NCBI GenBank assembly: GCA_044892525.1
Contig: CM097885.1
Location: 20,400,001-20,464,000, forward strand
DNA from: Schmidtea polychroa
Lineage: Eukaryota
Length of the DNA: 64,000 bases
Reading direction: 5' to 3'
Positions 1 through 64,000 of this stretch are shown here, one piece after another. The notes beneath the pieces were generated by a model, which saw nothing but the letters and a program-made list of their open reading frames with translations, was not told the DNA's origin and did not search any database. The number at the start of each line of letters is the position of its first letter. Position 1 is the stretch's first letter. Both the position numbers and the translations under genes were made by a program.

Positions 1-750
1 CCTTAGGTTTTGAAGCTAAGAGCCGCCGGTTCCCGACCGATGGTTTAAATAAATTATATTTATGATCTACTAAAGTTGGGAAATATTTCTTATTTTATTT
101 TTAACCTCAACATCATTAATCAAAAATTAATCAATAATTAATTAAAATGTAATTAATTAAATTAAGTTTAAAAATTCAACGTCTCTAATGAAGAAATGGA
201 AACAAATTGCAATTTTAAGGTTATATACTTTTTTTATTTGAATAAAATTTATTTTACAAATATACTTCAGTCATAACAAGTTAAATGTATATTCTACATC
301 TATAATAATATTCTAAATTATATATCATTGAAAATATATATATTTCTTTCTGTTGTTCCTTGTTTTGAATCTTATCATACTGAAACAAATTTCTGAGTTA
401 GCAAAAAATGCGATAAATATTTTTAAAACATTTCTCATTGTTCTGATACTTCTTTTGTAAATAAATTTGATGAAAAAATATTACACAGTGGTCGGAAAAT
501 TTTTTTAATTTTTATCCACGCTAAAGGGGTTAATATAAACATAATAAAAAAAATTCGATCTCAAATATATGAAGTCATTTGATGAGCCAAAAAATTTTAT
601 TTATTATTTTGATTGTGAATAAGACAAAAATTGACAACTTATATTTTGTATAAGAAATAAAAACAAACAAAAACTTATTTGAAAATACAGAATAAAATTT
701 TCCTTTAAGATAAAATTGATTGATTAAATCTGATTTTTGTTTTTATTTTA

Positions 751-966
751 TCAAATCCTAAAAAAATTGAATAATATAAATTTAACAAATACTTCTCGAA
801 ATACCCGTTTTTGAAATTTTGTTTTATAAGTGTTTTCTTTCCTTTTTTCAAAAAAATTGTTTTTTGATTTTCCTTTAAATGATTTTTCTAACATGAGTAC
901 ATCTGGAGAAATTTCAGAATTTGATTTGTGTGAAGGAGAATGAATAAATTTTAAAGTATCGTTGTT
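751..966 (-). CDS. Putative terminal exon of the guanylyl cyclase (C-terminal tail)
   Basis: An AG at the end of the (TTA)n tract opens a phase-0, 72-codon frame NNDTLKFIHSPS...FFRI*. It has no conserved motif, and a further small intron is possible. Confidence 0.55.
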   Translation of the reverse strand, partial: NNDTLKFIHSPSHKSNSEISPDVLMLEKSFKGKSKNNFFEKRKENTYKTKFQKRVFREVFVKFILFNFFRI

Positions 967-967
967 C

Positions 968-1194
<227 letters not shown>

Positions 1195-1253
1195 TAAAAT
1201 AGTTAAACATACATGGCAATGATTATAAGATAATGCCAATCAAACATTCTTTT

Positions 1254-1292
1254 CACGATATATTTCGACAGTTTTCTTGTCATCATCAGGTG
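1254..1292 (-). ncRNA. Minimal type I hammerhead ribozyme in the 3' pseudo-LTR
   Basis: Minus strand reads CAC CTGATGA T GACAAGAAAACTGTC GAAA TATATC GTG: core, stem II, palindromic stem III and a 3-bp stem I. Confidence 0.75.
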
Positions 1293-3472
1293 GGATATAA
1301 TAACTATGTAAATTAAGGATTTTAAACAAATTTATTAGTTATATAAAAACTTTTTTATTTAATAAAAACATTTAATTATTTTAAAAAATTATAATTAAAT
1401 TAATATATTATTTTTAAAATTTAAACATTCAGAATTCAATTTAATAATTTAAAAAAATTTATTTATTATTTAATTGAACACAACAATCAATACATACAAT
1501 ACATAAAAAAAATATTTAAAAACATTTAAAATACAAGTATTCACTGCATTTTGCACATTAATATTTGGATTCAATGACTTTATCAACGCCTCACAAATCA
1601 CAAGTTCCCAATAATTATCGAAAATTTTTAATAAAATTTTAAAATCAGACATACCTATTTTAATCTTACAGCCCTTATTGAGCTCATTAATATGGGTCAA
1701 AGCCTTCGGTCTACAATGTTCTCGAGCTCGAATACATTGATGACAGGAAGTCTCTCCAATGTATGTGGCATTACACCAATTACATGTAAACTGATAAACG
1801 AGATCGGAACACAATTCGACCGGAGTTTTTGACTTATTTATAAACATATTGCGTACTTTCCATGAAGTTGACATTATCCTATAGTTTAAATTTTCTAACT
1901 GCTTTTTTATCTTCACTTTATAATCACTAAAACCTTCTGAGTACGGCAATACTAACACAAATTTAGGTTCATCATCCTTGTTCACACTATTTAATTTATT
2001 TGACTCATCAGACTCACACACCTCAACAAAATCACACCCAGATTTTAACTCATCAGACTCACACACCTCAACAATATCACACTCAGATTTTCTCAAACAC
2101 GGATCCTTAGGATTTTTAATAAATTTGTCAACAGTCTCTTTTAATAATAATAACCATAATTTATAAAAAGGATTTTGAATAACCGTTCCTCATTAACATT
2201 TCAACCAATTTCTCAAAATCTTTACTGAATTTTCAAAATTAGAAGACAAAAACCATGAACGATAAATCAAACCCTTCACCATATTTATTTTATACTTGAA
2301 TTCACAAAAACTTTCGGATGAAGTATAGAGACCAGCATCAGTTGGTTTTCTATAAATTTCTGTCTCATAGTGTTTCTCTTTCCAAGTGATGATTTTTTCT
2401 CCGTTTCACATATGAATACAATGTTTTTATGTAGACAATTCATATAATGCAAAAACGGATCAACATGCCACTGATTTTCAAATATAAGAAAAATATCATC
2501 CACATACCGTTTATAAACAGTGGGTTTCATACATTGGAAAGATGCAATTTTCTTTTCTAAGCTTGCTAGAAAATTTGAAGCCATCGTTGGTGCTAAAAGA
2601 GAACCCATAGCAACTCCATCTATTTGTTGATACCATTCATTATTGAAAAGAAAATTGATTTTTTAAGTAGCAAATACAAGAAGTTCACGAAATCCTCTTC
2701 CATTCAAAATATGATGTTCAGAAATGTTTTCATTCCATAACAAGCAACATAATTCAATTGTTTCTTCCAATGGTACATTAGTAAACAGACTACAAACATC
2801 AAACGAAACCATAATTTCATCCACACTTTGTCTATCATATTGTGCAATGCAGGAAACAAATTCAAAACTATCTTTACATTCAAATTCTGATCGTATTAAT
2901 GGTTTCAATAATCCATCCAAAAATCTGGCTATTTTATACTGGGCAGTGCCAATCATGGATAATACAGGTCTCATATGCACGCCATTTTTATGGATTTTTG
3001 GAAGCCCTTACATTTTGGCTGGTTGTGACCCCATTGAACTAATAGATTTAAACATTTCTTCATCAATTTGCTTATTTTTACTTAATTTATTCAGCATCTC
3101 TTTTAACAAATTCTCATCTTTAAGAGGAGGCTGTATTCCATTTTTTCGAGAAATCTCTACTTTCACAAACTGGAGAGCATTAAAAACATCATTAGGCTTA
3201 CTCACATATATATATATCGTCGTCGAGAATTACCAATACATTTCCTTGTTCAAACTTGCATATATTGATGTCTTTTTTAGCTAAATTTTTTAATACAGTA
3301 AAATCTTTAATATTCTGCGTTTTATTTTTATCAATATACTCCATCATATTCGAACTCAGCACACTTTCACATAATTAATATTAATATCCTTCATCGATCG
3401 AAGCATAGGAAAGTATAATTATATAATTAATAAATTTGTTTAAAATCCTTAATTTACATAGTTATTATATCC

Positions 3473-3511
3473 CACCTGATGATGACAGGAAAACTGTCGA
3501 AATATATCATG
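3473..3511 (+). ncRNA. Hammerhead ribozyme copy in the inverted 5' pseudo-LTR
   Basis: CAC CTGATGA T GACAG GAAAA CTGTC GAAA TATATC ATG; the first stem I pair is mismatched. Confidence 0.7.
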
Positions 3512-3537
3512 AAAAGAATGTTTGGTTGGCGTTATCT

Positions 3538-3570
<33 letters not shown>

Positions 3571-3594
3571 TATAATAATAATAATAATAATAAT

Positions 3595-3648
<54 letters not shown>

Positions 3649-3651
3649 CAC

Positions 3652-3836
3652 TGAAATATTTTGTTCTAACTTTCCAATTAACCAAAATGTATTTACAGAA
3701 CCTTTACCTTTAACTTCTATAACCCCTCTTTCTACAATATGAAATTCATTTAAATATAAAATCTGGAAAACAAAGGCTTCAGAACAATGAATTTTCAAAG
3801 CTTCGCCATTGCTCTCCATTCTGCTAGCCATATTTA
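3652..3836 (-). CDS. Receptor guanylyl cyclase exon: cyclase domain C-end
   Basis: Encodes VNMASRMESNGEALKIH...ERGVIEVKGKG..TFWL; TTTTAG acceptor and GTGAGT donor. Confidence 0.95.
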
Positions 3837-4519
3837 CTAAAAGATAAATAAAATTTGCATATATTAGAGATTTATACATAGATATAATGTATTTTCTAAA
3901 TTTATTCGGTTTTTATTTCAATTTGGAATTTATCTTTTGTTTCTTGAAAACACTCATTTAACTAGAGAAACTTCATTAAATGTTGATTATATATTTTATT
4001 GTCCTTAAAGTTTTATTGTTCTTCACTTTTTATTACAATATTATTATTATTATTATAACAGCTTTGCTTTTATGCAAAATTATGCAATGTTATTTTAACA
4101 ATAAAATAATAAATCAAATATATTAACTGTGTAAAAATTGGTCCTGATAGGTCAAAGTTCATGGGAACGTAAAGTGAAAAAACGAACAATCATCCACTTT
4201 CATAAACATACACAGCAGAATCCACTTTTCAGTTTAGTGAACGGTCACAGCCATACCTAATAAATACTTAAAAGATGGCGTTTAATTAAATTATTCTGTA
4301 CTTAAACATATTTAATAATTGATAGGATTAAATAATAAACACTTCATATATATCCTCAGAAGTGATTCAAATTGTACATCAAAGTAAGTGGTATTTTGCA
4401 CAAGTTTGAACTTAGTATAAGGAAAGAATTTTCAATTGTGTTTTCAATGCCATTCGTGAATTTAAAGAAATTAGTAGACTTTATGCCGAATTGAATTACT
4501 CTTTTTCTAATGACTAGGC

Positions 4520-4889
4520 CAGTGGTTCTCAATTAATATAAAAGCGCGGAACACCATTCACATGATTATTTTTACGCGGAACACTGACAAACAAATACTT
4601 GCCCACAATGAGTGACCAATCACAAATTACTATAAATCTGTCGTAAATGTAAACAATGCCTTCTTATAAGCAAAGAAAATACCATGCGCAACAATAACAA
4701 GCAATAAAAACACTTTTATTTTTGTATGTTTATATATCTGTGTAACGGCTTTCTTATTGAATCACCTTATAAGAGAATTTATTGGGGTTTTTGATGATAT
4801 TTATCTTAAATGCAAATTTAAAGATAAAATGTCATTTTTGTCGCGGAACACTGGAAAAGTAATCACGGAATACGTGTTGAGAACCACTG
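4520..4889. mobile_element. hAT (Charlie/Buster-type) MITE
   Basis: Perfect TIR CAGTGGTTCTCAA / TTGAGAACCACTG, internal GCGGAACAC repeats, imperfect 8-bp TSD (GACTAGGC / GACTATCG). Confidence 0.85.
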
Positions 4890-5664
4890 GACTATCGAGA
4901 AGATCTACTTGACCAACGCCTTCTATTAAATCTTTTTAAATGACGACTACTTTTGGACTCCATTTTTATAATGTTTTTATTAAAGTTGGTTAATAATATT
5001 ACATCTAGAACGCTTTCGAACATGAGAGACAATGATGGGAAATTAAAAGTTCATTAAATGTTAATAAAATCCGAAATTACAACAGTCATTTGCCATTATT
5101 AAAAAACAAATAAAAGTCAATCATAAATATTGTAATGTTATTTTTAAAAGAAAACACATTCATAAAAAGAAATATACCAGGTTGGAGCTCCTTAGAAGAA
5201 ATTTTGCATCAGGTTTCTAAAATTGTTGAAAAGGAATCTTTCCCATCTTACCAATTTTCCCATAAAGCCTCTGGACCATTAACATAAGTAAAAAATTCCT
5301 GATCAATTTAACATTCCATAATCACCCAAAAAATCTGATAAATAATTTATAAAACTATGTAACAATTTTTATTTGAAGTCCAGGTCATTTGGAATGAAAT
5401 ATAAATAAGTCTTTTTGTTAAATTTTTGTAGCGAAAATTGGTGTTTTAATCTCGTTATCAACTTCATCAATAATTCTTTCAAAATCTTTCAACAAAATCC
5501 TTTGATTTCTTATCCTTTTACCATTGATTTAATTTTATTTTTCCTCCTCTTCTTTTCAGACTATAAATAAATCTTTGCTTGGTAATTTTAAAAAGATTTG
5601 AAAATTGTGGATTTTCTCTCTGGATTTATTAAAACTAAATTGACAAAAATTGAAAAAATGTTAA

Positions 5665-5836
5665 CTTCCTATCATTACGAAGCAGAATTCGAAAAGCGTT
5701 GAATTGTTCACCCACTAATACGGAACGTGAGCTGGGTTTAGACTGTCGTGAGACAGGTTAGTTTACTATATAATTTGTCATAATAATAGTAATTCTGCTC
5801 AGTACGAGAGAAACCGAAGAGATTCGTATCACTGGT
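5665..5836 (+). pseudogene. 28S rRNA fragment (3' region including sarcin-ricin loop)
   Basis: Matches the conserved LSU blocks CTTCCTATCATT..GAAGCAGAATTC, TTGTTCACCCACTAATA.GGAACGTGAGCTGGGTTTAGAC.GTCGTGAGACAGGTTAG and CTGCTCAGTACGAGAG.AACC. It is isolated and carries substitutions. Confidence 0.92.
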
Positions 5837-6907
5837 AAATAAAGCATAAATTTAGACAATGTGTACATAAACTAGATAAATTGATAAATGTCATTCTAGT
5901 ATGACATGTTGAATTACTACATACTCAGGTTTTCTCATCTGGGGCAATTTCGAAATTAATAGATTTTTAAAATTTGATAAATCATAATTTTTCTCAAGTA
6001 TATACGTCGTATTTTATTAATATTATGATAGAAACTATTTCTTAACACTGAAGATATAATTTCAACCATGATCTATAAGTAAAATTGAAATTTTTAAGTA
6101 AGGGCTTGTAAAATAATTTTTTAATTAATTTAAAACTGGGGCAATTTGACTTTTAAACTCTATTGTTGGGGACATAGAGCATAACATGATGAGAAGCACT
6201 GCTTTAGCTAGATATAGTGTGCATTTTATTATTATTTTATTATTGTTTAAAAATTCGCGTTAAAGTATACATTTACTAGTGACTATTTACTTTAACTGAA
6301 TTTAAAACTGAACAGTAACATATACACAGTATATTTAAGGAGTTCTTACATTGTCAAATATTGATATTTTTAGAAGGACAGATTTCATTCCTCATATATT
6401 TCATTCGAATTAACATGCTAAATTTTTTATTTTAAATTTGTTAACATTTAACATTTTATATTATACATTTATACATTTAAAATGTTAATTTAAAAGCACT
6501 ATTTTAAATATATTTTACATAATTAATCTTTAAAAGTATAATTTAATTTAATTTATTAATTTTTATTTGTATTTAGACATCGGTGACACCTTGGTAGTTT
6601 TTGTAAGATATTTTAAGGCAGCGAAAGTCACAAATGCTACATTTTATTCATGATGAATTTGTATTGAAAATAGGATAACAAAATTTAAATAATAAAAAAA
6701 AATTAAGAAATATATTATTCTCTCCAACAAGATGGAGTGAGGATATTTTACATAACTGGAATATTTCCAAAACTATTTTCTAAACTATTTCCTTTCCTAA
6801 AATATTCTAAGGAGCTATCTCAGAAAAGTTTAAAAATATACATACATTTTAACAATTCGAAGTATTATATTTCATAGTTAATTGAAATTTACTTAATATT
6901 TTACTAA

Positions 6908-7074
6908 ATACGTTCAACCTCGCTTGTCTCCCGGTGGGCCACCAATTAACTAATTAACCAACTAGCTTTCTCGCCCATTGACTCGCCACATCTTCAATAA
7001 TATAGAAAAATAATGAATAAAGGAAAAGTTTTAAATAAAGATATTGAATATTATACTGCGAGGCTGAACGTGTA
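6908..7074. mobile_element. Small MITE, possibly piggyBac-type
   Basis: Inverted repeat ATACGTTCAACCTCGC / GCGAGGCTGAACGTGT; TTAA flanks are degenerate. Confidence 0.4.
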
Positions 7075-8356
7075 AAACTTGTATTTGTTGTATATGTTAG
7101 TTACAGCGTACAAAGTGCACCTACAAGCACCCATACAGTCCTAAAATCATTCTTTTTTATAAAGACTCTCGCATTGGAATATTTTCATATTCAAGAACAT
7201 ATCACAATAAAAGAATAATATACAATTTTCCTAGTCATACAACATTATGTATATCTTTAATTCTTTTTTTAGACTTACTTAATTAAGGAAAAGTTTATTA
7301 ATTACGTAATTTTTTTAATGGAGGGATGGTCTGAAAATTTATTATGGAATGTTACAATGAAGGGAGGAGTGGAAACTTTGCAACGTAACGCAGATAAAAT
7401 GGTTTTGAAATATGGATGACTTGACAGGAAAAAAACTTTTAAGTATTAATATTGATGACAAACAAAAAGCAAGTTTTTATCTTAGGGAGCTGATTTGATT
7501 ATTAATCGTACCAAAGATTTCGTTTCGACTAGACAATAATATTTTGAAACCTTTGCTTAGACGAAATTTCATGAACATTTAGTGAGTGTTAATTTTTATA
7601 ATTAATCAACTGAAAAAATTAATTAAATTTAATTTGGATAAAAATTGTAAGTATTTTTTTTTATTTAACAATAACAAATAATTTTTATTATTTAAATTAA
7701 ATAATTAATTGAATGATTTTAATTAGATAACATTATATTTTACATACGTGCACATTAAAATTATATTATTAAAACGTTATGAAAGTTAAAACAAAATTTT
7801 GTTACGTTACGTAAGCAGGGAGGGGTGTAAAACTTTATCATGGTCTATTACAAGGAGAGAAGGTGGATCAAATTACTTGAATAAGGGAAACTTACTTACA
7901 TTTTTATCAGCAATCTATTTCTACGAATTAATGCTGTCAATGCAAGTTCAATTGCCTTTTAAACATTTTAAAAAGAACTTATTATATTAAATATATAAAT
8001 AATAAATATCTTTATCATTTTATCCATTATAACATTCTATCCTAGAACCATTTCCTCAGTACCTCATTGCCCAAGGATAAATATATCAGATTCGTCCGTG
8101 ATTATTTAGTCGTCATAAGCAGAACTTTAACTGTTGTGACGCAGCATTGTTTAAAAGATTAAAATAAATTGTTATTTATCATTATAAGTGTATTTAAAAA
8201 TTCATTATATATTTTATTCGGGACGGCAAAGGTCTTTCAAAAACTGGAACTCGTCCGCAAATAATAATATATTTTATATTATTAATATTAGTGTTTTGAC
8301 TTCTCAGTAGTACGTTGTAATAATTAATTATATATCAATAATAATATAATAGTTAC

Positions 8357-8545
8357 CTGTATCCCCAAATAAACAATAGCGAGGATTTCTGGTTCCCACA
8401 ACACCAGCACAACAAGGTCCAGAGTGAAGACCAATTCTGAGTTTTAAGCGTTCGTTTTTGTATTTTTCTGAAGGAATTACAAATCCTTTCGTAATTTCTT
8501 CCAATAGCCTCAAAGACATATTGGCCATTTCTCTAGCATGCTCAT
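8357..8545 (-). CDS. Receptor guanylyl cyclase exon: cyclase domain
   Basis: Encodes [11 protein letters not shown]...[28 protein letters not shown], including the GC-specific Cys; phase 1/1. Confidence 0.95.
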
Positions 8546-8638
8546 CTACAATGTCAGAATAAATTAATAAGTTTATAATTAATTTCTTTTAAATATAAAT
8601 AAATTAATTATATTAAAATAATTAAAAATTTGGTAAAT

Positions 8639-11600
8639 TGTAAAATCTGATTTATAACAGTTCAAGTATTAATCTTTTTATGATCGAATACTATCATGTA
8701 ATAATTATCATAAAATATGAGACATGTTTAAGACTTACAATAACATATGCACACGCATCAAACCATTCACAATAATTATCAATTAAGTAATTTAATTATT
8801 AGATTACTTATATCCACCGCTTTAAAAGGCTATAACCATTTAATTTTCCGAATGATCGTAAAATTTGAATTATCTTACATTTCATAGATGTTTTCATATA
8901 TTTTTTTGTTATTTCCATGGGACCTCTGCATAGATTAGCATATTTATTTCGAAAACCTATTTAAACTAATATTTTATCTCTAATATTGAAAGTCATTTGA
9001 CTTTTTATAATTGTCGAAACGCTCTTTATTTTTTTTGCATTACTTGCTACTACTTCATATTGATATTTTGGATAGAGTTCGGCATGTTTTATTTGCTGTT
9101 ATGACGCATTGTACGAAACAATGTTTGTTTTTGCATTTGCCAAATATAATTTCTATTGGGAATATTTAATAGTCTTCTGAACTATGGCATTTAATGTATA
9201 TTCTATTTGTGGCAGTGCATCTTCCCAGTTTTTGTACAACTTATCATTAATACAACACTGTATCCAATTTCTTATTGTTCAAAATTGTCTTTCCACTTGG
9301 CCATTTGTCTGAGAATGATACGGGTTCAAGAAATTTAAATTGATATTATGTCTAGTTGCCAGTAGTTAAAATTCCTTTGATTCAAAACATTTTCCTCTAT
9401 CTACGTAGATTACTTTGGGTGAACCAAATTTAAATATCCATTTATTTAATAGAATTTTACATACCGTCCTCTCATCCTGTTCTTTAACATCATCTAAAAC
9501 AACATATTATCTAAAATTGTCAATAATGACCAAAATATACTTTTTCCACTAAACGTTATCTTAAGTGGATCACAAAAATTAATGAAAACACTTTTAAATG
9601 GTTCATTTGACGATAATCTATGCACTAATTCACGCGTTTTTGACGTTAAAACATTTCTTTTCTGACAAATTTCACAAACCTTTATCACAATTTATAATAT
9701 ACATTTCTAATGTACTCTTTAGTCTTTTCAATACCAGCATGATAAAGTTCTTTGTGAATTTCTTATATATAGATTTGACTCTTTCCTTTCGGAATATAGA
9801 TTTTATTTTCATATTTAATCAAATTGTCACTTGGAAAATGTTTGGTTGGTTCCTCCGGTAGTATTGTATTTTAATCTCTTCTATTTCATCGTCCTTATTT
9901 TGCCACTTTAATAGGCTTCCAATGTCGGCCATTGCCAAAGTTCGAGTTCTCATTTTCTCAACTTTTGCATCTAAATGATTAAGGTTGCACTGTGAGCACT
10001 GTCTAATATACATTCTAGGTAAATTATCTGCATTGGAATGCAATTGGCCTTTGCGATATACTAGTTTCATATTCAAACTACTCTAAACGTTGATCCAATT
10101 TTAAAATTGGGCTGTTATTGGTTTCTTTGTTGTCATTTAACAACAAACATTAATGTGCGTAACATTGATGTGCGTAATGTGAATTTTCCTCCTTAAAGGT
10201 AGTGTTTGAAATGTTGTGTAGAGAAAGTACAGAAAACAATTCTTTTCTTGTTATGCGATAACCAATCTTGTGAGTATTCAAACTCTTAGAACCATAAGCT
10301 ATAACGTTTTCATTATTAAAACTATTTCTTCATCATAATAAGGCACCTTTGGTATTGGAACTAACATCTGTATCAAGGATGAATTCTTTTCCAAAATTCG
10401 GATGTGCTAGTATCGATGCGTTGACCATCTGATATTTAAGTTTGTCAAAACCTTTCACATTCACCAGACCATTGAAAATTATCTTTAGTAAATGCAATAA
10501 ATTTTTCTAAAGATCGGGATATACTTGAATAGTTCTTAATAAATGTCCGGTAAGAGTTCGTTAACCCTAAAAAACTACGATGTGTTTTTCACAATGAGGT
10601 TTTCTAAAATTAATCGTTGTTCTAATTTTCTCAGGGTCAGTTTTAACATATTTTTTATTTATCACGTATCCCGGAAATTTTAATTCTGTTACTAAAAATT
10701 TACATTTATCGAAATTGATTTTCAACCCTAAATCGCTAATTCTTTTAAATAATTTTTCAATATGTTTCTTATGTTTATCAATCGTCTTGGAAAATATTAG
10801 AATGTTATATAAATATACCAGTGCTTCCTTCCATATCATATCTCCAACTATGATAACCATTAATTTTTGGAATGTTGATGGAGCCGCTTCTTTACCAAAT
10901 AGCATTCCATTAAAACAATAATGTTCATATTCTGTTGAAAAACATGTTTTTTATTTTGATTCTTCTTCAAGATCAACTTGATACTACATGTTTCCTAAAT
11001 CGATTGAACTAAAATACAAAGACCCATATAATATGTCCAACATTTCATCAACATTAAGAATTGAAAATGCCGGCCTAATAGTGTTTTCATTTTATAACCT
11101 AAAATCTAAGCACATTTGAATATCATTTGTATTTTTCTTCGCAACAATGACAATCGGTGAATTCCAAGAGGATTCACATTTCCTTATAATACCATTCTTC
11201 TGCAAGTTTTATATTATTTCTTTAAGTTTAATCTCGTAATATATGGGTTATCTTCTTGGTTTAATCATTACTGGATGACAATTTGTTTGTATTTTATGCC
11301 TTAAAGTATCTGTTAGGCCTATGTCCCTTTTATTCAACATAAATATATTTGGAAAGCTCTTTATTATCTCTATTAACTCACGTGACGCCGAAATACCTTT
11401 TGATTTAATCAATTTGTTCAATTCATTTTAATTAATTCTTTTATTTTTAAAATTCCCTTCTAAGCTTAGCAAACATTTATTATTTCAAATGTTATTATAT
11501 TTATGTAATTCCATTAATCTAATATTCATTTCGTTTAATATATCAATGCTAAAATAATTTCTGGGTAAATTTCATTTTCAATGTAAACTTTTACAATTAT

Positions 11601-12110
11601 GATCAATTTTTCGTATTTAATTTCAATATTTCCAAAACCATTTATATTTAGTTCGCTTTCATTAGCACAACTAATCTTTTTATAATGTCCACTCTTGATA
11701 TTAATTTTTATTAGTTCAGCAGCTCTTTTACTTAAAACACTAAGCAATTGAAGTCTATATTATTCATTTTAATCTTAATAATAATCTTAATAAAAACATT
11801 ATTCTTATAGTTAATTAAATTTAAATAATTACTATTAAAATCCTTAAAATTATATCTAAATTCATTCATATCATTATTTTCATTCATTGCAAAGGTTTCA
11901 TCATTCTTTGTGTTCAAAATTTCCAGATAATAAATATTTAAATATGTAAATTTATTCGTGGTAGGCATGTTAAATAATTCAAAGTCTGGTAGCTTCTAAA
12001 ATCTATTTTATAACAGTTCAAGTATTTATCTCCTTAAGATCGAAGACTATTATGTGTAATAATGAACATAAAATATGAGACATGTTTCAGACATACAATA
12101 ACATACACAT
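8639..12110 (-). mobile_element. Decayed Ty3/Gypsy LTR retrotransposon
   Basis: Broken pol in the order RT (WNSPIVIV, MCLDFR, FG..AAPSTFQKLM, VYLYNILIFS), RNase H (FILDTD, IAYGSK), integrase (GSPKVIYVDRG, PYHSQTNGQVER). ~115-bp direct repeats at 8639-8753 and 11995-12110, with a purine-rich tract next to the left LTR. Confidence 0.9.
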
Positions 12111-12525
12111 AGTGGTATAGTGGAGCAAAGTGCCGCCCTTGTCCATTTTTATCTGGTTACTTGAGTTTTTATTTTGAATTTTTGGCTGACTATTTTGAGT
12201 TATTGTGCACTGTACAAACTGTACCAAATAATGCAATTTTATTAAAATCTGCATTTAATAAAAAACCTATAAAAAGGTGAATGTTATCCTTTAGATTACT
12301 TTAAGTTAGTCTTAAACTAGTACTAGGGACTAAAAGGGGGCAGACTAGTATCAGATTAAAAAGGCTTCAACAATATTATTTCACTGACTCTTACTAGAGT
12401 TCTGAGACTAGGCTAAAAAGACTAGCCGTTATCATAAATATTTGTATGCATAATGCAGGATATGCTGTATTAGCCCATCATTTTTTGAAAGCAAAAGTTA
12501 AAACTAATAGTATAATCTTCATTAA

Positions 12526-14140
12526 CACTAGAACTACGGAGCCCGTCAAAATGACGTTTTTTATTTTCTTGCTACAAAATTATATAATTACAAATAATAT
12601 TTTTTTAAACAATGCATGAGTTTTTTTAGATATTTAGCAGTAATTAGTTTTATGAGTTTTTTTAATTTTTGAATGTATTCCACAGGCGAAAATTTTGAGC
12701 TAAAGGTATTTCTACTGACACCCTTCAAAATGACGGGTACCAATATCAAGGTGACTGGTGACAATAAACATAAACATCTTTACGATATTTATATCATCTG
12801 ATTCTAAACATTCATGCACTTCATTACACTCACCACTAGAATAACTAGACTAGTTGAAATATCTAGTTTTCATTTTTTCCAATTATATTTTATGTCTTTT
12901 GCATTTATAGACACATGTAAATTTATATGTAATTACAGTACGAATATAATAGCAAATAATCTTCAGAATTATACAATAAATAGAAGTGAGTAAATTCAAA
13001 AAAATAAATAATATTTTGGTTCTTATATTTTTTTTATTTATTAGGCTATAAAAATGACGATAAAGAAAATAGTAAAGATATTAGAAATAAATACTGGACA
13101 TACCAGAAGAATTCTCTGACATTGAAGATGATGAACCTTATGACAATGATGGGGAACCAATCGATAATAATAACGGACCGTACGGTATCAATAATGACAT
13201 TTTTGATAATGATGATAATGACAGTGATCATGATGATAATGGAAATGGTATATTTATGGTGGTGAAGCTTCAGAAAGTGAATATGAAAATATTTTGAATA
13301 TACAAAAAAGAAATTCAACAATTATCTTCAAGTTCTGAGCAGCGCCGTGCTGTAACTTTTGGGGGCCCTGTGCAGAAACTAAAAAAATTTTTTTTTTAAA
13401 TTTGAATTAATTTTTTATTGATTGTATTTAAACCACAACTGAATTATTAGGTATATTTGTTTCAAATTAAATCGTTGCCAACTAGATTTTTTTGAAAGTT
13501 AAACGAATTTTGAATTTTCAAATTTTTTTTTTCTTTCAATTCGTAGTAATTTATGGTATTGGAGAAGTTTTTCTAATGTATTTAATATTTGGGGCCCCTC
13601 AAAAATAGGGGGCCTAGTGCGATTGCACTTGTTGCACTTGCGATAGTACGGCGCTGGTTCTGAGGATCAATTAGAAGATGATGAAATCGTAAAGAAATTT
13701 GTAAAGACAAGAAGCCATATACACCAACACATGTGGCAAATATAAAGCAAACTTCTATATCCAATGAACCAGATACTCGTAAACAGTGTCAAACAGGTTA
13801 CTGTAATAAGAACAGAAGTATAAATATTTGCGATATATGCAAAAAATAAGTATGTGGAAAATGTACATTTTCAAAAAAAATATGTTTGTAAAAAATGCAA
13901 AGAATAATCCTGCATTTCATGCATCATACATAAATTAAAATAAATGTTTTGTTAATGAAAATTTAATTGTTTATCTACGACCATGTTGTAAAATACTAAA
14001 ATATGCTTCTAATAACTATTTTACTGTAATTTGATTATTTATATACATATTCTTTCAAACTGTTTATAGTATTTGGGAAGCCGTCAATTTGACTGCTTAT
14101 GGTAGAACTAGGTATATCAAATATGCTGGTAAATTGAGTG
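12526..14140 (+). mobile_element. Internally deleted piggyBac element
   Basis: TTAA at 12522-12525 and 14141-14144. Imperfect TIR CACTAGAACTAC / GTAAATTGAGTG and CCGTCAAAATGAC subterminal repeats. An acidic N-terminal remnant (13090-13250) and a Cys-rich C-terminal remnant RKQCQTGYC..CDIC..CGKC..CKKC (13775-13907) remain, but no DDD core. Confidence 0.8.
13340..13656. mobile_element. hAT-type MITE nested in the piggyBac
   Basis: TIR CAGCGCCGTGCT / AGTACGGCGCTG with a perfect 8-bp TSD GTTCTGAG (13332-13339, 13657-13664). Confidence 0.92.
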
Positions 14141-15946
14141 TTAATGTAATTTAATTTAACATCATATCAACATCAAAATTACAAATTGCACTTCTCTTGC
14201 TTTCAATGCTGCAAAATATGTAATAACTGTGTCGAAGTTAATCTTTTTGGACAAGTCGTGATTCACTCATTGTAGATCTTAGATAGGTTTTGATCAGTTT
14301 CAGTTTATAAAAACCTCTTTCACAGTTAGCAACTCTTATGAACATTGTCAAAAAATTCGGAATACAATGGCTAAGTTGGACGTCTACGAAGAGACTGAAC
14401 CTCATTTTTAAGATATTGTGAAATAATTTCGTCATATATCTCACACAGTGTATCGGTTGCTTCATCAATACCCGGGTCATTTGCTGTATTTTTAAGATAT
14501 TCCGCTTGTGTTAGAAATCCAAATTTAGTATTCATTCCCTTAATTTGTCGAAATCTCTGTTGAATTTCGACATACAATCGGTCAAGGATAGTGATATCCC
14601 CTAAGTGGGAGGTTTTGTTTGGATAAAAACAAAATCCCATCCAAAATTCGTTTTAAAATATCTCTATTTGGCAGCTTCCTTAGCAATTTTCAGTTGAAGT
14701 CCACAATCAATCGTTAAGCCTGCTTCAAGGCGTACTGTCATATCATTTCAAATGTCAAAAGCCAGTGGGGACAATATTTTAAAGACGACTTGACCTATTT
14801 AAAAATTGATTAATTTTGACGTGAAATGCATAACAAATTCATGGAACATAAAAATTCTATGACCTACATTAAAATACTAGTTGATCTACTTAAAAATATT
14901 AAGCAAAATTCTTTTTAACTTAATAATTTTTCCTCAGGGCTCGTGCTAGTGTGGACCAATCCATTTACCTTTTTAGTCGAAAATTCTTTTATTAAATATG
15001 TACTTACCAGCAAAGGGCTTAAATTATTATTTAATGGTTTATAAATCGTATAATTAGTGAAATTGCCACCATGATTCCATAAGTATTAAAAATTTTCTCA
15101 GTGAAAATTTTATTAACTGTCTAATACAGGATGTTCAAAATAAAGATTTAATCAAAAAAATGAAACCAAAAGAAAATTTAATTAAAAAGAATCATGGCAA
15201 TTTTTAGTTCAATCGATGCTTTTAATATTTATAATTTAATATATTATTTGATATTTTTTTATTTTTCCCATTATAAATTTTTTTAATATTCCTTTAAATT
15301 TGATATTTTCAGGTTTCGAAATAACGGATAAATGTAAATAATTTGAACAATTTTATTATTTTTAGCTTTAATAAATTTAATAAATTATTGTTGATATTAT
15401 TAAAATATATTATGAAATATTATGAAATTTAAATTTATTATTTATGCAAATTTAAAAAAAAATTTCATTCCGAATTTCTTTGATGTATTTACATAAAGTG
15501 AGTTGAGATGTATATAATTAGTAAAATGATGAAAATTCCAATAAACTAGTTATAAGGCAAATAATAATAATTATAATAATTTTAAAATATTTAAAAGAAA
15601 AATAATTTTACTTTATTTTCTTTGCAATGTTTCAATACAAACTTTTAAACAAATATTTCTTTTTAAATGAAAACAATTGCGCACGATAGGGTAAAACATT
15701 TATACCTTTTATGCATAATTAAATAATATAATTAAACTTTAAGTCTTAAAATTTGTTAGTTACAATTATATCGAAATCAATTTCACAACAACTGTTACTA
15801 ATTTTCTTTTAGATTCAAACTTATTATATATAATCAAAAACTGGTCAATTTTATTATTATTATATATATATATATATATGTGTGTGTTTTTTTAATTTTA
15901 TTAAACTTTTTTAATAATTATTGGTAACGTGTGATATTTGAAGTGG

Positions 15947-16445
15947 TTAGGGTTGTCAGGTTTTCAAATGTCCAAAGTAGGACACATCATCCTTAGTTTT
16001 TTAAAATTCAAAAACTCATAGGATTGGAGCGACTACATTTTTCAGTCTGATAAAACTTTAAACTTGATAAACACTCAATAAATTTCAATTCGGTTTTGAA
16101 CACTATATTGTTCTGTTTTATTTTTATAATTCTAAAAAAGTCATTTTCAAAAATTAAAATGACAAACCAATTCAGTATTTATTTTCTAAATTTTAATATA
16201 ATAAAAATAACATAAATTGATAGAAACAAACTAATGCCTGATTAAATTCTTGATTAACTGATTGCAATTTCACGGCATAAACTTTCAAATGAATTGCAAA
16301 TGTTTGGTATATTTGGTATAGTTAGAGTTGCCACATGTTGAGAGGCTCAAAGTAGGACAAATCAATAACCTACTACAGTAGTACGTAGAACAAATATCCA
16401 AATTGTAGGACTGTCCTACCGAAAGTAGGACGTGTGCCCATTTGC
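15947..16445. mobile_element. hAT (Blackjack-like) MITE remnants
   Basis: Two TAG(G/A)GTTG(T/C)CA terminal motifs and repeated AAAGTAGGAC subterminal motifs; the right end is degenerate. Confidence 0.5.
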
Positions 16446-18949
16446 ATTAAAATACACTTTCTTTTTTATTATCTGTCTCAATATTAATATTTAGTTATAA
16501 TTGTATTTCTATTAATAATGTAAAACTAAAAAAAACTTAAAATAAATAATAAAGGAAAATGCATATTTATTATATTACAACAATTCTAAAACTACTGAAA
16601 AACAATGAATATAACAAGAGAAAATCAATGTTTGTTTGGCGTACGGTCACTCACAGATTAACTTCACAGTAATATTGTAATATTGTAATATTATTATAAT
16701 TTAATATAAAAAGTGTAGTAAAAACCTTTAAAATATTTATATTGTTTATAAATACGATGTTTTCCTATTAATACTAACCTACTTTACTAGATTTTATTTA
16801 ACCAATCAAAGCACGCTTTTGAGTCGGATCAATAATTGTAACTTTCACATAAATTACTTCATTTCACATTTCTTCATTCAATGCAGTTTATAAAAATTGA
16901 ATTGAATAATAAATTTGTTTATATTTAATTACTAATTAATTAAAGGATTAATTAAATTAGTGACTTAATAAATTTCAAAATTAATTATAATAAAAATGAG
17001 ATATTGTTATGAGTCTGAATTGTTATGATTGTTATGATTTTAAACATTTATAAATTTTTATTATTAAAATAAAATCTTTTTTTGTTTGTCTAATGTATCT
17101 GGCAAATATAGAAATCGTTTAATAATAATAATTATCAATGCAAACAAGATGTATTGAAAAAATAAGAAATAATTCAAAGAAGTATATTTAAAATATACAT
17201 ATTAACTATTAAATTACAAATAATATGTATTTAATGTAAATTGTATATTTTTATTTTGTAAAATAAAGATGAAAAGAAAAAAAATTATTTAAAAGAAATT
17301 CTTTTAAAAATGCTTCAAGATTACTTCTGATTATTTCCTATGATGAATTGAATGGATTTGTATAAACTATTATTTTAAAAAAAATTATTAAATTTCAACC
17401 AGTGAGATTTAAATTTGAATTCAGAATTTATTCATTTCATCAATTTGGCTTTTTTGTACTTAAAAGAGGAAATTTTAAATAGTTAGGGATTAATGCATAA
17501 TTTTCATTTACTTAATTCATAATGAATATAAAAAATAAAATTTATATAATTATTTTAATGTTGATTTAAAGATTATGTCGATGACTGTCAAAGTACAAAA
17601 CGAATAATTCGATTTAGTAATATAATTATTTTAGAATTTCTCATCCATGCCAAATTATTTAAAAATATTTTAATAAAAAAAATTTAATTTTTAATCTTAA
17701 GCAATCAAAATTTCTGTTTTTATCACATTTCTTAATCACCAGTCAAAATAAACACTGACAACCTTTATTTCACAATATTAAAACAAATTTAATTTTCATT
17801 ACATTCTCGCTAGATTCTTCAGAATCGTCAAGTCTAAGACGAGTATTGGATTACATTCAACAAAAAATATTAATTCACTTTCTGGTTTAAATAATTTCTT
17901 GAGATTTAATTTGTCTTTGTCTCTTGCTTCGAATTTGGTTTTCGGCTAATTTATTATATTTTCGATTTTCTTTGGTCTTTTTCACTTGACCGTGTAGAGT
18001 TTATCAAATATAACTTTTGCAATTAAGCTTTCTTCTTCGATCGACATTTCTCTTTACAATTCCATTACAAAATAGTCTAAAGATCTCTGATTTTAATATC
18101 CATTTTTCAATAACATAAGAAGATGTAAATGATGTAAAATGTTTCACTATAACTTCAATGACAGAAGATATTTTAGAAAGTAGATTATTTAGTATTTTGA
18201 TAATAAACTTTGAACTTAGGCTTTATTATTTGTAAAGGTCTACAATAAGTAATTAAATATTTCCCTCACTTCTGAATCAGATATAAGTAGATAATTTGTA
18301 ATTGATATTCATATGACGTTTCGATTTGCTGTTAAGAAAATAAAACAAACAAATAATTAAGAAGTGCAAATTTATTTGTTATTTTATTGAAATTGGATAG
18401 AACCGGGTGTATCTTGCACATGTCCCGTAATTCTGACTCCTTGTCACTAATAAGCACGCCTTTAAGTATTTTTGTTGCTTATTACAAATCGAATTTAGAA
18501 TGGGGTATTGTTTTCAATCTTTTACGATCCCATTGAATAGGATGTTGATCAAAGAAGTACACGTGCCTCATATTTTTATAATCTTAGTTATGTTTGTTAT
18601 TCTTGTTATCCTGTTATTAAAGTAATATTTATAGTACATTTACCAAAATACTGATCTTTTTGAAATATTATCCACTGTCGAACACAAAATTCAGTAATGA
18701 TTTCTTTATTTCATTCTTGAAACGGCATTATGTACAGATGCTTATATATTTTCCTCTATAACAGTGTTTTTTGTTGTAATAACGTGGTGATAAATTACGG
18801 GTTCAGAACTTACATTTGTTGATAATTTCTTGGTACCGAAGACATACTTTGACCTCTACTGAAGGATTGACACATTACTAGTTAGTATCTGAATCATATT
18901 AAATTCCCATTTGTGTTAGGAAGAAAATTAGGAAATTATTTTCAAGAAC

Positions 18950-19363
18950 ATGATTCGAATGTGGAACGAGCTCTCAAATTCCAACAAGATGTTAATAAAC
19001 TTTTAAGTCAGTATGAAGAAGTCTACAAAGTTATGACTAAAAATAAAACACAAATTCCTATTTCAGACTTTTCCCCTTAAAAGTCTCAGCAAACTACGAC
19101 TAAAATCAATACAGCAACTGTAGAAGGAGATTATGCTATCCAGTGATGAATCTGATATTTTCTTTCTATGAAATAGATTTTTATGTTTTTTTAAAAATAA
19201 ATTTAACAATTTTTATGTTTTCTATGATTTAAATGATATTTTTACATTTTATTAGCCATATTTTGTGTTCAATAAATGTCTAAAAAAGCTTATTTATAGT
19301 GATTTTTGAATTACACGGTTTTGTCAGGAACGTATCTACCGTGTAAAACGAGGGATAGGTGTA
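18950..19363 (+). mobile_element. Tigger/pogo 3' remnant
   Basis: Encodes ERALKFQQDVNKLLSQYEEVYK..KTQIPISDF, resembling the Tigger transposase C-terminus; right end CCGTGTAAAACGAGGGATAGGTGTA. Confidence 0.6.
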
Positions 19364-20424
19364 TTGACAATTTTATAGCTCTATTTTTACAACTCTTCAT
19401 TTTCCTGAATGACGTTAAATATTTTCACCACTCTTACGGAATTACCAACTCTATAGCCATAATACAGAATTAACCAACTTTTACATGTCCTGTCTTACTT
19501 CCCAATCTATTTAAGTGATTTTTCCTCTTGTCAAAAATGTATATCTAGTTTTTAAGACATGATAAATTTTGCTTAAAAACATTTTATATTGTTAATCACA
19601 AAAAAGTATTCATTATAAGGAAAATTATTTTTATCAATATTTTTTTTCATTTTTTCTTCAATTGCATTTTTTTAATTATTTATTTTCATTATTTATACTG
19701 ATAAATTTTAATGAACGTAATTAATAGGTATTGTATTTATAATGTACATTATAGTGAAGATTAATATGATTAAATTGCATTCGATTTTAACTATATATTT
19801 TAATCCAAAAAACCATCTGAAAAACAAATATTAGTAAATGACCTTGACTGATTAATTTTTATTGTCTATTACAAAATTTTGTTTTAATCTACTAAATTAT
19901 TTGTTAGTTTTATGTTGAATATAAAATTTAATATTGACGAAGCTCTTGCGGTTGAAAACATTTTGTTAATTAAAGATGGTGAAAAGTATTAAATTTATTT
20001 TCCAATAAATATCGTCATCGCTGAAGTTGATTAAAACAAAACACGAAATTTTATGTCTACAAGTGACAGTAAAATCATTTTGTCCGTGGAAGTTGAATTA
20101 ACAATGATTTATTTCCAACTAAAATTTATTAACATTTCTTTCTTGTAATAAATACTTTTTCTTAGTATTAATTTATTAATGCTTATTTTTCTTATACTTT
20201 ATTTCTTTATACTTTGATTGTTTTATTAATTTTTGTAATTATAAAATTTTTAATTATATTATATATTTGGCTAATCAAACAAATGGAAAGATTTCTTGAT
20301 GAAATTGACAAAATGAAATTCAACTGACACAATTAATGAATTTAATTTGTAAAAGATTCGATATTTATAAGAAGCAAAATGTTCTACGGTGAAATTTTGA
20401 TAATAATTAAAATCATAACAAACC

Positions 20425-20600
20425 AGCTTTTCAGTACCTGAAGAACAAATTTCCTAATATCAGTGAGGCCAAAATTAAGCATTTTTTAGGACCACAAATA
20501 TGAGACAAGTTTGCTGGTACAATGGATAAACATGAACTTACAGAGTAGGGTGCATTCAAGCAAGTCTGCCAAGGATTCCTGGAAATATATAAACGCAAGG
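20425..20600 (+). mobile_element. Tc1/mariner m44-like transposase fragment
   Basis: Frameshifted YLKNKFPNISEAKIK..FLGPQI...AFKQVCQGFL, recalled as the m44-group motif. Confidence 0.6.
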
Positions 20601-22463
20601 CTGTTTACAATCAAATCGCTATAAACAATTTATGTTCTGGTTCTTAAACAAATATTCTTATCATCTATGTAATTTATATTATAATATCTTGGTATATTTA
20701 GTGATTTGATGTGACTTGACGTTGATAAACATGTTTAACAGGTTAGTTTGTATGCATCAAATAATACTATTGTTACAGTTATAAAATAATTAATATATTA
20801 AATAAATAATAATAATTATAAAACCAGAATATAGATTTGGAATCAGAATGCTTGATTTAATAAAGATTTAAAAAATCCATAACTGGTAATAGTATATTAA
20901 TTAGTAATTAGTATATCTAATTCTTTAAGCATGCTTGTATAAATGTATGCATTCAGTATCAATGATAAATGAACCAATGAAATTCACTATGAAATGTAAT
21001 ATAATATCGAACTTATAAATAGTACAAAAATATCTTTGTTTTTAATCATTATATATTTTTGAAAACATAGAAATTTTAAAACTTTTATTATTATCAGCAT
21101 GATGTTGTAATGTTGTTTTCCAACATTATTTTCATTGCGCTAAATAATGTTTCAAAACTAGACTAAAGATTTTACTTTATAATAATTGCGAGTTTTCTGG
21201 ATAAATTTTTAATATTACATTCATTATTTTTTTAACAAATTTTGAAAGTTTTCTTTGAAATATAGATTGATAAATCAATTGGTAAATTGTAGAAATATAA
21301 TATTATTATTAATATTATATTAGTAATTACATAATTATAGGTGTGGAATCCAAAAATTAAAAATTAATAATGAAAATGGTTAAAATAAAGGTATAAAAAA
21401 TTATTGATAAAATTATTATTAAAATTATTGAGCCTTTTAATTTAATATAGGTTAGTTAAAAAATAAATATGCTTTTTAATTTGCAAAGAAATACAGTAAT
21501 GATTTGTTTCGTGTTGTAATTTTTAAATAAAAACTATCTATATTTCATCTCTTTCAAATACGTAAAAAAATTAATTCCCAAAGTTAGAATTCGAAAGACA
21601 TTACTGAATTTTTATGTTTTTAATTGTTTTTGTAAACTTTAATATATCATTTTAATACACAATCTCTTCTTCACTCCATGAATATTTTAGTATTATTTAT
21701 TATTATTTATTAAATTATTTATTAAATCATTTATCATTTTCTGTAAACCAATGTTATTAATATTCTATTTATCCGCCAATTACCAGATTTGTCTTATTAT
21801 CTTTTATTACCTTTTATTATATTTCATCTAAATATTGCTTTAATTTCCATATAAATTCATTATATCTTTATTAATATTTGTTAATTACGCCTTATTTTTA
21901 TCCTTAATTATTCCTTAATTATTTCCTATAAATATCTTTTTTGTATTTTTCAATTGTTTGTTTGTTTCTGATATTTCAACTTTTGCCTATTGTCCTTCAC
22001 GGAATTTTAATCAAATCTATTTCAGTTCATTTGTCGAAATACAACAGAGAATATTTGTAATAATTTCAATTATTTTCAATGTGACAAAAAAGATCAAAAA
22101 TCTTTTTAATTACACACAACAACAATTTTCGGCTTTGCCTCTATCAAGAGATATTTTATAATATTTGATAAAGCATAGCCGAAAATCCGTGTTTAGTATA
22201 ATTAAAAAAAAATATGGAGAAAAATGAAATATCATCAAAAAATATTTTGAAAAATATATTTTGAAAACCAATTAATCAATTTTAATCTTTTGAAAGATTT
22301 TTTGAGAGTCTTCTTTAGAATTAGGCAACTGCCTGAATATGATAAAAAATATTCATTTAATAGAACAAATATTATTAAATTGTGAACCCAAAGAAATGTA
22401 AATGTTTATTAACATTTAACTTAACTTAAAATTCGAGTATTTGAAAAGAAAATATTAAATTAC

Positions 22464-22677
22464 CAAATTGTGTTGGAAGTCCACTGACGACCATATAGGA
22501 ATCCCCGATTGTTTCAACCTTGTAAACATTGAAATTGTCAATTATTTTGTCAAATGATGTATATAACTGATTTAATAAATTTATAACTTCGAATGGACTA
22601 CAAAACCCAGCAAGTTCTGTAAATCCAACAATATCACTAAAATATATAGAAACGCTATCAAATGCTTCAGCTTCTAC
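22464..22677 (-). CDS. Receptor guanylyl cyclase exon: cyclase domain N-half (absent from ORF track)
   Basis: Manual translation gives [20 protein letters not shown]...[17 protein letters not shown], with both metal-binding Asp residues and the GTP-specifying Glu. AG/GT borders are in phase. Confidence 0.95.
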
Positions 22678-22688
22678 CTAAATACAAA

Positions 22689-22767
<79 letters not shown>

Positions 22768-22769
22768 GT

Positions 22770-22978
22770 ATAAAATGATGATTGCTTGGTAGCAGCATTT
22801 ATTATTTAAAACAATAAAATGATAATTTAAGCCTTTTGCTGCAAATAATGTATTTAATGAAAAAATTTTCGACTATAAGATAGTCCTTGTCAATCTATCT
22901 TAAGGACTATCTTATAGTCGAAAATTCTTTCATTAAATACATTATTTGCAGCAAAAGGCTTAAATTATCATTTTATTG

Positions 22979-22982
<4 letters not shown>
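22770..22982. repeat. Fold-back repeat in (ATT)n; dispersed family
   Basis: ~81-bp near-perfect arms at 22807-22888 and 22902-22982; related copies at ~14975-15040, ~31335-31410 and ~63160-63335. Confidence 0.9.
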
Positions 22983-23068
<86 letters not shown>

Positions 23069-23386
23069 TTGTTTATGTTGTCTGAGTTGCTCGGCTACGG
23101 GAATGGGTAACATTTGATATAATAGTTCTTCATTTTGCTTCTTCTCCTCTCGAAGTTCTTCAGTTCTTTTCATGACTTCTTTTTCTAAGTTTTTTGTGTA
23201 AAGTATCATTTTTTCCTTCATACATTCAACAAGATTTTTCTTTTCTCCAAAAAGAACTTTAAATCTATTATATATTACTTTAGCTGTTGGCCTTTGAGCG
23301 GCATTTTCCTGCCAACATAATTTAATTAGATCTATTTGTTTCTTATCTGTTCTACTGAGCAAACTTAATTTTGGTCTATATGGAAC
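23069..23386 (-). CDS. Receptor guanylyl cyclase exon: end of kinase-homology domain and dimerisation coiled coil
   Basis: Encodes VPYRPKL...CWQENAAQRP...YTKNLEKEV...LLYQMLPIPVAEQL; phase 0/0 with AG/GT borders. Confidence 0.95.
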
Positions 23387-24111
23387 CTATAAAAATGATA
23401 TTAATTTAAATCAATTTTTAAAATTAATGTTATATTTTTAACAAAACCTCTTTATCTTAAATGGATAATTTAACAAAGATATGGTATTATTAAAAATTAA
23501 TTAAAAAAGTTTGATAGAGTAGCAAATGAAAAAACTACGATTATATTAATTTTCTATACAATGTTGTTTAAGAAATACAAACTAATTAAATAATTAACTA
23601 ATGTAAACTAATCAATTTAATTAGTAAACATAATTACTAATCTTGACAGTGGTGCTAAAATAAAAAGAGTCTAAATATTTGAGATTTTCTAGTTTAATAA
23701 GATAATTTGTTACATGATGAATGCAATGAGAACCATATTAAAAGAATGAAAAACGGAGTTAAATGCCAGGATGGTCGAGAGTAGATTGAATTAAAAAAGG
23801 AAGATAAAGTAAATGATTCGTTACGAAGCAAATTAATATTGAAAACAAGCGGTTGCCCATAGTAGTAATGAGAAAAAGTGAAGATTTATGAATATATATT
23901 TGAAAATAAATTTTATTGTGTTGTTATTTACGATAAAGAGCCTCAGAGGTTAGTATTACCCATTATGGTTATTCACTAGATTTTATTTATTTTATTATTT
24001 ATTATATTCAGATCGATTTCCCTATTACAATTCCCCCAAATAACAACCAATTGAGAAGTTATATATATATAATAGGCATTACAAGCTTTGTGATACCCAG
24101 TACAAATCCCA

Positions 24112-24153
24112 ATAGTAGACTAGTTTCGAGCTTTTGGCTCTCATCAGTACTAT
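24112..24153 (-). ncRNA. Intact minimal type I hammerhead ribozyme
   Basis: Minus strand reads ATAGTA CTGATGA GAGC CAAAA GCTC GAAA CTA GTC TACTAT: 6-bp stem I, exact core, 4-bp stem II, palindromic ACTAGT stem III and a GUC cleavage triplet. Confidence 0.9.
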
Positions 24154-27100
24154 GCAGGAGACGCGAAGATGTCTCTTCGAGACAGGTAAGTATTTTTAAA
24201 TTATTATAGTAAATTTGTACTTTTCTTTTTTTATGTTCGTTTCGATTGTCAATCTTTACTTTATCAATACACTACGGTTTATATTTGATTTTAATTTGAA
24301 AACAAAATAAATTAAAGATTTTAAAAATTTTGAATAATTATTGATGCATTTGAAAATAATTGTTGAAATAGAAAAAAATATTTTAATTATCTTCAGACAT
24401 GAGTCTGATCAAAGAATAACTTTATCTATTATGTCATTGTACAGTTGAACTGGCAGAACCGGCAAAATGTCTATTTTACTTCACAATCTATCGCAACTTT
24501 TTATGCATCATTTAAGTTTCAAATTGAAATTAAATAAATCAAATCATTCACTGTGAAATAATAAAAGTGAGTATCTAAATATATTTTTTATTATTTTTTA
24601 ACTAAAATATTAAAATTCTCAAAACAATGGATTAATGTCTGAATTTATTTTTTATTCCCCACTATTTAACGAAAATAATTTAAATAATTAATTAAATTCA
24701 CTTCAGATATGACAAAAAAAATTATTGGCTCAGATAATATAAATACATTGAATTTACAATTCGTCTCTTTTCAACTTTTCCTTTTCAACTTTTCTGAAAG
24801 ACATTACCTCATATTCTATCAACATTTTTAAATTCCTTTTGGGATTATCGACATTTGCCTAATATTATGTAACCGTTATTTTAATCCTTTTGAAGGTTGT
24901 TGGCATTTATCTAAAGTACTGATTACTCATTATTTTCAATCTCCTGGGAGGGATTATTAAAAAATCTTACCAATTTCATTCCTAAATGGTTGCTCGGTCA
25001 AATTCACTTCAACTTATATTTAGTCGGGTCTCAGTGCTATCCGAGTTTTCCTCGTCGTTCGGGCTTCTCATTAGCTCAAGCTTTCCATTAGCGATTAATT
25101 AATTAATTTATAATTAGTTTGTTATTTTATTACAACGTTTTCGAAAGACTCCCAAATAAATGTTTATTTTTGTTTTTGGATTTGTCTCATCATTTTGGTT
25201 CAACCCCCGATTGATATTAATTTTTACTTAATTTTTGCACTTTTGTTATTTTGGTGTTTTTATTGATTTTTATTCTACTTCCGTTTTATTTTGTGCATTT
25301 GTACATTACCCCAACAATTGTAACAAATTCGGGGTAACAATACTTCCATTGTAATGAACGCATCTGATTGGTCAAGAGTCAAACTCAAAATGCAAATGCA
25401 AATAAAATACAAATTATTCGTAATATTTGTTCTGTTTTTATTGGTCATTTTTAATTCAATTAACTATTTTGTATAAATAACATGTATAAATTTTATGCAG
25501 TTGAGTGACATATATGTAAAATTAATTTTCGGTGAAGATTTTATTATTTAAACAATTTAATAATTAGTTTGAAGTGTTTTTAAAAACTATAATTAATATA
25601 TAAAATATTTATTTTCTAAAAATCTTTTATTATATTATTTTTAATAATACAAATTCGTCAACATTTTCTTAATGTCAAATACTGAAATTAAAAATTAAAA
25701 CTTAAATCTAATTAAATGTCTATTTTTATTATTTCATAAAATAAAGATAAATTTGACATACAATTAAAATGAATTTAATTAAATCCAAATTATCATTTCA
25801 TCTCGTAAAACACTTCACAGTTTCAACTGATTAGTCAAAGGCCTGTGAAGGAAAATAAAATTTCATTATTTTACAAAAAAAGTTTTTTTCATTCTTTTAT
25901 TAAAACTTTTGAAGTTTCGCAATTTAATTTAAATTTTGTTTTGTTTTAATTAATTAATATTTTTATTTTACAAAGAAACAAAATATATTTTTCTATTTCA
26001 AATTATTTATGTTAATTTTGTGTAGATTCAAATAATAGCTCTGGCAATGATTTTTGGGAGTGAGGTTAAATATTTTTATTGTACTGATGTTTAAACGGTC
26101 TAAAATCAAAAATAAGCATTATTATTCAATTAAATATCTATAATAATTTACCATAATTATTTTTGTAAAAATCGTAAAATAAATTGTTCTCAACGTATGG
26201 TGAACAAAAGGATGACTGTATGAAATCCGACAAAAAACGGTTTGGTTTCTTAAGGAAACTTAAACAAACCCACACGAGTAGCACCTTACTGCACAATGTT
26301 ATGGGGGGGGTTGATTGAATTATTATGGTGTTTTTTGTTTTATACTGGCCCGAAAAGCCAATATTGAAGACATGTATGTATCCTCACAAATTTTAATCCC
26401 ATAAAAATTAGGAATATGATGTTTTTACTTTTTCATGAATTTGAGTAAGGCATGTGACTCACAAAATGACCTGTATAAGGATCAAGTTAAATAAGACAAT
26501 TAATTCAATTTAAATAATTAACTAATTTAATAAATTATATTTTAATTAATTTAGCATTTAACCTAATATAACATGAGTCCATTTTACTAAATAGTGAGAT
26601 ACATGATGTGTTCAATAGATACCCGGACTAAGTGCTAAAAGAAACCAACAGGACGGTATATTTTAACAAAAGAACCATAAGTGTAGATAAGTATTATATT
26701 TCAACATGAAACCGATTCTGGTATTAACACTTTCTTCAACGATGCAAGAACTCCAAAAAACATTTTGAATAAAATTGGGCTTTGAATTTACAACCAAGAT
26801 TCCTCATCCTGGGGTAAAAATTTTCAGTATTTGTTAGATTGTCCATCGTAACTGTTTATTCATTTGCCTGAATAGATAAAAGTTTCTCGGCAGAAGATCG
26901 GATTGTAAGGAGGTTGATCTAAGAGAACAAATCCATTTTTCTCAATTATTGTCATTATTTCACCACTTTTGTGGATTGGAGCTTAGTATTGTTGGGATAC
27001 TGGGTCGTTGGTGATATTTATATATTACAAGTTATTACTCTAACTTCAAGTGTGCTTTTAACTGATCCACAAATATCATTCGTCAACAGGAAACTTTATT

Positions 27101-30013
27101 TATAATCACAAATAATTTTCACTACACAATGACACAATCGGTTCAACAATCTGGCCTACGATTATACAGTGCTTATTACGATACTCTGTAACGAATAGCA
27201 CTCGCGTATGACACTGGGTTTGAAGGATTACTAGCAACCGATTGGTTCTAACAACGGGGAACTTGAGCTGATGACATTTTCTAGCTGTGACATGGATTCT
27301 ACTTGCTAAACGTATCCTTTAGCACTCTCTGATCAATATTTAGTTTTAGTTTCTTTATTTTTGAACCACAACTTTCTTCATATATCTCAATAACTTCTTC
27401 TCGTCTGGATCCAATCAATTCTTCTCCGACAATTATTCTCTAGCAATTATTCTTTTAACAATTCGTCTCGGTAAATCTCCACAATTCCTTTTCTCACAAT
27501 TTGTTGTTACTATTTTCGACTTTACAATTTCTATTACAATTTATCGTCTCCTTCTTCTGTCTCTGTTTCCTTTTTATATGGCTCATCAATTTGTTTTACT
27601 TGGGTTTATCTTTCTATTTTTACCAATCTGCCTTTGAGACACTGCACATAATTTTGCTTCTCACTATCCCTGACAGCGGTCGAGATAAGTTTTAATTTCC
27701 TTTTTTTCATTTATCCGCCTTCTTCAATTGAATCCGCTATCTCTGACAGGCCGTTGAGATATGTATTTTCTGTTTTAGTTTTTTCTTGGAATTTGAAATT
27801 CCTTTTCCCCTTTTAGTACTTTTTCATTAATGATGACCTTTATTTTAATCTCATCCTTTTAGAACTCGTTTCTGTAGGGAATTTAATCTTGCTTGGATCA
27901 TTTCCTGTCTCAGAAACATTTAGTGATAAAGGTAATAATAATTTTAAAGGATTGGTCACCATGTTCATCAAAAATGAGAAGGTTTGCCTGGCGGCATTTC
28001 ATCCGGTTTTCAAACATCTCAGAGGAAAGAAAAGATGTGACGAAGCTGGATACCAATTTTCATACGTCAAATTCATTCAGGATGGTATGCACTCCTCTGG
28101 TATTTGCATTAGGCCGTAGCGAGATATCCTTTGAAAGTGATTAGGTGTTTTTCATTCACAATTTGCAAACCTTTCGTTCTTTTTGGATAAAAAATTTCAC
28201 AAAAACGACCAATTATCTCATCTTCAAACAGTGGCTAATCTAATCGTAGATTGTGATAAGGGAGGAGCATATATTTTCATAAGTTGTCTGCAACTGATTC
28301 CATATTTATTGACTTTTATCACCGTGCAAGGCAAAGAATCTAATCGTACTTCAAAACTCAACAGGATGTATCATGATTTGTCAAATAAATTGGAAATGTG
28401 CTTTCCAGTGCTGCTATGTTTATGAATATTAAAACAAAATTTTAATTTTTTATTTTATTAATACCAATTTTTGAATATCTTTTTAAATTAATGGATTCAA
28501 TCAATTTTGGAGTCACACAGCCTAACAACCTGAAAGACTGGAAGTACATTTTCTTATTTTCTTTATAAATTCTCCCTTTAGAAAATCATAATAAAAATAA
28601 TTGATGGCCTCGTGATGAGTTTTTATGGCTTCTTTCATCTTATCATATAAATCTTTATTAAAAATCTTTGTAAAAATCACAAATCCATTCAAAAACCAGA
28701 AATGGACGTACAAACTAATAATTGCTCTTATTATAAGAACTTTTTTTCCAATTTCACCACTGATTTCTTTTCCATTAATATAATAATTCCTCTCCGTAAT
28801 GAAGAAATAAACTAGCTTACAATGCGCACTACTCAAACAAATATTAGTATCCCAATGATAAATTCATGTGGTCTTTCAACATATTAGAGGAACCTCTAGT
28901 TTTGTTGTATTACAATCCACAAATCACAGTATCACAGCTTTGCAATATTTTACCACAAAACTGTAGCTTTTTGTCAGTGAGTCTTCCATTCTTCTATAAT
29001 GTTCCTCAAATTTAATCAAGAATATGATGCTGACAACCAATATCTTGTGAAACCTAACAATTTATAAACAGAAAATGACGTTGAGAATTTTTATCTTACA
29101 TTTATCTTACAACATGTTACAAAGGCTATGTTGATTATAATAATTTTTATTTCTAGTCATAATTTGAAGATGTTCAGAACATTTGCTCCTGAATTTTCGA
29201 ATGAAAGGCTGTCAATCGAATTTGTTTTGTTTCAGTCTTAGATAAAATTAATTGTTGTTCTCTTCGTGCACCCTTTTATCATCAAAACGCAAAGCCTATT
29301 CTTCCCTTTACGTTGTTTCTTTCGTTTTTTTGTTTTGAACTCCTAGCTTTTTAAAGCTTTATACATATCTTCCTAATGTAGGGATATCAGTAATATTATT
29401 CCTCTCTTTTAAAGTTTATCTGAATACTTTTGTAACTTTCCTTCTCTTCGTAATTTCATTCTTTCCCAGATCCAAGGCGTTAGTTGCTGAATATTGTTGT
29501 TTTGTTTAGAATGTAGCGAATGGTTCAAAGATATCATAAGTACATTTTCTAAATATTTCCTCTCCACTTATGAGGATTTTTTATTTTTATTTTTTGAATG
29601 CGATACTATTGAATTTGTATTTTTGACAAAATAATGAAATAGATATTATTATTGGTTTAGAACACCCTAGGGGAGGTTATAAAATGAAAATGACATTACA
29701 CTTATAGTTTATTTGTTTAGTTATTTTTCATATAATAACTTAGCTCGGCGGACTTTTGTGCAAAAAGCTTATTGTTACCTTCGCCATATAGTTGAATCTA
29801 AGTTAAAAAGAGCAACTATTTGTAAACACGAGACACTTATAGCTAAAGATTACAACGATTGGAAACTTTCAACATAAAAAATTGTGGCTTCCTAAAAATG
29901 AATTGTCTAAAATCTACGAAGTTTGAAAAGAAATCCTTTTGTTACAATTGCAATATGTTAATATACTACTAATCAAGAGATCGAATCAAAAGTGTTTCAA
30001 CATGAGAGAGGAT

Positions 30014-30366
<353 letters not shown>

Positions 30367-31894
30367 TAAATAGAGCATTAAAATAAAAATGTATTTAAAT
30401 ATTGGGATGAAATTAATTGTTGATTTTATATTTATTTTCTCAGTTAATTTTTTTAAATTTAATTTTTGATTTAATTTTAAATTTAATACATGTCAAACAT
30501 TAATGCCGAAATCAATATAAAAGTTACGGAAGTTATTTTTAGGTAAACATTTAAAAAGAAATTTGAGTTTAATTTTAATTTCAATTATTATTATTATTAT
30601 CGTTCAAAAGTGACACTTTCAATTATTATGAATAATGAGAATAATATGAATAATTATAATTATCTTAAAATATCTATATAATAAAAATGTTTTTAAATAA
30701 AATAATTCATTAGAATTTCTGATATTTGTTTTAGAAATATTTTAGAAAAATACATTTTTGGCGATTGATTTAATTATTTAATTATAATTAAAAATATATC
30801 TGACTTACATTATATCAAAATAATTCCAAAATTATAATTATAAAATAACTTTCATAAAATGCTTAAAAAACCTGAAAATTAATTAAAGATAATTTATAAC
30901 ACAAATTTTGACTAAAAGTAATATCTATATGGATCAAAATTCAAGTCTTAAAATTTACTCAAAATTAAACATCTTACATTTCAAAATTGGCTAAAATAAA
31001 TTTCAAGATATGAAATTTATTAAAACGGTGAGTCAATTTAATGAGACCAATTGATGTACATACTAACCACCACTATAGAAAATGTATCTCAGCGGTGTTT
31101 GGTATATTTATTAGAAATTATATAAAGCATGCAAAATATTAAAAGAAATTATAACAAGTATGGAGCAAAATATTTAGTTGTTATTTGTATTTTTTTAGTG
31201 GTAAAAAGTGCGCCAAAATGCCCTGACAATGTTAAGAAACTAAACATTATTATTTTACAGGTAATTATACTGAAGTTATAATTATTAAACGGGAGATTTA
31301 TATTAAATTATTATCATCATTATTATTATTATTAGTAAAAAGTAATGATTTCTTGATAGACGGATTAATTAAATGATAATTTAAGTCTTTTGCTGCGAAG
31401 TAAATATTCAATAAAATGAAAAAAACAAATAGCCCTTTTCAATTTCTTGAAATTTAGTTACTTCAACTTTTTGACCTTTTCTTTCATTCCCTTTTTCTTA
31501 CTTCTCATTGGTTAAAAATAAACTGAAACAAATTAAAATTTTTTTGAAGAATATAAAAAATCTTTTTAAATTAAATTGCATTTTAAATTCAAAAAAAAAA
31601 CAAAGCAATACAAAGAATTTTTAAGTTTTTAAAGCTTCTATAATTAGCTCATAGAAACTTCTTTTAATAAATGATATAAAATATTTATAAAACAAAATTT
31701 CCAATAACTATTTACATAAGCTATTTAACAGTTTTTGGAAAATGTTTACATTTTGATTTTTATTTTTAATGATCTCTAAAAGTTTACTTCCTTAAAATTC
31801 TATCTAGTTTTTGTATGTTATTTTTAAATTATTATTTTTTAAAAGAAAATATTCTCAAGGTCAATAACAATTTTTCGCTTGTTATCATTAATAT

Positions 31895-32205
31895 CTTTAT
31901 ATTTTTATTAAAACCATTGATGAAATTTCTAGGGGAAATGTGTTGGTTTTATCTTTGAATTCTACTCGAATATTCTGTCTATCAGTTTTATTTATTACAT
32001 CAAGCGACCAATGTTTCATTTCGCTTTAAACTGACAATAAATCAAATTTTTGTCTAATTCATCGCCAAATTTGATTTTTGCAGGATCTCCAATCAATCAT
32101 TCCGTATCAGTTCATGCAACATAACTAAGCGTTGTGCAGTTTCCTGGATCATTTGCAATAAATTCACCTTTTCCATGTTGAAATACGTCAACGCATGATA
32201 AATAA
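31895..32205 (-). pseudogene. hsp70: Hsp70 N-terminal pseudogene fragment
   Basis: [39 protein letters not shown] and SEMKHWSLDVIN...EISSMVLIK match the Hsp70 ATPase domain, with stops and a deletion. Confidence 0.9.
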
Positions 32206-32211
32206 TAGTTA

Positions 32212-32418
32212 CCGTATTTGCCCGAATATAACGCAACATTTTTTAACATTTTATTTTTATTAAATAATCGACTCGTCCTAAATTCGGGGTTTAAGTAATG
32301 TAATTTAAATAACGACATTAATTTTTAATTTTTTATGAGTATTTTTTTTCTAAAAATCTTTATGAAAATTTTGGTGTCGCGTTAAATTCTGGTTCGCGTT
32401 ATATTCGGGGTAATGCGG
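32212..32418. mobile_element. Tc2/pogo-type MITE
   Basis: TIR CCGTATTTGCCCGAATATAACGC / GCGTTATATTCGGGGTAATGCGG with TA on both sides. Confidence 0.85.
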
Positions 32419-32731
32419 TAATAACCATTTGTAATTCTTTAAAATTTTATGAGATTCACAGAAAAACTATAATATTAAAACACTGCCCATTTTGATTTAT
32501 TTAAATGAAGTCAAAAAGAAAAATTCCAAATATAATTTTTAAACAAAAAAACTTCCTAAAAAGCAAATTAATTTCCAAATTCAACTTAACAAATAGAAAT
32601 TAAATTGCTTGCAATATCTTATTTTAGCATTTTTAATTTGATTTGCAAATTGATATAAATTTCTTAATTAATATTTAATTTCCAATAGTTATCATTTTAA
32701 AACTGGAACATACAATTATTATTATTACTAA

Positions 32732-32958
<227 letters not shown>

Positions 32959-33105
32959 TTATTATTATTATACGGGTTTTAAAACAATTAATTAAGCCTG
33001 TTTAATGAAAACAATTATTACTATTTTAAATATTTATTTTATTGTTGAAAATTTTTTTAGAACTTTTTTTTAGTAAAAAATATTATATTAAAAATTCTTA
33101 ATTAC

Positions 33106-34646
33106 TTTAAATTGATCATTTAAAACAATTAGTCGTCTGATAATTTCTTTTGGAGAATTCTGAGAAGAGTAATTTGACAAAAACGGGATCTGGCAGCTGT
33201 GTAATTCATAAAATATCATTCCAAAAGAATAAATATCTGATTTCTGAAACGAAATAGAATCTAGGTTATTTGGATTTGCGGGAAACTTTATTTTAATAAA
33301 TGCCTCCAAACATGATTCATCATTTGATAAATTGAAAGGATTTACGTCTGTTTTATTTTCATGTGACCTCTTCCTTTCTGACATCAGTCCAAGCTTTAAG
33401 TTTTGAAGAAACTGATTATTGTGAGATTTATGCTGAATCATATCACGGAGAATCTCCGGAGCAGTCCAAAACATGGATAAGAAATAAATATATTCTGGAG
33501 TATCTGGCAGAGGTGACACATTAGTTAAGAATTCTCTCATTCCAAAATCGGTTAATTTTACAGTCCACCGACTATCAACAAGACAATTTGAGGATTTCAA
33601 ATGTCCATGAAAACAGATATCAGGATTTTCATGAAGAAAATTCAAACCCCTTATAACATCGAAAGCAAATGAACTCAGAAACACTGGATACTCTTTAGTA
33701 AGCTTTGTGCTATATAAAACATCTTGTAGACTACCACGATCACAGAATTCCCAAACCACCCAAGTATCCTGATGCTCTATGATAGCCCCCATGAATTTAT
33801 TCAAATTTATATAACTTATTTCTCTAAGAGTCTTTAATTCCTTTTTCACTTTACGAGTTATTGATATAGCGGAACTGAAAAAGACTCTTTTTACTACAAC
33901 TTCTTGGTTTCTATACATACACAAAATCAAATTTGACGTACCCCAATCTGGTTGTAGAATATGTCCAATGTTACAACAGCTCTTTGCTAAAATAAATTGA
34001 CTATCTTCTTCGAAAGGTAAGCAAACATTTCCATTTTCTATCTCTTTAATTGGTGGTCTAGTAATAAAGGAAAACTTTTCTAGCAATTCTGGATTTGAAA
34101 AATCTAGTTCTTTTAGTCTATCTATTTTCCACAAAAGCCTTTCCAGTTCTTTTTCATATCGTTTACTTTTTATGATAAAGGCCGACACGAATATCACTAA
34201 TATCAGAAGAATAAATAAACTGACAGGAATAGATATGAGCTTTTCGTTGGTCCTACAAATTTCTCCATTAAATCCACATTCTGGAATATCTCGGGGTATA
34301 TCATGGACCCAATTTATATTTTTATTATTCATAAATTCGAACTCTAGAAGACTTCCGTCATCAAGTTTAAATAGACCGATTGGATCAATTTTCATTTCGC
34401 CGTTTGCGTTGATAATTAGTTGATTGACGGTGTAATTCCCATAGGCCTCCCCTTTATTATCGATGTGGTTCATGTATCCGAAGACACTTTTATAATATCT
34501 GTTTAATAATAATTTCTTTAAAAGCATTCCATCTTTTGGGGAGCCTAGACTCTGATTTTTTAAAACGATACCAACAACAGTTGCATAGAGTAATACCGCA
34601 TCATAGAGGTAACTTGATTCCATCGGAGCATACGAAGTATTTGATT
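33106..34646 (-). CDS. Receptor guanylyl cyclase large exon: distal ectodomain, TM helix, kinase-homology (pseudokinase) domain
   Basis: Contains YLYDAV, the juxtamembrane PECGFNGEIC, a hydrophobic TM (LISIPVSLFILLILVIFVSAFII), HGHLKSSNCLVDSRWTVKLTDFG (no HRD aspartate), WTAPE and KSDIYSFG. AG/GT borders are in phase. Confidence 0.95.
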
Positions 34647-35219
34647 CTTAAAAAATAATAATGAGAATATTATTTTTAGTATTATTTTTTATAATTCATT
34701 TAATTCAATTTAAACAATTGGTAAAGTTTTTTATTTACAAAAGAATTCAGTTTTAAAAATGATATAAAAAAGGATAATAGCGGAACGTTTGAATGTGGAG
34801 AAATGGGTCGCGTTCTGAAAGGTAGGTTGTAGCCACACGCGGTTGATACAAAATATGGTAAAATACTTCCAACAAACTTGGATATTATTCTTGATTAGCT
34901 CCTCAGCTAGTAGATATTAGTTTCACCACAAAATATGAGAATAAATAGATATGAAAATTACAATAATAATCACAAGTATGTCAATGATTTTACGAACAGT
35001 TTGATAAGAAGTTTGATGATTATGCTGCAAATTTTCCATTTTTTGGTATCATAGAAGGACCATATGCTAGACTTTTTTTTACTTTTTTACTTTTTTGAAT
35101 ATTTTATTAGCTTTTAATTATTTTTTAACAACTTCAATTTTCTAATTAGCTTGTGCATTTTTGCGCAAATCATAACAAGTGTTTGACCCTGGGGCTAAAA
35201 TAAACATCTATAATAATAT

Positions 35220-35320
35220 TAATGTCGTTTCAAAAAATTGTAAAGTTTGTGACATGTTAAGTAATAAATTTGTGCCGCTTGCTTTATGTTCTCATCTCAT
35301 AGATTCTATATCTTTTAAAA
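35220..35320 (+). repeat. ~100-bp interspersed repeat, second copy at ~39625-39720
   Basis: Shared TTTCAAAAAATTGTAAAGTTTGTGACATGTTAAGTAATAAAT..GCCGCTTGCTTTA. Confidence 0.8.
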
Positions 35321-35847
35321 TATTTTAGTCAATATTTTTCTGTCATCTTCTCAACTCCTATAATAAAGTTCAATAAAGTTTGCTTTAATTTTTTGATGTT
35401 ATCTTTGTTTGATGAAATTGAACCTTATAAAATATAAAATGAAAATGTTTTTTGTGCTTAAATTCTTCGTGTCATTGGTACCACTAGTTCCTAATCATCA
35501 ATCTCTTTGCATCATTCAGATTGTTGAACTTTTATATAAAATGAACCATCATAAAAGTAACTCAACACTTATACATTGCGATAAAAGATATTTCAAATCG
35601 TGATAAAAAAGAAGTAAATTTGGCCAGTGCTTTTTTTAAACTTGAATAATGATTTTTATATTAAATTAAAGCTATTTTTAAAATGCGATTATCAAAAAAT
35701 GCAGTTAGCCATCTATGGTGTATACATTTTTAATATTTATATTGAAATGTTATATTATTGCTGTCTTAGTTTTGAACTGGTAATGATGTTATTATTAATT
35801 TTTTCAAATTTTTTATATGATCATTATAAATAAAAATATAAAATTAA

Positions 35848-36143
35848 AATTTATTAAAAGCTTGAAGACTATGAATCAGTAAATATATATAAAACATCGA
35901 TATATTTACTGATTCATAGTCTTCAAGCTTTCTAATAAATACAATGGAAAAGAAATCAGTGGTGAAATTTGAAAATGTTCTTATAATAAAATTTAATATT
36001 ATAAGATTATTTTCAAATTTCGCCACTGATTTCTTTTCAATTGATTTTGTATTTAATAAAAAGCTTGACTATGAATCAATAAATATATCGATGTTTTTTG
36101 ATATTCATATTCTTAATTTCAAAAAACCATCGATATATTTACC
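35848..36143. repeat. Four alternately inverted segments of one repeat unit; dispersed family
   Basis: Unit CATCGATATATTTACTGATTCATAGTCTTCAAGC...AAATCAGTGGTGAAATT..GTTCTTATAA. Other pieces occur at ~28730, ~46250, ~56450 and ~60250. Confidence 0.85.
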
Positions 36144-36527
36144 TAGCGCTTTTTTCTGACGGAACGCTCCGGAACAGCGTTCCGGCATCTTTTTTCGCTG
36201 AATGATTTTAAAAAATTGACATATGTTTTGGTTTTTTGTCATATTTCTATTTCTGACATTTCAAATAGCAAATTACAATCAAATTAAAAGTAGTAGTCGT
36301 ACGCCAAAGCGAGTGAATCAAAGCTCCGTGCTTCCTATGTGTTATTACTATTATATATAACACGCTCACGGTAAATATACGTCATTAATATACTACGTCA
36401 TTAACATCGTTTTCTGTCGTCGGTAATAAGTGTATATTTTGTGTCCTGCATAATTATTTTATTCAGCTAATTTCAGCGTCATTTTTTTGCATATATCGGG
36501 CACCTTTTTTCCAGAAAAAAAGCACTG
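36144..36527. mobile_element. MITE (hAT-like ends)
   Basis: TIR TAGCGCTTTTTTCTG / CAGAAAAAAAGCACTG; no clear TSD. Confidence 0.6.
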
Positions 36528-36573
36528 AGTTTGGCCATCCATTTTATGTATACCTAATTTAAATTTTACTTAC

Positions 36574-36777
36574 TGTCTTGTGATTCTACATTGAATGGTG
36601 GACGACTCATGAAATATTTGAATTTTGAGCTTTCGGTTTTGATCAACTGACCTTCGGGTTCTATATGACTAATAATGACAAAATTTCGCAACGAGCGTGA
36701 ATCCACTTGAATATTTCCAAAAGCAGAATCAGAAATTGCTTCGAGCCGCAATACCAATGATACGACAAAATAATTAC
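36574..36777 (-). CDS. Receptor guanylyl cyclase exon (ectodomain)
   Basis: TTTCAG acceptor, GTAAGT donor, phase 1/1; encodes GNYFVVSL...MSRPPFNV. Confidence 0.85.
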
Positions 36778-39139
36778 CTGAAATAACAAACATTAATTAA
36801 AAATTTCAAAACATTTATAACGTTTCGCTATTATTTAAACACAAAAAACATTATTATAAATATTTTGACAATATATTTATTTTAGTCAAATATTGGAAAG
36901 ATATTTAAATATATAATTCATACCTGGACAACCAATAGATCATCAGCCGCATGCTGCTCGAAACGTAATTTCTTGAGGTTATTAAAACATTTCCTCATCT
37001 ACCCTATGTGCATTAGAATATATCTTCGGTTGAGGAGGAAAAATGTTTTATATTAATATTTAAATTTGTATATTGTATAATTTTATAGTAGTATCTACAA
37101 TTGTCATATTTAGCAAAACAAAATATATTAATATTTAAATTTGTATATTTATAAAAGATAAATAATATTTTGCAATTCATACTATTTTAATAATTTATAT
37201 ATCCTGCTATTTAATAATTTCTGCTACACTATTTCCATTTTTTTTCTAGCATTTTTTGTTAGTGTTTATGAACATTTGATTTTTTAAAGCAAAAATAAAT
37301 TGTCAGGCAGTTCATTGTGTGACAGTAGTGAATTTGTGCTAATTTGATATTTCATTTCTACTATCTTAACTTGGCCATCTATAAATATGCTAGTCACAAC
37401 AATACCAATGCAAGTAGAGCATATAATTCAAAGTTTAACACTGACGAATTTGTGCCTATTTAATAATAACATTCCAAACTAACCTAACACAGCACATGAT
37501 ATGACTTGTCTTTGTCTGTTTCAATCTCTTTCCTACCTTCTTTCGATCGGGGGATTTTTTCTATCTTATTTTCGCTTAAATTTCGCGTGGCGACAAAAAA
37601 TTACTGACTTCTTTTATAAACTTTAAAAACGATTGTGGTATAAATTATAAGTACATAATTTTAAGTTATACCTAGCGTGTTCTGGCTGACTATATTTGTA
37701 TAATCTTTGTGTAATAAAAAACATCAACTGAGGAAAAATCAGATCAAGCTAGCGTACCTAGTACGCTTCAAGAAAATACGGCTTCAACGGTCGATAATGC
37801 TTGTAAAAAAAGTTGTTCAGTGTAAGATGAAAATTTGTTTATTGGAAAGAGCAAGTTCACAAAAAATTACTTTTTTTATTAACGTGCAAGTGCAAAATGT
37901 ATGATATGCATCCGAACGCTCCCGTTATAAAAAGCCAAAGCTAAAACTTTTCTTCTGTACTTTAACATTTATTTAAAATTTACTGTAATATGTAAATTTT
38001 GACAAAAAACTCTACTTTAAAAAACTATTTTTCTCGGACCACTTCTCCATCATGCCCTTGCAACAAGTAATTTTATAATTTAACAGCACACACAACTAAT
38101 TAACTCATACTACGTCACTTATTTGATTATAACTATTATCATCACTTTTTCATATTTAGCCTTTGATAGAAGATACATGGGAATTCATAGCGCAATATAA
38201 TGCTAAAACTGATTGATACAAATTACAAGACGTTGACAATTAGATAGATATATAGGAATATATAGGAATAGATATATAGGAATTATTTCCAATCGTTTTG
38301 CTCAAGCAATCTACTCTATTATTACATGTTTATATCACGTATAAGCTAAGATTGATTAATTGACACTTATTAAAAGCTGTGACAAAACTTTGTGTAAAAT
38401 TGGAATTTATTGATCTACAAAATGAAGAAAAAACATGGTGATAGAAAGACCTCTGAAAAAAACATTTATAAAAACAAATATACTCAAATGTATATTCGTT
38501 TACATTTTTATATAAATAGATTTGTAAATATTGGTATTATTATTATTATTACTTACAAACAAAAATAAACTAAAAAAGAAATAAACAATAAAAGATAAAT
38601 TTATCAGATAATGATACTAATTATTGTAAAATTGATTTAATTTTTACATAATATTCAAAATTTAATTCACAATTTCAATTTTTATTTTCAACTTTTATTG
38701 CTATTTCAAGGGCTTTGTCTCTCATACTGCTGTTTGTTGTCAGTTTGACACCCCTTGGCATAGAATAATAGACAGTTTTGAAATAAATGACTTACTCCTT
38801 TGTATAGTCAGTAAGAAAAATAACACCAGAGGTAATAGGTGAGTGATAAAGAAATTTTACTGTAATTTACTAAAAATGGTTCTAAAAATATTAAATAGTT
38901 ATTATTTTTGGCAATTACGTAATAGTCAAAAAAAATGTTTTTCACTTTATTTTTAATAATTAATGATATAAACAGAGTGATGGTCTAGGTATATGAGTTC
39001 ATTAGCTTCGACATAAGCTCTAGTTTTTATATCAAATTTAGAGAGTATTTTATTTATTATTTTATAAATTATATGATTTTTCTGTTATGATAAATAAAGA
39101 CCAGAAAGCGGATATGAAGATTGCTCAAACGCAAAGCAA

Positions 39140-39250
<111 letters not shown>

Positions 39251-40754
39251 TACCAGAAAGAATTTATATGTTTGATAAGGAGATTGATCTAATATTTTTG
39301 GAGATTACTGTTTACTTAGTGTAAATCTATTAATAGTGTAGACAAATTCATTAAATTACTAAATAATAATAAGTATTCAAAACCTTTTTTACAACAAATA
39401 GTGTGAAACTGTTGATAATTGTGTTAATAAGCTGAATGAGTTTGATGCCATAATTTCATTTGATTGATGGTACTCAATTGAAAAGCACTGATAGTAATAA
39501 TGCTAAATTTGATATAAATGAAAGTGATTTGTATGTTGGTATTTGTTTTATTACAATTTTACGGTTTTCTGATTGTTTTAGAAATCTTAGAAAGCTTTTA
39601 CAAAAATCAGTGAAAGTGACATGTTAATGTTATTTCAAAAAATTGTAAAGTTTGTGACATGTTAAGTAATAAATCTATGCCGCTTGCTTTACGTTCTTAT
39701 CTCATATATTATATAATATTTTTAAAGAATTTTAAAAGTTAAAAATAATTGTTTGTTGAAAATTATTTTTAAAAATAATTATTTAAAATTGTTATTTATA
39801 ATTTAAAAATTTATAGATTTTATAATTTGTTTATAAATTATCAATAATGTACAGTTATTCATCCCTAGTGAATGTAGGTAACCTGATGGAGATGTTTTAT
39901 TAATAAAATCTTTACCATGTTTTTTTAAGTATATATAATAATATTGCATATATCTGTTAGAAGTTCAAATTCTTCAACTTTATTCTTTAATAAAAAATAA
40001 TCTGTGATATTTAAATGAATATAATTATCATAGTTGTTAATTTTCTAGACATAAACAAAAGTCGGTAAAACTCTTATAAAATTATAAGATGTTCAAGATA
40101 ATAAAGAAATGATAAATCTCGAAGGCGGAAAACATTAATTAATTATTTCACTGTAAATAAATAAAAATGTGATATTTTAGCTCGTGGTAAAAATTATAAT
40201 TTTCCAACCAATTATATCAATAATATTTTTTTGCAAAAGAGGTGTAAAAATATTATTCATAAATTGTGGAATAATGTTTTTAAAATTATTTGAGTAAATC
40301 TGACTCGATTTAATAAAGAACTACAAAAAACTTGAAATTTTACAATTTGTAAACAACGTGTTTTAAAAAACAAAGAAAAAAAGAAAGTGATTGATAAGAA
40401 GGTTTCGAGAAAAGAATTTTATAGAATTTAATTTTAACACATTTTTTCAAATCATAATAGATTAATATTTCTTTTTTAATATGGGTTGTTTTAATTAATA
40501 CAATTTTTATACAAGAAAATTATATTTACTGAAGTATATGACTATAAGAAGTTAAACTGGTTTTGCTTTAATGATCATCATGAAGTATTTTTCTGTCGAA
40601 TTTAATTTTGAAGTGTTAAATATTTTCCTGATAATGATATATTTAAACAATTAAGTATGACAAATTGTATATCCCAATATAAATATTACAACATCCAATC
40701 TTCTAAATTTTACTAATGCCCATAAAATAATGACAACAAAAAATATATTTTTAC

Positions 40755-41137
40755 CTGTATCTGTTAGACCCTTCTCATACAAGGCCATTAGAAGCCCAAA
40801 TATTTCAAAGTCCGATCCAATAAAAACGTAGATTCGTGTACTTCGGAATGTATTTTCAACAATTTTATTAAATTTATTGTTGGCTGATCCATAAATAGCC
40901 GGACTCATGACTAGTTTATTGTGAAGAATTGTAATATTGTGAACCTTTAAAACGCTGAGACAGTTTTGTAAAATGAATTCGTTCTCCTTATCGTTGCTCG
41001 AAATTATTGAAACTGCATTCCACTTGAAGCGTTTTAAAAAGCTAACTAAATAATTTGCTAAACCTGATACCTGTGGTCTAGTTCGGACAAAAGTGGAATA
41101 TCTTTGTGAGTCCTCAGTAAGTCTGAAATATGGACCA
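40755..41137 (-). CDS. Receptor guanylyl cyclase, first identifiable exon (ANF-receptor-type extracellular domain)
   Basis: Translation YSTFVRTRP...FKWNAVSII...TRIYVFIG...GLTDTG is typical of receptor-GC ectodomains. The GT donor at 40754-40753 is in phase 1 with the next exon. The acceptor is either 41137 or 41122 (same phase). Upstream exons were not identified. Confidence 0.85.
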
Positions 41138-41754
41138 CTTAAAATCAAATCATATAAAAGAAAAGATAAAATACAGAATAAATCAGAAACTCTTGATCCG
41201 TTTTACAAGCAATAAGGTAACGACTTTATAATTTTATATATGTTTAACGCATTTTTTGTTTATTGATATTTATCCATTCGGTTATTCTTTTGATTTTTAA
41301 ATATAAAACGATTTATTAATTGATTTTTAATAAAATAATTTATTAATTAAAATTATTAATCAATTTATTGATCATTATTATTTAAGAATTTATTTATTTC
41401 AAATATTTATTTATTTTAATATTTAAGGATTCATTAGTTTTTAATACATTGATAACTATTAATCTTTAATATCAATGGTTAAAATTGACTACTCGTGTTT
41501 GTGTGCGTACACGTGTTTTTTCCTGTTAGCAGGCGCTAATAGTCGATTTAAGTTGTAATTGTGATTTTTAATTTAGTTTTTAATTGTCTGATTTTGGACG
41601 GTTCTGGGATTGGAATTTATGTGAGGAATTGAAACTTTGCTTAAAAAGACATGATTTATCGAACTTTTTAAAAATAAACATTTTCGAAATTTTCTGGATT
41701 TTTGAATTTATGAGTATGATGATTATTATTATGATTGACATGAGTCAAATATAT

Positions 41755-42560
41755 AGTTATGTTGGTGATAGGCGTCAAACTAAGAGAGGTATTTTAATTT
41801 TGAATTATACAATTGAATACGGTATTGTTTCAAACTATGATAATATGAGAAAGATCTGTTATCATACATTTTATAAAGAATTCCGAATTGCGTCAGAAGA
41901 GTATCCATTTCTTCCTACTGAAGCACCAATGAATTTAAAAGTTAACAGAGAAAAAATTACTCAAATTATGTATGAAACATTCTATATGTATGTTGCTATC
42001 CAAGCTGTTCTGACACTTTATGCTTAAGGAAGAACTACATGTATTGTTTTAGATTTAGGGGATGGTGTAACGCAAAACAGTTACTGTTTTCAATGGATAT
42101 GCTTTACCTCATGATATTTATAGAATTGATTTAGCCGGAAGAGACTTAATTAATTAACTAATAAAAATTATGACAGACTGAAGATACGGTTTTAGAACTA
42201 CTGCCAAAAAAGAAATTGTTCAAGAAACTAAAGAAAAACTGTTTCACATTGTTCTTGCTTTTGAACGAGAAATGCAAACTGCTGCCTCTTCATCGTCAAT
42301 TGAAAAAGAGTTATGAACTAACAGTAGCTACGTTATTACCATTTGAAATGAAAGATTCAGATGGTCAGAAGCTTTGTTTCATTCAATATTCTTGAGAATG
42401 GAAACTGCTTGTAACAGCATGATGAAATGCGATGAGAATATTTGTAAAGATTTCTATACTAATATAGTTTTATCAGGTAGTTCCACAGTGTATCCTGTTA
42501 TTGCAGATTATATGCAAAAAGAAATATCAGCTTTGACTCCATCATCAATGAAAATTAAAC
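41755..42560 (+). pseudogene. act: Intronless, decayed actin copy lacking both termini
   Basis: [71 protein letters not shown] and NIVLSG..TVYP, with multiple stops and frameshifts. Confidence 0.95.
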
Positions 42561-43195
42561 AATCTATAATATTCCTAACAAAAAACTCATACTTTAGTAA
42601 TGCTTAACTGTTACAGTAGTCTAAATCTGAGAATGGTACCCAAGTTTCTACATCTAAACAGAAAGATTTAAATAGAAAATGTCTAATAAAGTTACAAAAA
42701 TGAAGGTACCAAAAGTAAAATTCAATCCAATAATTAAGTAGTTTTTAGTCTGGAGACTTCCTTGTAAAATGTGGAAAGCAATATACCAAAATGAGAGCGA
42801 TTTAAAATTTTATTTTACTTTACTTTGGTTTTAGAATATTTGTCTATTGGATATTTATAATCTACTGAAAATTTTACTCTTGTTAAAAGGGAATTCAGAA
42901 TCATGTTGAGGCATTTGCAACGATTTCTTACTGAATAAATTATTTATACTACTCTCAATTACTCAACAACACTCATTAACACTAGTTTTTAATTTAATGA
43001 ATAAATTAATTATTTAATTTAGAATCAAAACAAACAAAAATCAAATGAAACTTATTTAATTTTGGTAATGTAAGAAAAATTCTCTTAATTTTCTTAATTT
43101 TATGGAATTTCTTTAATATTAAATTAAAATATTTAATGAAAAAAATTTAAAACGTATTTGGAATTAGAATTTGATTTAATTAAAATTTTTGAATG

Positions 43196-43740
43196 CAGGA
43201 CCGTCCTAATCACAGGGCTAAATGGACTATAGCCCCAGGGCGCAAGCCTTTTGAGGCAGCAATTTTTATTTGCGATGTATGTTATTTTGCTAATATTAGT
43301 CATTTAGTTATTAGTTTTAAAAATTCATTTTTCATAGATTTCACTTATTTTTAAATAAAAACAATTTCTTAAAATATTTAACTGATTTTTATATTCGAAT
43401 GTGCTTGAATGACAAACGATATTACAATAATTTATGATACTAAAAACTTGGATAGACGACTTAAATGTGAGCTGACCACCTATGTATACCCGCCGCACGG
43501 GTGTATTTCTCAATAATCCTAATAAGAGATATCAACAGGTTACAAATAAAGATTATACGACAAAAATAAAGTTTAATATTTGAAGACTGATTAAGGTGAA
43601 TTGAAAGTTCTTTTTTAATTCTGAAACTGTTGTATAACTTTGCTGGATACCCCACTTCCGTTTGCTATTCTGTCAATTTTTTTACTAAGAGGGGCACATT
43701 ATTTTTAGTACCCCAAGCCGAATTTCTTAAGACGACTGTG
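43196..43740. mobile_element. Degenerate hAT-like MITE
   Basis: Imperfect TIR CAGGACCGTCCTAA / TTAAGACGACTGTG with GC-rich subterminal motifs; no TSD. Confidence 0.45.
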
Positions 43741-45341
43741 AGCGGAGTTCACTATAAAAAATAATCATGTTTATGTTTTAGACTTAAATTTACTGTTATT
43801 TTTAATATGTATAAATAATGTAAAATATTAGAAATTAAAAAATTAAATATTTTTATTTTAATTTTAAAATTGTATGACAATTTAATAATTCATGAATAGT
43901 TATGAATTTTATTATTTGAAATTTTAATTTTTAACATTTGAAATTGGGTCAAATTAACGACTTTATTTTAAATTAAATAAATTTAATAATGAAATTTAAA
44001 AAAAAAATCATCTCAAATTCTTTTGTTCTTGTCTCTTGAAACATCATTTGAAAACTTGCGTGTCTGATAGGTAGCGGTCTTAATTTTACATAATTATTCT
44101 CTATTTCCTCTAAATATTGTTTCGGTTTATTTTATTAAAGTTTAAACAATAGAAAAGAAAAATATTTTACTTTGTAGTCCTAGTTAAACAACGATATCAT
44201 TAGCATGACAATGCAGAGACATTCTAAACAGAATTCATAATTTATTTCTTAAATCTTAATTGCATCAGGAATACCAAATGAGAAAATAAATTATGCAAAT
44301 AATAAGCAATAATTTATTAATTAAAGATAAGCGTAAATTTGTGTATGCTTGATTCTAAATCACTGAGCTATGGCGACAAAATAAAGGATATTACAATAAA
44401 AACCTAGTAGAAAATTAAAATATGAAGTCAATAATAAATTGTTTTTTACTTTTTATTTTATTTCCAGGTGTCATCTACAAAACAAATGACTGTAAAGTTA
44501 AGAGACAGCAAAAGAATAACTGTATTTTCATGTTAAATCCAAAAATTCTATCAGAAGCACTAATTAAATAAATTTTTCAAATAATTGAATTACATCACTC
44601 AACTGATTTGGATTTATTAGAAAAAATTAGCAAAAAAAAATAAAATTGTATGTTGAAAATTTAAATAAATTATATTATAAAAATTGTTTTAATGTGTGAT
44701 ATTTTAAATAAATGTTTAATTTCAAATTTCATTTATTAAATTTTTGATTATAAATCTTTTTCTTTCTATTGTTATAAACTTAATGAAATTAATAAATTTT
44801 TAATTAAAATTTTAACTTGGAATAAAATAAATTCCATTTTTAAAATTGTATTTATTGTTTTGTGTTTTCTATCAAGTGAAACCCGAATTATAATACTAAA
44901 AATAAGTAAATAGAATTCCCTGTATAAATGTATTTTCAGATACCATTCGAAACTTCGAATAGTAAACATAAACCATCAAATAATTATAATAATAATATAA
45001 CAATAATAATAATTAATAAATAATAATAATAAAACAATAATATTGACTACCGAATATCTTTATTATATCAATTCATAAGGCTTCTGACATAAAGAAATAC
45101 AAAAAAATACTTTAGATAACCATTTTTTATCAAATAAAAATTGAAATGAAAAACTTCAATCAGTGAGAACAGACTGTAGAACCAAGTAGTTTCATCGATG
45201 ATATTTGACAAAAAGAAACACTCACTTAAATTTACTTCTTTTTAAAATATATTTCTATATAAAAACCATATAAATACGTAATAAATCATAAATTATACAT
45301 ATGTACCTACATAATTCTTTATATTCATTTTTATGTATTCC

Positions 45342-45372
<31 letters not shown>

Positions 45373-47169
45373 GATTATTGCTTCACTGAAATAGATGTAT
45401 TATTTATTATTAAAGATACATTTAATATTTTTTTAAGGTTTAGAATGTGTTTTGTTATGATGTAAAGAACCAGAACGCATGCAGATTTATACAGTTTTTA
45501 TTATTATTTCTATAATAATTATGTAAGTGTGATGTATGAATGATAGTTTCAAATTGATTATCAATGATAATTTAGCATTCATAGTTTGAATATTTGTAGT
45601 AAATAAATTGATTTTGAATTTGAGTTAATTTAAATAGCTGATTTTATTATTCCTTATTTGTAAATATAGAATTATGATAATTTAAAAGGTTTCTATGAAT
45701 CAAATGCATTGGTAAAAAATTATAATATTAATAAATAATAAATATATGAAATTAATTACATATTTATTTATTATTTCTAGGTTTTCTAGATAAGATGAAT
45801 TTAAAGGTTTTGAATTTCAATTGAATGGAATCATTAAAAAGTATTTTTTTTATCAATAATAACAAAATTTTCTAATAATTTTAATAATATAACAATTAAA
45901 TTGGTTTAATTAGAGCAATATTTGCCATTCTTTAAAAATTGATCGTAAAAATTGATCGTAAAATTGATTCTACAATTCTTTTTTAATTGAAATTTTATTT
46001 TGAATATTTTGCTAATTAAAACAAATCTAGACGTGAAATTTCTATTAAAATAAATTACTTAATAAAGAAGAAAATCAACAAATGCATCAATCGATAAATA
46101 AAGTCCATGCGGTAATTCAAGTTATTAATTACATTAATAACTAAATTTGATTCTCTCAAAAATGGCAATTAAAGTTTTTTATTAGACAAAATAAATTCAT
46201 AGATTTAGTTTTAATGTCATATTTTTGAAGGATTTTAGGAGCATATATATTATAAGAACTTCTTTCGATTTTCACCTCTGATTTCTTTTCAATCGGCATT
46301 GTATTTATAAAAAAACATTGACTTTAAATCAGTAAAGACGTCGATGATTTTTTGATATTCATGAATTTTCGGCACAACCATTTTCAAGTGATGTATAAAT
46401 ATCAATTTTACAACTGATATGTAAATATATACAGTTATGTTTCAACACACCACCTAATTTAATGACATTATTACCTATAATAAGTACTGGATAACCTTTC
46501 CAAACTAACTAATAGGCAACATTCACACGAATATTGTCAGTAATTAATACAGTCAACAATAGTCAATTTGTTATCAAAGATATTCTAAAAACTTGATAGG
46601 ATATATTTGCAATGACGAGTGCATCATAATTTGACGGTATCTCTTTTTATGCTATATATATAGAGACAGAACTATTTTGCTTTAGAACAATTTAAAAAGT
46701 TGGGTTACATAATTTACAAACTGAACTGCTTCAATTTTCATATTTGTGTCCCGTAATTGTGTAAGTATTTTCTTCCGATTGTAACTGTGGGAGTACATTT
46801 GTTTTATTTCACTTTGGATGTCTCGTTTTGTAGAGTTTCAGTAATCTGAAATGAACTGAATTACTTTCACATTTATACAATAAATATATTGCAGAAGAAC
46901 CATATTTTAAAATTTGTGGTACTAATTCACCCTTACACCAATATAAATTTGATATCTTTTGTGATACACGCACAAGTCTTTTTCTACCACGGAAACATTT
47001 GCAGTGTGACCATTGTGACGTGTTGTCAATAACTTATATTAAATTGATATTATATATTGTATTATTGTTTGTTGACATCTGTACTAAGTCAAAATGAATA
47101 AAGTTGAAAAAGTTTTTAATTTGATCAATAATCATTTGCTTGACTCCAAGTTTATAAGCCAACAAAGCC

Positions 47170-47690
47170 TGTCCTCGAGTTTGGTCATCTTTTGAAATCC
47201 TAACTCCAAATTATCCTGCAACTCGCCTTCTCTTCGATAATTCTCTTAGCGATAACGCTATTAATTGAAGTTTCGAAAGCATTATAATCTCTCCAAATTG
47301 TTTCAATACGAAGCAATGGAGTAACAATAGCCGGATGATAGATTTGACGTGCAGCAATTGTCTTTTGACTTTCAGCATATTGACTTTTGGCTTGAGTTGA
47401 TTTTAACAAATTCATATAATCTGACCAGATGGGAAAACTCTTTAAATCCAATCCATTTTATTTACTGCTTAATCATAAGCTTAAGCCATTCTTTCTTTGA
47501 AACTAGGAGTTTTGTTATCATTATATTTTACGTTAGATAAATAAAGTTTCCATAATTTGATGTGCTAAGTTCGCAGTACATATTCTTTTAATAGTTCAAA
47601 ATTTTTAAAAGCTTTAACATATTGACTGATTAAGAGAAACTGGCAAAAATATTTCATCAGGATTGATAACTTTATTTTCTGCAAAATTCA
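47170..47690 (-). pseudogene. CSTF3: Decayed CstF-77 (suppressor of forked / Rna14) N-terminal HAT fragment
   Basis: HIKLWKLYLS.VK...SFKERMA*AYD*A..K..DLKSFPIWSDYMNLLK...YAESQK...IETIWRDYNAFETSIN..IAKRIIEE matches CstF-77, with in-frame stops and a frameshift. Confidence 0.85.
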
Positions 47691-48262
47691 AACATAGTTC
47701 CAACATATATCTTTTAAAATAAACATTCATAAAAAAACAACACGAAATTCTCGAAAATTCCACAAATCCAAATTATTAATAATTTTTCTCAAAAAACCTT
47801 CGTTCGCGTCTGTGTGCGCACACATACACTAAAACACTATTTTAACCACAACGCGCACACAGACGCGAGGCCGAAATCGGCTGAAACAACATCCATACTT
47901 ATACATTAATTATTTTTTTAGAAAAAAAATTATAAAGATGTTTTGACATTGTTGCTATACTATGAATTGATATTATGGATTCTATTAACACTGGAAGTGC
48001 TGTGACTATTAAGTTAATAGTATTAACCATTTAAAAAGATTGCTGATTTTTTTAATAATAAATCTTTTATCTTTCCTTTTGGTGTCTTAGTTGCCATTTG
48101 CAATAGTGATATCACTATCACCATATTTTTCATCCTTTTTCCTGTTGTAATCTGGAAAATGCTGAGAGGTCATGATCCATTTCTATTTATTAATACATAC
48201 TATTAATACATGTAATGCTTAAGATAATAATTTCTAGGAGATGAAATATGGTAATTAGCTGA

Positions 48263-48387
<125 letters not shown>

Positions 48388-49378
48388 GGATCAGACAATA
48401 ATATGAAACGATGCTCTAAGTATTAAAGTGTTTCAGTGTGTACTAAAATCTCGCAATAGTTTGAATTATTTTCCATTTTGTTAAGCATATTGTTTCTGTA
48501 AAATACTATTTAATAATATCGAATTTTATTGCACGGTGTCATACTACCCGTGGTACTAAGCCCCAATCTAATTTTTGCTTTTGTTTCTATTTATTCTGTA
48601 TTTGTAGGAATATTTTAGTTTATCCCAGACCAGTGGGATGATAAATAATAATAAATAATAGATAAACAAATTTTATCATTATTTTATTGTAATTTTCGTT
48701 TTAATTTCTACCATTTAGTGTTCATCCATTTCTCAAAATTTAATTAAATTAATAAAAAACTTTAAAAAAATATTTTCTTATTAATTATTTGTCACTTAAT
48801 ATGTTTATTATTATCAGATAATTGTCAGTTCTTTGACAGATTTTCTTACGAATTTTCACAATCCGTATACATTCCTATTGATAGTTAAATTTTATCCAAA
48901 TAAATCAAAATTGTAAAAGTAATTTTTGATAAGAAATTTAAAATTATAAAACCCATTTTTTGTTTGAATTAATTATTTTCAATGATAAATTTTTAAAATT
49001 TTAATTTAAAAAAAGTTTAAAGATGTTTAAAATAAATTTTTATTTAATATTAAATAATTTCTGAATAAATTTCATTTGAATTAAATTAAATTAAATTATA
49101 TTAAATTAATTCTTATACTTCTAGAAAATTCATGTTGTTTATTTTATTGTATATTTTTAGAAGCCTAACAACATAAATGATAATGTCTAAATTATTAAAA
49201 AAGGAACAATTAATTAATTTAATTAAAATTATTGAGGAAATTAATATAAAGCATGTTGTAAATTAGAAATTTGAAAATAATGTAAATGCAAATGAAAACA
49301 AATTAATTAATTAATTAAAATGTATAATAGAAAGAGGAAGATCAATATTAATTAGTATAAATTAATGAATACCGAAAT

Positions 49379-52300
49379 AGTAAATAGATATGTGGACTCC
49401 AGTCCAACAGGAATTCTCACTCTCACAATTTTTCTTGGATGAGGGGTACCTTTTTTGACACCCTCTTTCATCAATTTATTTTTAATTTTTGGATAAGCCA
49501 GTAATTATGTAATAATTTACATTTCATTTTAATAGTCGATCACATAATATTTTAATTTCTGATTTCATCATCAATTACGCAATATTTAAAAAATTTTAAT
49601 TTAATTTCAAAGACTCTATTGCTTGGAATTAACTTTGCTATTTAATGAGACTATGACGTACTCAAAATTTTGAAATTTCATTTTTAATTCACATCATTGT
49701 AAACAATTTGAGATATTTTCACTCGAACAAATATATAGATAGAATTTAAATTTCTACAAAACAAAATTATTTATTCACATTCACTTGATCAATTTGACTG
49801 CATTTGGGGATTATATGGAATTTCATATACCAAGAAATATATCTTATGATTATGATACATTTTTTACTGATTTCACATCTTTTCTGATTTGAATCCATTT
49901 TGTCTCATTTAATTTCTTAATTTGACTTGTTTCTTTCAATAAATTTGAAAATGATTTCTTGCCAAAACATTCTTCTTGGATTGCATATTAAAAATTAATG
50001 AATATTATGTCATTTATATATCTTTTATACTAGTGTATAACCAATCAAATAAATGCATTTTTATTGCAAACATACATGTGAATCACTGCCCTTTGTGTGA
50101 ACTTTCTATGCGAGTCATTCATGGTTTTCAGACGGATTGCAGACGAATTGCAAATTATTTAATTAAGATATATCGACTCTATAATTAAAACGTGTACTAA
50201 TATCACGAGTAAAATAGTGTACCGTAACAAATAACACTAAATGGTAACGCTATGAAAATATTTTTAACATTTAAAAATAGAGAAAAAACAAAGGTTTTAT
50301 ATAATAAAATTTATTAAATTATATGGATCATCATCAACATCCGGAAAATTCTGATGGTATAATAAATTTTCCTCTGGATCGATCATCGGCAATACCATAT
50401 CTTCATCCTTATCATTATTCGTTATTTGTAATATTCCTTCATCAACCATAATCATACCACTACCTCTATAATGTTTTTACGTGTGACTTTTATTTTCCCC
50501 CACCCAATTACACTGAACATCAGAATTTGTTAGAGCTCTCTTAATACTAAAAGTTGATGGTTCTTTCTAGTTATTCGAAATTGGAGTACCGTTTAAATTT
50601 GATTTCACCGAGACTGAATTTGAAGACATTTTCATTTATTTTCATTTGAAGACAGATTTGAAAATATAGGGGCAATTACTTGTTAAATAGTTGGTTAAAT
50701 CTTCAAGCTTCTTCATGTATAAATCATCAATAAATGTGAAAACCGAATCTTATAAATCTTTGCACGTTAACTTCATTCTAATTACATTATTTATTAACGA
50801 ATGGTGGAACTACAATTTGGAATGTATCAGTGTGACTTATAATTGCTGGTTCAGGAACTCCTAATCTTTTTAACGCTTGCCGCATTTTCAAAATGTTATC
50901 TCGAATGGATGGTAATCGCAACAAATATTTAAAACTCCCTTGGTAATATGCATGTAACAATCATTATTTAATTCTTTTATTGGCATTTCATCATCTTCGG
51001 GTTCAATAACTTGAAAACTGCTAACTGATTTCGGTACAATTTCTTTATATTCAATCTTAGAATTACTGTAAAATGGAAATGTGTTGTACACAAATGTGTA
51101 ATCAAGCAAATAAACTTCCCATGTGTCATCTTCATGTCATCATCCTACATTTCAATTGACATTTTATTTATTAATATTTTAATATTTATTTTAATTCATC
51201 AGTACTTGATGAAAAATTATTTGAAAAATATGCTCAGTAATATAAATTACAAAAGGTATATTTGATGTGTCTCAAATTGAATTTCCAAAAGGTAAACCTC
51301 AACAAATTGTTGACAGAAGTGGCAAATATTCAATAATAATTTTCAAGTCTGGTAAGTGTCGAATAATGGGATGTAATCAATCAATTAAAGTTGAAGATTT
51401 AAAATATGAAATCATGGGTTTACAACTTCAATCAATTACAGTTACTGCTTATATTGAATCAAATATTAATTAAAAAAATTTATCAAACTATATGAAATTT
51501 TTTTACGAACCAGAAATATTTCCGTCATTAACATATATAAAATACAATCCAATGTGTGTTAACATATTCAATAGTGGTAAAGTAGTTATATTTGGTATAA
51601 AAACATTGGATTATCATTTACTTGTTTATGAAGTTATTAAAGATATTAAATCAGTGAGCATGGAATTTTTAAACTTTTTGCTAAACTAAAGTTACAATAT
51701 GAATCTAATTGGTTGATAGTGTGTATCAAAAAAAGTATATATGCAAGATCATTTTAATCATTTATTCAAAAATAGTTGAAAATGTCAAATTTATATCAAA
51801 TGGTATATTTTGATTATTGTTTTTTTCAATTTACAATTTTTATTTTTTAGAAAAAATCATACAGATTATGATTGGAAAGTGGAGGAGCTATATCCGAATA
51901 ATTTAAAGGATTTAATCTATTGTGAACTAGAGATTATTCCATTTAAAATATGTATGTCAGCCGGTATAGATTTGATCTTATTTGATTACTTGAGGACGTT
52001 AGAGGAAGATCTTGCCCTTTTGACAACAATCACAAACCATCAAATGCAGTCAAATTTATCAAGTCGCGATATTCAAGTTTAATTGCTCGTATAGCAAAAG
52101 AAGTGTTGGGGAAAATCAATAAGAAATTAAGTTGCAATGAAAATACATTCATCAACAATCAAAATTCCCTTTTTCATGATGCTTTTGAAGAAATTGAATA
52201 TAAAGATGGTGAAAGATGGTTTGTAAATATTTCAATACTGGGATATAAAATGGATAAGAAAATTTTATCACAAATTTAGAGAGTAGATAGCGCTCGAACT

Positions 52301-52891
52301 TCTTTGGGGATTTAATACATGTATAGTTATTAATGTCTTTTAATATGATTTTTAATATCAGAATTTCTTATGTATAGATGAATAATTTGTATTTTTTAAA
52401 TGTTGAAAATGTATATGTATGTAAAGGTTGGCTGAAGAGGCGCTGTTTAAACTGTTATGAATGTGAATAAATAATGTTATTTTGTAGAAATTTAAATTCT
52501 ATCTATATAATTTTTGAGTGAAATATATCAAATTGTTTAAATGATCGGTGAATTCAAAAATGGTGTACTAAACATGAAAATTCAAATTTTGATTACGTCA
52601 CAGTCTCAATTAATAGAGAATTTAATTCCAAGAGTTTTTGAAATTATTATAAAAAATTAAAATTGATGAGGTAATCATTAATTTAAAAACTTGTAAAATT
52701 TTGTGTATTTGATGATTACAACAGAAATTGAAATATTATGTAATCACTGATTAAAACAAAATTTTAAAAATGTATGGGGGAAGTCTATAAAAAGTAAGGG
52801 GATCACCTTAAAAAGATATCCCATATTCACCCAAAAACATTGGTGAAAGTCGAGAATTCATATTGGGCTGAAGTCCGCACATCCATTTACT
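49379..52891. mobile_element. Non-autonomous Maverick/Polinton-type element (3513 bp)
   Basis: Diverged TIRs at ~49379-49783 and ~52458-52891, termini AGTAAAT...ATTTACT, and a perfect 6-bp TSD CGAAAT (49373-49378, 52892-52897). No polB, integrase or capsid gene was recognised. Confidence 0.8.
51209..51689 (+). pseudogene. Divergent TATA-box-binding-protein-like gene inside the Maverick-type element
   Basis: Two TBP half-repeats: LSNINYK..(frameshift)..IIIFKSGKCRIMG and LQSITVTA..IN*KNL..FYEPEIFPSLTY..VNIFNSGKVVIFGIK. Intronless, with one frameshift near 51253 and one TAA at 51471. Confidence 0.8.
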
Positions 52892-54435
52892 CGAAATAAC
52901 ACGTTAACCGGGCAGTGAGTACAAATTAAAACTACCCAAATGGTAAACTTTATTATTATTATATTAAGTTGATTAATAAAATAGAAATAAATATATCTTT
53001 GCTTTTTTCACCTGAGTCCTGGAAAAATTATTGTTTTAAGTCATCCTTATATGGATATTGTAGTGATGGTTTTTCACATGGTGCTTACAGAAAAAGGGAT
53101 GTAAGACATATACAACTGACATGGTGATTACATTACATTGTTAATTTTTGGTAAAGCCGAAAATTGATAGCGTGTCAGGTAGCTGTGGTAAAACATGTAA
53201 TTGTCAAATTTCGATGGCATTGCAATTTTTAGTAAAATTTTTTTCGTGGTGAAATCAAAGAAAAATGCTAAATGGAACTATTAAAAGTACGCTTTAATCA
53301 AAAAGACGGAAGATTGGATGGGAAATCAAATATTTATTATCATAAATCAGTGTTGTCCAAACTGTGTAAAAAAAATTCAAAAAAACCCTGTTTTTCCAAA
53401 CAACTTAATAAAAGGAAATTGAATTGTGGATATTTTAACAGTTATTTCAAATTTAAATGTTAATCGGTCAATTAAGTGCGAAATTTATTTGTTTACAATC
53501 ATATTTATATTTCTTACTAGAAATATTGACTATCTAAAACCGTAAGCAGCTTAATTATGTTTATTTAGAATCTTAAATATTAAATAATAATATTTTTTAG
53601 TTTATAAGTTTTCATTTCTTATTAAAAGATTAGTAAAAGTGCAATAAAAAATAGCAAATAAAGCAAAAAAAAATTAGGTGTGCCGCGAAAATTTTTAATT
53701 CAGCCAAGTGTGCCGTGGCTCAAAAAAGTTTTTTTAATTTTATTATTTTCTTTGTTTATAGAAAAGAAAAAGTCACGCGTAAATTGTTTTCATCATTTAT
53801 GCAATATAATTTTCCTTTGATTATTTTCTTAAGTTATGTTTATAATCTATTTATATTATATATTATGTCAGATGCCTTTTTGTTCTTCATTCAGAAATGT
53901 ACTTAATGACTTTCTATTACAGAAATGTGGAGCTTTATTTTATCCAACGTATGTTATTTTTTACATTACAGAAATTACATTTTGTTTAACATTAATGAAA
54001 CTGAAAAATAGTGGCTTATTTATTTTGTTTAAATTGAGAATTAAACCTTTCTAACAAATAGAAAGTTTATTTATGAATAAAAGCACTTAGTACTTTAAGT
54101 ATTTTTAGAGTCATTTTCGTTGCGGCTATTTATTATTAAAAAAACAATTAAGAGAGAAAACTTTTCAAAACTAAATTTAAATCAACGACGAAGTTTCGAA
54201 ATGACGGAAATTCAAGTTATTCATCTCAAAAATTGGAAATTTGATTTCATACATTTTATTTTAGAGGTGTGCGAGCTAGCTATAAGCTTTTTGGTGTCCT
54301 GTCATATCTTGCGAATGAATGTCTATTTACCAAGGCAAAGAATAATAAATAATAATAACCAAAATGCTAATTGATATTTGTTATAAATTGTAAAGGAATT
54401 AGTGTATTTCAAACCTTTAATTGTTACTTTATAAA

Positions 54436-54511
<76 letters not shown>

Positions 54512-54519
<8 letters not shown>

Positions 54520-55110
54520 ATCCTAAGGATCCGTGTTTGAGAAAATCTGGGTGTGATTTTGTTGAGGTGTGCGGGTCTGATGAGTCAAATAAATTAAATA
54601 GTGTGAGCAAGGGTGATGAGCCTAAATTTATGTTAGTATTGCCGTACTCAGAAGGTTTTAAGGATTATAAAGGGAAGGTAAGAAAGCAGTTAGGAAATTT
54701 AAACTATAGGATAGTGTCAACTTCATGGAAAGTACGCAATATGTTTATTAATAAGTAAAAAACTCCGGTTGAATTGTGTTCCGATCTCGTTTATCAGTTT
54801 ACATGTAATGGCTGTAATGCTACATACATTGGAGAGACTTCCTGTCATCTCTGTATTCGAGCTCGAGAATATTGTAGACCGAAGGCTTTGACCCATATTA
54901 GTGAGCTCAATAAGGGCTGTAAAATTAAAATAGGTATGTCTGATTTTAAAATTTTATTAAAAAATTTCGATAATTATTGGGAACGTGTGATTTGTGAGGC
55001 GTTGTTGATAAAGTCATTGAATCAAAATATTAATGTGCAGAATACAGTGAATACTTGTATTTTAAATGTTTTGATTATTTTCTTGTATATTGTATATATT
55101 GATTGTTGTT
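54512..55110 (+). mobile_element. Second, truncated copy of the Penelope-like element (GIY-YIG region)
   Basis: Highly similar to the reverse complement of ~1480-2121; starts right after a (TA)n tract; contains an in-frame stop. Confidence 0.92.
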
Positions 55111-55849
55111 GTAATGTACAATCTTATTTTTTATTTCTGTACAAGGGGACGGAACGTTGGTCCATTTCGTTGGGTGTAAGTCCCGTAAAATTAAATAAAG
55201 AAATTATTTAGCGATAATTTACTATGGTAAATGGAAAATTAAAAAAAATCAATTACGAATTAAAATTTTGAAATAGGACTTTAACAAGAAATTAAATTTG
55301 TGTAACAGAAGATAAAGGATACAGGATCCAAAACTCCAAAAGATAAGAAAAATAGAAGATATCTAGTCAGGAGACTTATCAAACATCAATCAAGTAGTTA
55401 TTCACGGAATTATTATAAAAGAAAAAGGAAACTTACTATACTAATTAATATATCAGCGCAATTTTAAAAGCATACTTCTAGATTAAATAAAAATATCGGA
55501 CAGAAGGAAAAGTTTTATATAACGATTACAAGTTTAGATTTATAAAGATTATAATCAAAACATCGGTTTTTGACCCAAGGCAAATTAATCCGAAAATAAA
55601 CCCGCTGTTTGTATTGGGTTTTAGCACCCCAATTGTCGCGCGACATTTTTTTTAACGGAGACTCTATCGGGCTCTTCAGATATCTACACCCAATCACAAA
55701 CCATATAAATACTACTATATAAATAAATAGGGATATACAAATACGACAATTCTAACAAAATACCAATGGCTGAAAATAAATCCTGAACCTTACAATAGTT
55801 GTGTTAAATTAAATAATTAATAAAATTTTTTAAATTATTAAATTAAATT

Positions 55850-56531
55850 CTGAATCTAACGAAAAACACCAAATCCAATATATATTTTACTACAATATAT
55901 TTCGGCAGAATCACTGTCATCTTCGGGTAGAATTGAAATCAAACTAAATCAATATAAATTGCTCTTTTTTAAACAAACTAATTTACTAATTCATTAATTT
56001 TTAAAAAATTAATTTCGCTAAAAATTTACAAAATTCTGTTTTTTATATTCAAACTTTAAAAATTATAAAAGTTTTAAAATTTCTAAAACATTTAAAACTC
56101 ACAAAAGTTGAAATCAAAGAAGATTCTAATAAATTTTCTACAAAATTGTGTTTACTAATATTAATCAATTGCTTCAGTCGATAGTGATCAGGAACTTGAA
56201 AACGAAGATGACGGACAGTCATTCCAATGTATGTGGCAAGCACCCATGACATAAATATTCATAACCAAGATCCGAAAACCATCTAAGTAATAATTGAAAT
56301 CCACTAATAAACACGAAATTCAAAAAACAGGAATTAGATACCACCTTCCAACGTTGAAATGTAAGCCTAAACAAAAACCTGTGCTTGCTGATATAAATCA
56401 ATTCCCTCAGTCGACAGTTATCCAGAACTTGAGAACGGAGATGACGGAGAGCTTGAAGACTATAAATCAATAATATATCGATGTTTTTTGATGTTTTTTG
56501 TTTTTTCATTCCAATTTATGTGGCATTGCAC

Positions 56532-56535
<4 letters not shown>
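55850..56535 (-). mobile_element. Remnant of a different Penelope-like family (duplicated GIY-YIG piece and degenerate hammerhead)
   Basis: Encodes ATYIGMTVRHLR..DH..LLESSLI; a hammerhead-like motif lies downstream at 55890-55930. Confidence 0.7.
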
Positions 56536-56586
<51 letters not shown>

Positions 56587-59500
56587 GTGTTGCGCTTCCA
56601 GCTGTAGCACTTATTTACATTTCTTTTCATACATTTCCATCAATTGAAATATATTGATAATATTTTTCATTCTTTTTTTCAGAACTTGAGAGCAATCCAT
56701 TTCTTTTTCGTCATTCACATTTATTCAGAATAATTTCCTTCTCATCTTTGTAATCTCTAGACTCAGACTCACTGTCTAATAGATCATTAAAATAAAAAAC
56801 TAAAGATAACAAAAACTAAAAAATTGTGCAGTGTAGTAAAAGATAATTTATAAGTAAACATAAACATTATATTTTCACTTAAAAAAAACTTCGATTATTT
56901 TGTTGACCAAAAATTCAAAATAAATGAATAGATTAAATGGTTAAATGACATTTTAACACAAGTCAATAATTTTTGGATAAATTTTCACATAAATTAAACT
57001 ATTTAAATATTTTTATTTCAACAACTGTTTGGCAATAATACAAAATTTTAAATTTTCTTTAAAAAGTAACGGAAAATTCCTTTCATCTGCGTCTCCGAGC
57101 TCCAAATGAGATAATTCTGTTTGTTACAGAAATTTCTCAAATATCTTCCAATGAGGAAATTTTTTTTTAATCGAGAAATGACATTTGTTTATCTGAACTG
57201 TGTTTTTCATTTTTTTTACAAAATCAAATAAATGTCTCTCGCTATATTTTGACGACCATTAATTTTGAAATTATAAAAAGAGAATTTAAAAATTAAATTA
57301 ATTTTATTATTTTTATGTAAATTATTGAAAAATTTAACATGATTTTCATTTTAGATGAACAAATTAAATCTTTGGATTTTATTATTAATTGGTCATGTTG
57401 AAATGTACATTTTTAAAATCTTTTTTTTCCAATTTACAATACATCTTAGGGGGGTTAGGGTTAAAATTCTTAACCTTTTTAGCACTTGCCCAAAATTATT
57501 GGATAGTCAATATAGTCTAAAAACCAAAAAATACTTCTGACCATAGTCATAAATTCCACTTTGCACATTTTTTGCACTTGTTTGCATTTTCATTTAATAA
57601 TTGCACCTAAAAATCAATGATGAACTATAACTCGTTTGACCAGCGCGCGGAAACTCACAGTCCTGGTGCTATTTTATTAGGGGGATATTAACGCGATAAC
57701 AAATAGTCCATGGGGCTCAAATCTACCTACTTTAACATTTTTTTATTTCCAAATATGATCATTTTTATTTCATTGAATTTAAGGTTATTATTACTGTTAA
57801 AATTTATTTTCATTTTGACAAAAGATCAAAAATAATTTCTATGCAACACAAAATTTTGGCTTTGTCCACTCTTTATTTATTTATAATGAATCTTAACTTT
57901 AGAAAATATAATATATAATAATATTTATTTTATATTTATATATATATGGTATATTCACAAATATTTATTAATATCCATAATATTAAAAATTAACTCTAAA
58001 TATATCTTTAATCTCCAATTTTACCAGTCTTGTTTTTTCATTCATTTTGATTTCAATTTAAACAAAATTGTTATTTAATGATGGAAATTCTCGAATAAAA
58101 TATGTAATCTTTGCAACATCTTTTTCGATGTTATTAATATATGTTTTAAATTTTACAGCATATCTTTAAAAATCAGATTTTTAATAGTATTATTTTTTTC
58201 ATAATTAATTCTTTCTAATTCTATAAAATATATTATTGCCTCTCATAATATTCTTTATTATTAATATAATTTCATAATTTATAATTAACCTTATTCACTT
58301 TTTCTAATAAATCTAGACTTTATTTTAAAATAAATTAAACCCTTGTATATTTATTGGAACTGATCTCACTATCAAATAATTGTACATGAAAGATTTAAAC
58401 AAAACTAAAGTAAATTGTCTTTCTACTATAACTAATTTAATATTAGCTACACAATTTCCAAATTGAATCTTCTATAAGCCGACATTTGATTGACATCTTT
58501 GTAGTTTTGTAGAAAATACATTTAGTGAATAGATCAGGATGTATTTAATATCTGTTACCATAATTTCTCGAGTGAGATTTTTTATGAATAATAATAATTC
58601 AGGCACATGACGGGTAATGTACACATTTGTCTGCTTATAGCTAAATGAATTTGGAGTTGGCATATATTAGTGAGGACAGTATCATGTGAATTTGTGCATT
58701 CTCAAATCAGCAATTTACAGGACTGTTTATGACATTAGATGTAATCAACTCGGATATTGTTAATGAGTTTAATTTATTTTATTTTATTTTATTTTATGCT
58801 TTTTTATAAAATATTTATTTCCAATAGTAAATTTCCATTAAACTTCATTTTACTTATTTTATAAAAATTTTAAAAAATATTTTTACTTCAAGGGTAAAAT
58901 ATTTATTAATGCATTCATTACGATGAAGTAATCCGATCAAATAAAAAAATATAAATCTCTGGAAAATTTTATTGACTTGATAAGTATAGCATTTTTGATT
59001 TCAGACCTCATTTTATTAACCAATATATGTACGTCCTATAATCGGTTACGATCACAACTAACTGCCAATTTTGTACGCGCTCAATTGGGACACGAGCAAC
59101 TATTGTATTTGTGAGCACTTTTACTATTTGATCTAAATTGTGCTTCATTTCCATCATTTGTTTGGTAAGTGAATTTTAATATTTAAAAAATGTTTTACCA
59201 TTTTTAACCAAAAATTCAAAATAAATGTATACATTAAGTGGTTAAGTAAATAAAGCATACTGACACTATATTAATTTTGAGAATAATTTTCAAAAATAAT
59301 TTATTCAATGAATTATTGGTACTTTTGAATAAATTTATAAATTTCTCAACGAAAATAAAATCAGAAAATTTTTTTAATTTAAAATAAATTTAAATAAATA
59401 TTTTAAGTTTCAATTTTTGCCAAATAAATTTTAATTTTAATTGTTAGAAATTTTCATTATATCACAATTGAATATATACTATATCGTGTTTGAAAATCTC

Positions 59501-59968
59501 CGACCCCTACAGAGTAAAAAAAATCTAGATGAATGTTGATTTAGATTGTAGACAATAATTAAAGTTCAACAAATGAAAGTTTAAATAACATACTACATTT
59601 AAATAAATAATTTGTAATAATTCATTAATTTTTAATATAATAATTAAAATTAATTAAATTAAAAAAAATTAAATTAAATTAAAATAAATTAATAATGTAA
59701 TTAATTTTAAATATAAAAATTTTATTTTTGTTGCTCTTAGAAATTTTTACTATTATCAATTCGAGCATGTTTTTTAAATAAATTTTAATTTTTTAATAAT
59801 TTTTCTTTATTTATTACATGTTGTTTTTTCTTTAATCGGTTTTACAATGTCATTTCACATTGTGATATTTACAATTCATATTTGAACTGTCGTAATAAGA
59901 TAACAAAATCAAAAGGATTTATAATATTTGTTGTTGTAAATATACCTACGCCTACTTTACCGTCTAGA

Positions 59969-60065
<97 letters not shown>

Positions 60066-60170
60066 GCTTTAGTCTTTGCTTCGCTTTGATCAATTCAAAT
60101 TTAATGTTAAATTAAAGAAAAATTCTATTTTTAATTACATTAATATGTTATAAAATTTATAATAATAATA

Positions 60171-60235
<65 letters not shown>

Positions 60236-60297
60236 TATTATTATTATTATTATAAGAACTTTTTTTCCAATTTCACCACTGATTTTTTTTCCATTAA

Positions 60298-60385
<88 letters not shown>

Positions 60386-63039
60386 TTTTTTTTTTTATTA
60401 TGATTATTTTTATTATTATTATTAGTCAAAACCTTCATTCTAAAAATAAAATAAACTTAATCTTTTCAACATTTGAATAAATATTTTAGTATTACGTTGT
60501 AATGATTGCAAAATTATTAAAATCTTGATTGAAATTAATAAAAATTTAAATTATTTATGACATGATGAGGATTGTAATGAAGTCTTTTACCAAAGGTGAT
60601 CTAAAAGGACCCAGTAAAACAAAGTTGCAATCCAAATAATACGATTTATGACTGCTTGTTTCAGTTATTTTATTAAATATAAATCTCGAAAATATTGTGT
60701 TTAGATAGACTGGTTTTCTTTCTTTTCTTATATTCTGTAATTCTATTGTGCTGCTGTATATCTTTATCAACAGATTTTGAGCCTAATTCAAATATGTATG
60801 ATTCTATTTTATATTTATATTAAAATTAAAAATTTTTAAATTAAATAAATATTAAATTAATAATTTTATGTTAGTGGGTTTTCTTTTTTTATAAATTTCT
60901 CTTAATTAAAACAAAAAATGCATACAACTTTTCTTTCAGTTTTGGGAATATTCATAGAAATTCAAATATTTATATATTAATTATTACTTTGTATTGTGAA
61001 ATTTCATGTCATTGGATATCAAACAACAATAAATTATATTTTTTTGAAATCATATTTTACAATTCTTTGCCAAAGATCCAATTCAATTTTTCCAATATTT
61101 TAAAGCTTTATAGATCCCAAACGTATCATGAAACTGATTACTTCCTATCTTCTGTATAATTGGTTGTCCAGTTGTTTTTCAATTTTTTCTTTTTCAACAA
61201 TTTTCACTTTCACTTTGACAATTTAGATTTTGTCTCTACATTTTCTCTCAACCAATTCCGCTACATTTCCCGCAAATTTTCACCATTATCATTACTCTAG
61301 TTTCTCTTCTATTTTTGTCAATTTAAAGTGAAAACTACTAAAGTTTCAAAATTTATTCGGGGAAATTTCCTTTCATTTATTCCGAAACTTCTATTTAACG
61401 ATTTTATCATTTTATATAAAGAAAATATTTTTTAATGTTTTTTAATGTATTAGAAAAAAATTTTTTTCCATCAATTTCTTTTAAAATATTTATTTATCAT
61501 TTTAAAATATTTTTTAGAAAACTTCAATAATATGAATTCGTTACATTTACAAAAGGATCTCATAATTTTCGGAGAAAGTGTCATTAAATTGTTTATATCA
61601 GACAGATTAAATTTACATAAAAAACATCTCATGCCAAGATTTGTTTTATTAATAAGTCTATTAATGCATATTTGGGGAATATTTTGTTTTAATAACAGGA
61701 TAAGAGTTTTATAACTATTGAATTTATAATAACCAAAATCACTTCATATAAATCATAACATAAAAGAGTGTCTCTATATTTCACATAATTCTTATAGGAT
61801 TTCTCTAGGGAAATTAATTCTCATTTCTTAGACCTCTTAGCTGAAAATAAATTTTTAATATTACATAATTATAACCACAATTATTATGCAAGGTAAGTCA
61901 CCAGTCTTAGACAAATTATTTTCAATTTTGTTTTACTAAGCTCTAAAATACTAAAAATATTAAAAATGAATTTATATATAATTGAAACATGAATTTTTTA
62001 ATATTTAGTTGGATTGCATGTAGAAGGTATTACTATAAGTTCTTTAATTTTATTTGGTTTTCATCGGTATTATGTAAGAAACTCGATCCTACCAGTTGTC
62101 AAACTCATTGACTTTGTAATATTGTATCCTTAATCTCATTACAAATTATTCAAAATATATAGTCATTTTATTAAATTTATTTCGACTTTTCTTCTCCTAT
62201 GCGATTTGTAATTTTAATTACACCTACACCATTTTTATAACATGAAAATTATGAGTTTATCATACATCTAGTTTTTAAGATATTAAATACATTTATGGAT
62301 TTGAAAAGAGGGTATAAAATATAGTATATTGAACATTTGGATCTTTTAATATTTTTTCAAATTTTAATAAATTTCAACTTAAATATATAAAATCAAATTG
62401 TTTACCTAGAAGGTTTTGAGTAACTTTTTTTGTAGTTCATACAGTGAATTTTGTTTTTAAAAAAATAGTTTGTAAAATCATTTAGGCCACAATAAAATAA
62501 CTGACAATAAAAAAAATTTTCATCAGACTGCTCACAAAAAATTAAACAAAAATTCAGTAAATAAATGAAAAAATAATATAATAAAATAATATAATAATAT
62601 TAATAATATAAATATAAATCAAATGGAAAATAAATTAAAAACAAGTGCTTGATAGTGACGGAAATATTATTTATTGTCTTAGATTTTGAATAGTTTACAG
62701 AGAAAAAAAATTTGAATGATCTTATTCCACACTAATGTCGCCATAAAATATTTTAATTAAGTAAAGTTTATTTTCTTTAGATAATCATTTCAATACATAG
62801 GTTTACATATAATTATTTCTTTTCTATCAACTTTGGCAGTTCAAATGGCAATTACTGAAAAATAGACGAATTTTACATAGTGTAGGAACTGGTTTTCTAA
62901 TCTCGTGCAAATGTCAAAAATCAAAATTTTCAAAATAAAGTACATTTTCGTTTACAAAACTATAAAAACTTTATAAGAATATGAATTTAATTTTAATAGT
63001 TTTATCTATTTATTATTATTATCATTATTATTATTATAA

Positions 63040-63151
<112 letters not shown>

Positions 63152-64000
63152 ATTATTATAAAATGATGATTTCTTGGTAGCAGCACTTATTATTTAAAAC
63201 AATAAAGTAATAATCTAAGCCTTTTGCTACGAATAATGTGTTTATTGAAAAAATTCGACTATAAGATGAAAACATTAACAAGGACTATCTAATAGTTCAA
63301 AACCTTTTTATTAAATACATTATTCGCAGCAATGGGATATATTTAATGTTGCACTATAAAATGGTCACAAGTAGTGGGTTACAGGTGGTCGAATGATTAA
63401 GTGCTGTTACCAGCGTAACCCAACATGCAACATTAGTTTCCGCTTGGTACCCGTTGAGTAATCAACGTTGGTACTGTACCAAGGGGTTGAATACTCGCAA
63501 AAAGTGAGCGCATCAAAGCACTATAATTGTCGAGTACTCCATGGGTTCACGGACTACCGATAGAAGGTGTGTGTCCGATTTCTCAGGTCCCTTTATCAAA
63601 ATTGTTCTCCCAACCTTACACACAAGCTCTCGTTTCTCAGGCAATCATAAGCATCTCAGACATTATCTAACGCTACAAAATACGTATTATTGTAACAACA
63701 AAAAAAATAAATATTATTTTAGTACTACAAGGTATATCAAACACACTACAAAATTACATAATCATGGAGAAAAAGTTCAACTCGGCCGGTTGGTGGGGCC
63801 GGTTAGTCCCGTCGTAGACGTTTGCGACGAACCCGCTTGCCTTTCGTATTCAGCCAGTCTGGCCTTCTTTAATTTTTCACGGATGTTTCGCCCAAGCCGT
63901 TTTCTTTTGGGCTTATTTTTAGCGGCTGGGGGATATATGGTTGCGAGTTCAACGGCCAGTGGCCGTATTTGTCTTGCTGCGGATTCCTGCACAAACTGCT

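Follow-up and report, generated by a model that had tools for sequence, protein, structure and literature searches.

A deleted Maverick/Polinton copy in Schmidtea polychroa with a broken TBP-family gene, and a possible element-encoded transcription-initiation factor

The element in the window and its full-length relatives

We analysed a 64,000-nucleotide stretch of the Schmidtea polychroa genome (hereafter the window; assembly GCA_044892525.1, contig CM097885.1, positions 20,400,001 to 20,464,000 of the forward strand). Positions 49379-52891 hold a dead, internally deleted Maverick/Polinton copy, inserted with a 6-bp target-site duplication. This 3,513-bp copy keeps both ends, a scrap of the virion block, a broken TBP-family gene (hereafter TBPL) and remnants of two small downstream ORFs, and it lacks polymerase, protease, capsid, integrase and ATPase genes. 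With these genes lost, it could move only with the proteins of full-length relatives. Its features, with the basis of each call, are as follows.

49373..49378, no strand: left 6-bp target-site duplication CGAAAT (read directly; identical to 52892-52897)
49379..49783, + strand: left terminal inverted repeat (TIR), ~405 bp, begins AGT (inverted-repeat blocks and arm alignment)
49784..50604, no strand: inner left region without an intact ORF (homologous to the 1.5-kb TIR interior and PolB 3' end of full-length relatives)
50600..51129, - strand: what is left of two small virion-block ORFs (homologous to the relatives' 129- and 161-codon ORFs between capsid and integrase)
51130..51161, no strand: deletion junction, integrase and ATPase genes absent, ~2.4 kb in relatives (breaks between collinear blastn blocks when aligned to relative B)
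51230..51689, + strand: TBPL, broken (Pfam TBP E = 3.5e-13; alignment to an intact relative)
51780..52082, + strand: remnant of a small ORF 3' of TBPL, 114 codons stop-to-stop in relatives (inside an 85.6% blastn block to relative B 19849-20753)
51986..52279, + strand: remnant of an ORF inside the relatives' long TIR, C-terminal end gone (69% identity to the relative's ORF)
52458..52891, - strand: right TIR, ~434 bp, finishes ACT (inverted-repeat blocks, arm alignment and genome search)
52892..52897, no strand: right 6-bp target-site duplication CGAAAT (read directly)

Read directly, the element begins with AGT and ends with ACT, and from flank to flank the sequence runs ...GAATAC CGAAAT + AGTAAATAGATA ... 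CATCCATTTACT + CGAAAT AACACG. At positions fixed by the repeats, a six-of-six duplication match has a chance of ~1e-3 by our own arithmetic, given a G+C content of ~25%. A repeat search within the window resolved the TIRs into three collinear inverted blocks (77-93%), and a global alignment of the two arms comprised 334 matching positions, 70 mismatches and 92 columns with gaps (82.7% identity at aligned positions). With the left arm as query, a whole-genome search recovered the right arm (E = 8.4e-46) and revealed a TIR family that is repeated in the genome, with 43 scored matches out of 940 candidates.

Two full-length relatives in the same genome (13,944 and 15,031 bp) have TIRs of ~1.49 kb at 96%. 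The AGT...ACT ends are present in all three elements, and each is flanked by a 6-bp target-site duplication (CGAAAT for the window copy, ATTATT and TTTATA for the relatives). The relatives carry capsid-block ORFs and, with Pfam values from one of them, a protein-primed family-B polymerase (PolB; DNA_pol_B_2, 2.9e-17, in two overlapping frames of that copy), an integrase (rve 1.3e-10 and Chromo 7.7e-6), an A32-like ATPase (Pox_A32, 3.1e-6, 27.3 bits with a cut-off of 22.8) and an intact 154-codon TBPL (TBP, 3.9e-15, 55.9 bits). The A32-like ATPase is conserved in 27 metagenome loci. A candidate protease ORF matched Peptidase_C5 at E = 0.021 (14.9 bits, under the 21.3 cut-off), with the order His...Asp...Gln...Cys discerned by eye. 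The 420-aa putative capsid ORF had neither a Pfam nor a PDB sequence match; its first result in an Atlas feature search was a 'double jelly roll-like domain' cluster (score 0.97), and a distant homologue gave a weak Capsid_N match (E = 0.0073). The capsid and protease assignments rest on weak matches. A DDE transposase of another superfamily was looked for among the ORFs and Pfam matches of the 14-15 kb versions, and none was found; membership of another transposon superfamily with 6-bp duplications was ruled out, the full-length relatives encoding PolB and an rve integrase. Full-length relatives are abundant in the genome, and some have been amplified recently.

Because full-length relatives with the same TIR family carry Maverick genes and the same TBPL, the window copy is an internally deleted Maverick/Polinton. 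By blastn it is collinear with a relative except for three deletions. The inner left region (element positions 405-1226) aligns to relative B 9390-10220 at 70%, the virion-block remnant to relative B 16892-17419 at 89.8% over 538 bases, and gaps against relative B place the absence of the larger PolB-protease-capsid block at ~50604. Minus-strand ORFs in the virion-block remnant (50787-50960 and 50888-51136) had no match in a Pfam scan, nor did the small ORF downstream of TBPL, scanned in the window copy and in relatives. The ORF inside the long TIR likely encodes a gp2.5-type ssDNA-binding protein, judging from a structure model (core pLDDT ~90) whose best folds were Enc34 SSB, DUF2815 and T7 gp2.5, with middling Z scores of 7.4-7.2. 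The initial annotation had described AGT...ACT ends, inverted termini of ~400-430 bp and an exact CGAAAT duplication, all borne out by direct reading and alignment (405 and 434 bp), and had proposed a deleted derivative of a virus-like element family, with 10-20-kb versions to be looked for; the two relatives of 14-15 kb, with their 6-bp duplications, protein-primed PolB, rve integrase, A32-like ATPase and intact TBPL, are such versions.

A compact TBP-family gene conserved among Mavericks

The frame at 51246-51689, read with an X at the stop, matches Pfam TBP (PF00352) in two stretches at E = 3.5e-13, scoring 49.6 bits where the cut-off is 22.9. An intact relative, when aligned, places the start at ATG 51230. 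Against it, the A-run 51251-51254 differs in length by one base, which shifts the frame; an in-frame TAA stands at 51471-51473, and a gap of 6 bases close to the 3' end leaves the frame intact. The window copy has 81-82% amino-acid identity to intact 154-codon copies and contains the motifs IFKSGK, YEPEIFPSL and IFNSGKVV, with neither an intron nor an N-terminal extension.

TBPL is predicted to fold as a compact TBP saddle of two repeats, the second canonical with an acidic EPE(L/I)FP stirrup. Its AlphaFold model (pLDDT 95.1, pTM 0.84) gave 44 Foldseek matches in the PDB at E <= 0.001, every one a TBP, with 170-178 columns aligned and TM 0.57-0.68. A PDB profile search returned 35 sequences, again all TBP, and hhalign against canonical TBP gave 97.6% probability with both repeats covered. 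In the TBP family, helices H1 and H2 lie on the convex side of each repeat, and the repeat-1 helices of cellular TBP are where TAF1, Mot1 and NC2 act. The hhalign alignment has gaps of 7 and 13 residues in repeat 1 of TBPL, where H1 and H2 would be, and the model has no helix of at least 4 residues there; repeat 2 has both helices. Across 36 sequences, E95, F97, F38 and F113 never vary, and conservation at E93, P94 and P98 reaches 90% or more. The EPE(L/I)FP stirrup contacts TFIIB in cellular TBP.

We take the four DNA-kinking phenylalanine positions to be those of yeast and human TBP. F38, F97 and F113 are kept, and the fourth position (repeat 1, S2) is occupied by a non-aromatic or variable residue, at a point where the alignment is uncertain. 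With repeat 1 lacking its helices and, subject to that alignment, one kinking phenylalanine, the mode of DNA binding may differ.

Pfam and the alignment agree with the earlier description of an intronless TBP-like gene with both half-repeats, no N-terminal extension, a frameshift and a stop, and the TBP fold, put forward there as a prediction, was confirmed by Pfam, the PDB profile search, AlphaFold and Foldseek. The identities of the element and of the gene family, taken jointly, are close to certain.

Searching the genome with TBPL gave at least 150 matches, from 3,976 first-look candidates. The 154-codon ORF is intact in all 29 loci examined (L032-L060), and 20 of these share an identical coding sequence; a second TBPL subfamily in the same genome, at 58% identity, is likewise intact. 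Homologues at 40-65% identity numbered 88 in metagenome and run assemblies, almost all of them 100-200 aa long. At least one Maverick core gene adjoins TBPL in 37 of 80 metagenome loci, and in 30 of 40 when only loci with 1.5 kb or more of flank are counted. The TBPL-bearing metagenome elements diverge far (PolB identity down to 31%, capsid down to 25%), and the placement of the gene differs between elements, next to the ATPase in some and following the protease or PolB in others. TBPL is under purifying selection, with a median Nei-Gojobori dN/dS of 0.36 over 146 pairs with dS 0.1-1.5 and no pair reaching 1. When IMG/VR was scanned with the TBPL alignment, the single locus returned was a large-virus contig with a canonical TBP, not a Maverick, and a Protein Atlas search returned generic TBP clusters with unreliable taxon labels.

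TBPL has no intron and the window copy is broken, as would be expected of a recent host TBP or TRF retrocopy that had landed in, or been captured by, one element and was decaying neutrally. However, the host has separate TBP-type loci, which score 70-124 bits to Pfam TBP against 50-56 for TBPL, and the gene is intact in all 29 sister loci, keeps its synteny in distant Mavericks and has a dN/dS well under 1. In a quick tree built without the TBP and TRF genes of this host, 20 canonical TBPs and 67 short TBP-like proteins are separated by a branch of SH-aLRT 99, and TBPL falls outside the canonical group. We regard the probability of a retrocopy as negligible: TBPL, at ~150 aa, belongs to a broad Maverick clade in which it is conserved and under selection, instead of being a gene captured from the host. 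The initial annotation had suggested long evolution within the element, which is supported by the synteny with Maverick genes in distant elements and by purifying selection, and had named as alternatives a sequence confined to this copy and a decayed host retrocopy, both of which are contradicted by the number of matches, the intact loci and the dN/dS; the quick tree points the same way.

Candidate promoter boxes upstream of element genes

We scanned 150 nt upstream of gene starts, set by tblastn and the first ATG, for enriched 7-mers. This unbiased scan ranked ATAAACA first, in 60 of 147 upstream segments against 9.0 expected (p = 5.6e-34), the segments coming from 34 mutually related loci with near-duplicates removed only at 80% ungapped identity. 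The extended form YATAAACR occurs on the sense strand of 61 of 85 segments upstream of genes other than TBPL and on the antisense strand of none of the 85; in 200 shuffles of these segments the mean was 2.5 and the maximum 7. Upstream of TBPL it is found in 0 of 62 segments (Fisher p = 6.5e-22 against the others). By gene, the box precedes the ATPase in 22 of 28 cases, the integrase in 10 of 17 and the capsid in 6 of 6, and one full-length relative carries ten copies on the gene strand and none on the other. TATAWAWR shows the reverse bias, occurring in 28 of 62 TBPL segments versus 18 of 85 others (p = 0.002), and upstream of TBPL it is often accompanied by a CCAAT box and an initiator-like sequence. 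It peaks 35-47 nt before the ATG, and the commonest YATAAACR position is similar (32-40 nt). What is new here is a sense-strand YATAAACR box before the other element genes that is absent upstream of TBPL. Scanning IMG/VR with the ATPase alignment for Mavericks without TBPL yielded five relatives only, at 23-29% identity.

The box reads TATAAAC, with a canonical TATAAA core, in 41 of 85 segments and CATAAAC, a poor TATA box, in 25 of 85. Where TATAAA lies inside YATAAACR, in those 41 segments, host TBP could read many of these boxes. Candidate sequences for comparing TBPL with the host TBP core are TATAAAAG, TATAAACA and CATAAACA.

Weak poly(A) signal variants include UAUAAA and CAUAAA, and the head-to-tail packing of the genes would put the 3' signal of one gene upstream of the next ATG, so that YATAAACR could in principle be a poly(A) signal variant of the preceding gene and not a promoter element. 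The box does follow the stop of the upstream ORF in 12 of 61 segments. However, in 21 of the 61 it lies within the coding sequence of the upstream ORF near its 3' end, 10-92 nt ahead of the stop, where cleavage would remove the stop codon, and in a full-length relative the ATPase box lies in the divergent spacer towards TBPL, where its strand carries no gene upstream. Poly(A) signals, moreover, do not include the conserved C at position 7. We rejected this reading for at least 21 of 61 segments and for the divergent spacer, and consider it very improbable overall.

Proposed function and comparison with known systems

We propose that TBPL is an initiation factor encoded by the element, with a core-promoter box private to it. 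TBPL itself would be transcribed from a host-type promoter, with a canonical TATAWAWR and often a CCAAT box and initiator-like sequence; the protein would then bind the YATAAACR box, which lies as far from the ATG as a TATA box does and precedes element genes including those for the ATPase, the integrase and the capsid block, and would bring in TFIIB and RNA polymerase II of the host at these sites. The outcome would be a private, TFIID-independent second tier of transcription for the element. We give this overall explanation, a dead deleted Maverick together with the proposed role of TBPL, a probability of roughly 0.55. Its parts differ in strength. TBPL is probably a DNA-binding transcription-initiation factor; that it specifically reads YATAAACR is a more tentative proposal, and still more tentative is a clade-wide two-tier programme in 14-18 kb animal Mavericks, in which TATA/Inr promoters fired by TFIID would yield a half-stripped TBP that acts at private YATAAACR boxes together with Pol II and TFIIB of the host and circumvents TFIID and the factors that regulate it. 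In a sequencing-run search, no run recorded as RNA was found to contain a TBPL-family sequence. A TFIIB-like partner was sought in the ORFs of three elements, with no TFIIB or zinc-ribbon family match at E <= 0.1 in Pfam, which a very divergent miniature form could escape, and the small neighbouring ORFs contain no TFIIB or zinc-ribbon motifs.

TBPL might instead be a general stand-in or decoy for host TBP with no DNA code of its own, either freeing the element's ordinary TATA-like promoters from a need for TFIID and the regulators of TFIID or tying up host TFIIB or other factors, while YATAAACR is read by host TBP or a forkhead-type factor. The near-invariant TFIIB-contact stirrup and the absence of the repeat-1 helices through which TAF1, Mot1 and NC2 act fit this possibility, as do the canonical TATAAA core in 41 of 85 segments and the forkhead-factor consensus RYAAAYA, which ATAAACA also fits. 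However, the split between 0 of 62 boxes at TBPL and 61 of 85 elsewhere is predicted by the two-tier programme and is not needed by a general substitute; moreover, 25 of 85 segments have CATAAAC, and the box is strictly sense and at a TATA-like distance from the ATG. We consider a stand-in or decoy unlikely.

A role outside transcription is less probable again, and we would be surprised if TBPL were an architectural DNA bender for replication, integration or packaging, acting for example at AT-rich termini. The TBP fold bends DNA sharply, protein-primed replicons employ accessory DNA-binding proteins, and TBPL lies near the element end beside the gene for a likely ssDNA-binding protein inside the TIR. 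Yet its strongest conservation is in the stirrup, which has no obvious replication role, its position varies between elements, and a gene-specific promoter box suggests a role in transcription.

Mavericks/Polintons are reportedly self-synthesising transposons, said to have been described by Kapitonov and Jurka in 2006 and by Pritham et al. in 2007. The lineage described here shares with them long TIRs with 5'-AG...CT-3' ends, 6-bp duplications and a full size of 14-15 kb, as well as a protein-primed PolB, rve integrase, A32/FtsK-type ATPase and a capsid and protease block (these last two on weak matches). It differs in adding a conserved TBP-family gene of ~150 aa that lies outside the core set of the class, in having an integrase with a chromodomain and in holding a likely ssDNA-binding protein gene within the long TIR; the window copy differs further as a 3.5-kb deletion derivative. 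Mavericks/Polintons are generally assumed to depend wholly on the host for transcription, and next to nothing has been described of what activates their genes.

TRF2/TBPL1 and TBP2/TRF3 are cellular TBP paralogues for special promoter sets. The role proposed for TBPL would resemble theirs in serving a subset of promoters beside the general TBP, and the predicted fold likewise retains the TFIIB stirrup. These paralogues are host genes with two complete repeats, whereas TBPL is borne by an element, lacks repeat-1 H1 and H2 and falls outside the canonical group in the quick tree.

Nucleocytoviricota and mirusviruses also encode TBP-family members. The large-virus contig from the IMG/VR scan (L069) carries a canonical two-repeat TBP (124 bits) near RNR, PolB and heliorhodopsin genes. 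The genomes of these viruses are at least 100 kb, often have their own transcription machinery and encode TBPs with two full repeats, whereas the element here is 14-15 kb, has no polymerase subunits and has a TBP trimmed in repeat 1. In the accessible text, TBP is mentioned for mirusvirus-like elements (PMC10675990) and also in the mirusvirus paper.

Adintoviruses and other midsize linear dsDNA viruses ('MELD'; Starrett et al. 2021, PMC8502044) have Polinton-like genomes with an adinto-like PolB and integrase. In the accessible parts of that paper, TBP appears as a figure-legend label without discussion in the text, and conservation, selection, fold and a promoter box are not described; a term search of one supplementary file did not find TBP. 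This legend was the only item found in the literature on Polintons/Mavericks with TBP or promoter motifs, subscription journals lying outside the coverage. The initial annotation knew of no description of the pairing, and in the literature covered this holds apart from the trace left by that label.

On its own the window copy is an ordinary dead deletion derivative. The wider findings suggest that small Maverick elements bring their own promoter-recognition factor, and a conserved element-borne TBP together with a gene-strand box missing from its own promoter opens Maverick gene control to direct experiment. If the proposal is true, no smaller eukaryotic virus-like element would be known to encode a basal promoter-recognition factor of its own, and TBPL would be an altered-specificity TBP of natural origin. 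It would also be a TBP stripped in nature of the surfaces through which cells regulate it, with implications for altered-specificity TBPs and for how TBP evolved. In the 781-Mb genome the family is very abundant, and the TBPL coding sequence is identical in 20 of the 29 copies examined, so the host expresses, or must silence, a foreign basal factor.

Window copy and its full-length relatives

The window (G000:C1:20400001-20464000) lies in a 781 Mb assembly with four chromosome-sized contigs and has a G+C content of ~18-32% per 2 kb. The initial annotation had described a Maverick/Polinton-type element here, with long inverted termini and a 6-bp CGAAAT target site duplication, and the ends, termini and duplication are all present in the sequence and in an alignment of the two arms. 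The element and its nearest host gene, a receptor-type guanylate cyclase whose presence identifies the host as an animal, are laid out as follows:

22973-41202 (approximate), minus strand: exons of the guanylate cyclase (Pfam ANF_receptor, kinase, HNOBA)
22973-23386, minus strand: HNOBA domain
33088-34647, minus strand: kinase-homology domain
40651-41202, minus strand: ANF_receptor domain
49379: left end of the window copy, CGAAAT then AGTAAATAG, read from sequence
52891: right end of the window copy, CCATTTACT then CGAAAT, read from sequence

The window copy is 3,513 bp long (49379-52891) and begins ~8 kb past the cyclase 5' end. Its terminal inverted repeats (TIRs) span ~405 and 434 bases and are 82.7% identical in a global arm alignment (334 matches, 70 mismatches, 92 gap columns); an inverted-repeat search found three collinear inverted blocks between the arms, at 77-93%. 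A genome search with the left arm recovered the right arm (E = 8.4e-46) and 41 other places among 940 first-look candidates. Just past the cyclase 5' end, a 147-codon open frame (41584-42027, plus strand) matches actin (PF00022, 2.8e-18) over profile positions 46-138 only and may represent either an exon or a piece of actin sequence. Three other open frames, of 239, 189 and 150 codons (1470-2189, minus; 2715-3284, plus; 54759-55211, plus) had no Pfam match and may be parts of other repeats.

We examined the surroundings of two genomic matches to TBPL, the element-borne TBP-like gene. Both proved to lie in full-length relatives (13,944 and 15,031 bp) bounded by AGT...ACT termini like those of the window copy, with TIRs of ~1.49 kb at 96% identity and 6-bp duplications (ATTATT, TTTATA). 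Scanning one relative ORF by ORF yielded the following genes:

Protein-primed PolB (DNA_pol_B_2, 2.9e-17), in two overlapping frames in that copy
rve integrase with a chromodomain at its C-terminus
A32-type ATPase
116-aa ORF with a weak adenain match (E = 0.021)
420-aa ORF, nearest Atlas cluster 'double jelly roll-like' (score 0.97)
TBPL (Pfam TBP, 3.9e-15), head to head with the ATPase gene

By the five defining features tested, all of which it shares with Mavericks/Polintons, the element is a Maverick/Polinton, although its protease and capsid assignments are weakly supported. The window copy is collinear with the scanned relative except for three deletions, which took the PolB-to-capsid block, the integrase together with the ATPase, and some of the interior of the right TIR. 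The proposal of a deleted derivative thus holds, given long copies with PolB, integrase and ATPase, shared ends and 6-bp duplications. Its interior is 85-90% identical to the younger subfamily of that relative. A genome search found relatives of its own TIR subfamily at only 69-84%, which makes it an old, dead, non-autonomous copy.

The long TIR itself carries an ORF (window 51986-52279, plus strand; 1295-1777, plus strand, in locus L064), which therefore occurs twice per full-length relative and is conserved as a neighbour of TBPL in many loci from metagenomes. The confident core of its predicted structure (pLDDT ~90) most closely resembles T7 gp2.5-type ssDNA-binding proteins, with middling fold matches (Enc34 SSB, Z 7.4; DUF2815, 7.3; gp2.5, 7.2; ASFV CP312R, 6.2), and suggests that this ORF is likely the element's SSB.

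TBPL as a lineage gene

The window copy is ordinary; what is of interest is TBPL as a lineage gene, together with its promoter pattern. In the window, frame 51246-51689, with X for the stop, matches Pfam TBP above the curated cut-off (E = 3.5e-13). Alignment to an intact relative places the start at ATG 51230 and reveals a one-base length difference that shifts the frame in an A-run at 51251-51254, a TAA stop in frame at 51471-51473 and, close to the 3' end, an in-frame gap of 6 bases. The Pfam match and this alignment confirm the TBP-like gene and the two lesions originally reported.

The genome contains at least 150 TBPL matches among 3,976 candidates. Of the loci extracted at the best matches, 29/29 have an intact 154-codon ORF, and 20 of the 29 share one identical coding sequence, indicating recent amplification. 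A second subfamily (58% identity) is intact too. Among the matches listed, ~45 copies of one subfamily (e.g. the 57%-identity group) have the same single TAA within the matching stretch, together with an open frame of 155 codons; this TAA is either a natural stop earlier than the query's or the mark of an amplified premature-stop copy.

Outside the genome we found 88 homologues at 40-65% identity, almost all of them 100-200 aa long, with metagenome and run assemblies as their only sources; all but one contain PF00352. In an exhaustive search, 815 cluster representatives reached E <= 1e-3. Among 80 JGI metagenome loci with a TBPL relative, 37 carry at least one Maverick core protein alongside it; when only the 40 loci flanked by 1.5 kb or more are counted, 30 do so. 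These companions are down to 31% (PolB) and 25% (capsid) identical to those of the S. polychroa element, and the position of TBPL varies: it precedes the ATPase or follows either the protease or PolB.

A TBP-like sequence confined to this site and decaying neutrally would point to a host retrocopy. Median dN/dS was 0.36, with no pair reaching 1 (Nei-Gojobori, 146 pairs, dS 0.1-1.5), and the window copy gave 0.40-0.50 against intact copies, as expected of selection followed by decay. In a quick maximum likelihood tree, built without the host's own TBPs and with only some rows verified as Maverick-borne, a branch with SH-aLRT 99 separated 20 canonical two-repeat TBPs from the 67 short TBP-like proteins, and another (SH-aLRT 93) set the 43 TBPL-family rows together on the same side. 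The genome also holds separate TBP-type loci (70-124 bits). Together with the intact sister loci and metagenome synteny, these results rule out a recent host retrocopy: the copies are conserved, selected and syntenic.

Virus-encoded TBPs are known from giant viruses. We know of no TBP among the described Maverick/Polinton core genes. The only trace of a Maverick/Polinton TBP in the full-text literature covered was a 'TBP' label for polinton-like viruses and related elements in the figure 5 legend of Starrett et al. 2021 (PMC8502044); the label comes without discussion. TBP is also mentioned for mirusvirus-like elements in another paper (PMC10675990). A canonical two-repeat TBP (124 bits) lies at 9860-10408 of L069, an IMG/VR contig of a large virus unrelated to Mavericks, adjoining genes for ribonucleotide reductase, for a heliorhodopsin and for a split family-B polymerase that bears an endonuclease VII insert.

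Distant metagenome Mavericks with TBPL (L123:3994-4398, 6198-6629, 13312-13893; L128:7142-8002, 9086-9487, 11529-11942) carry further accessory ORFs. A parvovirus-type PLA2-like domain is encoded immediately before TBPL and a C2H2 zinc-finger protein in the stretch that separates ATPase from integrase; KilA-N and RING-finger proteins are encoded as well. The small ORFs that immediately precede TBPL begin MGN.QGR, which looks like a myristoylation signal.

TBP fold of TBPL

The TBPL model (pLDDT 95.1, 36-sequence alignment) answers the question of fold raised initially: model, Foldseek, profile search and hhalign all find the TBP fold. All 44 Foldseek matches in the PDB at E <= 0.001 were TBPs (170-178 aligned columns), and every solved structure matched by a TBPL profile was a TBP, with archaeal proteins ranking highest (6e-21). 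In an hhalign comparison with a canonical metazoan-type TBP (probability 97.6%), the alignment spanned both repeats, with gaps of 7 and 13 residues at the expected repeat-1 helices H1 and H2, which are missing from the model too; repeat 2 is complete. In cellular TBP, the repeat-1 convex helices are used by regulators such as TAF1, Mot1 and NC2, and the stirrup EPEL residues touch TFIIB. The stirrup is the most conserved stretch of TBPL (E95 and F97 invariant; E93, P94 and P98 at least 90%), followed by the F-x-SGK strands of both repeats. TBPL is thus a conserved, selected, TBP-fold protein.

Two promoter classes

We collected the 150 nt preceding each predicted ATG for all ORFs matching the full-length relative's proteins, from two elements of the genome and 80 metagenome loci (159 windows, 147 after near-duplicate removal). 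In an unbiased 7-mer scan, ATAAACA ranked first (60/147 windows vs 9.0 expected, p = 5.6e-34). The box YATAAACR occurs in sense in 61 of 85 non-TBPL windows and in antisense in none (200 shuffles: mean 2.5, maximum 7 of 85), and upstream of TBPL in 0/62 (Fisher p = 6.5e-22). It precedes ATPase (22/28), integrase (10/17), capsid (6/6) and two small virion-block ORFs (7/7 and 10/13), most commonly 32-40 nt ahead of the ATG, and is present in all four divergence tiers examined. One full-length relative carries 10 boxes on its gene strand and 0 on the other. Where the box overlaps upstream coding sequence its reading frame varies. Reading it as a poly(A) signal fails for 21 of the 61 boxes, which lie 10-92 nt before the upstream ORF's stop, and for the divergent ATPase/TBPL spacer too.

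The canonical TATA box, TATAWAWR, occurs in 28/62 TBPL windows vs 18/85 others (p = 0.002), mostly 35-47 nt ahead of the ATG, and at many TBPL loci CCAAT and an initiator-like TCA(T/G)T lie closer to it. Two promoter classes, newly observed here, split exactly between TBPL and the remaining element genes.

We propose that TBPL would be made from a host-type promoter and would bind YATAAACR, its putative target, where it could recruit TFIIB and Pol II. The N-terminal repeat of TBP covers the TATA box's 3' half; the variant box differs in that half (C at position 7), a match to TBPL's most altered repeat that is suggestive only. The same box may instead be recognized by host TBP or forkhead factors, and TBPL may be a code-free TBP substitute or decoy, or have an architectural role in replication. 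A Pfam search among the ORFs of 3/3 elements found no TFIIB-like gene, so the lineage is TBP-only, with a trimmed protein.

YATAAACR also occurs in antisense within the TBPL coding sequence, at an equivalent place in the window copy (51630, minus strand) and in relative B, a full-length relative (20320, minus strand), where it may be a codon by-product or an antisense-transcript start.
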